Shown here: positions 1 to 64,000 of the stretch, in pieces
Numbering within the stretch: the stretch's first letter is position 1
How the letters are laid out: every line of letters begins with the position of its first letter
DNA from: a virus
Virus record (IMG/VR): IMGVR_UViG_3300027749_000060
Coordinates: 45,419 to 109,418 of that record
Reading direction: 5' to 3' (one strand)
Length of the DNA stretch: 64,000 nt
Translations under genes and position numbers: made by a program
The notes under the pieces: generated by a model
Told to the model about the DNA's origin: nothing
Database searches by the model: none
Seen by the model: only the letters and a program-made list of their open reading frames with translations

Positions 1-1227
1 TTCTAATGCAGTTTTTGTCATTTCTTCAATTTGATCATCGTATGGATCAATTTCAAGTTTTTTCTGTTCTATTTGCTGCAACAGATTTGCTAATGTAGCT
101 CTATGCTCAACGGCGTCTGACTCGCGGTCGTAAAACACATTAGGATGTGTACCTAATGCACCCAAGTCGTTTAATTCCTGTGTATTTTCTATGTATTGAG
201 TATTAGTAGCTAGCGACTGTAGTGCAGCCTCTTGCAATGCTTTCTTTTTGCTGTCTAACAATTTTACTTGTTTATCATCGTGGAATGATTGCCCGCAACT
301 ATGACATGTATGATTTTCTAAACTGGCTATTTCAGTTTTAAGTTGATCAATAAGTTTAATTTCGCGAGTTTCATCTAGTTCACAGCGTTTAATTAAACTG
401 TTAAGAGTTCTAATCTTTGTTGATTTTTCGTTGTAGGCTGTTAATGCACGATGTGCAGCTAGCTCTGCCTCAATGTCAATTTGATTCAATTGATCATATG
501 CGCTTTGTAGTTGGTCGCAATCTGTATTGTATTTGTTAACCCAAAGAGTTTGTCTGCGTCGTAGGGCTTGAATTTGTTCTTCTATGCGTTTATTTGCATC
601 AATGACAGCTCTAATGCGGAATTCGTCCTGCTGTATATCGTCTTTGGTCTGTTTAATTCTATCTTTTAGTACTTCTGCTTTTTCACTTAGCAGGGTAATA
701 CCCATTAGCTGCTCAATGATTTCTCGTTGATCGCTGGCCCGTAGACTTAAAAAGGGCTCTGTATAGGTGTTTAATGCAACAATATGCTTAAACATACTGT
801 GGCTCATGCACAATAGTCGTTCAATGTCCTGCTGTGTTTCTCTACTATCGCCCTGACTTTCATCTACAATCTGTTGCTCAACATCAGCAACATAAAATTT
901 CATCACGTTAGGTTTACGTCCGCGTTCAACTCTATATTCAACGCCGTCTTTTTCAAAATCAATAGTAACCATCATGCCTTTGGCATTAGTTCTATTAATC
1001 AGATTGTCTTTTTTGATATTGGTTAGTGCATTGCCATACAAAGCATAGCTAACTATATTCAATAATGCGCTTTTTCCAGTGCCGTTGCGAGCACCGCTAT
1101 CGTCGCCGCCTAAGTCGAGGTTCTCGCCCAGTATCAGTGTTAGGTCATTACGATCTAAATTGACACTCTGGGTAACATTGCCAATTGACAAAAAGTTTTT
1201 TGCCGTAACAGATTTTATTTTAAGCAT
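1..1227 (-). CDS. gp46: Recombination endonuclease ATPase subunit (T4 gp46/SbcC/Rad50-like), 3' end outside the window
   Basis: Not in the ORF track. Manual translation from ATG at 1227: MLKIKSVTAKNFLSIGN...LILGENLDLGGDDSGARNGTGKS (Walker A), followed by coiled coil and a CHSC zinc hook near 300. Start overlaps the gp47 stop (TAATG). Confidence 0.93.
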   Translation of the reverse strand, partial: MLKIKSVTAKNFLSIGNVTQSVNLDRNDLTLILGENLDLGGDDSGARNGTGKSALLNIVSYALYGNALTNIKKDNLINRTNAKGMMVTIDFEKDGVEYRVERGRKPNVMKFYVADVEQQIVDESQGDSRETQQDIERLLCMSHSMFKHIVALNTYTEPFLSLRASDQREIIEQLMGITLLSEKAEVLKDRIKQTKDDIQQDEFRIRAVIDANKRIEEQIQALRRRQTLWVNKYNTDCDQLQSAYDQLNQIDIEAELAAHRALTAYNEKSTKIRTLNSLIKRCELDETREIKLIDQLKTEIASLENHTCHSCGQSFHDDKQVKLLDSKKKALQEAALQSLATNTQYIENTQELNDLGALGTHPNVFYDRESDAVEHRATLANLLQQIEQKKLEIDPYDDQIEEMTKTALE

Positions 1228-2243
1228 TAGAGAGTACGATAGATTTCAAGCAACAAGTTAGTATTATAGTTATCGCTGGTAATACCTGTCAATTGATTAG
1301 ACACAATTTGATCCACGCTTTGAAATGATATGTTGCCTTGTGCAACCATGCCTTCGAGATCCACATTTGATTGTGGAATTAATTTAATCTCTCTAAGATG
1401 ATGACTATTAATAAACGTTTCTTTAATAAAACTAGCTTCTTCGTAGCTAATGTCGATGTCCAAGTTGACCCTAGCATGCATATTCTTACGTAACAACCTA
1501 TCGGAGTCATTTAAGATACTGCTGAGATTGTATACTCTATACACGGGTTGATCAGGCCATGCATGATATACAGGCTCTTGTCCCCATTCAAGTATCATTA
1601 GTCCGCGTTCGTCGTCACCGGCATCGGCATAGTTATGCGGAAAACAATTGCCAATGTAAGTAATATTCTTTTTAGTTTGACGTTTATGAAAATGCCCAGT
1701 AAACACATGATCAAAGTGATTAAAGTCTTCTCTATGCACAGTGCCGTGATCGGGCATTTCTACCATAGCATTCATCAGGTAACCTGGCAATTCAAAATGC
1801 CCAAACATATACCTGGCAGATAGCTTAGGTATACGTTTATGGTCGTCGGCAACAAGCCAAGGAGCAATAACTACATCGCCCTCAATGAGCCAATCGTTGC
1901 AAATGACTACATTCTTTAAATGTTTAGCCCACTCAACACTTTGTACATCGCGCTTGTCTCTATAATACAAATCATGATTGCCGGGTATAAAAAACACCCT
2001 ATCAAAATTTGCATTTAAATGTTCTAATGCTTGTAGACTATAATTAAGAGTAACAATATTAATGCTAGCTCTATTATTATGCCAATCACCAAGAAACATG
2101 GCTGTTTCGCAGCCCTCTTCCTTGGCCTTAGCAGTAGCCCACTTTACAAAATTTAAACAGTCATCGTTGTGTTGGCTGCTGTTTGATTTTAATCCAAAGT
2201 GGATATCAGTAAAGACAGCAGCTTTTTTAAAAAGATTACTCAT
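1227..2243 (-). CDS. gp47: Recombination endonuclease nuclease subunit (T4 gp47/SbcD/Mre11-like)
   Basis: Metallophosphoesterase motifs FTDIHFG, LGDWH, IPGNHD, GHFE, TGHFH; adjacent to gp46. Confidence 0.93.
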   Translation of the reverse strand: MSNLFKKAAVFTDIHFGLKSNSSQHNDDCLNFVKWATAKAKEEGCETAMFLGDWHNNRASINIVTLNYSLQALEHLNANFDRVFFIPGNHDLYYRDKRDVQSVEWAKHLKNVVICNDWLIEGDVVIAPWLVADDHKRIPKLSARYMFGHFELPGYLMNAMVEMPDHGTVHREDFNHFDHVFTGHFHKRQTKKNITYIGNCFPHNYADAGDDERGLMILEWGQEPVYHAWPDQPVYRVYNLSSILNDSDRLLRKNMHARVNLDIDISYEEASFIKETFINSHHLREIKLIPQSNVDLEGMVAQGNISFQSVDQIVSNQLTGITSDNYNTNLLLEIYRTL

Positions 2244-2249
2244 TCATCT

Positions 2250-2279
2250 ATTATAACAGTTTGCCCTACAGTATGTAAA
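2250..2279 (-). promoter_or_regulatory. sigma70-like promoter for gp47-gp46, probably leaderless
   Basis: TTTACA-18 nt-TATAAT with TG extension; ATG lies 6 nt after the -10 box. Confidence 0.6.
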
Positions 2280-2290
2280 GCATTATGGCG

Positions 2291-3172
2291 CTAATCGTGG
2301 TCGCCATCGCTACCACCTGTATAACCAGATGACATACCTTGTCTGGTATAACTTGGATTAAAGTTATTCATTTCTAAAATATCGTCGCGTAAGTTCTGAT
2401 TACGTTTTTCAATATTCAACACACGAGTAAAGCTATTAGTGATAGCGGCAGTATAATACGCAAAAGGGTTCTGCGATTTTGACTCATCAAATTGGAGTCC
2501 AATTTGGCTGAGTTGTAGTAAGGCTTGGCTTCGCATTTCGTCATTGTAGGTATATCCTCTCCAGTTTGATCTTGTTGCATATCTCTCGCATAATTTCATA
2601 AACATCAGGGCTAGCTTTTTAGTCATAGACCCATGGTCTCTTGACCATTCTCCGTCATCTATATTGCCCTTCCAGTGGCTTTTGCCTACGCAATAGCTAG
2701 CACCGTTTACATCAATTTTATAATGTTGGAACGGAGGGAAATTGCATTTAGTGTATTTAATTATTGCAGCTGGTACTTTATAGTCGGCGTCGTCATCGTA
2801 TTCGGTATGAGCAGCGGCTTCTTCGTCTGCCGCGTCTTGACTCTTTTTAGTAGCAGCTTCGTTTATTGGTACATGAGCCCAAGTCATTACTCGAAAAATT
2901 ACATCTGTAGTAGGAATTTCTTCAGTTGGAAGTAAAAATTCGTCTAGTTTACGTTTTTCGCCCTGGGCAGCAGCAGCTTCAAGTTGAAGTTTTGCTAATC
3001 GCTCTGCTCGATTTTCCTGTGCTTGCCGTATGTTATCTGTGGTGATCTGTAATAAATCATGGATAATCATATCATAGTCGGCGTAGTCTGGTAATGTAAA
3101 AGTACAGTAAGTACTTTTGCTACGGTGTATCTCTTTTAAGATATCTTTATTATTTAGGTAATTATGTTTAAT
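2291..3172 (-). CDS. gp55: Late-transcription sigma factor (T4 gp55-like); start probably AUU at 3172 (ORF track uses TTG at 3190)
   Basis: HNYLNNKD N-terminus, NWRGYTYNDEM and NPFAYYT...NSF motifs typical of gp55; T4-like synteny with gp47/gp46. Confidence 0.88.
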   Translation of the reverse strand: MKHNYLNNKDILKEIHRSKSTYCTFTLPDYADYDMIIHDLLQITTDNIRQAQENRAERLAKLQLEAAAAQGEKRKLDEFLLPTEEIPTTDVIFRVMTWAHVPINEAATKKSQDAADEEAAAHTEYDDDADYKVPAAIIKYTKCNFPPFQHYKIDVNGASYCVGKSHWKGNIDDGEWSRDHGSMTKKLALMFMKLCERYATRSNWRGYTYNDEMRSQALLQLSQIGLQFDESKSQNPFAYYTAAITNSFTRVLNIEKRNQNLRDDILEMNNFNPSYTRQGMSSGYTGGSDGDHD

Positions 3173-3207
3173 TTTTATTCTCCTTAGCAAATTACTGCAT
3201 TGTTTTT

Positions 3208-3236
3208 AGTTTAGCATATAAATCAACGTATTGCAA
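3208..3236 (-). promoter_or_regulatory. sigma70-like promoter for the late sigma gene
   Basis: TTGCAA-17 nt-TAAACT with TG extension. Confidence 0.6.
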
Positions 3237-3270
3237 CCATTTAAGTATAAACATAGCATATTTTAACTCA

Positions 3271-3278
3271 TATAAATA
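3271..3278 (+). promoter_or_regulatory. T4-type late promoter TATAAATA heading the structural module
   Basis: Exact T4 late consensus 20 nt upstream of the first structural gene. The TAAATA core recurs at 8956, 9363, 24889, 24901 and 29848. Confidence 0.8.
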
Positions 3279-3297
3279 TAGTTAAGAAGGTACAACC

Positions 3298-4224
3298 ATG
3301 CCATTTAATATTCCAGATTTATCTACAACTGCCATACAAAAAATGACAGGGCCTCCTAACCTATACCAGAGTCTGTCGGGAATTTCTAATCCAGTCAGTG
3401 ACTTAACGTCGTTGTCAGATCCGGCTGCTAGTAGGTTGTCTTCAGCGGGATTGTCAAAAGGTGCATATCTGCCAGATGCTGACGAAGTGGATCCTTCTAA
3501 CATAGATTATGAAGAATCCGACGATACTAGCCAAGATGGTGGCGGAGGCGGTGCCGACGACGATAACGAAGGCGACAGTTCGTCTCCAACGTCCTCTAAT
3601 AGGGCTGCATTTAAAACGTCGCAAATTGCAGCATTTTCTGGACCACAGGGCAAAGATTGGCGTTTAAAAGTCACGTGTAAAGAAATCTCAAACTTTTCTG
3701 GATTATTAGGACCATTAAAAAATACAGGTGGCGTTATATTTCCGCACACTCCTACAGTTACAGTTGGGTATCAGGCAAACTATGCAGCACAGAGATATAC
3801 ACATAGTAATTATCCAATGTATACATATGAAAGCAGTGAAGTTCAACCTATACAAATATCTGGAGAATTTACTGTACAAAACAGTGCAGAGGCAGCCTAC
3901 GTATTAGCTTGTATTTATTTCTTTAGGGCAAGTACAAAAATGTTCTTTGGATCTTCAAAAAATGCAGGTGCTCCTCCCCCAATAGTCAGACTTACTGGAT
4001 ACGGAGATCAATATTTTCCGTCAGGTGGTGTTCCTTGTGCAGTAACCTCGTTTACTCACACTATGCCGCCTGATGTAGATTACATTAATACAGGGCAAAC
4101 TCGAATGCCCGTAATTAGTACCATAACAGTAAATTTACAACCAATTTACAGTAAATCAACTTTGACAAAATTTGATTTAAGTAAATTTTCTACAGGTGGA
4201 CAACTAGGAACAGGATTAATATAA
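3298..4224 (+). CDS. Baseplate/tail-tube-initiator-like protein
   Basis: GVIFPHTPTV...THSNY...IQISGEFT...GAPPPIVRLTGYG...VTSFTHT pattern of tube-initiator-type proteins; lies immediately before gp53. Confidence 0.6.
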   Translation: MPFNIPDLSTTAIQKMTGPPNLYQSLSGISNPVSDLTSLSDPAASRLSSAGLSKGAYLPDADEVDPSNIDYEESDDTSQDGGGGGADDDNEGDSSSPTSSNRAAFKTSQIAAFSGPQGKDWRLKVTCKEISNFSGLLGPLKNTGGVIFPHTPTVTVGYQANYAAQRYTHSNYPMYTYESSEVQPIQISGEFTVQNSAEAAYVLACIYFFRASTKMFFGSSKNAGAPPPIVRLTGYGDQYFPSGGVPCAVTSFTHTMPPDVDYINTGQTRMPVISTITVNLQPIYSKSTLTKFDLSKFSTGGQLGTGLI

Positions 4225-4526
4225 TGGCTGCAATATACTCAAAAACTAGTCCGTACTATACAACCTCTGTTACCGGTAATTTTTTAAATGTGTTGGCATA
4301 CCGCCCTATCCCTAAAAATCCAATGGATATAAAATATACAATTGATTATGTTTATGAATTTAGGCCTGACATGTTAGCATCTGACCTATATGATAATTCA
4401 GGACTGTGGTGGGTATTTGCAATAAGAAATCCAAATGTAATTGCAGATCCAATATTTGATTTCTATGCTGGTCAGATTATATATCTTCCTAGTAAAGATA
4501 CATTAATTTCATCATTGGGAATGTAA
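4224..4526 (+). CDS. gp53: Baseplate wedge protein, gp53/LysM-like
   Basis: RPDMLASDLY...LWWVFAIRN..I.DP...GQIIYLP signature. Confidence 0.8.
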   Translation: MAAIYSKTSPYYTTSVTGNFLNVLAYRPIPKNPMDIKYTIDYVYEFRPDMLASDLYDNSGLWWVFAIRNPNVIADPIFDFYAGQIIYLPSKDTLISSLGM

Positions 4527-4527
4527 A

Positions 4528-6801
4528 ATGGCTGACAACGGTGCTTATGCACGATATCTTGAAGCTCAAAGGCAACAAGCCATTAAAGATAACAAGGCTA
4601 AATTTTCAGCTGTATCTAAAGCAGAAGATGATAAAATAAAACTCCGTGGCGCCGGGTACGGCGATTTAAGTACCGGTGCTCAAATAAACAATAGAGCCAA
4701 TGGCAAATTACTTAGATCGGGCGGATCCCCGGCAGTGGGCACATCGGGCAAAGTATCCGACCCGTATGCTGATAATAGAAAAAATGCAGGTAAAGGTGGG
4801 TATGACGAAGCAGGTGACCCAATTGACAATTATTCTTCTAATAGAAAAAATGCAGGTAAAAGTGGGTATGATGAAGCAGGCGACCCAGTTGATCCGTATG
4901 CAAAAGACCGTGCCAATGCTGGTCAGTCTGGATACGATGAAGCCGGTACAAAAATTAATAGTGACGGCACACCAGGCGGATCTCAAAAAGTAAATTCCAA
5001 TGGGGAATCTAGTTCAAGCGACTCGGGCGGCGGTGGTGGTGGAAGTGGCAACCCACTGGATCAATACGCCAACTATACATATGGTTTAAGCCTGCATGTA
5101 ATTAAACCCGAAGAATACGAGGGATTAAAGCCAGGGTACAATCCCGATGGAAAAGTTTTAATTGCCAGCGGTGGCCGGCAAGGTAGCGGATTTGGGCGTA
5201 TTGCAGGATTCCAGTCTGATTTCTATTTTGATAATTTTAGGATGACTACAATAATAGGAATGAATCAACGCACTCGCGGCAGTAATGTAATAGATATGCA
5301 ATTTACAGTACTAGAACCGTTTGGCATGACACTATTAGATAAGATACTTAAAGTAGCAGATCTACTTGGAGCAAAAAATTGGAACGAAATGCCGTTTGTA
5401 ATGCAAATTGATTTCTTTGCTAATACCAACGATGATAGGTCTGTATTAATATCAGGGCATACAAAATATATTCCTATTAAATTAATTGAATGTAAAATAT
5501 CAGCAACTTCAAATGGCGCAAGTTATCAATTCCATGGTATTCCATACAATCACGCTGCTTTTCAAACTAATTCTGTTTCTACCCCAGCCTTTAATGAAGT
5601 AACTGCCAAAACTGTTAAAGAATTTTTTAGCAGTGACAGTAAAGACAAAGGCAGCTATGCATTGGCATTAAATAATTATCAGAAAAAATTAGCGGCAGAT
5701 GAAGCTAAGTATCAAGAATTTCCTGACATATATGAATTTAAGATTGATTCAGAAATAGGTGATGCTAAGATTGTATACGAAAAAAGAAATAACGTAAAAT
5801 CTGCACCAATGGCAAGTAAATCAAATAAAACAGCCACAAAGGACGACGGAAAACGTGCCGCCGAAGGTGGATCTGCTGCACAATTGGATTTAGAATATCA
5901 AGCGATTCCTATCAACGCAGGAACTTCCATTATTGATGTAATCAGCCAAGTTATAAGAAATAGTAGTTATATGGCGGAACAAGTTGGTAAAGGTGGCGAC
6001 GACCTTATAAAATCTTGGAGGGTTATTCCTGAAATTAAAATATTAAAATTTGATAATTATAGAAAAATTTATCAGAAAAAATTTACTTATCATGTTAAAA
6101 AAGCTGATTATCATAATACAAAATATCCAGATGCTCCAATGAAAATGCCAACAAAGATTTCTAGGAAATATAATTATTTGTATACTGGAAAAAATCAAGA
6201 TGTATTGGATTTTGCTATAGATTTTAATGTGGTATTTTATACAGCAATGACTGCAAACAGAGATAAATTGAAAAAAGTTGAAGTTGATAAAGAAACCAAA
6301 AAAAATGAAAAAGATAAAGGTGTAAGTGCGTCGGCCAGCCCAAATAAATTAGATCCAAAACATGTAAAGACTGTTGCTACCCAAGCCGATGTAGCAACCT
6401 CTGCCCAAGGAGCAAACGATGCAAAAAATGTGTCATCGAATGATTTAGTTAGATCAATGTTCACCGATTCTCGTGGTGATATGATTAATATTAATTTAAA
6501 AATATCAGGGGATCCTGCATATATCAAACAAGATGATGTATTTTTTAAACCTTCTGCCAGTAACAATTCTGCAGGAACAATTGACCAGCACGGTAGTTTT
6601 TCCACGGACAACGGCGAGCTATTTGTTGAAGTTAATTTCAGAACTCCGTCGGACATAAATCCAAGTACTGATACGTATGATTTTAGCAATAGTGAAAAAA
6701 CAGCGTTTAGTGGAACATATAGGGTAATGACAGTTGACAATGTTCTTGAAAGAGGACAATTCACTCAAACGTTGTCGTTGATTAAAGTTTTTCCAGCATA
6801 A
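4528..6801 (+). CDS. Baseplate hub protein (gp27/late control D-like) with a low-complexity N-terminal extension
   Basis: Position between gp53 and gp5; C-terminal LKISGDP...FSGTYRVMTVDNVLERGQFTQTLSL typical of hub proteins. Confidence 0.6.
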   Translation: MADNGAYARYLEAQRQQAIKDNKAKFSAVSKAEDDKIKLRGAGYGDLSTGAQINNRANGKLLRSGGSPAVGTSGKVSDPYADNRKNAGKGGYDEAGDPIDNYSSNRKNAGKSGYDEAGDPVDPYAKDRANAGQSGYDEAGTKINSDGTPGGSQKVNSNGESSSSDSGGGGGGSGNPLDQYANYTYGLSLHVIKPEEYEGLKPGYNPDGKVLIASGGRQGSGFGRIAGFQSDFYFDNFRMTTIIGMNQRTRGSNVIDMQFTVLEPFGMTLLDKILKVADLLGAKNWNEMPFVMQIDFFANTNDDRSVLISGHTKYIPIKLIECKISATSNGASYQFHGIPYNHAAFQTNSVSTPAFNEVTAKTVKEFFSSDSKDKGSYALALNNYQKKLAADEAKYQEFPDIYEFKIDSEIGDAKIVYEKRNNVKSAPMASKSNKTATKDDGKRAAEGGSAAQLDLEYQAIPINAGTSIIDVISQVIRNSSYMAEQVGKGGDDLIKSWRVIPEIKILKFDNYRKIYQKKFTYHVKKADYHNTKYPDAPMKMPTKISRKYNYLYTGKNQDVLDFAIDFNVVFYTAMTANRDKLKKVEVDKETKKNEKDKGVSASASPNKLDPKHVKTVATQADVATSAQGANDAKNVSSNDLVRSMFTDSRGDMININLKISGDPAYIKQDDVFFKPSASNNSAGTIDQHGSFSTDNGELFVEVNFRTPSDINPSTDTYDFSNSEKTAFSGTYRVMTVDNVLERGQFTQTLSLIKVFPA
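4759..4947 (+). repeat. Three 66-bp (22-aa) tandem repeats, DPYxxNRKNAGKxGYDEAGDP
   Basis: Visible in both the DNA and the protein; third copy truncated. Confidence 0.9.
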
Positions 6802-6813
6802 GAGCAAATAAAA

Positions 6814-8958
6814 ATGTCTAAAACAGATAGAAGAATAGGAAAAAAAGTACCTGACTATATACGCAGGGAAGATGCTGCGGGCGTAAGATTTGATTCGGGT
6901 CCGTATGTAGGAAAAATAAAAAACAACTACGATACTATTCGCCAAGGGAGACTTCAAGTATGGATTCCTGATTTAGGCGGTGGTGACGAAGACGATGTCT
7001 CAAATTGGCGAACCGTTAGCTATGCAAGTCCATTCTTTGGTTCTACGTATCAAGAACCCGACAATAAGAAAAATACATTTAAAGATGTAAGACATACTTA
7101 CGGGTTCTGGTTTACACCACCAGATATAGACAATTTTGTTATGTGTACTTTTATTGCCGGAGATCCTCAACGCGGATTTTGGTTTGCATGTATACCATCG
7201 CAATTAGGGCAACATATGGTTCCTGCTATAGCAGGAACGAGTAGCTACGACACTGAGGGAATTACCAATAGTGCAGTGCAAAAAATGAACAAGCCGTCGG
7301 TGTTGCCGGTAGTTGAATTTAACGAAAACAAAGAACAGGATTGGACAGATTTCACTGGGCTAAAGAAGCCGTTACACGAAACACAAATTGAGATATTAAT
7401 AACACAGGGTCTTGATAGGGACACAGATCGAGGAGTAGTAAGCAGCAGTAGCCAACGCGAGAGCCCTAGTAGGGTGTTTGGAATTAGTACCCCGGGGCAA
7501 CCCGAATCGGGTGCTACTAAAGACGAATTTGTTTATACACGTAAAGGTGGACACACTTTAGTAATGGACGATGGTGATTTTAAAGACAAAAATAGAATAT
7601 TTAGATTGCGATCGTCAGGTGGCCATCAAATTATAATGAATGACACCCAGGATATATTTTATATTGGTAACAGTAAGGGAACAGCCTGGGTTGAATTAAC
7701 CGAAGCAGGAGCAGTTAATATCTTTAGTGACACAGATATAAACTTTAGAGCAAAAGGTGATTTTAATTTCCATGCTGATAAAGATTTTAAAATACATGTA
7801 GGTGGCAAATTTAGTTTATTTGCTAAAACATCTATCCAATCAGAATCTGAACTAATAACATCAACCTCTAGTGCAAAGACCACTATATTTGGTAACGGTG
7901 TTGAAATTGGCAGCGAGTCTACTATTGATATTAATCCTGCAGGAGCAGGTAGTTTCACATGTGGGCCCACATTAACAATGTCGGCGGGCACAATAAAATT
8001 AAATTCTGGTAGTGGCCCAACAGTATCAAAACCTGACAAGATTACAGTCAACGATGTAAATGAAGCCGAACTTGACGGAAGTGGACAATGGCAAACTAAA
8101 GCAGCCGCATTAAAAAGCATTGCAAGTGTTGTTCCAACGCACGAGCCGTGGCCTCGCAAAGGTGGAAAACCAAATGCAGCAGCTAGCGGCGCATCAAGTG
8201 CAGCAGGCGGTGGTAGTAGCAGCACCAGTGGAGGTGGCAACACTGGCGGCAACACTGGCAGCGGCAACTCCACATTAAATTCAGGTACAGGTGGTGCAGC
8301 TACAGATGGTAAAGGAAATCCGGCTGTTAGTGGCCAGTCGGGCGACGGCGGCGGCCCTAATGCCGCAGCGTCACAAAGTGTTAAAAATCCAGCATCAAAA
8401 TCGTCTATGTACAATAAGGACAATCCAACTCCTACTACAGGGGTAGGCCCATTGGATCCTATAGATAAAAAAGCACTTAAAACACAAATAGCTCATAACG
8501 AAAGTGGCGGCAGGTATGATATAGTTGAAGCTAAGAGAGGCAACTATTTAGGAAAATATCAAATGGGCGCAGGTGCGTTAGTTGGCGAGGGATATATTAA
8601 ACCTGATGCGTATGCTAAATATGGGTCATCCGCAGTTAATTATCCCTCAAGCTGGACCGGTAAAGGCGGAGTATCATCAAAAGAAGACTTTTTAAATAAT
8701 CACGATGCACAGGAAAAATCAATGGATGGTCTACTAGATAAAAATTATTCCACGTTACAGAGAACTGGCGGAGTCAAACCCGGAGACAGTAAAGAAACTG
8801 TATCCGGTATGTTGGCAACAAGTCACCTATTAGGTGCAGGAGGTGCAACAACATGGCGTAAAACAGGTGGCGGCGCAGATGCCAATGGTACATCGGGTAC
8901 CTCTTATTATAACATGGGCCGGTATGCATCTAATGTGCTAGCCAAACAAACTGCTTAA
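6814..8958 (+). CDS. gp5: Baseplate central spike (gp5/VgrG-like) with a C-terminal lysozyme-like domain
   Basis: OB-fold D..RQGRLQVWIP, beta-helix GGHTLVMDD/GHQIIMND, PTHEPW, Gly/Ser linker, then IAHNESGGRY...LGKYQMG. Confidence 0.85.
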   Translation: MSKTDRRIGKKVPDYIRREDAAGVRFDSGPYVGKIKNNYDTIRQGRLQVWIPDLGGGDEDDVSNWRTVSYASPFFGSTYQEPDNKKNTFKDVRHTYGFWFTPPDIDNFVMCTFIAGDPQRGFWFACIPSQLGQHMVPAIAGTSSYDTEGITNSAVQKMNKPSVLPVVEFNENKEQDWTDFTGLKKPLHETQIEILITQGLDRDTDRGVVSSSSQRESPSRVFGISTPGQPESGATKDEFVYTRKGGHTLVMDDGDFKDKNRIFRLRSSGGHQIIMNDTQDIFYIGNSKGTAWVELTEAGAVNIFSDTDINFRAKGDFNFHADKDFKIHVGGKFSLFAKTSIQSESELITSTSSAKTTIFGNGVEIGSESTIDINPAGAGSFTCGPTLTMSAGTIKLNSGSGPTVSKPDKITVNDVNEAELDGSGQWQTKAAALKSIASVVPTHEPWPRKGGKPNAAASGASSAAGGGSSSTSGGGNTGGNTGSGNSTLNSGTGGAATDGKGNPAVSGQSGDGGGPNAAASQSVKNPASKSSMYNKDNPTPTTGVGPLDPIDKKALKTQIAHNESGGRYDIVEAKRGNYLGKYQMGAGALVGEGYIKPDAYAKYGSSAVNYPSSWTGKGGVSSKEDFLNNHDAQEKSMDGLLDKNYSTLQRTGGVKPGDSKETVSGMLATSHLLGAGGATTWRKTGGGADANGTSGTSYYNMGRYASNVLAKQTA

Positions 8959-8966
8959 ATACTATT

Positions 8967-9341
8967 ATGACTACATACAAAGGATTCAGTACTTACAACA
9001 GAATGCGTAAATTTACGCTAACTGACTTTGACTTGATTAAGCAAGATTTATTTAATCATTTTTCAATTCGCAAAGGTGAAAAACTAATGAATCCAAAATT
9101 TGGGACAATTATTTGGGGTCTTTTATTTGAACCAATGTCCCCGGATATTAAAGCATTAGTGTCCCAAGACGTTAAAGAAATCATTGACTACGATCCAAGA
9201 ATTTCGGCTGATAGAATATCAGTGACTGAATTTGAACACGGGATTCAGATCAATTTGAATATACGTTATGTATTAACGAATCAAACTGGAACAATGGCGT
9301 TAAAATTTAGTAGAGCTTCAAATCAATTAACTTATAGTTAA
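8967..9341 (+). CDS. gp25: Baseplate wedge protein gp25
   Basis: IRKGEKLMNPKFGT.IWGLLFEP...YDPRI signature. Confidence 0.9.
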   Translation: MTTYKGFSTYNRMRKFTLTDFDLIKQDLFNHFSIRKGEKLMNPKFGTIIWGLLFEPMSPDIKALVSQDVKEIIDYDPRISADRISVTEFEHGIQINLNIRYVLTNQTGTMALKFSRASNQLTYS

Positions 9342-9388
9342 CAACCCACTTTTATTACATAATAAATATATGAACAGAGTCTTATAAC

Positions 9389-12300
9389 ATGGCTATTATA
9401 TCTCGACAAACCGGACTGCTCGCAGCAGAAAACTGGAAAAAAATCTATCAGACCTTCCGCGAGGCCGATTTTACTACCTACGACTTTGAAACTCTGCGCA
9501 AGAGTATGATTGATTATATCAAGCTATACTATCCTGAGGACTTTAACGATTTTACAGAAAGTAGTGAATTTGTTGCATTGATTGATTTAATAGCATTCAT
9601 GGGGCAAAATTTAGCATTTAGGACCGATTTAAATGCTCGAGAAAACTTTATTGACACTGCTGAACGCAGAGAAAGTATATTAAAACTAGCAAAATTGGTT
9701 AGCTACAACCCTAAAAGAAATGTACCGGCTAGTGGATATTTAAAAATTGAAAGTGTAAGCACTACCGAATCGCTATTTGATAGCAATGGATTTGATCTAA
9801 GTAATACTATTATTACTTGGAATGACCCAGCTAATGATAATTGGCTAGAACAATTTACTACCATTTTAAATGCATCGTTGGTTGGTAGCCAAATAATAGG
9901 AAAACCTGCTCATAGTCAAGTTATAAATGGAATTATGACTGACGAATACAGCATAAACAATATAACTACTGCGGTTCCTATTTTCAGATTTGAAGCAACA
10001 ATTGAAGATACTACATCTTCATTTGAAGTGGTTAGCGGAACAAGTTTAGGAAAAACATATATATACGAAGCTGCGCCCGACTACGAAAAAGCGTTTAATG
10101 TTTTGTATAGATCTGACAACAACGGCAACTCCAGTAACAGTACAGGATTTTTCTTTTATTTCAAACAAGGCGAAATGTCTAGTTTTGATTTTAATATACC
10201 CGAGGCTGTGCCAAACAAAGTTGTTAGCATTGATATTAACAATATTAACAATACTGATGTATGGTTATATAAATTAAACACCGACGGTACAACGCAATCA
10301 CTATGGTCGGCTGTTCCTTCTACTACTGGTATTAACATTATATACAACAAAGTTGAAGATAGAAATTTATATCAAATTGGTACAAGAACATCAGACCAAA
10401 TTAACTTAACTTTTGGTGACGGATCATTCTCAAATGTGCCACAAGGCGACTTCAGATTATACTATAGAACTAGTAATGGATTAAATTATAAAATAACACC
10501 CAACGAGATGCGATCTATTGCTATATCTATTAGATATATTAGTAGAAAAAATAGGCCAGAAACAGTTACAATTCGTGCTAGTTTAAAATATACAGTAGTA
10601 AATGCAGTACCAACTGAGTCAACAGATGCAATAAGACAAAAAGCACCACAACAATATTATACGCAAAATCGTATGATAACCGGTGAAGACTATAACATAT
10701 TGCCTTACACATCTTTCAGCAATATTATTAAAGCCAAGTCTATTAATAGAACTAGTAGCGGTTTAAGTAGGTATCTTGACATGTTAGATACAACTGGAAA
10801 GTACAGTAGCACTAATACATTTGGTCAAGATGGTGCAATTTACACTGAAAATTTCATAAACACATTTTCGTTTGGATTTGTATCTGCTAACGATGTTCGT
10901 AAAATTGTATATAATCAAATAATTAATAAAATTATTCCTGATAAAAGATCGTTGCATTACTATTATAAAAATTTAACAATTATTAATTCTGCTAATAGCT
11001 TAACACCGGCTACTGCTTTGGTTACAGGTAGACGTTATATCATTAATAAAGTTGGCGTCACCGACTTTACCCTATTAGGGGCTAGTAGGAATGCACCGGG
11101 CGTTAATTTTATAGCAACTGATCATGACACAAGAGATCCTAATTATTTTGCAACAACAGTTGGTCAAGCAATAGAGGCATCTATATCTTGGCATTTAAGT
11201 ACGGTAGGAAGTAATAGCTCAAATGGATATTTCATTGGACCTGCGTTTACTCCTTTATCGGTTCGAGCATTGGGGTCTGTAGCAAAATACCTCAGAGCAG
11301 GTGCAATAATAAGATTTGTTGCTCCGAACGGTAGTTACTTCAATGCAGGAAATAACTTAATAACAGGAGCACCGGTTGGCCCTGAAGATAAACTTGAATT
11401 ATATGCGGCTGTGGTTGATATCATTGGTGATGGTACAAATGATGGATTGGGTAATTTTACCAATGGTGCAGGGCCAGTATCATTGAACACTAAAATACCT
11501 ACAGGGGCTATAATTAAATATATTGTGCCAGCATACAAAACTAATTTTGGAGCAGGATTTACAACCGCATTAGTTAATAATATAACATCTTATAAGAATT
11601 TTGCTATATTATATAATTCAACAATGCAAAATTGGCAATTAGCAAGCCCAACAGACATAACAAATGATAAATGGTCAATTAAATTTGATTACAGCAATGA
11701 AAATGGAACATATCTTGTTAGTTATAAAGGTATTAATTATATCTTCTATAGCCCAATGGAAACCACATTTTACTATGATCAAGCATTAAAAGTATATGAT
11801 AGTAAAACAGCAAGTGTGATATACGATCATATAAAAATACTTGGAACGAATCCCGGGCCCGACTCACCAATGCCAATTGGAAAAACAGTTGTATGGGATG
11901 TTTTAGACAAAGTAACTAATTCGGATGGTACCATTGACAGTAGTAGAATATATATAACATATTCAGATTCTGACAATGACGGAGTTCCTGACGATCCAAA
12001 CATATTTAACATAGTGGTTAATCCAGAAGTGAATCCAATAAGCAAATTGGTATTTTTTGAATTAACTACAAGTACAGGATATACAAAATACGTAAACTTG
12101 GATATATTAGATCTGTCAAGAGTTACTACGCAGTTCAATACAAGGTCACAAATTGTTGCCGTATCGGCATCTTACTCAGTGGGAGATATATTTTATGCGC
12201 CCGGCGATGATGCATTTTATTCAATTTTGCATTCAAAGACCGAAAACGCTAACTATGTTAGTGAAAGTTTAACAAAATACAAATATTTTACTGGCAGACA

Positions 12301-12934
12301 AAATCTGAATTATCAATATAGACATAATTCTCCTAATACACGTAGGATTGATCCTAGTGTTAGTAATATTATAGATATATATCTTCTAACATCTGCATAC
12401 GACACCGACTATAGAGCATGGATCAACGATACATCAAATTCAATTAGTCAGCCGTCACCGCCTACTAGCACTGAGTTATCGTTATCGTTCTCAGGACTAA
12501 ATGAAATTAAATCAATCAGCGACACTGTTGTATTTCAAAATGCAATATATAAACCTATTTTTGGATTAAAAGCTATTAATAATTTACAGGCAATATTTAA
12601 AGTTGTAAAAAATCCAAATTTGAATATCAGTGATGCAGATATCAAAGTGTCTGTTATTAATGCTATAAATGACTATTTTAGTATTGACAATTGGGACTTT
12701 GGTGAAACATTTTATTTCAGTGAATTGTCTGCCTATTTACATCAAATTTTAAGCCCTAACATTGCTAGTATTATTATTGTTCCAAGAGATAGTACAATTA
12801 AATTTGGTACTCTTTATCAAATTAATGCAGAGGCAAATGAAATTATTATTAGTGCTGCTACAGTTGAAAATGTCGAAATCATAAGCGCAGTTACGGCAAT
12901 GCAATTAAATCAAGGCGTGTCCCTGACTTATTAA
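9389..12934 (+). CDS. gp6: Baseplate wedge protein gp6
   Basis: DFETLR..MIDY, ENFIDTAERRESILKLAKLVSYNPKR, FGDG, QNRMITGEDY motifs. Confidence 0.88.
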   Translation: MAIISRQTGLLAAENWKKIYQTFREADFTTYDFETLRKSMIDYIKLYYPEDFNDFTESSEFVALIDLIAFMGQNLAFRTDLNARENFIDTAERRESILKLAKLVSYNPKRNVPASGYLKIESVSTTESLFDSNGFDLSNTIITWNDPANDNWLEQFTTILNASLVGSQIIGKPAHSQVINGIMTDEYSINNITTAVPIFRFEATIEDTTSSFEVVSGTSLGKTYIYEAAPDYEKAFNVLYRSDNNGNSSNSTGFFFYFKQGEMSSFDFNIPEAVPNKVVSIDINNINNTDVWLYKLNTDGTTQSLWSAVPSTTGINIIYNKVEDRNLYQIGTRTSDQINLTFGDGSFSNVPQGDFRLYYRTSNGLNYKITPNEMRSIAISIRYISRKNRPETVTIRASLKYTVVNAVPTESTDAIRQKAPQQYYTQNRMITGEDYNILPYTSFSNIIKAKSINRTSSGLSRYLDMLDTTGKYSSTNTFGQDGAIYTENFINTFSFGFVSANDVRKIVYNQIINKIIPDKRSLHYYYKNLTIINSANSLTPATALVTGRRYIINKVGVTDFTLLGASRNAPGVNFIATDHDTRDPNYFATTVGQAIEASISWHLSTVGSNSSNGYFIGPAFTPLSVRALGSVAKYLRAGAIIRFVAPNGSYFNAGNNLITGAPVGPEDKLELYAAVVDIIGDGTNDGLGNFTNGAGPVSLNTKIPTGAIIKYIVPAYKTNFGAGFTTALVNNITSYKNFAILYNSTMQNWQLASPTDITNDKWSIKFDYSNENGTYLVSYKGINYIFYSPMETTFYYDQALKVYDSKTASVIYDHIKILGTNPGPDSPMPIGKTVVWDVLDKVTNSDGTIDSSRIYITYSDSDNDGVPDDPNIFNIVVNPEVNPISKLVFFELTTSTGYTKYVNLDILDLSRVTTQFNTRSQIVAVSASYSVGDIFYAPGDDAFYSILHSKTENANYVSESLTKYKYFTGRQNLNYQYRHNSPNTRRIDPSVSNIIDIYLLTSAYDTDYRAWINDTSNSISQPSPPTSTELSLSFSGLNEIKSISDTVVFQNAIYKPIFGLKAINNLQAIFKVVKNPNLNISDADIKVSVINAINDYFSIDNWDFGETFYFSELSAYLHQILSPNIASIIIVPRDSTIKFGTLYQINAEANEIIISAATVENVEIISAVTAMQLNQGVSLTY

Positions 12935-12954
12935 AATATTACAATAGGTAAACA

Positions 12955-15900
12955 ATGGCAACTAGAAAGACACTAAATCTTCTTCCGAGTATATTTCAAA
13001 CGGAAACCAATAAGAAATTTCTTGGTGCAACACTAGATCAATTGGTCAGCGAACCAGATATTTCCAAGTTCAATGGATTTATAGGAAGAAAGTTTTCACC
13101 GGTTAATAAACCTAGTGATAATTTTATCAACGAGCCTACAGTTAGCAGAGAAAATTATCAATTTGAACCGGCTGTTGTTATTAAAAATACTAGTAATGGT
13201 ATTGACCTATATGCAGATTACCAAGACCTATTAGAAAAAGTTGCAAATCATGGCGGGATAACAGAAAATCATAATAGATTATTTGAATCAGAATATTATA
13301 GTTTTAATCCTAGAATTAATTTTGACAAATTTATTAACTATACCAGATATTTTTGGTTACCAACAGGTACCGATCCTGTAACAGTATCTGCAGGCACACC
13401 CGGCAATGATAGAACATTTGTCATTACTAGAAATGATCCAGGCGGTTATGCTACTATAAATCAAGACTCCACTCCAAATTCAACTATAACATTAGTACGT
13501 GGCGCAGTATATAAATTTAACGTCAACCAGCCCGGTGCCAAATTTTGGATTCAAACAGAAGTTGGTATAGATGGCTTTAAAGATTTTAATCAAACTATCT
13601 CTACTAGAGATATTATTGGCATTGAAAATAACGGTGCCGAATCCGGAACTATTACTTTTACTGTGCCAGACAAAGATTCGCAAGATTATTATTTTAAAAT
13701 GCCATCATTGGGATTTATTGATTATGCTATTAGTGAACCGTTCTCTGCAATTGACGGTCAGTTTTGGGTAAACGGTAATAATGCAATGGATCAAATTGAA
13801 GGTTCAACTCGATATCCACAAGGTTATTATGTTGTTTTTACATCAACTAGTACAAATCCTGATAACTGGATTGATTATACGGGTAATCCAGTACCAATAG
13901 ATAAACGACATGGTCTTTGGAAAATTACTATTAATCAAAATTCTAAAATACAAATGGAGTTTGTTAGAACAATACCGTTGGGGTATAAAATTAGAATTAA
14001 TTATGGAGCAAATGCTGGTAAAGAATTCTTTAAAAATTCAGGAGATAATTTAGTACTATCTCCTCCAATTACTGCACCTTTATCAACATTGTTTTATCAA
14101 GACGAAAACAATGAATCTATAGTGGGAAAAATCAACATTGTTGATTTTCCGGGTAATGCAATTAATGTTAATTCGGATATATTGGGCAAGGTTACATACA
14201 CTAGTCCTAACGGTGTAGTGTTTACCAATGGGTTAACAGTTGTTTTTGATAACACTGTATTTCCTAATTCGTATCGCAATTCAAAATATATCATTGAAGG
14301 TGTTGGAAAATCAATTAAATTAATTGATATAATATTATTAGAATCTGTTGAGAGCGTTGACACGAAATCTAGTGTGCCATTTGATCAAGAACCATTTGAT
14401 ACTCTTGGATTAGATCAACCAATAGCAAACAGTGTCGCTATACCCGACTATATTGTTATGAATAAATCAACAACAGATTTAAATGCATGGGCTCGCGGCA
14501 ATAGATGGTTCCACGAAGATATAATTGCAAAAGCAGCTGAATATAATAAAACAACAGTAAAGATTGATCCAACTAAAAGAGCAAATAGACCAATCATCGA
14601 ATTTGAAGAAGATTTACAATTATTTAATAGTGGAAAGAACTTTCTTGCTATAATAGATAGGGCCGACACTAATTTTGTAGGAACTGGCGAAAAAATATTA
14701 AATGCATACACTGATGTTAATGACAAATATGTCAATGATGCGTCTATTAGACGTTTAAATTATATAGAAAATCAAGTAGCTATTTTCCCCAATGATATTA
14801 GTAGTAATGTTAGAAATGCATTATTTAGAATTGAATTTAAAAATCAAACTACTGCAACATCATTTAATGGAGTTGGCACCGGATATGTTAACATACGTCA
14901 GGGATCAAATCGAGTTTATGAAAAAATATTAGATGGTAATAGAACAACATTCAGAGATCAATATATACCGGGTACATTGTTATATGCAGTGGATAATACG
15001 TATATTGGAAAAATAAAATCAATTTTTAGTAACAACGAAATGATTTTAGAGTCGCCTGCATTAGTGACTCGTAACGAAGTAGTTGTAAAATTTAATTATC
15101 CTAAAATTACTTTACGCAAAATAAAGACAGCAGTCAATAATGATTCGGTGGTTGTCAGGACTGGACTTAATCAAAAAAACACATTCTGGTTAAATTCAGG
15201 AGTCTGGGCATATGCACAATATAAAAAAGATGTTAACACTCCTATTAAATTTGATGTAGTTGATAAAGATGGCATTAGTTTATCTAGTCCATCTAAGTAC
15301 ACCGAAAGTAAATTTGCTGGAACAACTGTATTTTCTTATGACATAGGCAGTAGTATATCAGATCCTATACTTGGTATCAAATTGCGGTATACTGGCATAG
15401 GTAATTCAATATCAGATATCAATTTTGTAAATTCTTTTGAAACTGATACATTTACATATAAACCATATGATTATAAAACATTAAATATTTCGTCGATTGG
15501 GTATTTAAGTAAACGCACTGGAAGAAATACTTATAGCTTGCTCACTGTTTGGCAATCTATATCAGAGCCTACAAAACAATATCAACATATAGCAGATTTG
15601 TCCGATGGTACAACTAACTATTTTGAAATTGATATACTGCCCGGTGATATAGTAAATCAGCCAAACATAAAAGTTTTTGTTAATAATGTACTAATTAAAA
15701 ATGAAGATTTTGTTATAGAAACGGTAGGGATCAGACATGCTGTTAATATATTAACTACAGTCCTTGACGGTGATAAGATTGATATATTAATTTATAATAA
15801 AAAATCAATTAGTGATCTTGGTTATTATCAAATTCCAAGTAACTTAGAATTTAATGCACAAAACTATGATATAACAAACGTAACACTAGGACAACTCAGA

Positions 15901-18900
15901 GGGCATTGGAATGCTATTGGAAAAAATACTATTGGATTAATTGGAAATCCTATTTCATCAAATAATCTACGTGATCTGAATACTAATGCACAAAATGGTT
16001 TAATTCTACAACACTCGGCGCCTACAATTTATGCATCGTTGTTTTTAATTGATCCGCATCTTAATTTTATTAATAGTATTGAATTTGCACGTAGTGATTA
16101 TTCAAAATTTAAAAATAAGTTTTTAGAACTATGTGTAAACACACCGGGGCTTCCCCGTAATAATACACCAGCTGGTGTTGATATGATATTAAAAATTATC
16201 AACGGTGTAAAAAATCAAACATTTCCGTGGCATTATTCAGATATGATTCCATGGGGCGATGATGTTGTATTAGATACATATAAAATAATTAATGCACAGA
16301 CTAGACTGTATACACTGAATAATATATATCTATCGCCAATTGGCGATAAAATGTATCCAAAAAATGGTCCATCAAATTGTGCTGTTCTTGTTTATCTTAA
16401 TAATAGATTATTAGTCATTGATGTTGAATACACCATTACTAATGGTAATCCTTATATTACTATTAGTGATAGTGTGTTATTGTACGAGGGTGATTTACTT
16501 ACAATAAAAGGTTACAAAAATACTGACGGTAGTTATGTGCCCGAAACACCTACTAAAATGGGAATGTATCCTAAATTTGTTCCAAGTATATTTGTAGATA
16601 CAGCATTCAGAACACCTATAAATGTAATACAAGGACATGACGGAAGTAGACTTCCAGTTTTTAATGATTTGCGGGACGACTATCTACTAGAACTTGAAAA
16701 AAGAATATTTAATAACATTAAAGTAGAATACAATGCTGAATTATTTGATGTATTTACATTTGTACCCGGCAAGTTTAGAAATAATGACTATACCAGGCTT
16801 GAATTTAATGAAGTATTAAATTCTGATTTTTTAAAATGGATAGGAACTAATCAACTAGACATTGGCAGCAATGAATATTTCTTATCCAATAACGAATTCA
16901 GCTGGAATTATAATCAAGCATCTGATTCTATTAATGATGAATTGTTGCCAGGTTATTGGAAAGGAATTTATCAATATTTCTATGATACGTGTCGCCCGCA
17001 CACACACCCATGGGAAATGTTAGGACTACAAAATAAACCAGTCTGGTGGGAACCTACATATGGCGCCGCCCCCTATACACCTTCCAAAACTCAAATGTGG
17101 ACCGATTTGGCATATGGATTTAATCGCGGCGATCGTACCACTAATACACAATATGCAAGGCCTGGATTATTGAAAATTATTCCAGTTAATGATGCCGGGG
17201 AATTATTACCTCCGGTGTCTAAATTAGTAAAGAAATATAATGGGACTACATTTAATCAAAGTTATGCAATAGGAGATCAAGGGCCAGTTGAGTCGGCCTG
17301 GAGAAATACCAGCGAATATGTATTTTCATTACATCGTGCAATAGCGTTATTAAAACCTGCTAAGTATTTTGGATTATTTTTTAATACCTCTTCGTATATC
17401 AACGATCCGGTAATAAATCAGTATGTTTTAAAAAATAATAAAAAGAGAATAACTCCAGAGTCGTTGCTAATTAACGGAGAAGTAGTGTCAGGTGCAATAA
17501 CCAGATCGTCAAGTTACGTAAATTGGATACATGGTTATCTGACTAATTTAGGAATTAATGCTGCACAAAAAATAAGAACTACAATTAGTAATCTGGATAT
17601 TAGACTAGGATATAGGATGTCTGGTTATAGTGATAAATCTTATTTCACTGCTCTGGTAGAACAGTATAGTCCTAACAGTGTAAATCAATCTGCTATTATT
17701 CCATCTGAAAATTACATTGTTCATTTAAATAAAAGCTCGCCTATACGTAGTGCAACCTACAGTGGGGTTATTATTTCTAAAACTACAGGCGGTTATGTTA
17801 TCAATGGATATAATTTAAAATATCCTTATTTTACAGTTATACCTAGTTTAATAAATGGCAATTTTTATAGAATTGAAGCAGTAACAGCAACTGCAATTAT
17901 ATATAAAGATTACATTGATCAAAAAATAAATGTACCGTATGGATTTGAATTTGGTTCATCGCAAGAGTTAGTTGACTTTTTAGTTGGCTACGAACGATTT
18001 TTAATGTCCCAGGGTTTTATATTTGAAGCATATGATTCAGATCTTGGTGAAGTAAAAAATTGGATACTAAGTGCAAAAGAATTTTTAGGTTGGACTTTGC
18101 AAGGGTGGAACGAAGGTAATATATTAGTATTAAGCCCAGTTCATTACACACTACAATTGTTTTCAACTGATTCAGTTGTGGATACAGTCATTGGGCAAAC
18201 TTCTAATACTCAAGTATTGGGACCAAATTTTAATGTTATCAAAGCCGACGAAATTGCAGTATTAAAAGAACCGGGACGTACAACTGTTACTGTAATTTCT
18301 GGACAAACTATTGCATTTATAGAATTGCAGTTGGTTCAATATGAACATGTATTAGTATTTGACAACACAACTGTGTTTGCTGATGTTATATATAAACCAG
18401 AATTGGGCAGTCGACAGTATAGATTAAAACTAATTGGATCTAAAACCACTGGGTGGGACGGATCATTAAACATACCTGGATTTATTTACAACACAGGATA
18501 TATTGAACAATGGACCCCTGGCAGAGATTACAAAAAAGCAGATATTATTCAATATAAAAAACAAAACTATACAGCTATAGCAGATATATCTGGGACAGAT
18601 ACATTTAAACATGATCTATGGAGTATAACTGATCGTAAAATTGTAGCAAAATTAGTACCAAACTTTTCTCAAAATGCGTCTAAGTTTAATACGGTGTATA
18701 GCTTGGATACTCCAAATATAGATAGTTACTTTTCAGGATTCAGTAATGGGTTAACAGGATATAGGAATAGATCGTATCTTGAAGATTTAGGAATGGATCA
18801 AATTGCTCAAACTAAATTTTATCAAGGCTATATAAAAGAAAAAGGCACATTTAGTTCAATATCGGCACTATTTAAAGCTCGTCTTGATAATACAATAAAC

Positions 18901-21900
18901 AATGTAGAAATATTTGAGGAATGGGGTCTAAGAGTAGGCGAGTATGGAGCAACTAAAACAAATCAATCAATTGATTTAATCTTAGATGAAAAGAAGTTTC
19001 AAGATGATCCAATAGTATTTTCAGTCATTAACGGAATAGAAATTCCACCTCCGAATGTAAAATTCTTTCGACCTAATACTTTATTAAGCAAAAGTATAGA
19101 TTTTAAATCGCCGTTGTTTTCGCATCGTCCAATGAATGAATACTTTGAGACAGATATAAAAACAGCAGGATATGTCAATATCAATGAGGTTGATAGCTTA
19201 TTATTTGATTTTAATAATTATAAAAACTTAAATTTAACAATATTGGCTGATCTAGTAAATGGATATAAACTTTGGGTAGCTAAGGATTTTAATAAAGATT
19301 GGCAAGTTTATAAAGTAGTAGAAGTAGACAATCAAGTACTTGGTATTAGTTACGGCCTTGACAACAAAGTTATTATTACTACTAAGTATGATCACGGCTT
19401 ACAAATTGCCGATATAATAGCTATCAGAGATTTGAATTCTCTATACGACGGTTTTTATCAAGTATTAAATGTTGAAGCACCGAATACTTTTATTTGTATA
19501 ATATCTACAAGTTTAATATCATCAATACAAACTGTTCCAGTTTATGGAACCGGCACTTTATTTTTATTACAGAAATCAAGATATAAAACAACAGAACTCA
19601 GAGAGTCTAATGTCACTAAAAGTATTTGGCAAGCTGGAGATTTAGTCTGGGTGGATGAAAACAATGGTCCAAATTGGGCTACATACAAATTTGTAAGTAG
19701 CGATCCTGGAAATTTTGGTGGACTGCACAATTTCTGGGGAATAGACAGCGGCTCAATAATATTCAGATCGTCTGGATTACCATATCACGAATTTGGAAAT
19801 ATACAGTTTGATGTAACCGCAGTTAAACAAAATTATAATCGTATTTGGCCTCTTTATGCTGGAAAAAATATACCTGCTACTGTAGCAAGTCCGATTGGCA
19901 GCGGAATAATTGGATTTTGTTTAAATGGAGTTCCAATTTATAGTAGTATTGCTGCCGATTTTACAGCACCTGCTGATTATAGTACCCCTGGGGGATTTAA
20001 TTATAACTTATCGTTCTCAGATTACAATTTCTTTAAGATAGATAATGCCGGAGGTACTACAACATTTAGCGGCGAATACTTTTATAGAAGTTTTACTTTT
20101 GGACAGGCCTGGAATACCGGTATTGGTGGTAGTGATACTAGAGTAAATGTAGAATATAAGTCGGAAATTTTATCTATTGCATATTTAGGCGGTGGTTTGG
20201 CTCATGCCAATGGCCATAGTAAAATATTAGGATTTGCAATCGACGGCTATCCAATTTATGGGCCGTATGGTTATTCAAATCCAAATAATATTCGTACACC
20301 AATTATAAGGATGACCAGCGGTTATGCACTTAGAAATCCTTCGTACAGAGCACCAACTGAAGCATGCGATTTAAATGTATATCCAATGGGTATGTTTGCA
20401 CAAGATTACGAATTTACTCAAGACGGGACACTAGACAAACATAACGGTAGATATTGTATTACTCCTGACTACCCTAACGGTACCTATGCATATTTTGCTA
20501 CTGTTAATAACTCCGGGCCTACATATCCATATTTTATCGGACCTACTTTTTACGGAACTGTTTCGTCAGTGAGCAATTCTCTTATACCGGGACCCGGCAT
20601 TAAACCTCGGGTATTTGACGACCAGGTTAACGCAGTTTGGGAATTATATAAAAATCAGGAACCGTCGGTTGATTTTAACAGTATGCGTGGTATGCATCTA
20701 ATAGATAATGTTAATAAGAATATACTTGTTAAGTTAGATATAATTGATCCAGCTAAAGGAAGAATACTTGGGTCGGCACAAGCTGATATTGATTTTACTA
20801 CTTCGTTTGATCCTGCATTTTATAACAATGGTACAAATGATGCATTGACAATTGATAGTGAATTCAATTGGGGTGAACAACAAATAGGATTAGTCTGGTG
20901 GGATTTGGAAGCTGTCAGATATTACGACTACGAACAAAGTACTATTGAATATAGAGCAAACAATTGGGGAAAAGTGTTTCCTGGAAGTAATATTTTTATA
21001 TACGAATGGGTGTCAAGCGACGTATTACCGTCAATGTATGTTGCTGCTGGATTAGATGGTATTCCAAAATATGCAGACGACTCGGGGTATTCTACATTAT
21101 ATTATGTCGACGACATCACAATGACAGTTAAGACCAAATATTATTATTGGGTCAGAGCTAAGAATAGTGTAGGGAAAACATCTAAATCGCATAGCGTGTC
21201 TGGATTAGAGCAAATGGTTGCGGATCCTGGAAAACAAGATATACCATATGCAGCATTGATTGATAATAAAACTGTTGCATTATATAATATTGGAAAATAT
21301 CTATTAGAAGATAGAGTAGCATTGCACATTGAATATTCATTAGCTAAAAATGAAAATATTGTACATAGTGAATTTGAATTATTTCAACAAGGTAACAAGA
21401 ATGCAATAATGCATCCCCGAATTGAGAAAAAAATAATTGATAGTTTAGTTGGGGTAGATGAAAATAAAAATTTAGTACCTGACCCTAGTTTATTACCTGC
21501 CGATCGCCTTGGGGTCTCGGATCGCCCAAGACAATCAATAATAGCTGATAGATTAGTAGCGCTCGACAATATAATTGGATTTATTAATCAAATTATATTA
21601 AAATATCCAGTTGCAACACGCATATTCGATAAAGAAACAGTATACTCTGATAATTTCTATGCAGCAGAGCCGTATCCTGCCAAATCCGAATATGATTTAA
21701 TAGTTGACACATTTATACAGTTAGATTATCTATTTGAAATATATCCAACTGATTTAGTAGTAGGTACAGAATATATTATTGCACAAGCTGGTAATACTAA
21801 TTTTGTTGAGTTAGGTGCAAGTGCAAATCAAATTGGCGTGAGGTTTAAAGCAACAGGCACCGGGGTTGGGCTTGGTACAGTATTCCATAGTCGTATATTG

Positions 21901-24060
21901 GTTGCCAAAGATATCAATAACGGAAATAGATGGGCAATTTATTATAAACGTGTAGGTATTAATCCTTTGCCATTATTGTTAAAAATTCAATCTTATAACA
22001 CAACTAATTTTTGGAATTTTATAGATTGGTATGCAAAAGGGCACGATAAGAATACACTAGTAGTTACTAAAAGTTTTGACAATTATAACTTAACATACAC
22101 AGATACCTTTGACATAGGAGATATTGTTAAAATTAATGATAACGGAAAAGGTAAATTTTCAATCTATAGATATAATGAAAATAGTACCCTTGAGTTAATA
22201 GCCATAGAGTCGGGTACAATTGAGATATCTTCTGAATTCTGGAATAAATCTGGATTTGATCACGAAGGAATGGATTTCTTATCATTTGATTATAGTTACT
22301 TTGAAGAACTACGATACATATTTAAAGGTATTAAAGAAGATATTTTTGTAAAAGATTTAGAAATTTATTACAATCAATTTTTATTCTATGTAATTGAATA
22401 TGTACTGTCGGAACAGAAATATGTAGACTGGATTTTTAAAACTAGTTTTATAACAGTTGCACACGAATTGCAAGGGTTAGTGCAATTGCCTTCGTATGTT
22501 AAAGATAGACAGACTCTGTACGAACAATATATCAATGAAGTCAAACCTTATAGAACAAAAATTAGAGAATACATACTAAAATATTCCAATTTGGAAACGT
22601 TAGATACCAACACAGTAACTGATTTTGACCTACCATCATATTATGATTTTGATTTAGGAAAATTCCGTAGCCCCAATGGAGAATTTCCAGGCAAAGACCA
22701 AGTATTATTAGCAACAAAACCAGAGTATCAAGATTGGAAAAACCACCATGGATATTCAATTGGGTCAATTGAAATAGCAAACGCAGGAATTGGTTATATT
22801 AGTAATGGACAAGTCGTAACACCCGACATATCTATAGTTCCTACCGATGAAACAGGATATGGTGCCAATGCTACCGCAGTAATAGACGAAAGAATTGCTG
22901 GTGCAATATCGTCTGTGAACATTAAGACACCCGGAGATTTTTATACTACTACACCACTAATAGTTGTTAGCGGAGTGGGAGCAACTCAAATGAGTCGATA
23001 CCAAGCCGGACATCCAAAATCAGCTCTACTATCTCCGAGATTGTTGAATAAGAAAATAAGAAAAATTAATACGGTAATGAAATTTGACAGAGTTACGTAC
23101 GACACTCAAGTTCAAGAATGGGCCCCGAATACTAACTATGATAATGGTGTATATGTAACGTACCAAGGGAAATGTTATATAACCAACTCAAATATTGGAA
23201 CATTGAGCAAATTTGATAAAACTCAATTTGTTAGCGTAACGTCAAATGTATTCGACAATGCAAACGATCGAATAACTGCATTTTACAATCCCACTGCCTC
23301 AATGATACCAAAAACATTATCCAGACTAATGACTGGCTTGGATAGACCTATACTGTCCGGAGAACAGAATGTAATAATTGATACAGCAATACAAGGTGGC
23401 GGGTTTACTGGAACTTCTATAGCAGCAGGAAGATTTGTATTAGGTAAAGACTATATTATTATTAATATAGGTAATACAGATTTTACACTATGCGGAGCCT
23501 CGTCTAACAAAGTAGGACTGAAATTTACAGCAACCGATGTTGGGATTGGGACCGGATCGGCAACAATTGCGTTGTCTACATCTGGGTACGGAACAGCATC
23601 TGGAATTGAGCCAGGAACAATTACATTAACAGGTGGTGCATTTGTTTATGAAACATTCAGCCATGCCCCAGAGGAATTATTACCTGGTATAACATTTGAT
23701 GCTGTCAGCATCCGTGTCGTTGACGATAATGGAGTTGGATATAGAAAATTTGTAAACATGAATCAAATAAAAACTGTTTCAAATACAGCACCGCAAAGTT
23801 TAACTACGCTCTCACAAGATTTGTTAATTACAGATCAAACCATAACAGTGTCAGATTCTAGCAAACTTTATACACCTAGTAGACTTTCAATTTCGCCCGG
23901 TTTAATATTTGTAAATGGTGAGCTAATTGAGTATTACACTAAAACTAACAATGTACTTGGTCAGTTACGCAGAGGTGTAGGCGGAACTGGGACTCCGATG
24001 GTACATCTATTAGGTAGTACTGTTGAAAATTCCAATCTCCCCGGAGCACTGAGACTATAA
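12955..24060 (+). CDS. Giant (3701 aa) baseplate wedge/structural protein (gp7-like position) with an inserted YHYH domain
   Basis: Follows gp6; N-terminal LLPSIFQT; uninterrupted 11.1-kb ORF; YHYH-type segment at about 19740-20560. Confidence 0.7.
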   Translation: MATRKTLNLLPSIFQTETNKKFLGATLDQLVSEPDISKFNGFIGRKFSPVNKPSDNFINEPTVSRENYQFEPAVVIKNTSNGIDLYADYQDLLEKVANHGGITENHNRLFESEYYSFNPRINFDKFINYTRYFWLPTGTDPVTVSAGTPGNDRTFVITRNDPGGYATINQDSTPNSTITLVRGAVYKFNVNQPGAKFWIQTEVGIDGFKDFNQTISTRDIIGIENNGAESGTITFTVPDKDSQDYYFKMPSLGFIDYAISEPFSAIDGQFWVNGNNAMDQIEGSTRYPQGYYVVFTSTSTNPDNWIDYTGNPVPIDKRHGLWKITINQNSKIQMEFVRTIPLGYKIRINYGANAGKEFFKNSGDNLVLSPPITAPLSTLFYQDENNESIVGKINIVDFPGNAINVNSDILGKVTYTSPNGVVFTNGLTVVFDNTVFPNSYRNSKYIIEGVGKSIKLIDIILLESVESVDTKSSVPFDQEPFDTLGLDQPIANSVAIPDYIVMNKSTTDLNAWARGNRWFHEDIIAKAAEYNKTTVKIDPTKRANRPIIEFEEDLQLFNSGKNFLAIIDRADTNFVGTGEKILNAYTDVNDKYVNDASIRRLNYIENQVAIFPNDISSNVRNALFRIEFKNQTTATSFNGVGTGYVNIRQGSNRVYEKILDGNRTTFRDQYIPGTLLYAVDNTYIGKIKSIFSNNEMILESPALVTRNEVVVKFNYPKITLRKIKTAVNNDSVVVRTGLNQKNTFWLNSGVWAYAQYKKDVNTPIKFDVVDKDGISLSSPSKYTESKFAGTTVFSYDIGSSISDPILGIKLRYTGIGNSISDINFVNSFETDTFTYKPYDYKTLNISSIGYLSKRTGRNTYSLLTVWQSISEPTKQYQHIADLSDGTTNYFEIDILPGDIVNQPNIKVFVNNVLIKNEDFVIETVGIRHAVNILTTVLDGDKIDILIYNKKSISDLGYYQIPSNLEFNAQNYDITNVTLGQLRGHWNAIGKNTIGLIGNPISSNNLRDLNTNAQNGLILQHSAPTIYASLFLIDPHLNFINSIEFARSDYSKFKNKFLELCVNTPGLPRNNTPAGVDMILKIINGVKNQTFPWHYSDMIPWGDDVVLDTYKIINAQTRLYTLNNIYLSPIGDKMYPKNGPSNCAVLVYLNNRLLVIDVEYTITNGNPYITISDSVLLYEGDLLTIKGYKNTDGSYVPETPTKMGMYPKFVPSIFVDTAFRTPINVIQGHDGSRLPVFNDLRDDYLLELEKRIFNNIKVEYNAELFDVFTFVPGKFRNNDYTRLEFNEVLNSDFLKWIGTNQLDIGSNEYFLSNNEFSWNYNQASDSINDELLPGYWKGIYQYFYDTCRPHTHPWEMLGLQNKPVWWEPTYGAAPYTPSKTQMWTDLAYGFNRGDRTTNTQYARPGLLKIIPVNDAGELLPPVSKLVKKYNGTTFNQSYAIGDQGPVESAWRNTSEYVFSLHRAIALLKPAKYFGLFFNTSSYINDPVINQYVLKNNKKRITPESLLINGEVVSGAITRSSSYVNWIHGYLTNLGINAAQKIRTTISNLDIRLGYRMSGYSDKSYFTALVEQYSPNSVNQSAIIPSENYIVHLNKSSPIRSATYSGVIISKTTGGYVINGYNLKYPYFTVIPSLINGNFYRIEAVTATAIIYKDYIDQKINVPYGFEFGSSQELVDFLVGYERFLMSQGFIFEAYDSDLGEVKNWILSAKEFLGWTLQGWNEGNILVLSPVHYTLQLFSTDSVVDTVIGQTSNTQVLGPNFNVIKADEIAVLKEPGRTTVTVISGQTIAFIELQLVQYEHVLVFDNTTVFADVIYKPELGSRQYRLKLIGSKTTGWDGSLNIPGFIYNTGYIEQWTPGRDYKKADIIQYKKQNYTAIADISGTDTFKHDLWSITDRKIVAKLVPNFSQNASKFNTVYSLDTPNIDSYFSGFSNGLTGYRNRSYLEDLGMDQIAQTKFYQGYIKEKGTFSSISALFKARLDNTINNVEIFEEWGLRVGEYGATKTNQSIDLILDEKKFQDDPIVFSVINGIEIPPPNVKFFRPNTLLSKSIDFKSPLFSHRPMNEYFETDIKTAGYVNINEVDSLLFDFNNYKNLNLTILADLVNGYKLWVAKDFNKDWQVYKVVEVDNQVLGISYGLDNKVIITTKYDHGLQIADIIAIRDLNSLYDGFYQVLNVEAPNTFICIISTSLISSIQTVPVYGTGTLFLLQKSRYKTTELRESNVTKSIWQAGDLVWVDENNGPNWATYKFVSSDPGNFGGLHNFWGIDSGSIIFRSSGLPYHEFGNIQFDVTAVKQNYNRIWPLYAGKNIPATVASPIGSGIIGFCLNGVPIYSSIAADFTAPADYSTPGGFNYNLSFSDYNFFKIDNAGGTTTFSGEYFYRSFTFGQAWNTGIGGSDTRVNVEYKSEILSIAYLGGGLAHANGHSKILGFAIDGYPIYGPYGYSNPNNIRTPIIRMTSGYALRNPSYRAPTEACDLNVYPMGMFAQDYEFTQDGTLDKHNGRYCITPDYPNGTYAYFATVNNSGPTYPYFIGPTFYGTVSSVSNSLIPGPGIKPRVFDDQVNAVWELYKNQEPSVDFNSMRGMHLIDNVNKNILVKLDIIDPAKGRILGSAQADIDFTTSFDPAFYNNGTNDALTIDSEFNWGEQQIGLVWWDLEAVRYYDYEQSTIEYRANNWGKVFPGSNIFIYEWVSSDVLPSMYVAAGLDGIPKYADDSGYSTLYYVDDITMTVKTKYYYWVRAKNSVGKTSKSHSVSGLEQMVADPGKQDIPYAALIDNKTVALYNIGKYLLEDRVALHIEYSLAKNENIVHSEFELFQQGNKNAIMHPRIEKKIIDSLVGVDENKNLVPDPSLLPADRLGVSDRPRQSIIADRLVALDNIIGFINQIILKYPVATRIFDKETVYSDNFYAAEPYPAKSEYDLIVDTFIQLDYLFEIYPTDLVVGTEYIIAQAGNTNFVELGASANQIGVRFKATGTGVGLGTVFHSRILVAKDINNGNRWAIYYKRVGINPLPLLLKIQSYNTTNFWNFIDWYAKGHDKNTLVVTKSFDNYNLTYTDTFDIGDIVKINDNGKGKFSIYRYNENSTLELIAIESGTIEISSEFWNKSGFDHEGMDFLSFDYSYFEELRYIFKGIKEDIFVKDLEIYYNQFLFYVIEYVLSEQKYVDWIFKTSFITVAHELQGLVQLPSYVKDRQTLYEQYINEVKPYRTKIREYILKYSNLETLDTNTVTDFDLPSYYDFDLGKFRSPNGEFPGKDQVLLATKPEYQDWKNHHGYSIGSIEIANAGIGYISNGQVVTPDISIVPTDETGYGANATAVIDERIAGAISSVNIKTPGDFYTTTPLIVVSGVGATQMSRYQAGHPKSALLSPRLLNKKIRKINTVMKFDRVTYDTQVQEWAPNTNYDNGVYVTYQGKCYITNSNIGTLSKFDKTQFVSVTSNVFDNANDRITAFYNPTASMIPKTLSRLMTGLDRPILSGEQNVIIDTAIQGGGFTGTSIAAGRFVLGKDYIIINIGNTDFTLCGASSNKVGLKFTATDVGIGTGSATIALSTSGYGTASGIEPGTITLTGGAFVYETFSHAPEELLPGITFDAVSIRVVDDNGVGYRKFVNMNQIKTVSNTAPQSLTTLSQDLLITDQTITVSDSSKLYTPSRLSISPGLIFVNGELIEYYTKTNNVLGQLRRGVGGTGTPMVHLLGSTVENSNLPGALRL

Positions 24061-24078
24061 TAAACCTGGAAAAATAAG

Positions 24079-24234
24079 ATGATAAATAATGATAATATTC
24101 AGTTAGATCAAGATTCTTTAAAGGAATCCGAAAAAGTAGAAAAACCAGACGAAGAGCCTGGTATATCTGTGCAAGGGTTTTTAAAAATATTTGATCCAGA
24201 GTCTGGAGAAGTTTTAGCCCACGGTAGAGCTTAA
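24079..24234 (+). CDS. Small 51-aa virion-module protein
   Basis: Not in the ORF track: MINNDNIQ...PDEEPGISVQGFLKIFDPESGEVLAHGRA; resembles the N-terminus of the next gene. Confidence 0.65.
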   Translation: MINNDNIQLDQDSLKESEKVEKPDEEPGISVQGFLKIFDPESGEVLAHGRA

Positions 24235-24249
24235 TAAATTTAAAGGATA

Positions 24250-24879
24250 ATGATGCAATCACACGAAACAATACAACCAGGAATACAAGGTTTTATTAAA
24301 ATATCCGATGTTTCGGATAGTTCCCGCCCTGTTATTTTAGTTGAAAAGAAAAATGCAATACATTATGAAAATATCAGTGAAGCATTAGCAATGGGATTAG
24401 CCAATAAATCAAGTAATTTTATATATGAAATGCATTTTGGAAATGGTGGTACTACAGTAGACCAGACTGGTATCATAAACTATTTGCCACCAAATGTTAA
24501 TACACAAAATTCTAACTTATATAATCCTACCTTTTTTAAAACTGTAGATGATACAAATGAAACAAATACAGACCCTATTAGGAATAAACTTGAAGTTCGT
24601 CATGTTCCGGGTACTGTATATTCTGACATTTTAGTAACTTGTCTTTTGGATTACGGCGAGCCAGCTGGGCAATTGGCATTTGATAATAGTCCTTACAGTG
24701 AAGATACCTTTGTGTTTGATGAATTGGGACTTAAAGGATGGAGCGCAACTGGCGCTGGCTTGGGAAAATTACTAACACATGTTATTTTCCACCCGGTTCA
24801 GAAAAGTTTAAATCGATTAATTCAAATTGAATATACAGTAAGAATACAATCCCTAACTAATTTAACAGGATTAGCATAA
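24250..24879 (+). CDS. Baseplate/tail-fibre attachment structural protein
   Basis: MHFGNGG, FVFDELGL, THVIFHPVQKS..R.IQIEYTVRI; context within the baseplate module. Confidence 0.6.
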   Translation: MMQSHETIQPGIQGFIKISDVSDSSRPVILVEKKNAIHYENISEALAMGLANKSSNFIYEMHFGNGGTTVDQTGIINYLPPNVNTQNSNLYNPTFFKTVDDTNETNTDPIRNKLEVRHVPGTVYSDILVTCLLDYGEPAGQLAFDNSPYSEDTFVFDELGLKGWSATGAGLGKLLTHVIFHPVQKSLNRLIQIEYTVRIQSLTNLTGLA

Positions 24880-24930
24880 TGACATATCTAAATAAATGGG
24901 TAAATACTAGTAACTTGGAGTTAAAGTTCT

Positions 24931-26142
24931 ATGGCATATAATATATACAAATCAAATGGCGATTTGTTATCCATCGTCGATGACGGCTTTGCCGATATAA
25001 ATTCTGCTAGTGTTGCATTAATAGGAAAAAATTTCCCAGGATATGGCCAATACTTTAATGAAAATTTTGTTCACTTAACAGAAAATTTTGCTAGTGATAA
25101 TGCACCCGATAATCAGCTAACCGGACAACTCTGGTATCAAACTAGTACTAGTCAATTGAAAATATGGAACTCGACTGAATGGGTATCTGCAGGCAAGCCA
25201 ACTATTATCAATGACAATGCCAGTGCTAATAGACATTTTGTAACGTTTGTTGATAGTTTTGGCGGCACACCAGATTTTAAAGTTGCAGCAAACAAAGGTA
25301 TAACTTTTATACCTAGTTCTGGATTCTTTGGTCTTGGTGCAGAAAACCCAGACTCTAAATTAACAATTAGTACTAACATAGGTGCTGCCCTTGCAAATCC
25401 TGCACCAAATTTAAATACCGCAGTGCATATATTGGGTGACAATGGAAAAAGTCAAACTCTGTTAACAGAAAGTTATGGCGGCAATGGTCCAACTTATAAC
25501 GCTAATAATGCTCCTATTATAGCATTACGTAGAAATAACGGAACAGGAGCTGGCAGGGAAGCAGTCAAAGTATCTGATATACTTGGTGTAATAGCAGGAC
25601 AAGGCTACAACGGAACTTCTGCTACTACAACCAGAATTGGTATCAATTTTGAAGCAACTGAAAACTGGAGTCCAACTTCTACGCCTACCAGGATGGTGTT
25701 CTATACAACACCAACGGGCACTATAACAACAGCAAACGCAATAGGAATATTGAGCAACCAAACATTAGAGTGTTATGGCAATGTATCCATGCAAAAAAAT
25801 CTGACTACCACTGGGTTTATCAGAGCCGGCGGCGACGTAACAGCATATTATACATCCGATGAACGACTTAAGACAAATGTTTTACCCATAAGCGATGCAT
25901 TAGATAAAGTTGCATCATTGAATGGCATTACATTTAATTGGAATGATTTGGCAACAGACAAAGACCTGACTGTCAGGGAAGCTGGGCTTTTTGCGCAAGA
26001 TTTATTAAAAGTTTTACCCGAATCCGTTACAGTCAGGGATAATGGATATTTAGCAGTTCAATATGAAAAAGTAATTCCGTTGTTGGTTGAAGCTATTAAA
26101 GAACTTGTAGCAGAAATAAATGCTCTTAAAAAAACTGTTTAA
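24931..26142 (+). CDS. Tail fibre with a C-terminal intramolecular chaperone (peptidase S74)
   Basis: N-terminal LIGKNF.GYG...NENFVHL.ENFA..GQLWY anchor; C-terminal YTSDERLKTN...AGLFAQD...V.YEKVIPLLVEAIKEL. Confidence 0.88.
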   Translation: MAYNIYKSNGDLLSIVDDGFADINSASVALIGKNFPGYGQYFNENFVHLTENFASDNAPDNQLTGQLWYQTSTSQLKIWNSTEWVSAGKPTIINDNASANRHFVTFVDSFGGTPDFKVAANKGITFIPSSGFFGLGAENPDSKLTISTNIGAALANPAPNLNTAVHILGDNGKSQTLLTESYGGNGPTYNANNAPIIALRRNNGTGAGREAVKVSDILGVIAGQGYNGTSATTTRIGINFEATENWSPTSTPTRMVFYTTPTGTITTANAIGILSNQTLECYGNVSMQKNLTTTGFIRAGGDVTAYYTSDERLKTNVLPISDALDKVASLNGITFNWNDLATDKDLTVREAGLFAQDLLKVLPESVTVRDNGYLAVQYEKVIPLLVEAIKELVAEINALKKTV

Positions 26143-26163
26143 AATTAAAATTGGAATACTAGA

Positions 26164-29100
26164 GTGACTATACAATCCTGGACTACTAATCCTCTTACAT
26201 CATTATCATTGAGTGAAATCCAACGCGAGTTTGATGGAGTAAACCCGATTAGCATGAGTGAGTATCGTGCAACATCATCTGGATACGTTAGTATTGGAAG
26301 AACTGGCTACCCATTTGGTGAGGAAGTAGAAATCCCTGGACTTGGGGTATCTATTTCAATTAGTAATTTTTACGGCGCAAGTTCTGTTCCGTATGCTATA
26401 TATCCACAAAAAGTTTCGTTCAATGAGGGCGAAACAATGACATTTACTATCACAGCTCCAGTTACAAACGGAACAAAATTATACTGGACCTTTGATGATA
26501 CAACAGTGAATATTCTCGTATCGCCAACTGTGTTCGATGCTGGATATAAAGATGTAGCGTATCAGACTCAGTTGTCGGCCACTGGCGGTGTTGGTAATTA
26601 CACATACCGCATTGGAAGAGGCTCACTGCCGTCTGGCCTAACATTGTTTTCTGGAAATGGTTTAATATCGGGTACTCCAACAGTTGTAGAAAGTAAAACT
26701 TTCCTGGTTAATACATCTGACACTGAATTTAATTCAAATGCATTTTTATATACCATAAGAATTGACGAGGTATTAATTTCTATAACACCAACTAGCTTTA
26801 CTCCTGTTAATAAAAATGTACCGTTTACGTATTCTGTTAATGTATCAGGGGGCGCAACACCATATATAATTACTCTGGATAGTGGATCTTTGCCACAGGG
26901 AGTCTCGTTAACACCAATGACGGATACCAGGGCCGATTTAGGAGGAATTGCAAGCATTCCGGGCACATACAATTTTGTAATCAAAGCAGTTGACCAAAAT
27001 GGTGCATCTAAAACTCGCTCATACGCTTTTGCTGTAAATGAGGTTGGTATTAGTATTAATCCAACATCATTATCACCTGCGGTTGTTAATACTCCTTATA
27101 GTCAAATTGCATACGCTACCGGTGGTACAAGTCCTTACACATATACACTGAATCTTGGCTCAACATTACCTGCTGGGTTAACACTATCGGGTAATACAGG
27201 ATTAATAAGTGGATCTCCTACAATGCCGGGGGTATCATCGTTTACAATAAGAGCAACAGATTTTAATACAAATTATGGTACCAGAGCATATACATTAACC
27301 GTCGGTGCGTCGAGTGTAGTGGTATTACCCGGAGCAATTCCTAATGTATATAAAAATGTGCCATTTAACATTAACATAACCGGTGCAGGCGGCAGCTCAC
27401 CGTATGCTTATTCTATCATATATGGGTCTTTACCAACTGGGTTGACTTTCTTCAACGCCAATGGTTATGTAACAGGAACGCCGACGGTGACTGGGACTTA
27501 CGTGTTTGAAATAAAAACTATTGATGCAGTTACAAACTTCGCTACTAGACGTTACACAGTAATGTGTGTACAAGTTGTATTAATTTTTGATCCACCGTTC
27601 TTGCCGAGAGCTAAAACAAATGTAAACTATACTCAACCTTTAATTGTATCCGGTGGCCAATCACCATATTCTTTTGCTGTTACCAGCGGGGCATTGCCTA
27701 GTGGTGTGTCATTGAGTTCTAGCGGAATTATTGTTGGTGTTCCGTCTGCACCAGTTACTGTTAACTCGTTTACAGTAACAGTAACTGATTATAATGGTAA
27801 TACTGGTACTAAAGTTTATGCATTATTGGTAGACCCTGTAGAAATAATTGTTTTACCGGCAATTTTAAACGACGGTCTTACTTCTATACCTTATTCAATG
27901 AGTTTAGCATCGTCGGGCGGAACTGCTCCTTACACTTATACATTGGTATCTGGCACGCTGCCACCTGGCATTACATTGTCAAGTGCTGGAGTATTGTCTG
28001 GTACACCAACAGTAGTTGATTTATACAATTTTACTATAAGATCGTCAGACATAAACACCAATTCAATACAAAAAGCATATTCTTTAGCAATTTTAACTAA
28101 TCAATGGTCGTTGTCGTTAATTGGTTACAGTGAAGGTGCAGTGTCTGGTTCACCAATTACAGTCACCGAAGGATCAGCGTTAACATATATAATTAATTGG
28201 CCTACTAATATTCCTGAAGCGGCACAATCCCAATTGAGAATAGTTGGTCCTAAATTGACAGATGCATCAGACGTTGATTTAGAAACAATTGATGTATACA
28301 CCGGTGTATACAATTACGACGTTGGGTTCAGCAATGAATATAACATAACCGGAGCAGCATTAAATTTAGCAAAATCAATTGGTAGTAGTTTTTATCTGTC
28401 CAATAATTCCTTCTTTACGTCAGACGGAATTAGATATGGCCTTTACAGGAAACCAGATGCCAATGGACTGCGTTACTGGGTTAAATATGCACAAGACAAC
28501 AATTTAGCTGTAAGCGACCAAGCCTTTATTGATGCTTTCTTTTTAAAAGCGTCACTAGGTACAGGTGCTCCTGGAACAATACAGGATGGTACAAGATGTT
28601 TAAACAACACAAAGTCTTTGTCAGTTGGGTATTATGAAGGTACTGACTTTTTTGACAGACCTAATACAATTGGAAGAGCCGGTATTGCTAGTATACATAT
28701 AGTTGCAGATCAATTATTGGAAGGTGCTGAATCTTTTAATGTTAAATTATTCTATAATAGTGCAGTAGTTTCTACATGGGGTGGGGTAAATGTAACAGAT
28801 ACATCAACTCCGCCACCACCTAGTATTATATTAAGTAACATTGCAACCACTGGTGAAAGAGGTGTTTTGTACGACAGTACCATTTCTGCAACAGGCGGCG
28901 CAAGTCCGTACACATTAACATTCACCGGCGGTGTAATACCCAATGGTCTTACACTTGGCCCCACTGGTAATTTATTTGGCCGACCGTCTAGTACAGGAAC
29001 TTTTAGTTTTACTATACAAGCAATAGATTCAGAAAATTACTCGGTGTCTAGAACTTATAGCATTTCAATCAGTGGAAAAACTTTGATACTAACTCCAAGT

Positions 29101-29847
29101 TCGTTACCTGATTTTTATCTAGTAGGTCCAAGTTTGTCACCGTATTATAATTCACAGTTAAGTACCACAGGCGGCATAGGCAATTATACATATCAAGTTG
29201 TTGCAGGAACGCTACCATATAACTTAACATTATCAGAACTGGGATTGATAACACCAAATGCCAATCCAGGTGTTGCTGCTACTTATACATTCACTATCAG
29301 ATCAAGTGACTCGTATGGTAATTCAATTGATAAACAATATTCTATTGTTGACCATGAAACAACAAATGTACCGCCACCACCACCTCCTCCCACGCCTGGG
29401 CCAACGCCTCCGTATTATCCACCGTCTCCGTACACACCTGGCAACAGATTAACAATTGACGGGTCGGTTAGATTAAGTGCGGCATTTACTTATGTCAATG
29501 AGTCGGGTGTGGCGCCCAGAGTTGGTATATATTGGACAGCTGGGCATAACACAATACCTTATACATATCGCATTGTAAATCCACCAAGCGAAATTACATG
29601 GACTATATCACAGGGAAATTTACCTCCAGGATATGAATTAATACCGTCGGGATTTGGGTCAGTTGTGATACAAGGAGTAGCAAATACAACAACATATTGT
29701 CAATATGGTGATTGTACTCCTGGTAACTTAGTATACAGTCCCAATAACCCTCCTACGTTTACTATAAGAGCAACAGCCGCCAATGGTGATTATGGAACTC
29801 TAATAGACGGAATATTTGTGTTTAAAACCAACGGATTTCCTTCTTAA
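26164..29847 (+). CDS. Fibre-tip adhesin-like protein with about 8-9 putative Ig (He_PIG) repeats
   Basis: N-terminal LSLSEIQREF.GVNPISMSEY...ISISNFYG; repeated GG..PY.Y....G.LP.GL.L...G.ISGTPT units. Confidence 0.75.
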   Translation: MTIQSWTTNPLTSLSLSEIQREFDGVNPISMSEYRATSSGYVSIGRTGYPFGEEVEIPGLGVSISISNFYGASSVPYAIYPQKVSFNEGETMTFTITAPVTNGTKLYWTFDDTTVNILVSPTVFDAGYKDVAYQTQLSATGGVGNYTYRIGRGSLPSGLTLFSGNGLISGTPTVVESKTFLVNTSDTEFNSNAFLYTIRIDEVLISITPTSFTPVNKNVPFTYSVNVSGGATPYIITLDSGSLPQGVSLTPMTDTRADLGGIASIPGTYNFVIKAVDQNGASKTRSYAFAVNEVGISINPTSLSPAVVNTPYSQIAYATGGTSPYTYTLNLGSTLPAGLTLSGNTGLISGSPTMPGVSSFTIRATDFNTNYGTRAYTLTVGASSVVVLPGAIPNVYKNVPFNINITGAGGSSPYAYSIIYGSLPTGLTFFNANGYVTGTPTVTGTYVFEIKTIDAVTNFATRRYTVMCVQVVLIFDPPFLPRAKTNVNYTQPLIVSGGQSPYSFAVTSGALPSGVSLSSSGIIVGVPSAPVTVNSFTVTVTDYNGNTGTKVYALLVDPVEIIVLPAILNDGLTSIPYSMSLASSGGTAPYTYTLVSGTLPPGITLSSAGVLSGTPTVVDLYNFTIRSSDINTNSIQKAYSLAILTNQWSLSLIGYSEGAVSGSPITVTEGSALTYIINWPTNIPEAAQSQLRIVGPKLTDASDVDLETIDVYTGVYNYDVGFSNEYNITGAALNLAKSIGSSFYLSNNSFFTSDGIRYGLYRKPDANGLRYWVKYAQDNNLAVSDQAFIDAFFLKASLGTGAPGTIQDGTRCLNNTKSLSVGYYEGTDFFDRPNTIGRAGIASIHIVADQLLEGAESFNVKLFYNSAVVSTWGGVNVTDTSTPPPPSIILSNIATTGERGVLYDSTISATGGASPYTLTFTGGVIPNGLTLGPTGNLFGRPSSTGTFSFTIQAIDSENYSVSRTYSISISGKTLILTPSSLPDFYLVGPSLSPYYNSQLSTTGGIGNYTYQVVAGTLPYNLTLSELGLITPNANPGVAATYTFTIRSSDSYGNSIDKQYSIVDHETTNVPPPPPPPTPGPTPPYYPPSPYTPGNRLTIDGSVRLSAAFTYVNESGVAPRVGIYWTAGHNTIPYTYRIVNPPSEITWTISQGNLPPGYELIPSGFGSVVIQGVANTTTYCQYGDCTPGNLVYSPNNPPTFTIRATAANGDYGTLIDGIFVFKTNGFPS

Positions 29848-29860
29848 TAAATAATTGATT

Positions 29861-32800
29861 ATGACCATTAAAGTATCAGACTTCGCATCTAGCTCGCTAT
29901 CGGGGAATGTAGTTTTAACTACTAAAACGGCTACATTTAGTACCACCATAACCGCAGACGGTTTGCCCGAAGGCGCTGCAAAGATAATTGCTAAACTTAG
30001 AAAAGATAGCGTAACTGGAACGGTGTTAGCAGCATCTGATACTATTTTAATTAATGATACTAGCCAGTCCGGAACTGGCGTTGCTATTACTGTATTGCCT
30101 TTTACACTAATTCAACCAATTAGTAATATTGCATATTCAAGACAATTGACAGCCACTGGTGGCACTGCTCCGTACCAATTTTCTTATAGTGGGAATTTGC
30201 CCACTGGATTAGATTTGTTACCAAACGGTATTTTAACAGGAATACCCAAAGAAGTTGGAGTATTTAATTTTACAGTCAGAGCCACTGATATCAACACAGA
30301 CTTTGGTACAACTTATTATCAATTGGCTGTTACTGGTCCTGGTATATATTTGGCACCTTTGACAATACTTGAAGGCTATACAAATATATTTTATCAAACA
30401 ACGTTTACAGCTACCGGCGGACTTGCTCCTTATTATTTTACTATATCTCAAGGTGCATTACCAACAGGAATAGAATTAGCACCAAGCGGATCGTGTGAAG
30501 GAAAAACTTCAGCAGCAGGACCTGTTGCCATAGTAGTGACAGCAACTGATTCCAATGGTAACTCGGGATCTAAATCTTATATACTTACAATAAATCGTAT
30601 TACTATAAATGTAAATCCAGTTACTTTACCGCCAGCATTTAAAAAATTACCATACTCTCAAAATATCACCGGAACTGGCGGATCAACTCCCTACACCTGG
30701 TCGGTGATAAGCCAGAATACTTTTCAAACTGGAATATTATTAAACCCTGATAACGGAACATTATCGGGTACTTCTGTTGCTGTAGGAAGTAAATCTTTAA
30801 CTGTGCAAATTACAGATAAAAATGGAAACTATGGTACCAGAGATTACACATTTTTAGTTAATGATGTAGTCATTTATATTACTCCTAATACGGCTGTATT
30901 AGCCAATATACAACTAAATTCAAGATATAGCCAGGTAATAACAGCCACTGGTGGTGCAGCATTGATCAATACAGCACCGTCGTACTCATGGGTTGTGTTC
31001 AGTGGTACTTTACCACCCGGAATAACATTCAACGGAGTTAGTGCTACTCTAGCCGGAAGGCCAACTGAAATTGGTAATTATTCGTTTGCAATACAAGCAA
31101 CCGATGGATATCAAAATAGCGGAACAAGATCGTATCTGTTTAGTGTATTAGCAGTTACGATTACATTGTCTCCAAATGAATTAGGCATTGTTACTATTGG
31201 TGATTTATATACACAGGTAATTAGTGCAACAGGCGGAGAAGCGCCGTATACTTTTGCGGTAACCGCAGGAACATTACCATCGGGTTTGACATTAAATACA
31301 AATGGAACACTATCGGGCACTACTTATATAACCTTAGAACGTTTGATTACTATCAGAGCAACTGATATAAATGGAAATTCTGGATCTAAACAATATAAAA
31401 TAACAGTTGCATCTGACCATTGGATAATAAATTTAAAAAATGTCAACAGTGTTTCTTTAGAAGCATACACAGCCGCCGAATCGTCAAATAACCCTGGCAG
31501 TATTAATACAATTAACGAAAATGAATATGCAACTAGGGTAGTAGTCTCATCAAGATATTCAGTTGGAAATGAAACTTTATATTGGAACATAGCTCAGGCC
31601 CCTGGGATAGATGCACACCCAGTGGGCAGCGATTTTGGAATTATTACAGCAAGCACAGTTACTAAAGCCATATACGATTACGACACTCGTTTCGCTAATG
31701 AGTTTTCTTTTAATGCCGGGCAAATAACGTTAGCTAAATGGATAGCAACAAATCTATATCAGTCAAATACCTCATATAATACAGATACTGGTACAAAATA
31801 CGGATTATTTAGAAAACCCGATGCAGCTGGATTGGCTGGTTGGGTTAGAGGTGCTACCGCTAATAACTGGGGTGTAGGAAACACAAGTTTAATTAATCAG
31901 TTCTTTAGAGGGGCAAGCACAGAAATGGACTATGCCAGATCATTAACATCTAATAAAACATTTTTACCTGACATAAATCAGTCTGGGACTTATTTCTACG
32001 ACAGACCCGACAGCGTTGGTGGTACAATTATTACATTTAATCCTTATACTTACACAAACGGATACAGCCAAGAGTTTAATGTAGTAGGAGCTGATCTGAC
32101 ATTAGCTCAATGGATTGGCGCTAATTTATACGCATCAAACAGTCAGTTTACTACAAATTTAACCCCAGCAATACGATACGGATTATTCAGGAATCCTGAT
32201 CTACTGGGATTAAACTCTTGGGTTAATAGAGCAAAAGCAATGAGTTGGGGCATCAATGATGCAAATTTAATAAATGAATTTTTTACCGGCGCATCAATAA
32301 ATGTACTTGACGGCCCCAGATCACTAACAAACAAAAAAGATTTTATACCCGGACATTCCCCCGGCGATGTGTTTTATGATAGACCAAATAAAACCGGTCT
32401 ACTTGGGATTTCAGCAGTTGCAGATAATCTCACCGAAGGTCCGGAACAGTTCATTGTAGAAATAAGACAAAACAGTTTAACTGGACCGGTTGTTGCAACG
32501 ACCGATAATATTACTATTGCTGATAATAGTACAGCTAGCGCGACCACTTATAATAATAACGCGGTTGGATTCAGAAATTTCATCTATAGAGTAAGCGAAG
32601 GCGACACAATGAATTTTGAAGTGTTGGCACCCGGTAATGTGTCAACCGCTGACTTAGCAGTTAAATTAACTCAAATAGTAGTATCTACACCGTCTACTGC
32701 CAGCCCACCGGATTTTGTTGTAAGTACAAAAACTGTCCCAATGGTTGGAAGAGTAGGAACAGCCAGTTTGACAGTGGTAGCAGACATGATAACCGAAGGC

Positions 32801-35749
32801 GAAGAATATGTTACTATTGCGGTGGTATATGATGCCTTACAACGATCTTCGTTGGAAGGACCAGTGCTAATTGCTGATACGTCAAAGGTAACATATGATT
32901 TTGTTAACACACCTGCTGCCGTTAACGAAGGAAGTGTAGGGACTTTTACTATTAACACCACGGGAGTTTCTGATGGTACAAGATTATACTGGCGTATTAA
33001 TCATATAACTACACAACCAGCAGATTTCTTTTATGCAGCATCAAAATTTGATGTGTTGTATGCATTTGCATCTAATCCCATTGCACCTCTTAAACCATCA
33101 TCTGATGCAGTCATTGAGTATTGGATGACAAATGGATTAACAGCATTTAACTACTTTATACTAACAACAAGAACTAAAAGTCCTGCTGTTGCACAACAAA
33201 TTGATGCAGATCGAATTGCAGATGCAATAGGCACTACCGGACAACCTATACTAGCTACACGAGCTGCGGTGTTGGCTGCTTATTATGATTATAGTCAGGC
33301 TCCAATGTTTCCAATTGAAAGCGATATCAGATATTGGATGACTTACGGATTGGGGGTAAACAATGCTACATTTATAGCTTCAATCCAATCTGCAAACTCT
33401 GCCAACCCTGCACTGCAACTGGCAAATCAACAGCAAAGAGCAGACCTAATAGGCAGAAATACACGTTGGGAAGTGTTGTATGCATTTGCCGGTTGTGCAT
33501 ATGCACCTTTGGTTCCAACTGAGGCGGAAATAGCCGACTGGAGATGCAGGGGATTACTTGGATTCCAGCAAAATATGTCATCTCGATATCGTGGCGCAAG
33601 AGCATCTACAATTTTAGCTCAAAGAAATGCAGATGAATTACTACCTGGGGTACTAGCGGGGCAATATGTTCTTAATTCAAGATCGGCTGTGTTAGCAGCA
33701 TATCAAGACAATCCTGATACACAACCGTTTCCGAGTGAAGTTGAAATAAGGTATTGGATGGAACACGGATTGGGAACCAATAAGACAACATTTAGTAGTG
33801 CAGTTCAAACATACAATCAGCAAAACCCAACTGCTTATGCTCAAAATTTAGCAACTAGGGCACAAATAGCAAAAGATAATTCAAGAGCATGTAGAGGTTC
33901 ATTTTTAGTTCAAGGCGACGTTGGCACATTTGGTATTAGAGCCAGGGCCGATTTATTAGCTGAAACTAGCCAACAATTTACAATAAGTTTAAGTACATCT
34001 GAAAATAGTGAACCGGTTGCAACAACTAGTATTGTTACTATAACAGATACTAGTATAGAAATATATTCAACAGTACCAGTGGACTACGGTGGTGTGCAAT
34101 ATTCTTACTCTAATTCTGCATCTGGATATACATGGTATACAGTAGGGTATGGTTATCCAATATTAATCGATTCCACCAGTTTAAATATAAATGGTGCAGG
34201 ATCCCTGGGGTCTTCGCCGGGTGGTACATTTGTAGTTAGCGGCGGCATTGGTGCTGTTACACCAACATTAAATGGTGAGTCGCCTACTTTTACTATCAAT
34301 AATCCAACTGGAAGAGGAACAATTTATCAAATTGTAGCAGAATATTTTATCAGATCAAATATGCCAATTACGTATGCTATATATCGAGTAGCATCTACTG
34401 GGGATATTCTAGTACAAGAAAATATAAGAACATTTGATAGGGTGTCCGGAATAGATGATGATAACTTTCCGTACAGTCGTTACAACTATTGGCCGTTAAC
34501 TCAAACTGGGTATGTTGTCATACCTAGTAATACCACATATACATTTAAAATAAAAATGTCTGGCACTAGCTATAATTCTATTCCTGCTGGAAGTGGGCTA
34601 ACCTCTGGAACCACAGTTTATTGTGATCCAAGCGGACTACGCAGAATTACAGTTAATCCGGTTATGACAGATGCTCCGGGATATGCATTACCTTTCTATT
34701 GGGTACAAGGGTACTCGGATCAAAATTATATTCCGCCTTCTACATATTATGTATCTTTTAACTCCGTTGGCCAGCCAACTATTACAATGAGCGAAGGTGA
34801 TACTATTACTGTAATAATGACAGGATTTTATATAGTAAACGGTACATATACCTGGAATCTTTATCGTACTGGTGGAGGTGCTGTTAGCGGTAGTGACTTT
34901 AGTGCATCATCTGGGTCATTTACAATGACTAGCAATTATGGATCTTTTACGTTAACTGCACTATCGGATGCAGTTACAGAAGGAACATTAACATATTATG
35001 TGGATATTGTACTTGGCGGAACAGTGATAGTATCTTCTAGTACTATTGCACTTACAGTATTAGATACCAGCTTAACACCACCACCACCATATTACCCACC
35101 ACCACCATATTACCCACCACCACCATATTACCCACCGTACTATGCACCGTACTATGCACCATATGTTGATCCTGGCAGCCGTGGCGGCGGCCGTGGTGGT
35201 GATGGTGGAGTTGGAGTTGGAGTTGGAGACGGCGGCGTTGGCGGTGCAAAAGGCGGTCCTGAGGGCAGAGGCACAATCGGAGGTGACGGCGACGGAGGAA
35301 CTGGTAGCGTTGGCGTTGCCCATGGCTTTGGAGACGGCGATGGCGGCGGCGATGGAGGTGGCGGAGGTGGTGGTGGAGGTGGTGGTGGTGGTGGAGGCGG
35401 ACGTGTAATCTGTACGCATTTCTATCGTAAAGGTGAAATGGATCGTGATACATGGCGTGCCGATCTTGAGTTCACATTTAACCACCTTAGCCCAACTACT
35501 GTTCGTGGTTATCAATTTTGGGGGATTCCGTATGTTAAGTTAATGCGTAGAAGCAAATTAGCAGAAGATATTATGAGACCAATAGCTATTCATCGTGCCA
35601 AAGAGCTTGCTTATCAAATGGGTAAAAGTTCAAAAGGATCGCTATTTGGTAAAGTTGTGCGACTGATATTTGAACCTACATGTTTTGTAATAGGATTATT
35701 TGTAGGTGAACAAGATTGGAAGGCTCTATGGGGCCCAATGAAAGACTAA
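29861..35749 (+). CDS. Large adhesin-like protein: He_PIG repeats, Calx-beta-like domains, Pro/Tyr and Gly tracts, C-terminal 'VICT' domain
   Basis: Repeats visible in the translation; ATG at 29861 follows TAAATA at 29848 (ORF track starts at TTG 29855). Confidence 0.75.
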   Translation: MTIKVSDFASSSLSGNVVLTTKTATFSTTITADGLPEGAAKIIAKLRKDSVTGTVLAASDTILINDTSQSGTGVAITVLPFTLIQPISNIAYSRQLTATGGTAPYQFSYSGNLPTGLDLLPNGILTGIPKEVGVFNFTVRATDINTDFGTTYYQLAVTGPGIYLAPLTILEGYTNIFYQTTFTATGGLAPYYFTISQGALPTGIELAPSGSCEGKTSAAGPVAIVVTATDSNGNSGSKSYILTINRITINVNPVTLPPAFKKLPYSQNITGTGGSTPYTWSVISQNTFQTGILLNPDNGTLSGTSVAVGSKSLTVQITDKNGNYGTRDYTFLVNDVVIYITPNTAVLANIQLNSRYSQVITATGGAALINTAPSYSWVVFSGTLPPGITFNGVSATLAGRPTEIGNYSFAIQATDGYQNSGTRSYLFSVLAVTITLSPNELGIVTIGDLYTQVISATGGEAPYTFAVTAGTLPSGLTLNTNGTLSGTTYITLERLITIRATDINGNSGSKQYKITVASDHWIINLKNVNSVSLEAYTAAESSNNPGSINTINENEYATRVVVSSRYSVGNETLYWNIAQAPGIDAHPVGSDFGIITASTVTKAIYDYDTRFANEFSFNAGQITLAKWIATNLYQSNTSYNTDTGTKYGLFRKPDAAGLAGWVRGATANNWGVGNTSLINQFFRGASTEMDYARSLTSNKTFLPDINQSGTYFYDRPDSVGGTIITFNPYTYTNGYSQEFNVVGADLTLAQWIGANLYASNSQFTTNLTPAIRYGLFRNPDLLGLNSWVNRAKAMSWGINDANLINEFFTGASINVLDGPRSLTNKKDFIPGHSPGDVFYDRPNKTGLLGISAVADNLTEGPEQFIVEIRQNSLTGPVVATTDNITIADNSTASATTYNNNAVGFRNFIYRVSEGDTMNFEVLAPGNVSTADLAVKLTQIVVSTPSTASPPDFVVSTKTVPMVGRVGTASLTVVADMITEGEEYVTIAVVYDALQRSSLEGPVLIADTSKVTYDFVNTPAAVNEGSVGTFTINTTGVSDGTRLYWRINHITTQPADFFYAASKFDVLYAFASNPIAPLKPSSDAVIEYWMTNGLTAFNYFILTTRTKSPAVAQQIDADRIADAIGTTGQPILATRAAVLAAYYDYSQAPMFPIESDIRYWMTYGLGVNNATFIASIQSANSANPALQLANQQQRADLIGRNTRWEVLYAFAGCAYAPLVPTEAEIADWRCRGLLGFQQNMSSRYRGARASTILAQRNADELLPGVLAGQYVLNSRSAVLAAYQDNPDTQPFPSEVEIRYWMEHGLGTNKTTFSSAVQTYNQQNPTAYAQNLATRAQIAKDNSRACRGSFLVQGDVGTFGIRARADLLAETSQQFTISLSTSENSEPVATTSIVTITDTSIEIYSTVPVDYGGVQYSYSNSASGYTWYTVGYGYPILIDSTSLNINGAGSLGSSPGGTFVVSGGIGAVTPTLNGESPTFTINNPTGRGTIYQIVAEYFIRSNMPITYAIYRVASTGDILVQENIRTFDRVSGIDDDNFPYSRYNYWPLTQTGYVVIPSNTTYTFKIKMSGTSYNSIPAGSGLTSGTTVYCDPSGLRRITVNPVMTDAPGYALPFYWVQGYSDQNYIPPSTYYVSFNSVGQPTITMSEGDTITVIMTGFYIVNGTYTWNLYRTGGGAVSGSDFSASSGSFTMTSNYGSFTLTALSDAVTEGTLTYYVDIVLGGTVIVSSSTIALTVLDTSLTPPPPYYPPPPYYPPPPYYPPYYAPYYAPYVDPGSRGGGRGGDGGVGVGVGDGGVGGAKGGPEGRGTIGGDGDGGTGSVGVAHGFGDGDGGGDGGGGGGGGGGGGGGGGRVICTHFYRKGEMDRDTWRADLEFTFNHLSPTTVRGYQFWGIPYVKLMRRSKLAEDIMRPIAIHRAKELAYQMGKSSKGSLFGKVVRLIFEPTCFVIGLFVGEQDWKALWGPMKD
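35078..35165 (+). repeat. Tandem CCACCACCACCATATTAC-type repeats encoding PPPPYY
   Basis: Directly visible 18-bp and 12-bp units. Confidence 0.9.
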
Positions 35750-35750
35750 T

Positions 35751-35936
35751 ATGATACATTTAAACGAATTAATTCCAGGATACGAAAACTTGGAGACAAG
35801 AAATCAAATTATAAAGGACATAGATGACTATGCACTAAGTATCGAGTTTACTCAAGAAGAAGTAAATTCTATTCAGGACCCTAGAATGATTTTAATAGCA
35901 TACGAAGCAATGATGTACAGAAGACTAAAAGGATAA
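35751..35936 (+). CDS. Hypothetical protein (61 aa)
   Basis: ORF fills the gap between the two adhesin-like genes with tight spacing. Confidence 0.6.
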   Translation: MIHLNELIPGYENLETRNQIIKDIDDYALSIEFTQEEVNSIQDPRMILIAYEAMMYRRLKG

Positions 35937-35942
35937 TATAAA

Positions 35943-37286
35943 ATGGGCTACAGTGCAAGTATTAGAGAAAATCAATTCCAAGTTTTTTGGGAAATACGAA
36001 CAGCAAATGTACCAAACGGTACAACTCTATACTGGACACTAGGACTGGCCGAAGGCGGCAGCCCTGGTGTCACTCCAGCCGATTTTGGCCTAGCACAAAA
36101 TTGGGGCACTGTAATTATCAATGACAACTTTAGTAATTTTACGCTGCGAGGAGTTGAAGACCAAGTATACGAAGGCCCAGAGTTTTTCATACTACAATTA
36201 AGAACAGGTAGCCAATATGGTCCTGTTATTGCAACTAGTAATTACATACAAATTGTTGATACTAGCACTAGTGTCCCGGTAGCACCACCATATTACCCAC
36301 CACCATATTACCCACCACCACCACCACCACCACCCGATACACCACCACCACCACCATATTACCCACCACCATATTACCCACCACCTGAAACACCACCATA
36401 TTACCCGCCAGTACCACCTCCACCTCCGCCACCTCCACCACCTCCAGCACCTCCTGCGGTTGCCCCTACTCCTACATATCGTTTGTCAGTATCTCCTGTT
36501 ACCGTAGCAGAAGGGGGTACACTCACTTACGTCTTAAATGGAACAAATGTTGTAAACGGTACATATTATTGGTTTGTTAATCATACTGAGACTGTTCCGG
36601 CAAGTTTTGTATCCAGCTCTGGAGCGTTTGCTGTTACAAATAATTTGGGAAATTTTGAAGTGACTGCTTCGTATGATATCCCTACAACTCAAGCATTTAC
36701 AGTAAGTGTATATCTGACCACTACTACCACCAGTAGTTTCAATGGGCTTTTCCAATATAGTTCTCCTAACGTATTGACAACTTCTGACACATGCTATGTA
36801 ACACAAAGCGGCGGCAGCCTCGGCGGCGGCGGCGGCGGCTTTGGTGGCGGCGGCGGTAGCGTTGCAGTTAATGCATATATGCCATATACAACTAAAAGAG
36901 CAGCTGAGATAGCTGTCGGTGATCCATTATTGTTGTTATCAATTGATAGACAAGGTACAATGCCGGGCACAACAATAAGTAATAGAATTAGTCAACAGAA
37001 TTTATTAACGCTAATCAGTGAGTCTGGTATTAGATTAACATTATCGGACAATACTCCGTTGACATTACCAAATGGTGCGTATGTTAATAGTACACAGGCA
37101 TTAGGCAATTATTTACCAGTGCAAGATGTAAATGGATTCCGTTGGGAACGAATTGTGGAAGTAGTTGATGCAGGACAAGGTCTTGTTGCTACAATAGCAT
37201 GCAAAAATCAATGTTATGCAGCAGGTGACGAGCCAGATAGATTCATATGGACGCACAATGTCATGATGCAAATGGAAAAATATTAA
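35943..37286 (+). CDS. Calx-beta-like, Pro-rich protein with a C-terminal Hint (intein-like) domain
   Basis: Gly run, then SVAVNAYM...AAEIAVGD.L...LTLSDNTPL...WERIVEVVDAG...FIWTHN. Confidence 0.75.
   Translation: MGYSASIRENQFQVFWEIRTANVPNGTTLYWTLGLAEGGSPGVTPADFGLAQNWGTVIINDNFSNFTLRGVEDQVYEGPEFFILQLRTGSQYGPVIATSNYIQIVDTSTSVPVAPPYYPPPYYPPPPPPPPDTPPPPPYYPPPYYPPPETPPYYPPVPPPPPPPPPPPAPPAVAPTPTYRLSVSPVTVAEGGTLTYVLNGTNVVNGTYYWFVNHTETVPASFVSSSGAFAVTNNLGNFEVTASYDIPTTQAFTVSVYLTTTTTSSFNGLFQYSSPNVLTTSDTCYVTQSGGSLGGGGGGFGGGGGSVAVNAYMPYTTKRAAEIAVGDPLLLLSIDRQGTMPGTTISNRISQQNLLTLISESGIRLTLSDNTPLTLPNGAYVNSTQALGNYLPVQDVNGFRWERIVEVVDAGQGLVATIACKNQCYAAGDEPDRFIWTHNVMMQMEKY
36284..36455 (+). repeat. CCA-rich Pro/Tyr repeat tract (PPYYPPPYYPPPP...)
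   Basis: Directly visible; same CCACCATATTAC unit as at 35078. Confidence 0.9.
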
Positions 37287-37310
37287 AATAACAAATAGAG
37301 GAATATACAA

Positions 37311-37607
37311 ATGAACTATCACATTAGAGCATTCAATAAAGTGCTAGGCCACTTATATGTTGAATTTGAAGGATTCGGGAATAAAGCAATCAATGTACCA
37401 ATCAACGAGAATGGGCTTTATATAAACGGCACTGAGTTAGACGAATATATAAAAAACTTTATACCAGAATCTGAAGTTAAAAGACGAGCAGCACTGGAAG
37501 CTGGAATACCAAATTGGGAAGACATTCAGAGTTTAGTACCAGAACCGGATCAGCAAACTTTTGTAACAAATTCTAATCCAGTTATTGATACAGGTCCAGT
37601 TCAATAA
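37311..37607 (+). CDS. Hypothetical protein, possibly fibre-associated
   Basis: GAGG SD; last gene of the plus-strand module. Confidence 0.6.
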   Translation: MNYHIRAFNKVLGHLYVEFEGFGNKAINVPINENGLYINGTELDEYIKNFIPESEVKRRAALEAGIPNWEDIQSLVPEPDQQTFVTNSNPVIDTGPVQ

Positions 37608-37608
37608 T

Positions 37609-37851
37609 TTAAAGCCATCTTAGGCAAAAATAAGTTATATCCTCAGAGTGTAACTTAGCAATAACTTTAAAAGAATAATTGTAGTTGTTGGGGTCAATGG
37701 CTTGTTCCCATCTAGGCTTTTCCACAGCATGTCCCATAACCCATTGACCTGCTTCACTAGTCTCCCATTCGTATAGAGGCTCAGAGGCATACACACTAGG
37801 ATCTTCTGCCCAAGCATCTACTAGAAATGTATGGACAACGATCTCTTGCAT
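37609..37851 (-). CDS. Hypothetical protein
   Basis: ORF directly downstream of thyX in a packed operon. Confidence 0.65.
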   Translation of the reverse strand: MQEIVVHTFLVDAWAEDPSVYASEPLYEWETSEAGQWVMGHAVEKPRWEQAIDPNNYNYSFKVIAKLHSEDITYFCLRWL

Positions 37852-37854
37852 ATA

Positions 37855-38538
37855 TTATTCTGACACGTATTCTTCAGCCATCGGGAATATAGCAGCAATG
37901 GCTTTAGCACAGGCCAATGCCACAAGTTGATGTTCTTTTTGTGTACCATTTGCACTACGTAGTTCTATAAAGTGAACCCAGCTACGTAATGTGCCATTCA
38001 TATATAAACGGCTAACAGTATTACCTTCGGGCAGTATAGCTCTAGCCTGCTCTTTAGCAATACCTTGGTCTATTGCCCATGAATAATGCTCATGTACTAG
38101 ATCTATTACCTCTTGCTGTCTACGGTTCCACTCGGCAGTAATACCCTGTTGTTTTGCATCATTAGCATCAATTTCTATGCTGTTTTGTCTATTCTTGGTA
38201 TCCTGTAAGCGTGCCTCTCTAAGAACAAAGCTAAGATCCTTAGTAGGGTCTGCATAGCGTTGACTAAACTCTTGGAAACTAAAACTACGGTGCCTGAGAA
38301 TTTGACGTGCAATATCCCGTGTGGTTTCAATTTCTACACAAGCCGAAACCATTTCGAGTGGACTCCAATGTGCGTGTTTAACCAGGTACCGAATAAGTTT
38401 CTCACTAGATTCAGTATTGAATTGATTAGACGGATTGCTTACACGAGCACAGTAGGCAATTAGCTCTTGTGCATCGTTAATACCTTGTTGTTGAAATTCA
38501 GTCGTAGGTTGTGAGAATGAAACTAAAGTTACGTTCAT
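37855..38538 (-). CDS. thyX: Flavin-dependent thymidylate synthase
   Basis: RHRSFSFQEFSQRY ThyX motif, HWSPLE, EQARAILP, TQKEH. Confidence 0.96.
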   Translation of the reverse strand: MNVTLVSFSQPTTEFQQQGINDAQELIAYCARVSNPSNQFNTESSEKLIRYLVKHAHWSPLEMVSACVEIETTRDIARQILRHRSFSFQEFSQRYADPTKDLSFVLREARLQDTKNRQNSIEIDANDAKQQGITAEWNRRQQEVIDLVHEHYSWAIDQGIAKEQARAILPEGNTVSRLYMNGTLRSWVHFIELRSANGTQKEHQLVALACAKAIAAIFPMAEEYVSE

Positions 38539-38876
38539 AGGTCTTTAAGTATTTGGTCGGTTATGGGTTGAATGGCTTTTGCAACATCGTCGACATCAAC
38601 ATAAAAGTCAACATCAACAATAATATGATCCAAGGCTGTTAACCGTGAATCTAACATTTCTTCAATCGCGCTAGGATCGTTTCCCTCGTCGATCAATTCT
38701 TTAACATCGATATTAACTACAGTTCCATCTATTAGATTTACATTAAGCGACCGAAGTAACGTAATAGGAATTTCATTTTTTTCTACATCTTTAAGAATTT
38801 TTTTCCATTGATCTCGAGGAGAAACATTAATCTTTTTTAGCTTTGACCGCGGGTTTTTTCTTGGTTGGGGTGACAT
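38535..38876 (-). CDS. Hypothetical protein
   Basis: ATGA overlap with thyX; start uncertain. Confidence 0.65.
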   Translation of the reverse strand: MSPQPRKNPRSKLKKINVSPRDQWKKILKDVEKNEIPITLLRSLNVNLIDGTVVNIDVKELIDEGNDPSAIEEMLDSRLTALDHIIVDVDFYVDVDDVAKAIQPITDQILKDL

Positions 38877-39501
38877 TTTTTGCAGTTATAGGGTCGAGCG
38901 CAGCGGCTTCTGTTAACAGACGATCGGCTTCTTTTAAAAGTTGCTCGGCATTGGCTTTCATAGTCTCGGCTTGTTTGATTCGGTCTTTGGCTAAATCGGC
39001 ATCACTTAACACTTGGTCTACTGGTGCTTGAATAGAAGCAGGAATGGATCTACTAGAGCTAGGGACTCCTACTTCTCTTGGTTCTGGTTTACGCTTCTTA
39101 CCAGACATTCCACGATCCGCATCTAACTCAGCAAGACGCTTAATTGCACTTTCGCCTTGTGCCATTTCATTTAAGATTGTATTCATTTCATCTAAACGAA
39201 CAGAGCTAGTGCTATTAGGTGTTAGTATAACTTGATTGGTTGGGATTTTTTTAAGTAATCCGTTTTTATGTAATGCTTCCAGACAATTAGTTCCATCAGA
39301 CATTAGATTTCTAAATAAGACATCTGACAAACTTTCGGCTGCTTGACCCGGCGCACTTTCTAAAACCGACATTACTGTGTCGTGATACATTCTTGGAAGT
39401 AAATCACTATATGCAACTAAGCACATATGATCTTCTCCGGGAAGGGTTCTAAATATTAATACAATTTTTTTGTTGTTATGTTTGCCAATATGTTTATACA
39501 T
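38827..39501 (-). CDS. Hypothetical protein with a C-terminal coiled coil
   Basis: AAGGA SD; long ORF in the operon. Confidence 0.75.
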   Translation of the reverse strand: MYKHIGKHNNKKIVLIFRTLPGEDHMCLVAYSDLLPRMYHDTVMSVLESAPGQAAESLSDVLFRNLMSDGTNCLEALHKNGLLKKIPTNQVILTPNSTSSVRLDEMNTILNEMAQGESAIKRLAELDADRGMSGKKRKPEPREVGVPSSSRSIPASIQAPVDQVLSDADLAKDRIKQAETMKANAEQLLKEADRLLTEAAALDPITAKNVTPTKKKPAVKAKKD

Positions 39502-39512
39502 AATAATTTCCT

Positions 39513-39743
39513 TTAAGTGGTGCTATCGTTTGTTTCGTCATTTTTGGCTGCATTAGCTGCATTAACAAAAGTTGTAATACGATCGTATACTGCGCCCACA
39601 CTTGAAAGTTCGTCCGGTTTCCAGGCGCCTCTTTTTGTTACAGTTTCTATAATCTGTAACATTATGTTTAAGTCGTTTAAACTTAATGTTGGTGTTGTGT
39701 TTGACGGAATCTCGCTAGATTCAGTATTTGAAACTTCAGACAT
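39513..39743 (-). CDS. Hypothetical protein
   Basis: GGAG SD; TAAATA at 39768-39773 upstream. Confidence 0.7.
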   Translation of the reverse strand: MSEVSNTESSEIPSNTTPTLSLNDLNIMLQIIETVTKRGAWKPDELSSVGAVYDRITTFVNAANAAKNDETNDSTT

Positions 39744-39801
39744 AAATTGATTCTCCGATGATACACTTATTTAATAGTAATGGTCATCGGCCAATAAATT
39801 T

Positions 39802-40110
39802 TTATAATTTAAAACTATTAATGTCTGACAGCACCAATGCAAAATACGATGCTTCGCTATGTATCTCAAATCCGGCACGTTTACGCATAGAAAATCCACT
39901 GCTACCTTCAGCAATAGATACCACATCACCAAAATAAAACCTACCTTCAAGATTTTCAAATATCCAATTGACTATCTGACTAGCAGGCCCGGTTAGATCA
40001 AAGTCCACCGCAAAAAAATGTGGCGGGCAATGATCTAATTTACGTAATCCGTGTACGTTTAACGGATTAATCTGGAATGACTGTAGTGATTGTAACGTCA
40101 TTAAAAACAA
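39802..40110 (-). CDS. Hypothetical protein
   Basis: Packed operon position; start uncertain. Confidence 0.6.
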   Translation of the reverse strand: MFLMTLQSLQSFQINPLNVHGLRKLDHCPPHFFAVDFDLTGPASQIVNWIFENLEGRFYFGDVVSIAEGSSGFSMRKRAGFEIHSEASYFALVLSDINSFKL

Positions 40111-40336
40111 TTTCGTTGGCCAGATCTTCTAAATCTAATCGATCTTTAAGATACTCGTTTGCAGTTTCGACAAAACTATTTAATAGATGTGGCTGACTTG
40201 TCATGATTGAAATCTCAGCTGAGCGAGCCAAATCATCCAAGTAACGCTCACAATCTAGTAACTTAATTTGTAAGTCTGTAATTACTTGACGAGCTTGTTT
40301 AAGACGTTTTACAGAGTCTGGATTTACAATTTTCAT
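40067..40336 (-). CDS. Hypothetical protein
   Basis: ATGA overlap with the VWA gene. Confidence 0.6.
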   Translation of the reverse strand: MKIVNPDSVKRLKQARQVITDLQIKLLDCERYLDDLARSAEISIMTSQPHLLNSFVETANEYLKDRLDLEDLANEIVFNDVTITTVIPD

Positions 40337-41592
40337 TTGACTGCATCCTCGTAGTGAGCCCAGATACCAAACGGTGGTTGAGCAGATTCATTACCTTTAA
40401 TAATCCAAACGGTGTCGCAGTAGTTGGCATCACCCCAAGACCCATTTGGGTAACCGTCAGTGAACACAACCAACTTCTTAGGCTCAATTCCGTTCTCTTT
40501 CATGAATTCAAAATTGGCTTCGAACAAAGTGCCACCGCCGCCTGCTGGCTCGTACTCGGAAATTTGTTTCATGTTGTCTTGTGTGAATTCTTGCATGTTA
40601 TGAACATCAGTATCAAAACACCACACTTTAATTTTGTAGTCGGTATAAGAATCCATAATGCCTTGGATTTCTCCTAAGAATATTTTAAGTTCTTCGTTAC
40701 CAATGCTACCTGAAGTATCAATGGCTACACAGATATCAACAGTTTCTCCATACTTGGTACCTGGCAGGATAGCATCCATATGCCAGCCTCTGCGGTTAAC
40801 TCGCATGAAGCTGTAGTCATCTTTGATTGTACTTTGAATCTGTTGCAACAACAATTCGCGCCAGTCAATAACCGACTCAGTCATATCTTTAATTAGACGC
40901 TTGACACCATCGGGCAAATCATTAGAACCAGCGGCCTGTGCAGCCTGCAATACTGCTTCTTTGATTTCGTCACGCAAGGCTTTACGTTCGTCTTTGCTCA
41001 GTTTAGGCCGACCGTTGCCATCGCCGTCTTGATCACCATCACCATTGCCATCACTGTCATCTTCGTCTAGATGCTCGTCTAGCATTTGATCAATCAATTT
41101 TTTAATGTCAATCTTTTTAGCATTCTTATACAAGTCGTCGTAGACTTCTTCGTAGCTCATGCCGCGATACTTACGATCTAGTAGAATTGGAACAGTGGTA
41201 ATCTTCTGACCAATATTGTGATCTACTAGATCTTGATTAACGCAATAGTCGGCAGCAATGTTACTAAGCACCGGGTCACGATTTTCACGACGTCCTAAAT
41301 GATCATATACCACATGCAACACTTCATGCCCAAACAAGAACTCGCATTCTTTTAAACTTAGACGATTAATGAATTCGCTATTGTACCAAAAATTACGTCC
41401 GTCGGTAGCGGCAGTAGAGCACCAGCTATCGCCGTTAATTAGTTTTAACCGAGTTGCCAAGTTACCAAAAAACCCAGCTCGCAATAACAAACCTACACGA
41501 GCTGTAATAAGTTTTTCGCGGGCAATTGCATCAATTTTAGGATTGGTAACTGTAACGACTTTTTGTTTTTCTGCTAGGGTAGTGTCAGACAT
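40333..41592 (-). CDS. HEXXH metallopeptidase-like + VWA domain protein (DUF2201-type), MoxR partner
   Basis: TAATDG, HEVLH, AADYCVN; MIDAS DTSGS, GGGT.F, VFTDGY. Confidence 0.88.
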   Translation of the reverse strand: MSDTTLAEKQKVVTVTNPKIDAIAREKLITARVGLLLRAGFFGNLATRLKLINGDSWCSTAATDGRNFWYNSEFINRLSLKECEFLFGHEVLHVVYDHLGRRENRDPVLSNIAADYCVNQDLVDHNIGQKITTVPILLDRKYRGMSYEEVYDDLYKNAKKIDIKKLIDQMLDEHLDEDDSDGNGDGDQDGDGNGRPKLSKDERKALRDEIKEAVLQAAQAAGSNDLPDGVKRLIKDMTESVIDWRELLLQQIQSTIKDDYSFMRVNRRGWHMDAILPGTKYGETVDICVAIDTSGSIGNEELKIFLGEIQGIMDSYTDYKIKVWCFDTDVHNMQEFTQDNMKQISEYEPAGGGGTLFEANFEFMKENGIEPKKLVVFTDGYPNGSWGDANYCDTVWIIKGNESAQPPFGIWAHYEDAVK

Positions 41593-41614
41593 AATATATC
41601 CTGGTTAAAATTGT

Positions 41615-41643
41615 ATTATACATTATTCTTATCCGTTTGTCAA
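41615..41643 (-). promoter_or_regulatory. Consensus sigma70 promoter
   Basis: TTGACA-17 nt-TATAAT, exact. Confidence 0.9.
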
Positions 41644-41645
41644 GA

Positions 41646-41673
41646 TAAAAAAGAGGCTTGCGCCCCTTTTTTA
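41646..41673 (-). terminator. Intrinsic terminator, possibly bidirectional
   Basis: GGGGC-GCAA-GCCTC hairpin flanked by A6 and U6, immediately after the MoxR stop. Confidence 0.85.
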
Positions 41674-42771
41674 TTTAACTGCGGCAACCACGTACTTACC
41701 AAAACGCTTATGGAACTCGTCAAAGTTCTTGATCTTGCCAGGCACAAACGGAATGCCGTATGTGGTAATAGCAATACGCGATGCCATAACTACCAATTCA
41801 GTAGTGAAATTATCCATGATGAAGCGGAAGAAATTATCCGTCATCTTAGTCCACTCTTCTGACTTTGGACCCAGTTTATCAAAAGAATCTTTGAGTTCAT
41901 AGCATAAGCTGATAGTCAAAGAGTACATGGCACTGATCTCTTTAATTTTCAGTTCAGTGATACGACCTTTCAACACTTCAACTGGGTCGGGCATCTGACC
42001 TGCTACTTTACGATGAGCCATAAACTTAACTGCAAGCCCTTCGCCTACTGCACCAGAGATCAAGTCAACAGTGCCAGAGTCCATACCATCATCGTCGTCT
42101 AGCAGTTCGCTAACAAAGACCCACGAACGTGGTGTAGCAAAGGACCGTGTACTAGAGCGTGGGTCAAAGTCAAACAAGTCTTGTTTAGCAAAACTCAAGT
42201 AACCGACAACATCTTTATGGATCTTGTTGTTAACTGCCCATGTCTGCCAGGATTCAAAGTCTACTCGTAGTTCCATATGAATGAAACGATTGCTCAATGG
42301 ACTAGGCATACGGAAAGTAACGCCTTTATCGCTTTCGCGATTACCGGCCGCAACCATAACAACATTCTTAGGCAATACATACTTGCCGATACGACGGTTT
42401 AGAATAAGTTGATAAGCCGCCGCCTGCACACTGGGAGCCGCTGAGTTTAGCTCATCAAGGAACAGAACAATAATAGGATACTGACTGGCCATTTCTTCAT
42501 CGGGCAAATCAATAGGAGGAGCCCAATCCATTTTACTTTTTTCTTTGTTGAAGAAAGGAATGCCGCGCAGGTCAGTTGGATCCATCTGGCTTAGACGCAG
42601 ATCAATCATATGCCCGCCCAAGTCTTCAGTAATGCCAGCTACCAGCTCGCTCTTACCAATTCCTGGGGGACCCCAAAAGAACACAGGTCGTTGTTTCTTA
42701 AAACAACGCATGAGACCACGACGTGCCTCAACTGGAGTAACTGTACGTGCATCTGAAATCTGAGTAGCCAT
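41671..42771 (-). CDS. MoxR-like AAA+ ATPase
   Basis: Walker A GPPGIGKS, Walker B LFLDE, AAGNR, NRF. Confidence 0.9.
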   Translation of the reverse strand: MATQISDARTVTPVEARRGLMRCFKKQRPVFFWGPPGIGKSELVAGITEDLGGHMIDLRLSQMDPTDLRGIPFFNKEKSKMDWAPPIDLPDEEMASQYPIIVLFLDELNSAAPSVQAAAYQLILNRRIGKYVLPKNVVMVAAGNRESDKGVTFRMPSPLSNRFIHMELRVDFESWQTWAVNNKIHKDVVGYLSFAKQDLFDFDPRSSTRSFATPRSWVFVSELLDDDDGMDSGTVDLISGAVGEGLAVKFMAHRKVAGQMPDPVEVLKGRITELKIKEISAMYSLTISLCYELKDSFDKLGPKSEEWTKMTDNFFRFIMDNFTTELVVMASRIAITTYGIPFVPGKIKNFDEFHKRFGKYVVAAVK

Positions 42772-42809
42772 GATAACCTTTCAAGTTAAATAAAAATGTA
42801 TTATAGCAT

Positions 42810-42848
42810 ACAATCAATAACCCGCACAATTGTATGGGTATTGATTGT
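42810..42848. repeat. Imperfect inverted repeat upstream of the MoxR -10 box
   Basis: ACAATCAATA(A)CCC...GGGTATTGATTGT; TGcTATAAT on the minus strand with its hexamer at 42800-42805. Confidence 0.75.
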
Positions 42849-42867
42849 GGTATTTTTGCAACACCTA

Positions 42868-43161
42868 TTAGGCTACTACAGCCTCATCCAAAACCAGCTC
42901 TAACATGCTGGCAGGAACTTTCCAAAGACCGTTGGTAGTTCGCACTGTGACGAACTTAATGGCAATTTTTTGAACAGTACCACGTACTAACATTCCGCGC
43001 CTGGAGTCACGAAACTGTACAGTGTCGCCTAAGTCTAGAGCACGGCGATTCTGTTTTGTTAGTTGGGCACGGGCAAACTTAACTGCATCAATAATGCTGG
43101 TCAGCTGATCGTTAGTAAAATCACCAAACATGATAGCGGTATTAATTTGAGTAATGTTCAT
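42868..43161 (-). CDS. Small early hypothetical protein (SH3-like beta-rich C-terminus)
   Basis: GGAG SD; downstream of a strong sigma70 promoter. Confidence 0.75.
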   Translation of the reverse strand: MNITQINTAIMFGDFTNDQLTSIIDAVKFARAQLTKQNRRALDLGDTVQFRDSRRGMLVRGTVQKIAIKFVTVRTTNGLWKVPASMLELVLDEAVVA

Positions 43162-43184
43162 AGTAGACTCCAGTTAGTTAAAGG

Positions 43185-43412
43185 TTAAACAGTTTCAATT
43201 TCAAGTTTAGTAACACGCATTGCCTTGAGATTTTGATGAGTGGCACACAGGCGAACTGAATAATCATGTCCGGCAATCTGACCAACTAAGATATCAATCC
43301 AAGGAACAACTTGGTTGGCAGCGTTGAGGTTCAACGAAATGTTAGTGATAACACCTTCGAGAACGCCTGCACTAGAAGACCAAGTAACTGTATCGTTGAC
43401 GTTAAGATTCAT
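43185..43412 (-). CDS. Small early hypothetical protein
   Basis: GGAG SD. Confidence 0.7.
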   Translation of the reverse strand: MNLNVNDTVTWSSSAGVLEGVITNISLNLNAANQVVPWIDILVGQIAGHDYSVRLCATHQNLKAMRVTKLEIETV

Positions 43413-43435
43413 AATTAACTCCGTTCAGTTAAGGG

Positions 43436-43546
43436 TTAAACCAAAGTAGAAAGTTCAGGAAATACATTGGCCAGTAGCTCTGCAATAACATTCATACCCA
43501 TGAACTTTGCTGTTATTACTAAAACTGCTGTTACTGCTATTTCCAT
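43436..43546 (-). CDS. 36-aa hydrophobic peptide
   Basis: Not in the ORF track: MEIAVTAVLVITAKFMGMNVIAELLANVFPELSTLV; AGGA SD; first ORF after the promoter. Confidence 0.55.
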   Translation of the reverse strand: MEIAVTAVLVITAKFMGMNVIAELLANVFPELSTLV

Positions 43547-43577
43547 CTCTATCCTGTTTGTTGCTGTCTATGTATGT

Positions 43578-43606
43578 ATTATAGTGCCTTTCGGGCTAGC
43601 AGTCAA
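43578..43606 (-). promoter_or_regulatory. sigma70-like early promoter
   Basis: TTGACT-17 nt-TATAAT with an A-rich UP-like region upstream. Confidence 0.85.
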
Positions 43607-43653
43607 CCGTTTTTTATGGAATTTTTACGGATTTTTTGTTGTTTTTAAACAAC

Positions 43654-43676
43654 AAAGTGGGCCTAAAGCCCACTTT
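43654..43676 (-). terminator. Intrinsic terminator after the small-gene cluster
   Basis: AAAGTGGGC-5 nt-GCCCACTTT hairpin followed by a U-rich run. Confidence 0.75.
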
Positions 43677-43698
43677 TTGCTGGTTTTTTCAGCAGTTT

Positions 43699-43971
43699 TT
43701 ACTTTTTGCTAGTACCTTGGTTTACAAAACCGTACATTTTTTCAGCAGTTTCTAGCACTTTGTCCAGTCCCGGAAAAGTTGGCATTGCTACTGTACTGAC
43801 AATTTGACCTGTCTTCTCGTCACGAGTAGCAGTCAATTCCCATCCTTGGAATTTAGCATGGAAATCGTCTTGTACCAGGCTTTTAGCCATGCCCAAGATA
43901 TCAGTGCGGATTTCATACCCGTTTTTGTTGAATTTAATTTCTGGTGTTTTTGGTAGTTCAAATGTTGACAT
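43699..43971 (-). CDS. Hypothetical protein
   Basis: AAGGAG SD. Confidence 0.75.
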   Translation of the reverse strand: MSTFELPKTPEIKFNKNGYEIRTDILGMAKSLVQDDFHAKFQGWELTATRDEKTGQIVSTVAMPTFPGLDKVLETAEKMYGFVNQGTSKK

Positions 43972-43972
43972 A

Positions 43973-44251
43973 TTATTCTCCTTGTGTGTTAATGTCTGTG
44001 TCGGCTGATTTTTTGACAGTCTTTGCCTTGACTGTTTTTTCCTCCGTTTGAGGATAGAAAACTTTACTCATTGAGTCAACGCTATAAGTGAGCATTTCGA
44101 TTGTGTTGTTGACTATCATTTTACCAAATACTGTTTGAGCATCAATAAAATTATTTGCAACTTTATTCAGTCTATCGTCAGTGTAGACTTTGTTGGTCAT
44201 CATTCTTTTAGATGACTGGAAGAGATCGATGTAAAAATCGGGTGTAAACAT
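43973..44251 (-). CDS. Hypothetical amphipathic helical protein (weakly phasin-like)
   Basis: AAGGA SD and TAAATA at 44279-44284; functional guess from pattern only. Confidence 0.6.
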   Translation of the reverse strand: MFTPDFYIDLFQSSKRMMTNKVYTDDRLNKVANNFIDAQTVFGKMIVNNTIEMLTYSVDSMSKVFYPQTEEKTVKAKTVKKSADTDINTQGE

Positions 44252-44323
44252 AATTGTGTCCTTGTGTGTATGTTAACTTATTTATCTACTTAATGCAATA
44301 GCTAAACAGTTTTTTTTGGTGAA

Positions 44324-44458
44324 TTAAATCCACCCTTTAAAGTCTTCCATCATGAGCCTTTTAGCACCTACATGGTCGCCACGTTGTGCAAGATGAGTAG
44401 CAGCACGGGCCTTGCCCATGTCGCCCAAAAAGTTATAAATTGATTTAAGTAATTTCAT
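44324..44458 (-). CDS. 44-aa hypothetical protein
   Basis: Not in the ORF track: MKLLKSIYNFLGDMGKARAA...FKGWI; ATGA overlap with the upstream ORF. Confidence 0.6.
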   Translation of the reverse strand: MKLLKSIYNFLGDMGKARAATHLAQRGDHVGAKRLMMEDFKGWI

Positions 44459-44631
44459 ATCCAACCCTTTCCTGCGTGATGCATATCAAATTGGCGTGTA
44501 AGACGATCTACATCACATGTATTTTGTGGTGCGTGTCTGACAATGTATTCTTCTAATGCTGATCCGTAAGTTTGTGGCTTTTCAAATGCCTGAAACATCT
44601 TTTGGAAATAACCGGCTAGCTGGTTTAACAT
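44455..44631 (-). CDS. 58-aa hypothetical protein
   Basis: Not in the ORF track: MLNQLAGYFQKMF...LEEYIVRHAPQNTCDVDRLTRQFD...KGWI; AGGAG SD. Confidence 0.65.
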   Translation of the reverse strand: MLNQLAGYFQKMFQAFEKPQTYGSALEEYIVRHAPQNTCDVDRLTRQFDMHHAGKGWI

Positions 44632-44692
44632 ATTTTTCTCCTGTGTGTAATGTTAATAGAAACTCATGGTTTCTACTTACGTATTTACCTTG

Positions 44693-45076
44693 TCAAGAGA
44701 TATTCTGCGTATGATCTAGGTAAGATTGGAGGTTATTGTTATATAGAGTAAGAGCTAAACTAGTAACATCGTCAAACGTGCTAATAGAGGATTCATTCCT
44801 TATTAAATAAGGTTGTGTTAAAAACTTTTCTAATTGTACTAAAGTTTTTGGTAAAATATTGTGTTGGAGATTGTGTGAATAGTGTTGCACACCAAGTGCC
44901 ACAAACTCAGAAAATCCTTCAAAAGTCAATCGCATGCTACGATCATTTGTAGGATTATACCAATACCTTATCCGGAAGTAATTGATCGAGTGCTGCTCTA
45001 CTTGCTCTGGAAATTTTTTTGTTTTTAACTCAACTAATGCTTTAGACCATTCAAGTTGAGTTTTAACAATTGTCAT
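44693..45076 (-). CDS. Hypothetical protein
   Basis: ATGA overlap with the upstream gene. Confidence 0.7.
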   Translation of the reverse strand: MTIVKTQLEWSKALVELKTKKFPEQVEQHSINYFRIRYWYNPTNDRSMRLTFEGFSEFVALGVQHYSHNLQHNILPKTLVQLEKFLTQPYLIRNESSISTFDDVTSLALTLYNNNLQSYLDHTQNIS

Positions 45077-45366
45077 ACAGCTGAATAAACAACAGGCCCT
45101 TGATTTAATAAAACAACGGTAAAACTCTCAGTTTTAAATTGAGTGTTTAATTTTTTGGCTAAACTAATAGCATGCCCTGGATTTGAAAAAGATACTTTTC
45201 TGTACTTTGGGCCAGGATAGCTTACTAATATATTTTGTGTTTTTAAATTTACAGGTTTACCATTGTGATAAACTGCCCAAATTCCATCCGACGCTAGTAC
45301 TTGGTCGCATTTATAGTTTGTTTTATTTAGATTTTCTAAAATTACAACAGGTTTAGGTCTACTCAT
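45073..45366 (-). CDS. Hypothetical protein
   Basis: AGGA SD; TAAATA at 45399-45404. Confidence 0.75.
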   Translation of the reverse strand: MSRPKPVVILENLNKTNYKCDQVLASDGIWAVYHNGKPVNLKTQNILVSYPGPKYRKVSFSNPGHAISLAKKLNTQFKTESFTVVLLNQGPVVYSAV

Positions 45367-45423
45367 AACTAAGTCCTTTGATATATCATCATGTACTTTA
45401 TTTATGCGTAGTTAATTAACTCT

Positions 45424-45888
45424 TTATTGTATTACTTCCAATAATTTAGAATTTGCTTCGCTCTGTGTGATAAATGGACCAAAAAATTTATTTCTGGCTA
45501 ACACAATTTTCTTAGGACAAAACACACTAGACCATTCGCCTTCTATATTAACTAAGTAATACCCTGCACAGTAAAAACTTTTACTTTTTGGTTCTTTAGT
45601 AAACAACGGCAACCTGGACTTTAAATCAAATATGCCATTATAGGGAATACTATCACAAGGAAATTCAAGAACTTGGTTGGTATTCTCTTTTTTTGCTTTC
45701 CCTATCTTGGTAGGTGCAATGTTGTATTTAGAACTTAATATCTTAAATGATGGAAACTTTTCACGTGATGTACCACGTACTAGAACAACACCATCGGGCG
45801 CGGCCTGTATAGTACCTATTTTTTGGCCATTGTTTTCGACAATCCAAAATTTATTTTTAATAACTGTTTTAGCAATCATTGAACTCAT
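45424..45888 (-). CDS. Hypothetical protein
   Basis: AAGGA SD; packed operon. Confidence 0.75.
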   Translation of the reverse strand: MSSMIAKTVIKNKFWIVENNGQKIGTIQAAPDGVVLVRGTSREKFPSFKILSSKYNIAPTKIGKAKKENTNQVLEFPCDSIPYNGIFDLKSRLPLFTKEPKSKSFYCAGYYLVNIEGEWSSVFCPKKIVLARNKFFGPFITQSEANSKLLEVIQ

Positions 45889-45898
45889 AATTAATCCT

Positions 45899-46306
45899 TT
45901 ATTTTGTTTTTTCTGCTATCTCTTTATACCCTGCCCAACTGGGATGAATACCATCTGGTTGTAATCGAGTAATAGGAATAACAGTATCGCCGAAGCCAGA
46001 TGCTACTTCCCGGACTATTGCTTGTATCTCGGGTTTAATAGCAGGCATGATCCAATAGACACGTTTAGCAGATACCAATTGACGTATCCGTGAAATCTCT
46101 TCTCGAGAGTGTACACCTTTGTGATCATTTGATCCTAGACTAATGATTAGCGTTTCGGCTTTGGGTAATGCACCTTGATCTCCATCAAGATATTGCCGGC
46201 GCCATTGCCAACTATTAATTCCGCCTTTGGCAATGGCTACACAATCAGGGCGAAACTGTTTTGTACCAACAGCAATGCTGTCACCTATAATTAGACAATC
46301 AATCAT
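45899..46306 (-). CDS. Minimal SGNH/GDSL hydrolase
   Basis: Blocks IGDSI, LGSND and DGIHP. Confidence 0.85.
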   Translation of the reverse strand: MIDCLIIGDSIAVGTKQFRPDCVAIAKGGINSWQWRRQYLDGDQGALPKAETLIISLGSNDHKGVHSREEISRIRQLVSAKRVYWIMPAIKPEIQAIVREVASGFGDTVIPITRLQPDGIHPSWAGYKEIAEKTK

Positions 46307-47304
46307 ATAACTGGATTGGGATAACTTGATCCTAGCAATTCACCAAAACTAGTAGCATTCTCGCTTAACTTGTTTAATTCAAATTTGCCACAAAATTTTA
46401 AAAACTGTGCGCCAACCATGGGTTTGGATTTTACTACGCTATTGCTAATAATAGTTTCGGCTATCTTCAGTTTAATATTATCGGGTTGGGCAGACAAATC
46501 AACTAGTACACGATTGCGCTCGTAGTCGTCTTTAACTCTGTGCTCTTGACCATTGTGGTCAGACCAACGTTGCAACATGAGATTGTTCCAGGAAAATCCT
46601 TTATGATCTCGGTCGTTGTAGGCTTCTTCCAATCCCACCTTGTTCTTGCTGCCTTTAGTACGCACACCCGGATAGGCACTAAAGACATTATCAGTGGGGT
46701 CGCCACGCATACATTTCTCAAATAGTATCCAGCTGGGGTCGGGGATACGTTTAGGTTCTTTGGTCTTCTTATCAATTACAGGTTTGCCTTTTTTATCAAG
46801 GATGCCATCTAAGGTGTGCAATTCATCTGCAATACCATTATATTGTTTTACGTTAGTAGCCAACAACTGATGAAAATCGGTGTCGCTGCTAACAATAACA
46901 TGATTATCCAGTGGATGACTTTGTATCCACCCTGCAATTAAATCATCTGCTTCTAGCTCGGGATGACGCAAGGTAGTACAGTTAGTGCGATCGGTGAAGA
47001 AATCCTTAAGAGAATCAAGTCCTTCCCAAAACATCTTATCTTCTTCTTGTTCTGCTACAGTAGCAGCGTCTCTGGCTACTGCACGATTAGCTTTATAAGG
47101 AGGATAAAAGTCCTTACGCCATGATCGGCCTTCGTTGCAGATAACCACATGATCGGCACGTTGATCTCTCCAGCATTTATTAATGCTGCTCATAGTTACA
47201 TGTAATCCAAATGCCACTCGTTCTTCTAATGTACTGCCTCTGTGTGCAGCATGACGAGCCCGGAAATAAGTATTTGCTAAATCAATGAGTAGGTATGTAG
47301 TCAT
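46303..47304 (-). CDS. rnh: T4-type RNase H / 5'-3' exonuclease
   Basis: LLID, SWRK..YP.YKANR, EADD, SSDTDF.QL, GDPTDN. Confidence 0.9.
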   Translation of the reverse strand: MTTYLLIDLANTYFRARHAAHRGSTLEERVAFGLHVTMSSINKCWRDQRADHVVICNEGRSWRKDFYPPYKANRAVARDAATVAEQEEDKMFWEGLDSLKDFFTDRTNCTTLRHPELEADDLIAGWIQSHPLDNHVIVSSDTDFHQLLATNVKQYNGIADELHTLDGILDKKGKPVIDKKTKEPKRIPDPSWILFEKCMRGDPTDNVFSAYPGVRTKGSKNKVGLEEAYNDRDHKGFSWNNLMLQRWSDHNGQEHRVKDDYERNRVLVDLSAQPDNIKLKIAETIISNSVVKSKPMVGAQFLKFCGKFELNKLSENATSFGELLGSSYPNPVI

Positions 47305-47310
47305 ACCGCA

Positions 47311-47339
47311 ATGTTAACATAGATTTGTTTAGCTGTCAA
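47311..47339 (-). promoter_or_regulatory. sigma70-like promoter giving a leaderless rnh transcript
   Basis: TTGACA-17 nt-TAACAT; ATG 6 nt downstream; no SD. Confidence 0.7.
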
Positions 47340-47785
47340 CGGTACTCTGATCGATTTGAGTCTAATTTTGTTTTATTTACATAACGTGCATCAGGATCTG
47401 CTTGTTCTTGCTCAAATGCTTCGGTTAATACATTTCGGCAAATTTCTTGGAACCATAAATCAACAATTTGTTGATCGGTCTTTCCTTTGTATCCTGCACG
47501 AACCAACTTGGCCAAGAAAATCTCATTCCAGTCTAGCTCGAATGCACCATTGCCAACATTATCAGGATCAATTTCTACACCAATAACAGATACCCATGGT
47601 TCACCGGCAGCAGTAGCTTTATCTTTTTCTGACGTTACCGATACTGCTACTACAGGCTCTTTAGGCTTGCTTTTACTACGGCGTGCTTTCGGTGCTTTGG
47701 GTTCTTCGGGGACTACAACCGGGTTGGCCTCAACCGGTGGCGGCATAGATTCTTTTTTTCCAAATACTTTATCAAATAGTCCCAT
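47336..47785 (-). CDS. Hypothetical protein
   Basis: Long ORF in the operon; GAFELDWN motif. Confidence 0.7.
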   Translation of the reverse strand: MGLFDKVFGKKESMPPPVEANPVVVPEEPKAPKARRSKSKPKEPVVAVSVTSEKDKATAAGEPWVSVIGVEIDPDNVGNGAFELDWNEIFLAKLVRAGYKGKTDQQIVDLWFQEICRNVLTEAFEQEQADPDARYVNKTKLDSNRSEYR

Positions 47786-47807
47786 GATTTTAAATCTTTC
47801 TTTATAG

Positions 47808-47903
47808 TTATTCTCTATCTACTCTAGCATCTTCGTTGGAACGATAGCACATATATAATACGCCTATAATATAACCAAGCAAGAAACACAAAAAGTAATT
47901 CAT
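47808..47903 (-). CDS. 31-aa single-pass membrane peptide
   Basis: Not in the ORF track: MNYFLCFLLGYIIGVLYMCYRSNEDARVDRE; starts 1 nt after the upstream stop. Confidence 0.5.
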   Translation of the reverse strand: MNYFLCFLLGYIIGVLYMCYRSNEDARVDRE

Positions 47904-47904
47904 G

Positions 47905-48102
47905 CTAGTTAATGCCAAACCGTTGTTTAATCATGCCAGCTGCTCCCAAACTGGTCATTTGAGTAGTACTACCTTTATCACATATATCAATGCACTCTAA
48001 TAGGATTAGTTTTGCAAAACGCTCTTGTATATCCGGATTAATGTCAGGATAAAAACTTCCACCAGCCATTAATTGTAAATTTTTAAGTAATTCTTTATTC
48101 AT
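47905..48102 (-). CDS. Hypothetical protein
   Basis: Probable start MNKELL just after the queE stop; ERFAKLI..ECI..C pattern. Confidence 0.6.
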   Translation of the reverse strand: MNKELLKNLQLMAGGSFYPDINPDIQERFAKLILLECIDICDKGSTTQMTSLGAAGMIKQRFGIN

Positions 48103-48103
48103 A

Positions 48104-48970
48104 TTAAGTACCCCACTCATTTTTAAATAACGGTACTTGTAGCCTATCACTGTACCGTAGTCCGTGTTTCATTGCCAACAATGCCACATTACGATTGTTT
48201 AATGCATACACACTTTCAACACCGCCCACTGGCATTAGATACACATGCCCTGTAAATCCTGCTGCACGATATTCAGCAATGGCACGTTCTGCATCTTCAA
48301 AATCTTCCTGTGTGGCAATAACAAACTTTAAATATGCTGTGCCGTATTCTTCATATTCACAAACTACTTCGGGTAGAATAGCTTCTTCCCACGGCTCACC
48401 ACTACAAGGCAATTTGGCACTTACTGAGAAGGTAATCTCACGCCAAAAGTCTTGATCATGATGTGATTTCCATGTGTGCAAATACGAAGCAAAGTCTAGA
48501 GCAAGTTTCTGAGTACCATTGGTTTCAAATGTAATTTCTTTCAAGCCAGCCATCTTAGGATGATTTAACAAATCTGGATAAGCACGTTGCCATCCCAGCA
48601 ATGGTTCGCCTCCGGTGATAACCAAATGCTCATCGCGCCACTCACCATGCGGAAGTATTTCCATAATGCGTTCTACAATTGCATCTGTCGTTAACATTGG
48701 ACTTAGATCTTTAAATGCTGGATCCCAGCTGGCATAGCTATCGCAGCCTGTGCTTACTAACGGGAGCTCTTCATACTTTTGAAAAGGGGTAACCAATGAA
48801 TGTGTAGCTGCAATACCAGCAGCCTCCATACTTAATTCTCCGCGTGGCATACCAAACCCTGCACATTTAAAATTACATCCAAATGTACGTAAGAAAACAG
48901 ACGGCACACCCATGTAACGTCCTTCACCTTGGATGCTGTAGAACAGCTCTGCTATTTTAATTTTGCTCAT
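48104..48970 (-). CDS. queE: 7-carboxy-7-deazaguanine synthase (radical SAM)
   Basis: ELFYSIQGEG..GVPSVFLRTFGCN..C...CDS, VITGGEP, ETNG, YLMP, S.RLQ; clustered with queD and folE. Confidence 0.9.
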   Translation of the reverse strand: MSKIKIAELFYSIQGEGRYMGVPSVFLRTFGCNFKCAGFGMPRGELSMEAAGIAATHSLVTPFQKYEELPLVSTGCDSYASWDPAFKDLSPMLTTDAIVERIMEILPHGEWRDEHLVITGGEPLLGWQRAYPDLLNHPKMAGLKEITFETNGTQKLALDFASYLHTWKSHHDQDFWREITFSVSAKLPCSGEPWEEAILPEVVCEYEEYGTAYLKFVIATQEDFEDAERAIAEYRAAGFTGHVYLMPVGGVESVYALNNRNVALLAMKHGLRYSDRLQVPLFKNEWGT

Positions 48971-49235
48971 AAATGTTAGACCATTTCTTAAGTTTTTCAA
49001 TCTTTGCTTTTTTTGCAACTTCTAAGTTGTCTATGGATATTACACCCAACTCAAGCATAATGTCAATCATTGCGAGCATATCGCCCAATTCTTCTTCAAG
49101 ATGCTCTCGATTGGTTTTAGGTTTACCCGGTTTTACATTGTCGGCTCCAAAGCGATTAATTTTACTAACTGCTTGGATTACCTCTGCACATTCTTCTTGA
49201 AGAATATCCATTACTTCTTTTTCTTTAGCATTCAT
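48957..49235 (-). CDS. MazG-like NTP pyrophosphohydrolase
   Basis: EECAEV...LEEELGD.L motif. Confidence 0.8.
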   Translation of the reverse strand: MNAKEKEVMDILQEECAEVIQAVSKINRFGADNVKPGKPKTNREHLEEELGDMLAMIDIMLELGVISIDNLEVAKKAKIEKLKKWSNIYEQN

Positions 49236-49253
49236 TCGCTATGTCTTTCAGTA

Positions 49254-49862
49254 TTAATAATAAGGTCCAAAATCTGGAGTACGTTGATATCTTGCAACAT
49301 ATGCATTCCACATTAGAGAAAAATCGTTGCAGGTAAACAAACTAATTAACTGCTTTTGATTTAAATAGTTTTCAGTATGTGTACCTACTGTTTTGTTTAT
49401 TAGTGCTACATATTGATCTGCTACTGGTAAATCAAATGCTTGCAATAATCTAACTGATTTTTTTAGCGTATCTTGGCTACCTGCTAAGTCGTCAACTAGT
49501 AAAATAGGATTACCGGTTACTCTGCCTTCGGTGAAATTTAATAATCCGTACGATTTACGTGTTTTTTTTAAACTAATCATTGGTGACCCTAATATTTGAG
49601 CCATACCAAATCCTAGTGTAATTCCTGCATCCTCGCATGCCCCAATTTGCACATTAGTATGCGGCAATTTTTCTATTAGAAGTTCTGCTGCTGTAGTTAC
49701 AAACTTAGGATCAAATAAACATCTACGCAAATAGAATTGCCAATAGTAAGAATCATTTGCTGCTTTTGCTGGAATTGCTGCTTGCCCATCTGGCACTCTA
49801 TAAATGCCGCGATGCTCAATTTCGTTTCTTAAATAAATCCATTTTTCGTTACTAATGCTCAT
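49254..49862 (-). CDS. Type I phosphoribosyltransferase-like protein
   Basis: RKSYG loop and PRPP-binding ILLVDDLAGSQDT; ATGA overlap with the queD stop. Confidence 0.75.
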   Translation of the reverse strand: MSISNEKWIYLRNEIEHRGIYRVPDGQAAIPAKAANDSYYWQFYLRRCLFDPKFVTTAAELLIEKLPHTNVQIGACEDAGITLGFGMAQILGSPMISLKKTRKSYGLLNFTEGRVTGNPILLVDDLAGSQDTLKKSVRLLQAFDLPVADQYVALINKTVGTHTENYLNQKQLISLFTCNDFSLMWNAYVARYQRTPDFGPYY

Positions 49863-50356
49863 GCAAATAAGTCCTCGTTCCATTCACGATGTCCTTCACG
49901 GAAAGCCATATTGGCCTGTGTCTCACGCACTTCCACACGATAACACCACAGTCGCTTGGCTTCACCTTCGCCCCAGTAGTCGGGGATATAAACACCATTG
50001 ACATACTTGTACAGCATGTCACTCAGCGACTCGCATCCCATGGCTGGCAGGATAGTCAGTTTGGCCAACTTACGGCGTTCCATTTCTTTGTAGAACTCAA
50101 GTTCTGGATCATCATGTGCCACCAGAGTTGTGTGATCAAATTGGTCTTCTAATATCTTTTTAAGTTCTTTCAATCCGCCGTAGTCAGCAACCCAGTTGCG
50201 AACGTCTAAGTCGTTGGTTCCAAAATAGAACTTCATACTAAACGAGTAACCGTGATTCATATTGCAATGACTATCGGCCCTCCATTGTCTATAAGCGCAA
50301 GGAAATGCGTCTATGTACTCTTTTGTACTAGTGTACTTGTATGTGATTGGGGTCAT
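49859..50356 (-). CDS. queD: 6-carboxy-5,6,7,8-tetrahydropterin synthase
   Basis: C...HGY, WV.DYG.LK, FDHT, CESL, VEVRET. Confidence 0.88.
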   Translation of the reverse strand: MTPITYKYTSTKEYIDAFPCAYRQWRADSHCNMNHGYSFSMKFYFGTNDLDVRNWVADYGGLKELKKILEDQFDHTTLVAHDDPELEFYKEMERRKLAKLTILPAMGCESLSDMLYKYVNGVYIPDYWGEGEAKRLWCYRVEVRETQANMAFREGHREWNEDLFA

Positions 50357-50428
50357 GCTGTTTCTCCTATGTTAATTATAGCATAGGCGGCGGAGTTTGT
50401 AAAGCGGGACGATGCCGATAGACCGCTG
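50357..50428 (-). promoter_or_regulatory. Candidate preQ1-I-like riboswitch in the queD leader
   Basis: AGCGG-UCUAUCGGCAUCGUC-CCGCU-UUACAAAC-UCCGCCG, followed by a CCUAUG/CAUAGG hairpin occluding the AGGAG SD; TAAATA at 50433-50438. Confidence 0.6.
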
Positions 50429-50440
50429 TATGTATTTATC

Positions 50441-50884
50441 TTATTGTTCGGATACGTTTAGTATTTGAGCTGCTTGAACATCATCTTCTAAAATATTACC
50501 ATTCTCATCTACTAGACAGATTTTAATTGGATTACTAATACGCATATAGGAACCATCAATAATCCATTGATCGTCAATTCCGTTAACTCCGTCTCTTCCC
50601 CAATTAATTCCAATACTATCTGTTTCTTCTTGAGTAAAATCACCGTAGAATTTGTAGAATGTTTGAAATTGATTTTTGTACACACATGTATCCATTGGAA
50701 AATGCATATTGTCGTCGTTTATTTCTTGCTGTGTAATTGGATTGTCTAAACTTCTAGTTCCGTATCCGGATACATATGTATCAGTTACGCTCCAACCGCG
50801 ATCATTGTTTACAGACTTAATATTATAATAAACACTAATGCTACCGTTGTCGTATGTTGGATACACTCTGTATGAATTTGTCAT
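50441..50884 (-). CDS. Hypothetical protein
   Basis: AAGGA SD; TAAATA at 50907-50912. Confidence 0.65.
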   Translation of the reverse strand: MTNSYRVYPTYDNGSISVYYNIKSVNNDRGWSVTDTYVSGYGTRSLDNPITQQEINDDNMHFPMDTCVYKNQFQTFYKFYGDFTQEETDSIGINWGRDGVNGIDDQWIIDGSYMRISNPIKICLVDENGNILEDDVQAAQILNVSEQ

Positions 50885-50922
50885 AATTATTTTTGTCCTT
50901 GCTTTATATTTAGTACTTAAAA

Positions 50923-51393
50923 TTATAAGAAATCGTCACTGTCGTAATAATCACTAATACCATATTCCTCATCCAGTTCAGGGGGTATAGTATCGACTAA
51001 CTCTTCTTTTGATAAATGACTGTAGTCGTATTGTTGATCGTCACCGTTATCCCAAATACCACAAAATCCTATTCCTGGTTCGTAGTAAGTTGCATATACA
51101 CTAAATCCTTGATCTAGTAATGATTTATATGCCATTAACGGTGGTGCCCATGCACTAGTAAAACTAAGTGTAATTTTATTTGGAGTTACTTCTAAGAAGC
51201 CGTCGTTTTCTCCAATGTCCCATTTAGTACCCCAGTTTTCAATATTCCATGTATACCAATTTTCGTTATGTTCTGTTGGTCTTGGAACTAAGGTGTTTAA
51301 AAATTCACCTTTGGCAAAGGCATTACCAGCACGTTCAATTACTTCCGGATCGTTGTGTTCTAAAATTAATTTGTTATCACACCAATTTGGCAC
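50923..51393 (-). CDS. DUF1281/YubB ferredoxin-like domain protein
   Basis: MPNWC.N, WY.WN..NWGTKWD, F.SAW.PP, YYEPG. Confidence 0.8.
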   Translation of the reverse strand: MPNWCDNKLILEHNDPEVIERAGNAFAKGEFLNTLVPRPTEHNENWYTWNIENWGTKWDIGENDGFLEVTPNKITLSFTSAWAPPLMAYKSLLDQGFSVYATYYEPGIGFCGIWDNGDDQQYDYSHLSKEELVDTIPPELDEEYGISDYYDSDDFL

Positions 51394-51404
51394 AATGGTT
51401 CTCC

Positions 51405-51617
51405 TTAGGCAGCAGATTTTTTACGAGATGTCTTAACAGGGGCTTCTACACTTAGTATAGCAGCCTTCACTTCATTAAGCAAGGCTTCGTCATCCCATTT
51501 TAATTCAGTGCGCCCATTCGGAAAAGTTGTAACAGTTAAATGATTACCTTTAACTATCTTTACTACATCCAACCCAGTAGCATTGACTACTTCGGATTTC
51601 TTTTTTTTAGTTGCCAT
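51405..51617 (-). CDS. Hypothetical protein
   Basis: Packed operon. Confidence 0.65.
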   Translation of the reverse strand: MATKKKKSEVVNATGLDVVKIVKGNHLTVTTFPNGRTELKWDDEALLNEVKAAILSVEAPVKTSRKKSAA

Positions 51618-52023
51618 CTTGTGCTTCCTCTATTTCTTCTATCTTTAACAAATCATTAAACCAGTATTCCGAACGATCAAAAATCCATCCAGATTCTTCC
51701 AATGATTTATAAATGTCTATTCCAATTAAATTTTTAATTTTAATTTGTTCTTCACTATTGACTTGTGATGGAAACAACCAAGCAGCCACTGATACACTAG
51801 TTTTAGGAACAAGCGTTAACAAACTCCAACTATATTCGGTACCTTTTGTTAATTCAATTCCGTCAATGTTTTCTAAATTCATATCAGGCATGGTATGGTT
51901 CCAGCATACAAATTCTGAATATTCAAATGTCTCACGCCGTGAAATAGTCAAACTGCCTTTATACCAATATTGCTGCTCAATTATTTTGTTTTTGTATTGA
52001 GGTGATATTTTCCATTTTTTCAT
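51607..52023 (-). CDS. Hypothetical protein
   Basis: ATGA overlap with the folE stop. Confidence 0.65.
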   Translation of the reverse strand: MKKWKISPQYKNKIIEQQYWYKGSLTISRRETFEYSEFVCWNHTMPDMNLENIDGIELTKGTEYSWSLLTLVPKTSVSVAAWLFPSQVNSEEQIKIKNLIGIDIYKSLEESGWIFDRSEYWFNDLLKIEEIEEAQDGN

Positions 52024-52730
52024 CGCGGTGCAAACTCCTGCTGTAGTTTGATGTTATCAAAAAACTCCTTCTTGGTGCTTTGATCTGTTTGAAATGCACC
52101 TCGAAGCACAGTAGTTTGAGTTAGACTGCTATGTGCCATGATACCACGATTCTCACAGCATCCATGTGTAGCTTGGATATAAACACCTAGGTCTGTTGCT
52201 CCTGTAGCTTTTTGGATTTCTCTAGCAATGTCATTGGCCAGTTCTTCCTGCAAAGTACCACGACGAGCGCACCAATGAGCAATACGAGTGTACTTAGACA
52301 AACCAATGAGCTTTTCTGCGGCGATAATCCCAATATAAGCGACACCAGATACAGGCTGGTGATGATGGCTACACATACTGCGTAGTTCACTTCTAACCAC
52401 AAGCATGCCTTCGTATCTATCTGCTGAATCATTTGGAAAAGCCGTTGCATTCGGTGCTGGTTCATATCTACCTTCCATAATTTCATTAAAATACATTTTA
52501 GCTAATCGACGTGCAGTACCTTTACTATTAGGATCTGTTTCACGATCAATTAATAATCTATCCAGTACAGTTTCAAATGCTAGTGTAGCTTCGTCAATTA
52601 AAATGTCTTTATCCAATCCGCTGATATATTCGCTAATATTATCGCCTGCCCAAAAGCGTTTGTTATCGCGTTTCATCTTAGAGCGAATATGATCGCCGAG
52701 ATAAATTTCTTTGTTGTCTGTTTCACTCAT
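52020..52730 (-). CDS. folE: GTP cyclohydrolase I
   Basis: TARRLAKMY, SMCSHH, IGLSK..RI, LQE.L, HGC...RG. Confidence 0.95.
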   Translation of the reverse strand: MSETDNKEIYLGDHIRSKMKRDNKRFWAGDNISEYISGLDKDILIDEATLAFETVLDRLLIDRETDPNSKGTARRLAKMYFNEIMEGRYEPAPNATAFPNDSADRYEGMLVVRSELRSMCSHHHQPVSGVAYIGIIAAEKLIGLSKYTRIAHWCARRGTLQEELANDIAREIQKATGATDLGVYIQATHGCCENRGIMAHSSLTQTTVLRGAFQTDQSTKKEFFDNIKLQQEFAPR

Positions 52731-52737
52731 TTTATTT

Positions 52738-52767
52738 TTCTCCGATGTTAAGGCAGAGGATTGCCAT
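52738..52767 (-). promoter_or_regulatory. Candidate SD-sequestering mini-pseudoknot in the folE leader
   Basis: GGCA-AUCCUC-UGCC-UUAACAUC-GGAG; loop UCC is complementary to GGA of the SD. Confidence 0.45.
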
Positions 52768-52773
52768 GTTTGT

Positions 52774-52803
52774 ATTATATATTATTTAGACCAACAGAGT
52801 CAA
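52774..52803 (-). promoter_or_regulatory. Nested sigma70 and late promoter for folE
   Basis: TTGACT-18 nt-TATAAT with TAAATA (52783-52788) in the spacer. Confidence 0.65.
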
Positions 52804-52806
52804 TAA

Positions 52807-53775
52807 TTATGATAGGGTTTTTTGCCATTGCCATGCAGTTGCTACAATATTTTCGATAGTACTATTGCGTGGCCGCCAAGAGGTTAGTTGTTTAAATTTT
52901 ACGCTGTCGGCTACAAGTTTATCTGGATCACCCTCACGGCGTGGCCCAATATCTACATTGATTGTATCTCCTACAGCATAACTACATGCATTAATAATTT
53001 CTTTATTACTATAGCCATGGCCAGTTCCTAAGTTGTATGCTTCGAACCTTCCGGGATCGAAACTTTCAGCCAAACACACAGATTCTAAATGTGCCTGCGC
53101 GATATCAGTTACATGCAAATAATCGCGTATGCAAGTGCCATCTGCGGTATCATAATCATTTCCGTTTAATACAAATGATTTCTTATTTTGATATGCACCT
53201 AATATCCGAGGAATGATATGTGTAGCATCAGCAGTATGACCTAATGCTCCTCCGGCATCCGCTCCGCAGGCATTAAAATAACGTAATGCAATACCTTTGT
53301 ATCCGTGTGCATTGCAATGATCTGCAATCACTTGTTCGCACATGAGTTTACTCCACCCATATGGATTCATTGGTTCTTGTTTAGAAGATTCACTAATAGG
53401 ATTAGAACAGTAATTACCGTAGGTAGCAGCACTACTACTGAAAACAATTTTACCTGACCAACCGTGCAATTGATCTAACAAAATGTTAGTTTTTGACACA
53501 TTATTGTTATAATATTCACCAGGATTGGTCATGCTAGGACCTACTAGACTTGTACCTGCACAATGTATAATAGCATCTGCATTATTTATTTTTGCAGCAG
53601 TTGCAGCAACATCGGTGTAGTCGGCTACTAGCATATTGTCCATATAATGTGCAGCCTTGGGTATAGTTATAGTGCGATCAACACCGATAACATAATACCC
53701 TGCTTCTTTAAAAGTCTTGGCGGTATGACTGCCAATAAATCCAAATGCACCAGTAATTACAACTCTTTTACTCAT
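52807..53775 (-). CDS. galE: UDP-glucose 4-epimerase
   Basis: GAFGFIG, FSSSAATYG, YGWSK (YxxxK), RYFNACGA, DGTCIRDYLHV.D.A.AH. Confidence 0.92.
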   Translation of the reverse strand: MSKRVVITGAFGFIGSHTAKTFKEAGYYVIGVDRTITIPKAAHYMDNMLVADYTDVAATAAKINNADAIIHCAGTSLVGPSMTNPGEYYNNNVSKTNILLDQLHGWSGKIVFSSSAATYGNYCSNPISESSKQEPMNPYGWSKLMCEQVIADHCNAHGYKGIALRYFNACGADAGGALGHTADATHIIPRILGAYQNKKSFVLNGNDYDTADGTCIRDYLHVTDIAQAHLESVCLAESFDPGRFEAYNLGTGHGYSNKEIINACSYAVGDTINVDIGPRREGDPDKLVADSVKFKQLTSWRPRNSTIENIVATAWQWQKTLS

Positions 53776-53776
53776 A

Positions 53777-54955
53777 TTAATATTTTGTTTCGTGTGTGTG
53801 TTTCCGATAGTCTGTGCTCATACGCAGCCATTTCTCGCCTGTACCTTGCAAGATATCAACCACGCGATCAATGGTACCATCATTCCAGTCACTGATCTCG
53901 CCTTGGCGTTCGTGTGCATAACCCAGTAGATCTTCCAGCTTGGTCAATGCATCATCGATGCTCCAAGGGATATAAAGTCTTGTAGGATCGTTAGCAAAGG
54001 TTTCGGGGAAACTGCGATAAGCAGGGTAAAGTACATTACAACCAAGAGTGTCCGCTTCTGATACAGTGTTTGAGACCCAATCTTGTAAAGCGCAATTAAA
54101 AAGCACACGAGTATCATTAAGGAGAGCATAGTAGTCGTTCTTTTCCAAGTCCTCATAGATTGTCAGCAGGCCACGTGCTGCAAGATTGTGTGTACGAGCC
54201 ATGTAGCTGTCGTTGTTGCTCTTTAGTTTTGCACCACTGAAGATACAGAACTCTACTGGATGTGCCGGAAAACGTGCATGCCAGGCTTCGATAAGATCCA
54301 TGTAAAAGTCTGGTTGCTTTTCTTGATCCCAACGTGCAGCAAAGCCCACACGCATGGTGCGATCACCAAAGTCCTTTAGTTCGCCAGGCACACGGCTACG
54401 TACTTCTGCCTTGCCAAATGCCAAGCCTGAAATATTGTAGATAGGACTTTTCCAGCCTGCAACCTTCATGTGCATTACCATTTCTTCATTGGTGGCCAGT
54501 ACTCCGTCGACAAAGCTGTCCACCATTTTTTCATAGTGTCCCATGAAATCTTGCATACCCCATACATGAACAAAATCGTCAGGATCAATGGACTGAGCAA
54601 GACAGCGAACATAAATCCTAGGCCGGTGACTGTTATCGATCTGTTTAAGAATATACGGGAGGCTTTCGATTCCAGGCTGAAACATGTCTTCAAAGTAAAT
54701 AACATCTTCATTGTTGAGTTCTCCTGCCTTCATCATTCTAATTAGATTCATCAACTGGCTCATACCAAAGTATGTGCGGCCGTGTGCATCCAGTACTTGT
54801 CCAGTTACAATGGCTTGATCGTTGCTGAGTGTTTCGCCGGGTACTATAACATAGTCAATGCCGCGTTGTTCAAAAACAGCACGATTCCACTCTTGCAGTT
54901 GTAGAGTGTATCTGGCCTTGTAAGGTTCAAGACCCATGTAATAAAGTTTACGCAT
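53777..54955 (-). CDS. GT-B fold (GT4-like) glycosyltransferase
   Basis: FAARWDQEKQP, QDWVSNTVSEA (D/E-x7-E), YP..RSFPE; start MRKLYY after an AAGGA SD. Confidence 0.8.
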   Translation of the reverse strand: MRKLYYMGLEPYKARYTLQLQEWNRAVFEQRGIDYVIVPGETLSNDQAIVTGQVLDAHGRTYFGMSQLMNLIRMMKAGELNNEDVIYFEDMFQPGIESLPYILKQIDNSHRPRIYVRCLAQSIDPDDFVHVWGMQDFMGHYEKMVDSFVDGVLATNEEMVMHMKVAGWKSPIYNISGLAFGKAEVRSRVPGELKDFGDRTMRVGFAARWDQEKQPDFYMDLIEAWHARFPAHPVEFCIFSGAKLKSNNDSYMARTHNLAARGLLTIYEDLEKNDYYALLNDTRVLFNCALQDWVSNTVSEADTLGCNVLYPAYRSFPETFANDPTRLYIPWSIDDALTKLEDLLGYAHERQGEISDWNDGTIDRVVDILQGTGEKWLRMSTDYRKHTHETKY

Positions 54956-54966
54956 GATATTCCTTA

Positions 54967-55209
54967 TTAACGAGCATCGTTTCCATAACGACGTCCTTGA
55001 CGTATCATCCATCCCCAGTTGTCACGAGGCCAGCGTCCATTCTGGAAACGTATATAGTCTCCAAATGGGCTATACTCATTGCCCAGATGGGCTTCGTTAA
55101 ACGGAAAACCATAATCCGCACAAAATTTGCAATACTTATCGAGGTCGTCAAAAATACGACTCACTTCTGGTTTCATGACAAAATATTTTTTAAGTTGATG
55201 ATTAGACAT
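54967..55209 (-). CDS. Hypothetical protein in the modification operon
   Basis: AAGGA SD before MSNHQL. Confidence 0.65.
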   Translation of the reverse strand: MSNHQLKKYFVMKPEVSRIFDDLDKYCKFCADYGFPFNEAHLGNEYSPFGDYIRFQNGRWPRDNWGWMIRQGRRYGNDAR

Positions 55210-55229
55210 AATATAATCCTTTAATAAAG

Positions 55230-55679
55230 TTAAACAGAAATTTGTTTGGCACTGTAGCGATGGTAAAAAATATTGCAACCGTTCTCTCCATCTTCGGAGA
55301 CTTCGATTTCTATATCTCTATCTGGGTATCGAGTAGCAATAACTTGATATAGTTCATCACTAATCATTTCGCAGCTTTTATGATCTAGTTGTAGTGAATC
55401 TTTGTACAAGTTTTCAATCCAACGTTTAAATTGAATAAATTCAATATCACGATCGGCATGAAATACTTGGATAGAAACTTTAAAGTGAAATATATGACGA
55501 TGCGGAAATCCTAGGAAACTCACATCATATTCATCACCGGTTGCCAGTGCTGGATCGGTTGCTGCTGCTGGATACATATGGATACCTTCTTTACGGAAGG
55601 TGATCCAAATTAATCTCTTTGCTCGGTCGGCAATACGATTTCTTTTTTCTGCTAGTGCAGTTTCGGTTTGTGTAAACAT
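55230..55679 (-). CDS. Second T-fold (QueD-like) protein, DpdL-like
   Basis: EGIH.YP, LGFPHRHIF (LxxxHRHxF), DRDIEFI, SCEM, EVSEDGENG. Confidence 0.7.
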   Translation of the reverse strand: MFTQTETALAEKRNRIADRAKRLIWITFRKEGIHMYPAAATDPALATGDEYDVSFLGFPHRHIFHFKVSIQVFHADRDIEFIQFKRWIENLYKDSLQLDHKSCEMISDELYQVIATRYPDRDIEIEVSEDGENGCNIFYHRYSAKQISV

Positions 55680-55711
55680 CTTTATTAAATAAAGTTAGTT
55701 GATAGATATGC

Positions 55712-55740
55712 AGTATACACTGCGGCGACAACAAAGTCAA
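55712..55740 (-). promoter_or_regulatory. sigma70-like promoter for the T-fold/GT/galE operon
   Basis: TTGACT-17 nt-TATACT. Confidence 0.75.
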
Positions 55741-55750
55741 TGACTTTGAA

Positions 55751-56257
55751 TTATAATACAGAGTCTTTGGTGTATTCCCGCCAGCTGGTAAAGTTGGCAG
55801 GGTTGGTTAAGGCGTGTAGGCTATGGCACCATACGCCGGGATTGGTGGCATCAAAATCTTTGTCATCAATTTTGACAGTGGCATTATATCCCAGCTGTTG
55901 CAAGTAGGGTATTTTGACTGATATCACAGGGATAAAGTTGTGGTACTCAGTAAGGCCGCACTCTAGTAGGCCTTCTACAGATCGAACATCGATATCCAAT
56001 GAGCACAGGTAACCTGCTCTCAGGAACGGCGTAATCATATCTTGCCACTGGTCCCAAGTGTTAGCATCGTTAACATCAGGATTGGGAAAACTCATGTTAG
56101 CACCAAAGTAGATATGCTCGCATCCGTTGATGTGTTGGGCAATATCATCTTCGGGTTGTACTCCGACTACAAACAGGGTTTTCTTACCGTATGCAGGTGT
56201 GCGCTCAATTTCAATGCCGTAGAAGAAACTTACTTCTTCGTGACCTTCTCTAATCAT
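55751..56257 (-). CDS. Hypothetical protein translationally coupled to the TGT-like gene
   Basis: ATGA overlap at 56254-56257. Confidence 0.75.
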   Translation of the reverse strand: MIREGHEEVSFFYGIEIERTPAYGKKTLFVVGVQPEDDIAQHINGCEHIYFGANMSFPNPDVNDANTWDQWQDMITPFLRAGYLCSLDIDVRSVEGLLECGLTEYHNFIPVISVKIPYLQQLGYNATVKIDDKDFDATNPGVWCHSLHALTNPANFTSWREYTKDSVL

Positions 56258-57885
56258 GATATTTCCTTTTCTTCAAACAAATCATTAAACTTTGTGCGAC
56301 CGTTAAGGGCCTTCTTGCCAATGAATCCGCGACCACCAATAATATCCATCCAATAGTTACGGTAGTGTTCTATGATAGCCTCTGATTCTTCTTTGACATC
56401 TGTAGCAAAGATAGCATCTACTATGTCTTTGAACATTTCATAATCGCCATTGTTTTTACGCATCATACCAGGATACTCGCCTGCATCGTATGTTCTATTA
56501 GCACGTTGTACAGCCTCAATGTGGGTCCATACATTATGTCCCATCAATAATGCATAACTAAAACTATCCCAGCTAGTTTTACCTTCTTTGCCATTCTTAT
56601 TTACATCACCCGGCTTGTAATAGCAAATGTCTTTCATTTTAAGCAGACTGCTAATGGGACTTTCGTCAAAGTGGCTAACCCACTTTTCTTGTACAGCAGT
56701 AACACCATATGGGCGCATATCAGTTGCATACTTCTTATCATCTACAATAGGGCTCATACGATAACACCATTTACCTTCGTGCGGCAAATCAATCTCATGA
56801 TATACTTGTCCATTGGCAGTAGCTAAGAATGGGCTGGCGCAATCAAAGCTGATAGTAAAGGCTGGATTGACGTACTTTCTGACAGCTCTTTGTATGTCAG
56901 TTAACAATACTGCCCACTCTAATTTGCTAGTACCCAAGAAGTGCATCCAATCATGTACACCTTCTTGCAGCAAGTTGTCGTGGCGTAATGCTACTAATCT
57001 TTTTAGTATAAGATGCACATCACACATATTCTGTCCGCCCATTGCCCAACCATCAAAGTGTTTATCTGGATAGACTGTAGGATCACAAAATACTTTCATA
57101 GCCTGATACCAATCCTCGGCACTGGTATGATTATCACCTTGCAATACATTTAAGTATTTTGCACCACCGTTGTTCTTGCCACGGCGATGACGCATAAAGT
57201 ATTCGTTATTGTATTTTGTTGCTGCAACCGCCTCTGGCAAGGTAGTAATACCGCAGGCATTGCTGGCTTTCTTGTCATGAATAACCCAAGTTGGAATATC
57301 TAAGATCATTCCATAGTCAGAAATACTATCTAACCAAGTAAGCACACCGCCGCGTTTCTTTTGTGCTGCATCAATTTTATCTTGATACAGTTTGGCGTGA
57401 TTAATGTTAACAGTCTTTGGTACACCTTTTTTCATTACAGGATTGCCAGCTTTGTCTAGTACAGGCCGAGCTTCGATACCCAATGCCTGCATAGCTGCCA
57501 TTTTCTGTGTAACTTCTGGGCCATTAGGGTCACGCCATTCGCCTTCCCACAAGCCCTTGGCAATCTGAAATCCGCCCGAATCACCTAACATAAAAGTGCC
57601 AGGCTTGCGATTACGAACCATGTCCTCACTGGCGTCTGGTTTATTCAGATCTAAGTTGGCATGCCCTGCACTATAAAGACTCCAGCGATAAGGAAACAGA
57701 CCTTTTTGATCATCTAACCAATTCATCTGCTCCATGTCTGTTAAGCCTTGAGGAAAACGTGCAGGATCTACGTAGTCGTTATTAACACGTTGTTTCCCCA
57801 CAAAAGTAGCATAGAATCCCGATATAGCTGGTAAGAATACAGCGTAGTCGTTTTGTTTAGCGGTTAAATTATCCTGCGACATCAT
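56254..57885 (-). CDS. dpdA: TGT-fold guanine transglycosylase, DpdA-like (probably DNA-acting)
   Basis: DSGGFQ, MILDIP, VLQG, GWAMGG, HFLG and SFD motifs of the TGT barrel. The DNA target is inferred from phage context with folE/queD/queE. Confidence 0.72.
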   Translation of the reverse strand: MMSQDNLTAKQNDYAVFLPAISGFYATFVGKQRVNNDYVDPARFPQGLTDMEQMNWLDDQKGLFPYRWSLYSAGHANLDLNKPDASEDMVRNRKPGTFMLGDSGGFQIAKGLWEGEWRDPNGPEVTQKMAAMQALGIEARPVLDKAGNPVMKKGVPKTVNINHAKLYQDKIDAAQKKRGGVLTWLDSISDYGMILDIPTWVIHDKKASNACGITTLPEAVAATKYNNEYFMRHRRGKNNGGAKYLNVLQGDNHTSAEDWYQAMKVFCDPTVYPDKHFDGWAMGGQNMCDVHLILKRLVALRHDNLLQEGVHDWMHFLGTSKLEWAVLLTDIQRAVRKYVNPAFTISFDCASPFLATANGQVYHEIDLPHEGKWCYRMSPIVDDKKYATDMRPYGVTAVQEKWVSHFDESPISSLLKMKDICYYKPGDVNKNGKEGKTSWDSFSYALLMGHNVWTHIEAVQRANRTYDAGEYPGMMRKNNGDYEMFKDIVDAIFATDVKEESEAIIEHYRNYWMDIIGGRGFIGKKALNGRTKFNDLFEEKEIS

Positions 57886-58234
57886 AATCTCTTGTTAATG
57901 CCAATAGTAAATCTAATTTACTTTTAGCTTGTTCCACTTCTTCGATGGCACCTACTAGCTGTGGATACTGATCTTTAAGCAATTCTATATCACGTTCTTG
58001 CTGCATCTTGTACTGGGCCCAGTCTATGGCCTCTTGTGCTTGATTGCTGAGTCCCACGGTAGCATAGCTGGTGTTCATGACAATCCAATTTGCGCCATTA
58101 AACACCTCCATGTTTGTACCGTTAATACGAAGCATACCTTGTGCGGGATTACTTGAATTGGTACTAATATAAGGCACAGAGGTATCGCCCCCTGTAACTA
58201 TTACATGCCGCTCGCCCATGAGACCTTTTATCAT
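57869..58234 (-). CDS. Hypothetical protein
   Basis: Overlaps both neighbours. Confidence 0.7.
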   Translation of the reverse strand: MIKGLMGERHVIVTGGDTSVPYISTNSSNPAQGMLRINGTNMEVFNGANWIVMNTSYATVGLSNQAQEAIDWAQYKMQQERDIELLKDQYPQLVGAIEEVEQAKSKLDLLLALTRDYDVAG

Positions 58235-58962
58235 TTTGTCATTGCAGGTATGGTGTAATTATAAACAGCAATGCCAGAATCAACTGTGATCTGTGCTGCA
58301 CCTTCATCGCTAAAACGCATAGTTTTATCGCCCGGCAAACCTAAAATGTTTTTAACAACATTAACAGGCCATGGCCAACCTCTTGTTAAATTGCCTGAGA
58401 TATTAGTTTCAAATACAAAGCTACCTGCATGGGTACTGTTGTCACCAAAATAGAATTTAAGATCCTTACCTTCTACTTTAGCAATGAATGTTGTTTCTTC
58501 GCTATTAGCCTGGCTTTGAAATACAAATCGTTGTATACCTAGCACAGTAGGAGCAACATCGACACCCCATTTAACATCTTTAAATTTCATTGTTTTGATC
58601 TTGTCGTTAACAATAGATGCACCCATAAAGCGATAGTCGTTTTTAAAGTCTCCTACTTTATTTTCAAAGTGGATGCCAGATGGTACTGCGGCACCATTAA
58701 CAGTTTGTCTGCTAATACTAATTTGTGCATCTTCCTTGTATTCAGGAATATTTAAAATAGTGTTTAGTTTGCCCAAGTTAGGCATTCCAAACTGTCCAAT
58801 GAACTCTGCCACTGGACCATGAAAGGTAGCATCAAGAATAACACTTTTGTCTTCTGCAATAGCGTTAACAAGAGTTTCTTCTTCTGTACCTGTAATTTTA
58901 ATTAAGTCAATCACACCCAGGTTGTGTGTGTGCTTGACCATATCTAATAGTGCGTCTTTCAT
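58231..58962 (-). CDS. Putative sliding clamp (gp45-like)
   Basis: 243 aa, two-fold beta/alpha pattern, FGMPNL..L..IL, position directly after DNA polymerase. Confidence 0.55.
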   Translation of the reverse strand: MKDALLDMVKHTHNLGVIDLIKITGTEEETLVNAIAEDKSVILDATFHGPVAEFIGQFGMPNLGKLNTILNIPEYKEDAQISISRQTVNGAAVPSGIHFENKVGDFKNDYRFMGASIVNDKIKTMKFKDVKWGVDVAPTVLGIQRFVFQSQANSEETTFIAKVEGKDLKFYFGDNSTHAGSFVFETNISGNLTRGWPWPVNVVKNILGLPGDKTMRFSDEGAAQITVDSGIAVYNYTIPAMTK

Positions 58963-58985
58963 AGTGGTTCCTTATAATAGTTGAT

Positions 58986-59014
58986 ATAATACATGATATA
59001 TTTAGATTTTGCAA
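58986..59014 (-). promoter_or_regulatory. Nested sigma70 and late promoter for the clamp-dpdA operon
   Basis: TTGCAA-17 nt-TATTAT with TAAATA (58999-59004) in the spacer. Confidence 0.6.
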
Positions 59015-59028
59015 ACGTTTCGATGAAA

Positions 59029-61689
59029 TTATTCAAACGTGAATAATTGATCAAATGTAGTTTTTGTTCCGGTATTGTCTCTAATGTCCCAATCCAGAAC
59101 TCCTAATAAGTTATCAACCTTTTGGTCAACAATAGTTGCTTCCATTAGGTCGTTATCAAATGGTAAGTCTTTAAACCATTGTGGTATGTGAGTTTCGTCA
59201 GTTGGATAGCCAACAGATGTAAATCCTAATGGATTTGCTTTTAGTTTACAAACAATAGTTTTCATTCCGTCGATTATGCTCATACTGCGATTGTCGCTAT
59301 TCATACGCCTCAACGAATTCCAATTGATTGCTGCACGTACATGCCCTGGCATATTAGATCTACCTTTACGTTCCTCAAGTTCGGCAAACTTAGTTAAGTT
59401 GTTTACACGTTTAGGTGTACCTTTTTCCCAAGCCGGCCGCTCTTGAAAACTCAATTTAAAAGTTAACACACGTTGGTAGATTTCTTTCTTCTCGGCACCT
59501 GTTAGTACTGCTAATAATAGTTCACTTAAAAAGTCTTGTACAACCTTAGGAGTATCACTACGCTTTAAGTCCAACCCCATTGCCTTTACCTTGCCTAACT
59601 TACCATTGACATTCTGTTTGTTTCCTTCAAGGTCGACAATAAGAACTGCATAGCGTTTCTTTTTAATAAACAACCCTTTACTAGCTACTAGCTCTCGGCC
59701 GCCAACAATAATACTGCCCATTTCTCTTGGACAATGGAATGCTCTTTCCATGAACCCCGGGAAACTGGTATTAACTTGATCGGCGATGTTATCGTACAGT
59801 TCGATGCACATTTCTTCAGTCCACTTCATATTACCAGCAGCAACGTCATCCTTGATAACTGGCCACGCTGAGAAATAAACTGAGTCTGTGTCACCGTAAA
59901 TAATAGAGTCACCTGTATGATCGTACTTGCCTGTTATGCATTCATTGGTATGTGCATCCATATGTCTAGCAATAACACGCCCAGTTAAGGTAGTCGATTG
60001 GCCAATTCGCTTATCAAAAAACCTACAGCCAGGATTAAGAATAGCGCCGTACAAGCTGTTGAGATTAATCTTTTTAACCAGCTGACGTTTGTCCCAGAAT
60101 GCTTTATCTTCATTTGTTTTAGCTTCCTTCTTCTTAGCCTGAAGTTCTTTACGCTCTGCATACCAACGTTCCAGTAATCCGGGCACAATACCTTTAGCAT
60201 CGTACTTAAAGATAGTACCATTGGCACTAAGTATCCAAGGTTGATTGCCTTCGAATACTAAACGCCAAACATCAGCGGCAGACATAGTATCATTACCGCC
60301 GCCCTCCCAGTCAATGGTTATGTCTGTGCCAGGCTCCATATTCATTACACTGGTATATTCTAAGCTACCAAACAAGTTTTCCCAGGCGTCTGCAAAACTT
60401 GAACCTGCATCCATTTTTTCTTTTATGTATTGATCGGTCCTTGTTTGTCTGAGCTGTCCGACAATAGTCTCACATGCCATGTTGAGGGCACGAATAGCCG
60501 AGGGATAGAGCGAGTTGATGTCGATTGCTCCAATCCATTCGTGCATACCCTTTTTGGGGTAAGCAACGTAGGCACCTGCTGCTTGCGTTTCACCTTGTTC
60601 ATCTTGATTACTCCTATTTTGAACTATTAAACCTTGACGATGTGATTCATTAATAATGGCTTGTTCGGTAACAGCCACAGCCCCCATAGTAGTAGGAAGC
60701 AATACAGTATTGTCGTGTGCCAATTCGTTGGCAAGATCAATAAAGCGAAGTTTCTTATCCAACTTGGCCAACAACATGGTGTCTTGCCTGTTGTAGTCAA
60801 TAAATTTAGGAAAATCTTTATTGTATAATTGATCCAATGTACCTTCGTACTGGAGTTTGCGTTCTTCAAGTTCGTACTCGCCGATAGCATCTAAGCTGTA
60901 GCTATGACGTTCTTCATATGTGTATTTGCGATACAGTTGCATATAGTCCATATGCACACGACCAATCAAGTCGAATGTGATGTTTTCAGCACCAAAACGT
61001 TCAAAGGTTCTCTTTTTAGGAAATTGATTCCATAAGCAATAACGACGGGTATCGTCTTTGCTGAGTACTTTGATAGTACGCATTACCATATACGGAACGT
61101 CAAAGCCCTCTGAGTTCCACCCGCTTAGTATGTCTGCATCCTCAATGAGGTCAAGGAATGTTTTAATCATATCATCTTCGCGAGCAAAGATAAAACAATT
61201 ATCAAACTGACTGGCTACTTCTTGTGCAGTATCCCAGCTATAGCTTTTTGGTGGTACTGCTAGTGTAATCAATTTATCAAGCCAAGACAAGTAAACTGAA
61301 ATTGCAGTAATGGGATTAAATGGATCTTCGGGTCTGCTGTACCCGCGCACAGGATCAAAGTCCACCTCAATATCAAAAAAGCAAATGTTCAAATTAGGTG
61401 CATCCTTACCTAAATAGTTTTCTTCTAAACATCTTACCAATGGTTTAATGTCAGATTCCCACAGTTTATTTTTTGGATGTATTTTAATTTCTTTATAGAA
61501 CTCTTTGCCGTTACGAGTACTAAACCTGCTGACAGGCGTACCGTATATGGTTGTAAATTTACCTCTAGGGTCGTCGTAGTAGAATAGATAGTTAGCAGGA
61601 TATTCTTGATATACCCTGCGACCTTCTACTCGTTCTACTACATGAATCCTGTCGTTCTCTTTATCAAAAAGTGCGTCAACATAACTCAT
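59029..61689 (-). CDS. gp43: Family B DNA polymerase (gp43-like)
   Basis: Exonuclease motifs FDIE, GWNSEGFD, YN.QD; polymerase motifs DINSLYPS, K...NSLYG, YGDTDS, KKRY. Confidence 0.96.
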   Translation of the reverse strand: MSYVDALFDKENDRIHVVERVEGRRVYQEYPANYLFYYDDPRGKFTTIYGTPVSRFSTRNGKEFYKEIKIHPKNKLWESDIKPLVRCLEENYLGKDAPNLNICFFDIEVDFDPVRGYSRPEDPFNPITAISVYLSWLDKLITLAVPPKSYSWDTAQEVASQFDNCFIFAREDDMIKTFLDLIEDADILSGWNSEGFDVPYMVMRTIKVLSKDDTRRYCLWNQFPKKRTFERFGAENITFDLIGRVHMDYMQLYRKYTYEERHSYSLDAIGEYELEERKLQYEGTLDQLYNKDFPKFIDYNRQDTMLLAKLDKKLRFIDLANELAHDNTVLLPTTMGAVAVTEQAIINESHRQGLIVQNRSNQDEQGETQAAGAYVAYPKKGMHEWIGAIDINSLYPSAIRALNMACETIVGQLRQTRTDQYIKEKMDAGSSFADAWENLFGSLEYTSVMNMEPGTDITIDWEGGGNDTMSAADVWRLVFEGNQPWILSANGTIFKYDAKGIVPGLLERWYAERKELQAKKKEAKTNEDKAFWDKRQLVKKINLNSLYGAILNPGCRFFDKRIGQSTTLTGRVIARHMDAHTNECITGKYDHTGDSIIYGDTDSVYFSAWPVIKDDVAAGNMKWTEEMCIELYDNIADQVNTSFPGFMERAFHCPREMGSIIVGGRELVASKGLFIKKKRYAVLIVDLEGNKQNVNGKLGKVKAMGLDLKRSDTPKVVQDFLSELLLAVLTGAEKKEIYQRVLTFKLSFQERPAWEKGTPKRVNNLTKFAELEERKGRSNMPGHVRAAINWNSLRRMNSDNRSMSIIDGMKTIVCKLKANPLGFTSVGYPTDETHIPQWFKDLPFDNDLMEATIVDQKVDNLLGVLDWDIRDNTGTKTTFDQLFTFE

Positions 61690-61976
61690 TGTGTAAGCAT
61701 CCTTGTTAATCCTATACTATCAATTGTAATCAGCAGTGAGTAGTTTGCCAGCATGCCAAAAGATCTACGGCTATAACTAGCCCACCCATACATACAACAC
61801 TGAATAATAAAAACAGGATAAATGTAAATAAGAGGCGGATTAGGTACAGTGAGTGCCATAGTGATACTGCATCCAATTGAAATAACCCAAGCCGCAGCTT
61901 CAACGATAAAACGAACAGGGTTAGTTTTATAGTCGTTTTTGATCCACGTAAAAACATTACGGATACTGTCGTTCAA
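61686..61976 (-). CDS. Small membrane protein (about 3 TM segments)
   Basis: Hydrophobic segments; overlaps both neighbours. Confidence 0.7.
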   Translation of the reverse strand: MNDSIRNVFTWIKNDYKTNPVRFIVEAAAWVISIGCSITMALTVPNPPLIYIYPVFIIQCCMYGWASYSRRSFGMLANYSLLITIDSIGLTRMLTQ

Positions 61977-62233
61977 AGTGTCTTGCCTACAGTTTCCAAT
62001 ATAGTATTTAGATCGTCGTGATCGCGATTGGTCTCGCCTAGTTTACTCTTGCTGGCTATCTTAATTGCTTTTTTAAGAATAGCAGGCTTAACTTCAAGTT
62101 CTTCAGCAATTGCTTTGATGGTTTCGTTGAGCCCTGTGCTTAGTGCTTCAACTTCGGCCATTACTTGCATGCCTTCATTGATAATTTGTGTTAGTTTAAT
62201 TTTTTGATCGCCGCTGAACATACGTGCTGTCAT
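61973..62233 (-). CDS. Small dsDNA-binding protein (T4 DsbA/GapR-like)
   Basis: Helical; IKAIAEELEVKPAILKKAIKIA pattern. Confidence 0.6.
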   Translation of the reverse strand: MTARMFSGDQKIKLTQIINEGMQVMAEVEALSTGLNETIKAIAEELEVKPAILKKAIKIASKSKLGETNRDHDDLNTILETVGKTL

Positions 62234-62261
62234 AAAGATCCTTTATAGTGAATTATAGTTA

Positions 62262-62290
62262 ATTATAGATTACTTATTTCACAAAAGCAA
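62262..62290 (-). promoter_or_regulatory. sigma70-like promoter for the DNA polymerase operon
   Basis: TTGCTT-17 nt-TATAAT. Confidence 0.75.
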
Positions 62291-62307
62291 GTGTTTAGAT
62301 AAAAAAA

Positions 62308-62405
62308 GTGCTCACTTTCGAGATTCCCGGTAGCGAATCGGGCCGTCCCGCGCCAGCAGCCGGCGCACACTTAATATAACGCAAAGGTCCTAAGATAGTG
62401 TGTTC
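62308..62405 (-). ncRNA. Candidate structured non-coding RNA of unknown class
   Basis: GC-rich intergenic island with three stems, followed by U7 on the minus strand. Confidence 0.55.
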
Positions 62406-62408
62406 GTA

Positions 62409-62804
62409 TTAACCGTTAATGTAATTTGGATGCGCTTTATTAAACTTGCGCATAATAATGCCAGCTACGCTATTAGCTTCGTTTTCTTCATCACTGCCAG
62501 TTTCGCCGCTGTTGGCATTAAGTTGATCTTCTTGGTGTTGTTTAAAATGAACAAGTTCGTGTGCCAGTGTTCTACAAATATCAATTGGATGTCTGCGATC
62601 TATACCCAAACTAATGGTCATATCTGATGGGGAAAAACTACCAAATGTAGGCTGCTCTTGTTGATTCATTGATTTGAAAATGTTAATTTCAGGTAAGTTA
62701 GTTAGTCCTAGTTCTTCCATGGCCAATGGAAGTAAATCCTTTATTGCACTGTATACAACTTGGTAGGATTCCTTTGATTCAACTAGGAATTCAACAGCTC
62801 TCAT
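62409..62804 (-). CDS. HEXXH zinc-metallopeptidase-like protein, probably virion-packaged
   Basis: RTLAHELVH...ENEAN; start MRAVEFLVE overlaps the upstream stop (TAATG). Confidence 0.75.
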   Translation of the reverse strand: MRAVEFLVESKESYQVVYSAIKDLLPLAMEELGLTNLPEINIFKSMNQQEQPTFGSFSPSDMTISLGIDRRHPIDICRTLAHELVHFKQHQEDQLNANSGETGSDEENEANSVAGIIMRKFNKAHPNYING

Positions 62805-64000
62805 TATTCTTGATCTCGCCAACGTTTCTCTGCAGAGTCCCAATATCTTCCACCAACTACATTTTTGGTTTCTGTTTTAGATTCTTCATATGGTTGCTCT
62901 TGTGTATCAGGCTCATTGGTAGCCGGTACAACTTGATCGTAGTCTTTCATGGTCAGAGTATTACCATTACTACTTAGATTTACTAGTTTTTCTGCCACAT
63001 CGTGCAAATCTAAGTCAGTTTTTGCATCTTCTCTAGCAAATTCCATTACACGCAATAGCATAGGAACGTCCATGGTGACAGTATCAGTTGGATTAGATGA
63101 TGCTTCTTCGTCTAAGTTTATTAATTTTAGATAGTGGCGCTGTAGATATTCTTTAGCCCATTTTGCATCATCAAATAATGGACCAACACGCACACCTGAA
63201 TGATTTAACACTTCAAATCTTTCGCCCTTGCTACCGTCCGGTCTCATGATATTAACTTTACGTACACGCGGTCTGCCAGATTTAATTTCTTCGCCCTCGG
63301 GAATCATACCATTGCGGGCACTGTCTTCTAATTCTAAGTATGCAGCCTTGGCTTTTTGATAGTTGGTCTCGTCACCAATTTTATCGTAATGTTGCATCAG
63401 GTCGTGCAGTCGATCTGCTTCTTTAATATAATCACGCATGCTCATTTTAGCAGGTTCGGCAGATTCGTTTTTATCTTGCCACCAGTAATTACCGTTAACA
63501 GGTTTTGATTTAGGCAACGATGGTGTTTTATTCAACATACGGCTACGTGCAGCTAGCGCCATTTTTTTTAATGTTTCTGGATCTTTGCCACTTAGATTGG
63601 GATGAGTGGAAGACTGGAAACGTTTAATCCATGTGTCTGGGGAATCGTTTGCAGTTAGTTTACCTTCGTCTATTTGTTGTGCTAGTATGCGTTCGACTTG
63701 TTTAATCCAGCTATTTAAATTATTCGATTCAATACCTTGTGCATTGTTTCCAACCATGCCTGCAACAGAATTAATAGCATCACTTACACGATCAGACCCA
63801 TATTTTAGTAAATCTGGTCGTTTTTCTGTAATGCCCTTAACGATAGCACTTATAACAGAACTATTCGACACGCCTTCCGCCACATTTGACTTATAACTTG
63901 GTTGTGTTTGTGCATCGGTTTCTTGAACTGCGGCTACTAATAATTTATTTCCAGCCTCTATTGCTTTTTCTAATGCTTGTTGTCTACTAGTCCATATTAT
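62804..64000 (-). CDS. Modular putative internal head protein, 5' end outside the window
   Basis: Frame stays open from 63883 to the window end by manual check; recurrent [VIL]xE motifs. Confidence 0.6.
   Translation of the reverse strand: MIWTSRQQALEKAIEAGNKLLVAAVQETDAQTQPSYKSNVAEGVSNSSVISAIVKGITEKRPDLLKYGSDRVSDAINSVAGMVGNNAQGIESNNLNSWIKQVERILAQQIDEGKLTANDSPDTWIKRFQSSTHPNLSGKDPETLKKMALAARSRMLNKTPSLPKSKPVNGNYWWQDKNESAEPAKMSMRDYIKEADRLHDLMQHYDKIGDETNYQKAKAAYLELEDSARNGMIPEGEEIKSGRPRVRKVNIMRPDGSKGERFEVLNHSGVRVGPLFDDAKWAKEYLQRHYLKLINLDEEASSNPTDTVTMDVPMLLRVMEFAREDAKTDLDLHDVAEKLVNLSSNGNTLTMKDYDQVVPATNEPDTQEQPYEESKTETKNVVGGRYWDSAEKRWRDQE

What the first reader, a model, noticed from the sequence alone, without database searches (positions are those of the whole stretch)
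48104..57885. 7-deazaguanine DNA-modification cluster with no queC but with a glycosyltransferase and GalE: candidate sugar-modified deazaguanine
Seen: on one strand, directly downstream of DNA polymerase and the clamp, lie a TGT-fold enzyme (DSGGFQ), a coupled unknown, a second T-fold protein, an unknown, a GT-B glycosyltransferase, galE, folE, queD, a PRTase, MazG and queE. No queC, queF or gat-queC is in the window. Established: FolE-QueD-QueE convert GTP to CDG; QueC is required for preQ0; phage DpdA exchanges G in DNA for deazaguanines; GalE supplies UDP-Gal or UDP-GalNAc. Inference: the pathway stops at CDG, or its T-fold-processed product, and the base is then glycosylated, giving a bulky anti-restriction/anti-CRISPR base. 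I know of glycosylated queuosine in animal tRNA and glucosyl-hmC in T-even DNA, but not of a glycosylated deazaguanine in DNA.
Basis: partly seen in the sequence, partly recalled or inferred. Interest (0 to 1): 0.92.

Follow-up and report, generated by a model that had tools for sequence, protein, structure and literature searches.

The report
Sugar transferase inside phage deazaguanine genes
An uncultured giant phage carries the known QueC-less gene set for replacing guanine in its DNA with 7-deazaguanine, and a phage-only sugar-transferring enzyme with its own sugar-donor epimerase sits inside that set, which predicts a sugar-bearing purine in DNA that I found in no paper and that can be tested on phages already in culture.

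Summary
On the minus strand, after PolB and the clamp, lie a TGT-fold enzyme (543 aa), a conserved unknown (168 aa), a DpdL homologue with the exact LxxxHRHxF signature, a GT-B/GT4 glycosyltransferase (true length about 392 aa), GalE, FolE, QueD, a PRTase, MazG and QueE. No QueC was found in the 109 kb record, in an 86%-complete relative, or in five complete genomes of cultured phages with the same module.

The core is the known DpdL-type pathway (Cui, Hutinet et al. 2023), which gives 2'-deoxy-7-deazaguanosine in Cellulophaga phage phiST.

- **What is new:** the glycosyltransferase. Among 50,697 phage genomes, its full-length relatives occur only in DpdL-encoding phages, always next to DpdL or the TGT-like gene although the gene order differs.
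- **In metagenomes:** in 160 contigs it keeps this place, mostly with a GalE-type gene beside it.
- **Pairing:** it goes with long TGT-like enzymes, never with the short DpdA3 of phiST.
- **Limits:** GalE is specific to this clade and common in unrelated phages. No route to a hydroxylated pyrimidine was found.

That the sugar ends up on the deazapurine in DNA is inference, about one in three, because 7-deazaguanine offers no obvious acceptor group. The scan has reported this module many times before on other DNA.

The parts
56254..57885 (-). Long TGT-fold enzyme (543 aa), candidate DNA-guanine transglycosylase (DpdA-like)
   Evidence: AF2 pLDDT 93. VIA Z 19.7 against TGT 2ash, about 300 residues aligned. 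The Foldseek top 50 are all TGT. D102, S103, G105, D196, H315 and D348 are invariant in 64 relatives. 32% identical to PA5oct EST35_0316. The family profile reaches the ACP17 424-aa protein at E 1.4e-8.
55751..56257 (-). Conserved unknown (168 aa) whose start overlaps the end of the TGT-like gene
   Evidence: Found in 43/80 and 68/80 related loci and in ACP17 (ASD50402, 31%). 21 columns are invariant. No Pfam, PDB or Atlas match.
55230..55679 (-). DpdL homologue (QueD paralogue, proposed CDG decarboxylase)
   Evidence: Motif LGFPHRHIF = LxxxHRHxF. 57% identical to ACP17 ASD50405 and 36-37% to phiST CGPG_00067. phrog_17812.
54967..55278 (-). Small ORF (103 aa) between DpdL and the GT, function unknown
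   Evidence: tblastn relatives at the same place in 76/80 close loci and 16/80 divergent loci. No family match.
53777..54955 (-). GT-B (GT4-like) glycosyltransferase, 392 aa from the conserved start MRKLYYMGLEP
   Evidence: AF2 pLDDT 87. VIA Z 26.0 (6kih) and Z 24.3 (BshA). Foldseek top hits are MshA, BshA and glycogen synthase. The family profile hits PDB group-1 GTs at E 5e-5. 18 of 23 family members hit PF00534. R208, E212, K213, P215 and E300 are invariant.
52807..53775 (-). UDP-glucose 4-epimerase GalE
   Evidence: TIGR01179, 310 bits, above its cut-off of 262. The gene after the GT in eight divergent loci also has GalE as its best hit.
52020..52730 (-). GTP cyclohydrolase I (FolE)
   Evidence: PF01227, E 4.8e-39.
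50441..52023 (-). Four small ORFs (138, 70, 156 and 147 aa), poorly conserved, probably not part of the pathway
   Evidence: Seen in few related loci (g138 12, g70 19, g156 1, g147 1 of 80). Only g156 matches PHROGs, in families of unknown function.
49859..50356 (-). QueD (6-carboxytetrahydropterin synthase family)
   Evidence: PF01242, E 6.9e-15. 50% identical to ACP17 QueD.
49254..49883 (-). Type I phosphoribosyltransferase-like protein with an atypical PRPP loop
   Evidence: PF00156, 18 bits, below the cut-off, and weak NCBIfam PRTase hits. The loop LLVDDLAGSQDT is visible. It is not conserved in close relatives. A different PRTase-like gene sits in the BUCT-ZZ01 cluster, in PA5oct and in 31/80 divergent loci.
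48957..49235 (-). MazG-type nucleotide pyrophosphohydrolase
   Evidence: PF03819, E 4.5e-7. Present in about 10 of 80 loci in each set.
48104..48970 (-). QueE (7-carboxy-7-deazaguanine synthase), likely start at M17 of the long ORF
   Evidence: The best NCBIfam hits are QueE models, below their cut-offs. 47% identical to the annotated QueE of BUCT-ZZ01. Translation.

Best explanation
The cluster is a QueC-less, DpdL-type module for replacing guanine in phage DNA with a 7-deazaguanine.

**Proposed pathway**
1. FolE, QueD and QueE turn GTP into 7-carboxy-7-deazaguanine (established chemistry of these families).
2. DpdL removes the carboxyl group (proposed in the literature, never shown).
3. The long TGT-fold enzyme exchanges guanine in DNA for the deazapurine (inferred from its fold, its conserved aspartates and its place beside the polymerase).
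4. A virus-specific GT4-type glycosyltransferase belongs to this module. Using UDP-galactose or UDP-GalNAc supplied by the adjacent GalE, it most likely puts a hexose on the deazapurine after insertion into DNA, giving a bulky major-groove adduct that blocks restriction and other nucleases.

The PRTase and MazG are optional extras. The PRTase most simply recycles the released guanine to GMP, or makes a deazapurine nucleotide. MazG cleans the nucleotide pool.

**My odds**

| Claim | Odds |
|---|---|
| Deazaguanine DNA modification | about 0.85 |
| The GT is a working part of that pathway | about 0.75 |
| The final DNA base carries a sugar | about 0.35 |
For: **Core pathway**
- FolE, QueD and QueE are present.
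- DpdL carries LxxxHRHxF, the signature given in PMC10516641.
- The TGT fold scores Z about 19-20, with an invariant DSGGFQ aspartate and two further invariant aspartates.
- No QueC was found in the record, in an 86%-complete relative or in the complete genomes of PA5oct, ACP17, Phosso, BUDD and BUCT-ZZ01.
- PA5oct DNA resists enzymes whose sites contain G (PMC12191111).

**GT**
- It has a GT-B/GT4 fold, with conserved Arg, Lys and Glu positions that I read as the NDP-sugar site (that reading is my inference). 18 of 23 members hit PF00534.
- Full-length relatives occur only in DpdL-encoding phages, 18 of 18 records in about six lineages. They lie next to DpdL or the TGT-like gene in differing gene orders.
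- The GT keeps the same place in 160 IMG/VR loci.
- Only 7 contigs, all from MAGs, turned up in one representative genome for each of 185,579 species.

**GalE and a second GT**
- A GalE-type gene follows the GT in 76 of 80 divergent loci, and GalE is its best hit in all 8 tested.
- A subclade adds a second GT directly upstream of GalE, as does BUCT-ZZ01.

**No pyrimidine acceptor**
- The window's record has ThyX, and relatives have a true ThyA instead.
- No TET/JBP and no C5-methyltransferase were found.
Against: - 7-deazaguanine and CDG have no hydroxyl of the kind that known DNA glycosyltransferases use. The acceptor atom is therefore unknown.
- phiST reaches plain dDG with DpdL and no GT, so the GT is not needed for deazaguanine insertion as such.
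- The fold does not tell a DNA acceptor from a small-molecule one. T4 AGT (Z 21.1), a pterin glucosyltransferase (Z 22.6) and many small-molecule GT4 enzymes score alike.
- GalE is absent beside the GT in PA5oct, ACP17 and BUDD and is common in unrelated phages.
- DpdL activity has never been shown; expressing it with DpdA in E. coli gave no dDG.
- The window's record covers only about a third of a genome.
Confidence: 0.4

Rival explanations
1. The DNA carries plain 2'-deoxy-7-deazaguanosine (or dCDG), as in phiST. The GT and GalE act on something other than the final DNA base. Candidates are a pathway intermediate (for instance a glycosyl ester that activates the CDG carboxylate in place of QueC's ATP chemistry), a protein, or a host glycan.
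For: - phiST makes dDG without any GT.
- No acceptor hydroxyl exists on DG.
- The closest folds include many small-molecule GT4 enzymes such as MshA, BshA and SenB.
- GalE-type genes are widespread phage auxiliary genes.
Against: - The GT family is confined to DpdL phages and always adjoins DpdL or the TGT-like gene, in different gene orders. A host-glycan or protein target would not explain this.
- A phage-borne donor-supply gene (GalE) and a second GT in some lineages suggest bulk glycan building rather than catalytic activation of an intermediate.
Confidence: 0.3
2. Nucleotide-level (pre-replicative) route. The PRTase converts the deazapurine base to a nucleotide, as ToyH and TubE do in toyocamycin and tubercidin synthesis. 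MazG removes dGTP, and the polymerase incorporates the analogue. The TGT-like enzyme and the GT act on nucleotides rather than on DNA.
For: - A PRTase and a MazG lie inside the cluster.
- PRTase-like genes recur in BUCT-ZZ01, PA5oct and 31 of 80 divergent loci.
- DpdA3-type systems give complete replacement of G, which is easier to reach before replication.
- The precedent of ToyH and TubE rests on my own knowledge.
Against: - This window's PRTase is not conserved even in close relatives, and MazG is present in only about one locus in eight.
- The TGT fold with its catalytic aspartates is conserved throughout.
- The literature holds that a DpdA is found in all phages with these bases and that insertion is post-replicative.
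- A guanine-salvage role explains the PRTase equally well.
Confidence: 0.12
3. The GT and GalE glycosylate a different DNA base, a hydroxylated or hydroxymethylated pyrimidine as in the T-even phages or RB69, and merely sit near the deazaguanine genes.
For: - All known DNA glycosylation is on 5hmC, 5hmU or 5hoC (PMC13326640).
- T4 AGT shares the fold at Z 21.1.
Against: - The window's record has ThyX. Relatives replace it with a ThyA that passes the thymidylate synthase equivalog models.
- No TET/JBP or C5-methyltransferase is present, even in an 86%-complete relative.
- The GT family is never found in phages without DpdL.
Confidence: 0.06
4. FolE, a PTPS-type T-fold enzyme and the GT make a soluble pterin glycoside, as cyanobacteria do with BGluT, unrelated to DNA.
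For: - The pterin glucosyltransferase of Synechococcus PCC 7942 (5zer) matches the GT model at Z 22.6.
- BUCT-ZZ01 infects that very host.
- FolE and PTPS-family genes are present.
Against: - 5zer does not stand out from dozens of other GT4 enzymes.
- QueE and a TGT-fold enzyme are conserved with the GT throughout.
- The module lies inside the replication genes.
- No sepiapterin-reductase-type gene was identified, and the SDR present is a GalE above the equivalog cut-off.
Confidence: 0.04

Closest known systems
DpdL/DpdA3 system of Cellulophaga phage phiST, giving 2'-deoxy-7-deazaguanosine (Cui, Hutinet et al., NAR 2023, PMC10516641)
   Same: FolE, QueD, QueE, a DpdL with LxxxHRHxF, a MazG-type gene, no QueC, a TGT-superfamily enzyme, and a location beside the polymerase genes.
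   Different: - The transglycosylase here is a long (543 aa) TGT-fold protein with no BLASTP similarity to the 259-aa phiST DpdA3.
- A GT4-type glycosyltransferase, GalE, a conserved 168-aa unknown and a PRTase are added.
- The DNA product is unknown.
Pseudomonas jumbo phage PA5oct (Wroclawvirus) replication and modification region
   Same: - It has the same order: PolB, clamp, long TGT-like (32% identity), GT homologue, DpdL (60%), QueE, RNase H (52%).
- Its DNA is reported to resist G-containing restriction sites (PMC12191111).
   Different: - It has no full GalE, only a 172-aa fragment resembling the GalE N-terminus.
- Its GT is only 22% identical.
- The chemical nature of its modified G has not been reported in the papers I could search.
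T4 alpha- and beta-glucosyltransferases, and the arabinosyltransferases of RB69 and DLP3
   Same: - These are GT-B enzymes that decorate a modified base in phage DNA from a UDP-sugar.
- RB69 also encodes its own sugar-nucleotide supply (PMC13326640).
- T4 AGT matches the GT model at Z 21.1.
   Different: - Those act on a hydroxyl of 5hmC or 5hoC made by a ThyA homologue. No such route is found here.
- There is no sequence similarity.
Queuosine glycosylation in animal tRNA (QTMAN/GTDC1 and QTGAL)
   Same: A GT4-type enzyme puts a hexose on a 7-deazaguanine derivative in a nucleic acid (my own knowledge).
   Different: - The acceptor there is a cyclopentenediol hydroxyl, which cannot be made without QueC and the later Q-pathway steps.
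- None of 23 family members matched the QTMAN_N domain (PF12038) at E up to 1.

Membership tests
DpdL-type (QueC-less) phage 7-deazaguanine DNA modification system | FolE, QueD and QueE present | tested here: met
   PF01227 and PF01242 pass their cut-offs. For QueE the best hits are QueE models, but they fall below the cut-offs.
DpdL-type (QueC-less) phage 7-deazaguanine DNA modification system | DpdL: a QueD paralogue with LxxxHRHxF in place of CxxxHGH | tested here: met
   LGFPHRHIF is present. Homology to the DpdL of phiST and ACP17.
DpdL-type (QueC-less) phage 7-deazaguanine DNA modification system | No QueC, QueF or Gat-QueC | tested here: met
   - QueC (PF06508) is absent from the 109 kb record.
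- In an 86%-complete relative (G001), two PP-loop ORFs reach the Pfam QueC cut-off only through their C-terminal ~55 residues (22.1 and 27.6 bits against 22). One has no NCBIfam hit and the other scores 19.7 against 150 on the QueC equivalog, so I do not read them as QueC.
- In five complete genomes of GT-bearing relatives, BUDD gives only a 19-bit hit below the cut-off.
- QueF was not searched.
- The window's record is only 31% complete.
DpdL-type (QueC-less) phage 7-deazaguanine DNA modification system | A DpdA-family transglycosylase | tested here: inconclusive
   - The TGT fold and invariant aspartates are met.
- There is no BLASTP similarity to phiST DpdA3.
- The only link is a profile hit to the long ACP17 protein, E 1.4e-8.
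- Action on DNA was not tested.
DpdL-type (QueC-less) phage 7-deazaguanine DNA modification system | dDG detected in virion DNA | not testable with these tools
   Needs LC-MS/MS of nucleosides.
GT-B fold, GT4-like glycosyltransferases (Pfam Glycos_transf_1) | Two-Rossmann GT-B fold | tested here: met
   VIA Z 26.0 (6kih), with 345 residues aligned. Foldseek TM 0.6-0.68 to MshA, BshA and glycogen synthase.
GT-B fold, GT4-like glycosyltransferases (Pfam Glycos_transf_1) | Match to PF00534 above the gathering score | tested here: inconclusive
   - The window's own protein matches only PF13524, at E 0.11.
- An 80%-identical relative passes PF00534 at 27.8 bits against 26.4.
- 18 of 23 family members hit it, best E 8e-13.
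GT-B fold, GT4-like glycosyltransferases (Pfam Glycos_transf_1) | Conserved NDP-sugar-binding Arg/Lys and Glu | tested here: met
   R208, K213 and E300 are invariant in 23 sequences that go down to 20% identity. Assigning them to the donor site is my inference from GT4 enzymes.
UDP-glucose 4-epimerase GalE | Score above the TIGR01179 equivalog cut-off | tested here: met
   310.2 bits against 262.3.
QTMAN/GTDC1 queuosine-tRNA mannosyltransferase family | QTMAN_N (PF12038) N-terminal domain | tested here: inconclusive
   No match in any of 23 family members at E up to 1. No QTMAN entry appeared among the listed fold matches.
Phage DNA glucosyltransferases acting on 5hmC or 5hoC | A co-encoded route to a hydroxylated pyrimidine (ThyA-type hydroxymethylase or hydroxylase, or MTase plus TET) | tested here: not met
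   The window's record has ThyX, relatives have a true ThyA, and no TET/JBP or C5-MTase is present. The window's record is incomplete.

The most novel reading that the evidence does not exclude
These phages, which are very abundant in metagenomes, and cultured phages such as PA5oct, ACP17, BUDD, Phosso and BUCT-ZZ01, carry a glycosylated 7-deazaguanine in their DNA. This would be the first sugar-bearing purine in any genome. DpdL leaves C7 unsubstituted and no hydroxyl is available, so the link could even be a C-glycoside to the electron-rich pyrrole carbon, a chemistry unknown for GT4 enzymes. Lineages with a second GT would build a disaccharide.
Probability: 0.3. Interest if true: 0.93.

Novelty: new variant of a known kind. 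Interest (0 to 1): 0.78.

Why it matters
- All DNA glycosylation known so far is on pyrimidines. A sugar on a deazapurine would be a new class of DNA base, with consequences for restriction, CRISPR, the glycosylase- and END-type defences that sense modified G, and sequencing chemistry.
- Both the TGT-like family and the GT family are very widespread in metagenomes: each search hit its ceiling of 8,000 scored candidates, nearly all significant, and the contigs reach about 370 kb. The product would therefore be a common natural polymer, not a curiosity.
- It may also explain why DpdL plus DpdA from ACP17 gave no product in E. coli (PMC10516641): a conserved partner was left out.
- The question can be tested directly, because at least five GT-bearing phages are in culture and phiST DNA offers a natural all-dDG substrate.

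Tried and rejected
- **Phage collection, DNA level:** megablast of the region found nothing.
- **TGT-like protein:** sequence searches of Pfam, PHROGs, NCBIfam and PDB gave nothing. Only the fold identified it.
- **The 168-aa unknown:** no match in Pfam (alone or as 20 members), in a PDB profile search or in the ESM Atlas.
- **Complex prediction, TGT-like enzyme with the GT:** no answer, score 0.19 against a mark of 0.32. This is evidence neither for nor against binding.
- **The look-up of encoding contigs:** I used the search for related loci and annotated phage records instead.
PF12038 was not matched.
- **preQ1 riboswitch noted at 50357-50428:** Rfam gave no match at E up to 1 over 47500-62500.
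- **QueC-like ORFs in relative G001:** these are two PP-loop proteins next to radical SAM genes (one of them a twitch-domain type). They reach the Pfam QueC cut-off only through a C-terminal piece of about 55 residues (22.1 and 27.6 bits). On the QueC equivalog one has no hit and the other scores 19.7 against 150, so I rejected them as QueC.
- **Promoter and terminator scans:** no more sites than in shuffled sequence.
- **Supplementary tables of PMC10516641:** not held, so I could not confirm which ACP17 protein the authors call DpdA3.

Full report
**Where the window lies.** The window is bases 45419-109418 of a 109 kb IMG/VR virus record that CheckV rates 31% complete. Related contigs reach 300-370 kb, so this is a fragment of an uncultured jumbo phage. 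Its replication genes resemble those of Pseudomonas phage PA5oct: PolB 42-47%, RNase H 52% and clamp 32% identity, in the same order.

**The observation.** All genes of the finding lie on the minus strand.
- Clear family matches are FolE (PF01227, E 5e-39), GalE (TIGR01179, 310 bits against a cut-off of 262), QueD (PTPS, E 7e-15) and MazG.
- For QueE the best hits are QueE models, but they fall below their cut-offs. It is 47% identical to the annotated QueE of Synechococcus phage BUCT-ZZ01. It probably starts at 48970.
- The PRTase is a weak match with an atypical PRPP loop.
- Four small ORFs between folE and queD are hardly conserved in relatives. I do not count them as part of the pathway.

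**The TGT-fold enzyme.**
- The 543-aa protein matches nothing by sequence in Pfam, PHROGs, NCBIfam or the PDB.
- An exhaustive search found 877 clusters of relatives at 50% identity.
- In 64 diverse members, D102, S103 and G105 of GDSGGFQ are invariant, as are D196, H315 and D348.
- The AlphaFold model is confident (pLDDT 93, pTM 0.91).
- The Foldseek top 50 are all tRNA-guanine transglycosylases. VIA-align gives Z 18-20 over about 300 residues for bacterial, eukaryotic and archaeal TGTs.
- It has no BLASTP similarity to the 259-aa DpdA3 of phiST. Its family profile does reach the 424-aa protein of the ACP17 cluster at E 1.4e-8, across the DSGG region.
- I therefore call it a TGT-superfamily enzyme and a candidate DNA transglycosylase, not a proven DpdA3.

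**DpdL and the known system.**
- The 149-aa T-fold protein is 57% identical to ACP17 ASD50405 and 36-37% to phiST CGPG_00067. It carries LGFPHRHIF.
- That is the LxxxHRHxF signature by which Cui, Hutinet and colleagues defined DpdL, the proposed CDG decarboxylase (PMC10516641).
- The same paper showed that phiST, with FolE, QueD, QueE, DpdL and DpdA3 but no QueC, replaces all dG with 2'-deoxy-7-deazaguanosine.
- QueC is absent from the window's record.
- It is also absent from the complete genomes of PA5oct, ACP17, Phosso and BUCT-ZZ01. BUDD has only a hit below the cut-off.
- An 86%-complete relative has two PP-loop ORFs that reach the Pfam QueC cut-off only through a C-terminal piece of about 55 residues (22.1 and 27.6 bits against 22). 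One has no NCBIfam hit and the other scores 19.7 against 150 on the QueC equivalog. I do not read them as QueC.
- The core of the finding is thus a member of a known kind.

**The glycosyltransferase.**
- Relatives begin at MRKLYYMGLEP, so the gene most likely starts at 54955 and encodes 392 aa.
- The window's own sequence misses the Pfam thresholds, but an 80%-identical relative passes PF00534, and 18 of 23 family members hit it.
- A family profile finds group-1 glycosyltransferases in the PDB at E 5e-5.
- The model (pLDDT 87) is a GT-B fold closest to GT4 enzymes: Z 26.0 to a sucrose-phosphate synthase and Z 24.3 to BshA.
- R208, E212, K213, P215 and E300 are invariant down to 20% identity. 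I read these as the NDP-sugar site. An N-terminal LEPxExRYT motif is also invariant.
- It looks like an active enzyme. The fold does not reveal the acceptor: T4 alpha-glucosyltransferase (Z 21.1), a pterin glucosyltransferase (Z 22.6) and many small-molecule GT4 enzymes score alike.

**Linkage of the GT to the deazaguanine genes.** This is the main result.

| Source | Result |
|---|---|
| 50,697 phage genomes | Full-length relatives of the GT occur only in the PA5oct group (11 records), BUDD and X1, BCSR5, ACP17 (two records), Phosso and BUCT-ZZ01. Every one also encodes DpdL. |
| Gene order in those phages | PA5oct: TGT-like, GT, DpdL. ACP17: long TGT-like, GT, DpdL. BUDD: GT, TGT, DpdL. BCSR5: DpdL, four genes, GT, then a 446-aa unknown. 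Phosso and BUCT-ZZ01: DpdL, GT. In all but BCSR5 the GT adjoins DpdL or the TGT-like gene although the order differs; in BCSR5 it lies about 2.7 kb from DpdL. |
| DpdL phages without the GT | phiST and its kin, MA9V-3, Ahp1 and D479 have the short DpdA3 type. No GT lies near DpdL in Bakedbeans or RHph_I1_18 either. GT-bearing phages with an identified transglycosylase (all but BCSR5) have a long TGT-like enzyme of one of two related families. |
| 80 close IMG/VR loci | The order PolB, clamp, TGT-like, (168 aa), DpdL, 103 aa, GT recurs. |
| 80 divergent IMG/VR loci | Same order, with the TGT-like protein down to 31% identity. |
| 185,579 species genomes | Only seven contigs, all from MAGs, encode the family. 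|

**GalE.**
- A GalE-type gene follows the GT directly in 76 of the 80 divergent loci.
- In all eight I tested, GalE is the best NCBIfam hit. Four score above the cut-off, and the shorter forms score below it.
- A subclade that lacks the 168-aa gene instead has a second GT (456 aa, 43% identical to BUCT-ZZ01 UTS52035) directly upstream of GalE.
- GalE-type genes occur in 117 unrelated phage records. They are missing beside the GT in PA5oct, ACP17 and BUDD. BUCT-ZZ01 has one about 43 kb from its cluster.
- GalE is therefore a lineage-specific donor supply, not a defining part of the module.

**Other acceptors.**
- The window's record encodes ThyX.
- Relatives have instead a ThyA that passes the thymidylate synthase equivalog models. 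This looks like ordinary replacement of one dTMP synthase by another.
- No TET/JBP and no C5-methyltransferase is present, even in the 86%-complete relative.
- I found no route to a hydroxylated pyrimidine. The window's record is incomplete, so this is not final.

**What remains inference.**
- That the TGT-like enzyme acts on DNA.
- That DpdL decarboxylates CDG.
- That the GT modifies the inserted base.

The chemical difficulty is real: neither CDG nor 7-deazaguanine offers the hydroxyl that known DNA glycosyltransferases use. The open options are a so far unrecognised hydroxylated side chain, a glycosyl ester of CDG, an unusual C- or N-glycoside, or a role on a free intermediate. I put the GT's membership of the pathway at about 0.75 and a glycosylated deazapurine in virion DNA at about 0.3-0.35.

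The PRTase and MazG vary between relatives. They fit either salvage of the released guanine or a nucleotide-level branch.

**Literature and earlier notes.**
- In the searchable library I found no report of a glycosylated deazaguanine in DNA. The DpdL paper does not mention a glycosyltransferase.
- PA5oct DNA is reported to resist restriction at G-containing sites, but the base was not identified.
- Earlier notes of this scan describe the same module on many other contigs and reach the same reading. They are not independent evidence.
- One note proposed a QTMAN-like N-domain. I could not reproduce this for the family here.

Noticed in passing
window about 37882-38478 (G000:C1:83300-83896), minus strand: The phage encodes ThyX (PF02511, 150 bits). 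Relatives G001 and G002 lack it and encode a canonical ThyA instead (354 bits). This looks like replacement of one thymidylate synthase type by the other within one phage clade.
   Followed up: partly
L068:16317-17684 (also L082, L040, L053, L058, L076 and others): A subclade that lacks the 168-aa gene carries a second glycosyltransferase (456 aa, 43% identical to BUCT-ZZ01 UTS52035) directly upstream of GalE. This suggests a two-sugar version of the module.
   Followed up: partly
L086:1489-2157 and L087:1492-2127 (relative G001, about 283-297 kb): Two PP-loop ATPases, each next to a radical SAM gene (one of them a twitch-domain type). They reach the Pfam QueC cut-off only through a C-terminal piece of about 55 residues (22.1 and 27.6 bits against 22). 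On the QueC equivalog one has no hit and the other scores 19.7 against 150. Their function is unknown.
   Followed up: partly
L002:11416-11934 and L002:11946-12380 (PA5oct EST35_0320 and EST35_0321): Inside its cluster PA5oct has a 172-aa protein that resembles only the N-terminal third of GalE (33% identity). It also has a 144-aa protein related to the PRTase of BUCT-ZZ01 (27%, E 4e-10).
   Followed up: no
window 50357-50428: Another first-stage note proposes a preQ1-I-like riboswitch ahead of queD. Rfam gave no match at E up to 1 anywhere in 47500-62500. A strong sigma-70-like site (TTTACA, 17 nt, TATAAT, with a TG before the second hexamer) lies at 50403-50375 on the minus strand.
   Followed up: partly
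L099, L154, L163, L165 and L002:1605-6831: PolB matches come in two or three separate pieces in several relatives. In PA5oct the gene is split by a homing endonuclease. The PolB of this window (59029-61689) is in one piece.
   Followed up: no
L190-L196: The only cellular-genome hits to the GT family are contigs of MAGs labelled Haliscomenobacter, Chitinophagales, Rickettsiales, Phycisphaerae and others. These are probably phage contigs binned with bacteria, and at best a weak hint to hosts.
   Followed up: no
L004:8380-8874 (BUDD), also BCSR5 and L169-L171: The BUDD-type clusters add a PAPS-reductase-like PP-loop protein and two further conserved unknowns (215 and 143 aa) between FolE and the GT. 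This hints at a different tailoring step in that lineage.
   Followed up: no

Follow-up and report, generated by a model that had tools for sequence, protein, structure and literature searches.

The 84-nt leader of the queD-like gene on the minus strand of the window, extending from the end of the upstream ORF (50441) to the queD start (50356), probably comprises the aptamer and expression platform of a new candidate riboswitch class, so far phage-only, that would turn translation on. The window is the whole 64,000-nucleotide stretch of DNA that was analyzed, a part of a 109-kb IMG/VR virus record with a CheckV completeness of 31%. The original prediction had read this leader as a preQ1-I-like riboswitch variant. 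Re-reading of the sequence located all of the listed elements on the minus strand between 50366 and 50439 (Table 1), including the CCUAUG/CAUAGG hairpin (P3) that was said to bury the Shine-Dalgarno (SD) sequence and that pairs the AGG of AGGAG (50368-50364). The comparison with relatives described below supports one part of that reading, a real conserved H-type pseudoknot with a preQ1-I-like layout, but not its membership in the preQ1-I class. It also goes beyond the original prediction in two respects: the 3' strand of P2 is an anti-RBS strand, which reverses the predicted logic to ON, and the hairpin loop together with the tail forms a sigma-70-like promoter.

Table 1. Coordinates of the queD leader elements and pathway genes in the window
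Feature	Position	Strand	Basis or remark
Upstream ORF, end	50441	-	leaves 84-nt gap before queD
ATAAATA, putative T4-late-like promoter box, 5 nt upstream of P1	50439-50433	-	sequence; putative activity
P1 5' strand AGCGG	50423-50427	-	pairs with 50403-50407
Loop closed by P1, 15 nt, U first, C last	50422-50408	-	sequence
L1 UCUAUC; family pattern N-C-U, then 0-7 variable bases	50417-50422	-	family comparison
P2 5' strand GGCAUCG	50410-50416	-	family covariation
L2 UC; C50408 family-invariant, candidate ligand-pairing base	50408-50409	-	QueD-derived alignment
P1 3' strand CCGCU	50403-50407	-	pairing with P1 5' strand, covariation
Tail UUACAAAC	50402-50395	-	sequence
L3 UUACAAACUC; family pattern N-D-A-H-A-D-A-Y-U-C	50393-50402	-	family alignment
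P2 3' strand CGCCGCC; last CC common to P2 and P3	50386-50392	-	covariation, folding
P3 hairpin CCUAUG (50387-50382), 10-nt loop, CAUAGG (50371-50366)	50366-50387	-	RNAfold -6.9 kcal/mol
Embedded sigma-70-like promoter TTTACA-17-TGcTATAAT	50375-50403	-	consensus scan; predicted
Shine-Dalgarno AGGAG	50364-50368	-	read from sequence
queD start codon ATG	50356	-	sequence
queD-like gene, PTPS family, 165 aa, putatively regulated gene	49859-50356	-	Pfam PF01242 6.9e-15; PHROG 2389 6e-35
209-aa ORF, weak phosphoribosyltransferase similarity, next in operon	49254-49883	-	NCBIfam APRT/OPRT 2e-6 to 1e-4, below cut-offs
QueE-like radical SAM gene	48104-49018	-	PHROG 2076 7e-50; NCBIfam QueE 4e-16, below cut-offs
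GTP cyclohydrolase I (FolE), upstream, not under leader	52020-52730	-	Pfam PF01227 4.8e-39

Relatives of the leader were collected by QueD homology alone, which yielded 594 relatives in IMG/VR, 80 of which were kept. A covariance model, R1, built from 43 relatives with the window left out, matched the window leader at 57.5 bits (E 5e-17) as the sole real match in the window and in the 109-kb record, and placed the motif just upstream of queD in 76 of the 80 QueD-homology loci (27-65 bits). A degenerate DNA pattern added at least 120 further IMG/VR contigs; among the matches listed, the motif was genuine in 119 of 120 contigs, and the downstream ORF was QueD-like in 111 of the 116 loci having one. 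The motif-bearing loci include QueDs only 33-45% identical to the window's QueD, and the pseudoknot is kept through compensating base changes in at least about 190 other uncultured phage contigs. Each of five large, near-complete genomes carried one copy. At a few loci (L085, L138, L146, L152, and L192), the motif opens an operon with a cupin, a methyltransferase-like protein, or an ORF of unknown function in first place; queD lies within 5 kb downstream of the motif in L085, and the motif of L054 (2018-2065) is located ~1 kb upstream of queD.

Covariation across these leaders shows the RNA to form a conserved H-type pseudoknot with a 5-bp P1. Six covarying P1 variants with full complements were observed (AGCGG, UGCGG, ACCGG, AGUGG, AGAGG, and AUCGG), and the loop finds its pairing partner immediately after a conserved UCYGC, in combinations such as GGCA/UGCC, GGCG/CGCC, GGCU/AGCC, GACA/UGUC, GGUG/CACC, GACGC/GUGUC, GGCAU/AUGCC, and ACGAC/GUCGU. 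In a plain MAFFT alignment the P2 5' strand was misplaced, owing to the variable lengths of L1 and L2, and the alignment made with R1 had scattered insert columns; therefore, we used a length-homogeneous subset and a register rule. In this gap-free subset, A2, consisting of 43 sequences chosen for pairing, P1 and P2 were 94.9% paired compared to 71.7% after shuffling and 33-54% in slid registers, and the covariation score was 0.60 compared to 0.18 for shuffled sequences, a value reached by 0 of 500 shuffles. Since A2 had been chosen for pairing, the count was repeated on all 135 unique leaders with a pairing-blind register, giving 76-78% paired P2 positions versus 30-48% in slid registers; pairing was 7 to 10 sd above that with swapped or shuffled partners. 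A score for a contiguous helix from the first base was replaced, as it separated native from swapped partners poorly. Thus both P1 and P2 covary among the queD leaders of related phages.

An extra pair was identified between the A/G of UC[A/G]UC and the U/C of UC[U/C]GC, which was A-U in 126 and G-C in 9 unique sequences with 0 exceptions and which adjoins an invariant C-G. P2 therefore has seven layers, consisting of a variable 3- to 7-bp part, a U.C mismatch, the invariant C-G, and the covarying R-Y pair. On a FastTree phylogeny of QueD, at least 8 changes were counted for the A-U/G-C switch, 20 for P1, and 68 for the P2 class; the tree is short and weakly resolved, and these counts are therefore read only as "many independent events". 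In the window, the family-wide P2 register consists of GGC/GCC plus CG/CG with two mismatches: GGC pairs with GCC at 50386-50388, C50411-G50391 and G50410-C50392 are paired, and A50413/C50389 and U50412/C50390 are mismatched. The window's own P2 is weak (5 pairs, 2 mismatches). The pairing originally proposed, GCCG (50391-50388) with the loop CGGC (50417-50414), is present in the sequence but is an alternative of this copy only and not the register of the family. The nested minimum free energy fold of the window leader was not better than that of shuffled sequences (z -0.25), by a method that is blind to pseudoknots. From the window sequence by itself, a promoter accompanied by chance hairpins would have been a possible explanation.

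The loops are conserved in a distinctive pattern. Of the 51 unique QueD-derived leaders, 20 have U, 17 have C, and 14 have A as the first L1 base (39%, 33%, and 27% across the family). This base is U in the window, but for the family the claim that the ligand-contacting loop positions of preQ1-I are kept is not supported. The second and third L1 positions were C in 96% and U in 94%, and L1 varied from 3 to 10 nt across the motif family. The remainder of L2 was UC, UUC, CC, AC, or CUC, with the last C invariant in the QueD-derived alignment. Three alternating A residues and the final UC were invariant in L3. The tail is more than a simple A-tract; its invariant UC leads into a 2-bp extension of P2 that covaries.

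To describe the expression platforms, the region from the P2 3' strand to the start codon was folded in 156 unique leaders. Four designs were distinguished: type A, represented by the window, with an SD hairpin (YGCC-UAUG ... CAUA-GG-AG); type B, with UGUC(A/G)UC ... GAUGGCA covering the AUG; type C, with a start-codon helix (UGCCAUUG ... CAAUGGCA); and type D, with an anti-SD pairing (ACUCC ... GGAGU). Every design reuses the P2 3' strand as the 5' strand of the helix that sequesters the RBS. In the window, P3 pairs the AGG of the SD sequence AGGAG, and C50387 and C50386 belong to both P2 and P3, which are therefore mutually exclusive. For the family as a whole, the reuse of the P2 3' strand makes the pseudoknot and the closed RBS mutually exclusive, and therefore knot formation should open the RBS (ON logic). 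P3 of type A itself covaries little. In leaders of types B and C (e.g., L007, L009, and L012), the helix that sequesters the start codon takes its 3' strand from the first codons, AUG GCA AA, which accounts for their nucleotide-level conservation; the loop and the coding sequence thus both constrain the P2 3' strand. A conserved aptamer with variable expression platforms is a signature of riboswitches, and the present family combines one aptamer consensus with at least four platforms in cis to metabolically coherent queD operons.

The same leaders contain promoter signals, and the whole conservation might in principle reside at the DNA level, in a sigma-70-like queD promoter (TTTACA-17-TATAAT) and/or a terminator hairpin of the upstream gene, with no RNA function. 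The embedded promoter of the window agrees with the consensus at 11 of 12 hexamer positions and has a TG and a 17-nt spacer. In type A leaders, L3 supplies the -35 element (TTTACA or TATACA; in the window, TTTACA at 50403-50398, within the L3 region), and TGnTAnnnT comes from the stem and loop of P3; of the 98 type A leaders, 92 retain TAnnnT and 93 retain TG. With its hexamers, 17-nt spacer, and TG conserved among relatives, this element is a predicted sigma-70-type promoter of type A. In addition, UUU follows the P1 hairpin. However, a promoter leaves the compensatory changes in P1 and P2 unexplained, and the 58 leaders of other types keep the aptamer without the -10 box (TAnnnT/TG in 3 of 58). 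P1 has a 13- to 19-nt loop and no U-run and so is not terminator-shaped, and the terminator scan lists none at this site. We consider a purely DNA-level explanation extremely improbable.

The embedded promoter nevertheless counts against the riboswitch reading, for it could yield an mRNA without the aptamer: the predicted transcript would begin within the 3' strand of P3 and bypass control as a short unregulated queD mRNA. A second signal is located upstream of P1. The sequence ATAAATA occurs in 9 copies in the window compared to 38 +/- 6 expected, a four-fold under-representation, and six or seven of the 9 copies sit 15-35 nt upstream of an SD plus ATG. Copies were recorded at 3272, 9362, 24082, and 29847 on the plus strand and at 44279, 45399, and 50433 on the minus strand. 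A TAAATA/TAAGTA box was found 5-14 nt upstream of P1 in 55 of the 98 type A leaders. Judged from sequence alone, ATAAATA matches 7 of 8 positions of the T4-type late promoter TATAAATA and is probably the T4-late-like promoter box of this phage, which would put the aptamer at the mRNA 5' end. For types B and C, a TTGACA-17-TATAAT element ends 5-8 nt before P1.

The riboswitch reading invites comparison with preQ1-I (RF00522), as represented by the B. subtilis queC, T. tengcongensis, and type I Carnobacterium antarcticum elements (PMC8752633). The phage motif shares with them an H-type pseudoknot of ~35-50 nt, a 5-bp P1 with a GG/CC junction end, a cytidine that closes L2 on its 3' side, adjacent to P1, an A-rich L3 expected along the P1 minor groove, a location preceding 7-deazaguanine pathway genes, and, as predicted here, translational control through P2. 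Recognition of the preQ1-I ligand falls to the L2 cytidine, to a conserved uridine in L1 (U6), to an L3 adenine, and to the last P1 guanine (PMC8752633). In the phage family, the invariant cytidine that ends L2 just before the P1 3' strand may by analogy have the same ligand-pairing role, and the pseudoknot with its 5-bp P1 and its P2 is supported by covariation. This much of the layout noted in the original prediction holds, namely P1 ending in GG/CC, the invariant C, and the A-rich tail. One could therefore regard the leader as a divergent preQ1-I member that binds preQ1 (or preQ0) and represses queD, an interpretation in line with the shared queD context, the H-type pseudoknot, the GG/CC top of P1, the C at the end of L2, and the UUACAAAC-like tail (PMC8752633).

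The covariance models do not support this assignment. The search with the Rfam preQ1 models that the original prediction had proposed left the leader unmatched: Rfam 15 at gathering thresholds gave no match in the window (the RF00522 threshold is 39 bits), no preQ1 model matched the 181 nt around the leader at E up to 10, and the best two RF00522 matches over the whole record, at 11 bits, were at unrelated sites. No preQ1 class was matched in 14 diverse leaders either, whereas as a positive control RF00522 found matches in 33 of 101 Bacilli genomes. Conversely, R1 with filters off scored 30 true preQ1-I RNAs from Bacilli at 6-10 bits, through the P1 hairpin only, compared to 27-65 bits for members of the family; thus neither model recognizes the RNAs of the other. 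The motif L1 starts with N-C-U, in contrast to the conserved U-U-C of preQ1-I, and the equivalent of U6 is not conserved. P2 is longer, with the invariant C-G, the covarying R-Y pair, and the U.C mismatch. In preQ1-I, an A-rich L3 leads straight into an SD-overlapping or pre-terminator P2 3' strand (OFF logic); in contrast, the motif L3 has alternating invariant A residues and ends in the invariant UC, followed by a CG/YG extension of P2, and its P2 3' strand is not the SD but pairs with the RBS region in the alternative fold, predicting ON rather than OFF. The motif also differs in occurring, so far, only in uncultured phage contigs whose pathway stops before preQ0/preQ1; in phages without QueC and QueF-type steps, preQ1 synthesis is unlikely. 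On balance, we regard membership in preQ1-I as very unlikely.

Among other known systems, SAM-II, SAM-V, and preQ1-II resemble the motif in being classic or HLout pseudoknots in which the ligand stabilizes a helix with a regulatory strand near the RBS. There is no sequence or model match to any of them, and in SAM-II, SAM-V, and preQ1-II the SD itself is buried upon ligand binding, whereas here an anti-SD or anti-start strand is captured. In the characterized preQ1-I, preQ1-II, and SAM-II switches, P2 contains the SD, and the logic is the opposite. A regulatory parallel is the Vibrio vulnificus add adenine riboswitch, where a ligand-stabilized aptamer competes with an RBS-sequestering helix and translation is turned on, as is proposed for the phage leader; the add aptamer, however, is a three-way-junction purine aptamer in a bacterial genome, in contrast to a phage pseudoknot.

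We propose that the aptamer would be transcribed first and would then fold. At the P1-P2 junction, a small ligand with a guanine-like Watson-Crick face would pair with the invariant cytidine of L2 and thereby lock P2; the locked P2 would hold the anti-RBS strand off the RBS, allowing queD to be translated. Without ligand, P3 would take the strand and close the RBS. By analogy with the cytidine of preQ1-I, the ligand is probably a compound with a guanine-like face. The candidate aptamer spans ~50 nt (50380-50429), a length at which binding tests are cheap.

The gene content of the motif-bearing phages bears on the identity of this ligand. The gene order in the window is FolE, four small ORFs, the leader, queD, the weak phosphoribosyltransferase (PRTase)-like ORF, and the QueE-like gene. 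Neither a QueC nor a TGT Pfam match was found in the 109-kb record. Four motif-bearing jumbo phage genomes of 95-100% completeness (the records of L072, L060, L035, and L027) contain FolE, QueD, and QueE. No full QueC or Pfam TGT was detected in these four, which yielded short sub-threshold PP-loop fragments only. Over the 192 motif loci, tblastn with cyanophage QueC and TGT gave 0 matches, and the same kind of search found QueE in 73, FolE in 89, and an XGPRT-like gene in 17. The absence of queC noted originally for this phage thus extends to the motif-bearing genomes and loci searched, and with no QueC and no QueF-type step, preQ1 is an unlikely product of these pathways.

Pathways that terminate at CDG in 7-deazaguanine DNA modification have been described in Cellulophaga phage phiST and Campylobacter phage CP220, with a distant DpdA3 that standard models miss (PMC10516641). 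The motif phages resemble them in having FolE, QueD, and QueE without QueC, and no canonical TGT-type DpdA was detected in them; they differ in the RNA element, none being described for phiST and CP220, and in that some carry a clustered phosphoribosyltransferase. A weak PRTase-like ORF lies between queD and queE in the window (49254-49883, minus strand) and in L355 (7093-7554). In the cultured freshwater cyanophage BUCT-ZZ01, the QueE-QueD-FolE cluster includes a gene annotated as a xanthine-guanine PRTase, a relative of which occurs in 17 motif loci. The presence of PRTase genes hints at a base-to-nucleotide step in the QueC-less pathways. We also noted a 411-aa ORF (53777-55012, minus strand) that adjoins a NAD-dependent sugar epimerase/dehydratase gene (52807-53775, minus strand). 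Its product matched neither Pfam nor PDB entries but shares 63% identity with a protein of BUCT-ZZ01, and Acidovorax and Xanthomonas phages show synteny of this ORF with queD. Its assignment as a distant DpdA was rejected, as no PDB sequence matched and its language-model neighbors pointed to GT4 glycosyltransferases.

An ON switch on a biosynthetic gene is unusual. Placed on the first committed enzyme, the ON logic, combined with the lack of QueC, favors a precursor or released base (a GTP-derived pterin or guanine) or CDG/7-deazaguanine over preQ1, and a GTP-derived pterin, free guanine, or CDG/7-deazaguanine are accordingly more plausible ligands. A more specific version of the proposal, which we put forward tentatively, is a phage-specific class that would sense one of these compounds as a precursor or by-product of DNA hypermodification, rather than preQ1, and would switch the first committed enzyme on. 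Type A would add an embedded host-type promoter, such that early transcripts escape and metabolite gating applies solely to transcripts initiated at the upstream phage promoter.

The covariation and platform data would also apply if the pseudoknot were a ligand-independent or protein-operated translational switch, that is, an operator of a phage repressor or activator or of QueD, or a folding or kinetic timing device. Conserved single-stranded bases can be protein contacts, and the conserved loops might just as well bind a protein; T4-type phages use pseudoknot and hairpin operators in the textbook gene 32 and regA systems, and riboswitches are rarely found in phages, a 2017 census having counted only four examples in phage genomes (PMC5473149). 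On the other hand, the layout, with its 5-bp P1, A-rich L3, and junction cytidine, is that of small-ligand pseudoknot aptamers. The motif is tied to one metabolic gene across QueDs down to 33% identity and across unrelated platforms and promoter types, and a comparison of the neighbors of the motif loci revealed no conserved partner gene adjoining it. Based on these results, we rate a protein-operated or ligand-free switch as rather unlikely and retain the candidate riboswitch as the preferred reading.

The motif is so far known only from uncultured phage contigs. A pattern scan of 185,579 bacterial and archaeal species genomes gave 0 genuine cases by L1, L2, and P1 criteria in 120, among the matches listed, which is evidence of enrichment in phages and not of absence from bacteria. 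Five cultured phages recovered by the QueD and 411-aa-ORF searches (BUCT-ZZ01, ACP17, X1, Me-ZS1, and R5C) were without the motif; all five have queD directly abutting the gene upstream. Comparison of the leader or the queD region with 50,697 GenBank phage records by blastn returned nothing usable, with no match for the leader, and literature searches found no description of a phage queD RNA motif or of a fourth preQ1 class.

If the candidate riboswitch is borne out, a widespread phage-only class would open a new chapter, given the rarity of phage riboswitches. The smallest known aptamer fold would gain an ON-type relative, and the class would provide a handle on the metabolite signal in QueC-less 7-deazaguanine pathways. 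RNA sensors would then be a means by which phages meter their own DNA-hypermodification pathway.

Follow-up and report, generated by a model that had tools for sequence, protein, structure and literature searches.

Seen beside its relatives, the GC-rich element on the minus strand of the window (the whole stretch of 64,000 nt analyzed here) is one copy of an undescribed, phage-specific family of pseudoknotted RNAs of ~95 nt that is absent from Rfam. Two exposed blocks of this RNA are complementary to directly adjacent segments of 23S rRNA, and we propose, with confidence a little short of even, that the RNA would pair in trans with the 23S rRNA of the host.

The window forms the 3' part of a 109-kb IMG/VR contig. 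Since this contig is estimated to be only 31% complete at such a length, it should belong to a large phage. All genes around the RNA element lie on the minus strand, and the gap between them contains a patch of ~60% G+C in surrounding DNA of ~38% G+C (Table 1). The ORF upstream showed a weak match to M78/IrrE-like metallopeptidases (19 bits, below the Pfam cut-off) and appeared to be a rare accessory gene with only five relatives among viral contigs. The DsbA-like gene downstream (61976-62233, minus strand) shared ~72% nucleotide identity over 120 nt with PA5oct-group Pseudomonas jumbo phages; this was the sole link to cultured phages, and those PA5oct-group phages do not carry the RNA. A previous sequence-only reading of this DNA had described a U7 run and a fresh sigma70 promoter beyond the RNA, and both are present. 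The promoter was missed by a simple scan, and its -35 box matches at only three of six positions, though relatives keep a promoter at the same place: in many of them TTGCTT or TTGAC, then TATAAT and then a ribosome-binding site are found ahead of the DsbA-like gene. A TTGCTTT box ~17 nt before TATAAT was also kept downstream of the RNA in relatives such as L013, L047, L093, L109 and L142, and resembles the MotA box (TGCTT) of T4 middle promoters.

Table 1. Features of the RNA element and its neighbourhood, in order along the minus strand (positions are those of the window)
Feature	Position	Strand	Remark
144-aa ORF, upstream of the RNA	62409-62843	-	TAA stop at 62411-62409
Gap carrying the RNA			175 nt, between the 144-aa ORF and the DsbA-like gene
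P1, 5' strand CACACU	62397..62402	-	starts 6 nt past the TAA of the 144-aa ORF; pairs with 62366-62371
CUUAGGAC, invariant unpaired block	62387..62394	-	internal loop between P1 and P1a
P1a region	62372..62386	-	only a weak 3-bp GAC/GUU hairpin in the MFE fold of the window member
P1, 3' strand AGUGUG	62366..62371	-	
P2 hairpin	62351..62365	-	CGCC / 7-nt loop GGCUGCU / GGCG
P3	62319..62350	-	outer helix CGGGA/UCUCG, internal loop, inner helix CCCG/CGGG, 9-nt loop
P3 loop AUUCGCUAC	62338-62330	-	9 nt
3' tail AAAGUGAGCAC	62308..62318	-	pseudoknot partner of the P2 loop
U7 run after the tail	62301..62307	-	possible termination or 3'-end signal in the window member; not a family feature
Promoter-like TTGCTT-17 nt-TATAAT for the DsbA-like gene	62262..62290	-	outside the RNA
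DsbA-like regulator, 86 aa	61973-62233	-	phrog_12534, phrog_639
96-aa ORF, then family-B DNA polymerase	59029-61689 (polymerase)		beyond the DsbA-like gene

Read from 62402 to 62308 on the minus strand, the predicted RNA consists of helix P1, the P1a region, the P2 hairpin, a P3 of two tiers and, at the 3' end, a tail that forms a pseudoknot with the P2 loop. The sequence-only reading had proposed a GC-rich multi-stem RNA of ~100 nt at 62405..62308; the sequence is as it described, the relatives covary, and its CACACU...AGUGUG stem is the P1 defined here. From its GCGCC-GGCUGCU-GGCGC hairpin, which corresponds to P2, four pairs are backed by covariation, whereas the fifth competes with P1. For the third stem it had offered two alternatives, of which covariation retained CCCG/CGGG; the GAUUC/GAAUC version had to be given up, the stretch concerned being a conserved unpaired loop, and the outer P3 helix had been overlooked. 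In most relatives P1a forms a hairpin of 4-6 bp, and CCUUAGGAC is conserved at 98-100% across 129 distinct members. Minimal variants without P1a were also observed (L010, 1213-1292; L035/L036, 1883-1966; L128, L134 and L143); since these carry the CCUUAGGACC block in the terminal loop of P1, P1a appears to be dispensable and the block is still exposed. The elements of L074, L076 and L078 (about 579-660 and 1859-1940) keep P2, P3 and a tail ending in GAGCG and lack the 5' domain with CUUAGGAC; they are either decaying copies or a sign of a two-domain origin of the RNA.

To judge by compensatory changes, the pseudoknot between the P2 loop GGCUGCU and the tail segment AGUGAGC is real. A pseudoknot of this kind had been suggested before in a UGCU/AGCA register, which does not fit the compensation of GGGUGCU with GUGACCA found in L054 and L075. 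In the pairing that we assign, tail A-G-C (62312-62310) meets loop G-C-U (62360-62358), and G62313 pairs with C62356. This register, including the pair between position C6 of the loop and the tail G, is fixed by four independent compensations: besides the one above, GCCAC with GUGGC (L004), GCCACU with AGUGGU (L012) and GCUAC with GUAGC (the L016 and L019 group). RNAalifold also chose the loop/tail pairing unaided.

The structure of the other helices was assessed in two ways. One was a covariance model, for which 28 members were aligned under a structure set by hand. From the raw MAFFT alignment, RNAalifold had recovered only the pseudoknot and part of P3, with the variable stems misaligned, and realignment to a covariance model was needed. 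A search with the model found 55 elements in 83 sources. The window contributed a single element, at 62308-62409 on the minus strand (74 bits, E 1.4e-17). In the resulting alignment 88% of paired cells were canonical, compared with 64% after shuffling, and the covariation score was 0.412 as against 0.110 for shuffled alignments (none of 500 shuffles reached 0.412) and 0.02-0.08 for slid partners. The sequence-only reading had made its RNA depend on homologues and their covariation; both were found, with 129 distinct sequences and both-side changes at 23 of the 26 pairs, including all five modelled pairs of P1. The P1a pairs covary in relatives, as do the outer and inner helices of P3, and helix 3 of this alignment (listed for P2) was 100% paired. 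Before that, pair tables had been anchored on the invariant motifs, independently of the model; since an alignment fitted to a model favors the structure of that model, these tables and the slid controls guard against the bias. In the anchored tables, P2 stem positions 2-4 were 98-100% canonical with CG<->GC and GC<->CG<->AU swaps, and the two pairs closing the AUUCGCUAC loop were 97% canonical with four pair types (GC, AU, UA and CG), whereas partners shifted by one column paired at just 34-68%. G.U pairs in P1, P1a and P3 would become A.C mismatches on the opposite strand, and the RNA should therefore be read from the minus strand. On the other hand, the fold of the single sequence was no better than that of shuffles (-29.2 versus -28.8 +/- 3.4 kcal/mol, z -0.13, minus strand), and that of the other strand was uninformative (z -0.60). 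Thus, it is conservation and covariation among the aligned relatives that exceed chance, and the single fold does not.

The relatives were gathered in several steps. Eighty loci were collected via the DsbA-like protein, many of which contained collinear conserved blocks between variable sequence, and three of these blocks served as a search pattern. At least 120 IMG/VR viral contigs matched this pattern, compared with only two contigs from 185,579 prokaryotic genomes. Both of the latter were Bacteroidota MAG contigs, one of Lishizhenia (L207, 14.6 kb) and one of Haliscomenobacter (L208, 183 kb); the neighbours of the RNA are phage-type in both, and the Haliscomenobacter contig carries the DsbA-like gene and PolB. 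These two contigs are probably binned phage DNA, and they give a hint of a Bacteroidota host. In total, 129 distinct sequences were obtained; the family occurs as a single copy per contig and in the gene-sense strand throughout, and the element studied here is likewise unique in its 109-kb contig. BLAST with two members against 50,697 INPHARED records gave no relevant match to cultured phages, and no description of the RNA family was found in the literature. Rfam 15 had no match anywhere in the window at gathering thresholds, in agreement with the earlier reading, which could assign the RNA to no known class; at E<=10, region 62150-62550 gave four matches of 10-13 bits, all far under the gathering threshold, and these are chance hits. 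As also stated before, the RNA is not a tRNA, since ARAGORN found no tRNA or tmRNA in the window.

The complementarity of two exposed loops to 23S rRNA had been overlooked in the sequence-only reading. The E. coli rrnH operon was used as rRNA reference, the 23S gene being absent from the bins of the two RNA-carrying Bacteroidota MAGs. CUUAGGAC complements E. coli 23S nt 1922-1929 without a mismatch, and the window sequence CTTAGGACC matches 23S 1921-1929 in reverse complement. In the P3 loop, UUCGCUAC complements nt 1930-1937, and UUCGCUACC (DNA form TTCGCTACC) is an exact 9-nt complement of 1929-1937. Within the P1a region, CGUUAUA (CGTTATA) is the reverse complement of 23S 1915-1921 over 7 nt, and a likeness to helix 69 in reverse complement is also seen in GGACCGUUAnnnGUUAC, the P1a consensus of the family. 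23S 1922-1937 comprises the 3' strand of helix 69 together with its junction to helix 70. In the RNA, the two matches are located where conservation of unpaired sequence is highest, and the 8 + 8 nt that are unpaired meet on the target with no gap and in permuted order, the 5' loop matching 1922-1929 and the 3' loop 1930-1937. In relatives the first block lies in runs of 12-15 nt that cover 23S 1916-1933. The longest exact antisense match per member had a median of 12 nt (range 10-15), compared with a median of 9 nt in sense, reversed, complement-only and shuffled controls, and the flanks agreed with the 23S complement at 50-88%, out to -3 and +7. A rough estimate, which is not a computed test, is ~0.03 for a 12-mer anywhere in the rRNAs multiplied by ~0.005 for an abutting 9-mer. 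By these comparisons the relation to 23S rRNA is beyond chance. All four conserved blocks of the family would thereby be accounted for, the P2 loop and the tail by the pseudoknot and the other two by the adjacent 23S complements.

The two arms differ in how widely they are kept. The CUUAGGAC arm was retained in essentially all members, and the second arm, UUCGCUACC, in 79 of 129, with ~40% of members having other P3 loop motifs. One of these, ACGCCAUUC, matches 23S 1968-1976 over 9 nt; the remaining types have just 7-nt matches at chance level. When whole P3 regions were compared by Smith-Waterman alignment, the best match lay in 23S 1895-1985 for 22 of 122 members and 3 of 122 shuffles, a difference that indicates enrichment only, given that the members are related. 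Duplex energies of the window loops with rRNA (scan of 4.4 kb of rRNA) were within the range of shuffled loops. No sense-strand copy of either target block was found elsewhere in the phage contig, and a phage mRNA target is thus not apparent.

Several further rRNA matches were considered and rejected. A two-block match of P3 loop type B to 23S ~nt 1955-1968 had been noticed by eye, and the best match in an unbiased scan was instead 16S ~nt 710-729; for types B, D and E, complementarity to the helix 70-71 part of 23S was at chance level only. CGGCTGCTGGC, found at the P2 loop of the window member, matches 16S 517-527 in the 530 loop in reverse complement. This reading was abandoned, as matches of 10-11 nt occurred in 20-25% of controls and loop variants that covary with the tail lose the 16S match, so that the pseudoknot overrides it. 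A separate observation is that UUCGCUACCGG (62329-62339, minus strand) can also pair with 16S 716-726, CCGGUGGCGAA, over 11 bp including one G.U; thus, short GC-rich loops easily find rRNA partners if wobble is allowed.

Our preferred reading, which we put forward with reserve and regard as possible, is that large uncultured phages may make an RNA effector whose two pre-organised loops would grip host 23S rRNA at the junction of helices 69 and 70. The scaffold of P1, P1a, P2, P3 and the pseudoknot would present two invariant single-stranded blocks, and the CUUAGGAC internal loop and the UUCGCUAC P3 loop would clamp the abutting segments 1922-1929 and 1930-1937. In the mature 50S subunit, 23S 1922-1937 is base-paired and located at the subunit interface, so that access there is uncertain. 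Nascent or unfolded domain IV should thus be the likelier partner, and the most plausible target would be 23S rRNA before it has folded. Host 50S particles would then be altered in their maturation or in subunit joining. Beyond the family, structure, strand, single copy and complementarity, which the comparisons above establish, we infer the pairing with 23S rRNA, its timing and its effect. The consequence is conjecture: the clamp could block late 50S assembly or subunit joining, or have another outcome, such as holding the two sides of the site together, perhaps by bridging a cut that a host nuclease has made. The related idea of a splint for repair gained nothing, as no RNA ligase or RtcB was found in the contig, which is an estimated 31% of the genome.

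The main alternative, which we regard as rather unlikely, is that the fold serves some other purpose (as a protein-binding or RNP scaffold, in ligand binding or in anti-defence) and that the 23S complementarity would be the relic of captured antisense rDNA, its core frozen by unrelated selection. It would agree with the outward decay of the likeness to the 23S complement from the invariant core, and with P1a, which looks like a diverged antisense helix 69 hairpin now under compensatory change. As it covaries, P1a departs from the helix 69 complement and leaves just ~9-13 nt held constant, a point against the preferred reading. The unexceptional duplex energies and the P3 loop types B, D and E, which have no convincing rRNA match, also point in this direction. 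However, a relic would leave unexplained why two separate loops abut on the target with no gap in permuted order, and why exactly the complementary blocks stay unpaired and invariant. Furthermore, no partner protein conserved beside the RNA was found in the loci compared; the neighbours are variable accessory genes.

The genomic context bears on another alternative, which seems improbable: a cis element of polycistronic mRNA, either protecting or processing the 3' end of the upstream gene or serving as an rRNA-complementary tether by which ribosomal subunits would stay close to the message and reinitiate on the next ORF, with a logic like that of TURBS. In 73 of 112 loci UUAGG follows the upstream stop codon at a distance of 8-18 nt, and in another 29 of 112 that stop codon is the UAG within the conserved CUUAGG. 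For 90 of 137 contexts, an ORF start is available within 40 nt downstream, and there is no room upstream of the RNA for a promoter of its own. These features would suit such an element, and 3'-end stability, one of the roles raised in the sequence-only reading, is possible as a cis role, although a single copy per genome fits it poorly when these phages have hundreds of gene junctions. The flanking genes argue against it as well, being unrelated between loci on both sides: upstream we found deaminase-like, ferritin, radical SAM, desaturase, SNase and other genes, and downstream either a promoter and the DsbA-like gene, another ORF or a canonical terminator. Only three neighbours recurred, all of them downstream: the DsbA-like gene, present at 84 of 137 loci, a 97-aa ORF and the polymerase. 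Many members have a promoter or canonical terminator between the RNA and the next gene, and the tRNA genes of T4-type phages are packed just as tightly. We propose that the RNA is transcribed as part of the transcript of the upstream gene, and since there is no room for its own promoter, it would probably be released from this longer transcript. The small RNA of the sequence-only reading is among the possible descriptions.

A self-cleaving ribozyme or riboswitch of a new class is very improbable. The compact pseudoknotted fold with few invariant unpaired nucleotides, located between genes in phages, recalls several ribozyme classes. However, the ribozyme suggested earlier found no backing in Rfam, where no model of hammerhead, twister, twister-sister, pistol, hatchet or HDV-like ribozymes matched at E<=10. 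In topology, HDV has a nested double pseudoknot and pistol also differs from the phage RNA, in which the 3' tail pairs with the P2 loop. The pseudoknot and the 23S complementarity already cover all four conserved blocks. Regarding riboswitches, there is no consistent downstream gene or expression platform: the downstream genes are unrelated between loci, and promoters or terminators often intervene. The one exception among the ribozyme and riboswitch models of Rfam was a 12-nt chance match, in which CGGGACGGCCCG (62350-62339, minus strand) resembles one ACGR-loop hairpin of the guanidine-II riboswitch (RF01068; 11.3 bits versus a gathering threshold of 32, 12 of 48 model positions, no second hairpin), and this stretch is a variable stem in relatives.

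Finally, the U7 run (it may end transcripts in the window member) and the shuffle-like fold energy would speak for no more than a complex intrinsic terminator or a patch that is GC-rich by chance. This is refuted as a description of the family and has almost no probability left, because five helices and the pseudoknot covary, just 44 of 137 contexts show a U-run after the tail, four members have a separate canonical terminator downstream and no terminator-like site was called in 61500-63200, all in line with the earlier remark that the RNA is more elaborate than a terminator.

We also compared the phage RNA with known systems. The antisense RNAs CopA/CopT of plasmid R1, RNA I/RNA II of ColE1 and OxyS-fhlA likewise show target-complementary loops on a stable scaffold, and in kissing of the OxyS-fhlA type two loops can contact one target, as proposed for the phage RNA. 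In contrast with these loop-presenting RNAs, the putative target here is a universally conserved part of 23S rRNA and not an mRNA or replication primer, and the phage scaffold has an H-type pseudoknot; there is no homology in sequence or structure, and the pairing is putative. Group II introns likewise use two loops (EBS2/EBS1) on adjacent target segments (IBS2/IBS1), with equal 5'-to-3' order on guide and target, which is the permuted order of the phage RNA as well. The likeness is limited to this logic of target recognition, since the phage RNA has ~95 nt, no catalytic domains and no reverse transcriptase ORF, and ORFs abut it on both sides. The TURBS of caliciviruses are likewise viral elements at a stop/start junction with a conserved rRNA-complementary stretch. 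However, they address small-subunit rRNA from inside the upstream ORF at one gene junction, whereas the phage RNA matches 23S rRNA and has variable neighbours. The 3'-UTR-derived small RNAs of the CpxQ and SroC type likewise begin right after a stop codon with no room for a promoter; they use linear Hfq-dependent seeds and the terminator of the mRNA, whereas the phage RNA is highly structured and most members have no terminator.

Helix 69 and its junction form the central inter-subunit bridge and are invariant across bacteria. One RNA could thus serve whatever the host, and this would explain why the loops are invariant and why the family is so widespread. To our knowledge, bacterial viruses have not yielded a comparable RNA before. 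If the proposed pairing is true, direct targeting of rRNA would be known for a phage RNA for the first time, and it would add a route of host takeover beside protein effectors. Even without a function at 23S rRNA, these phages carry a large RNA family, missing from Rfam, with strong covariation and a proven pseudoknot.
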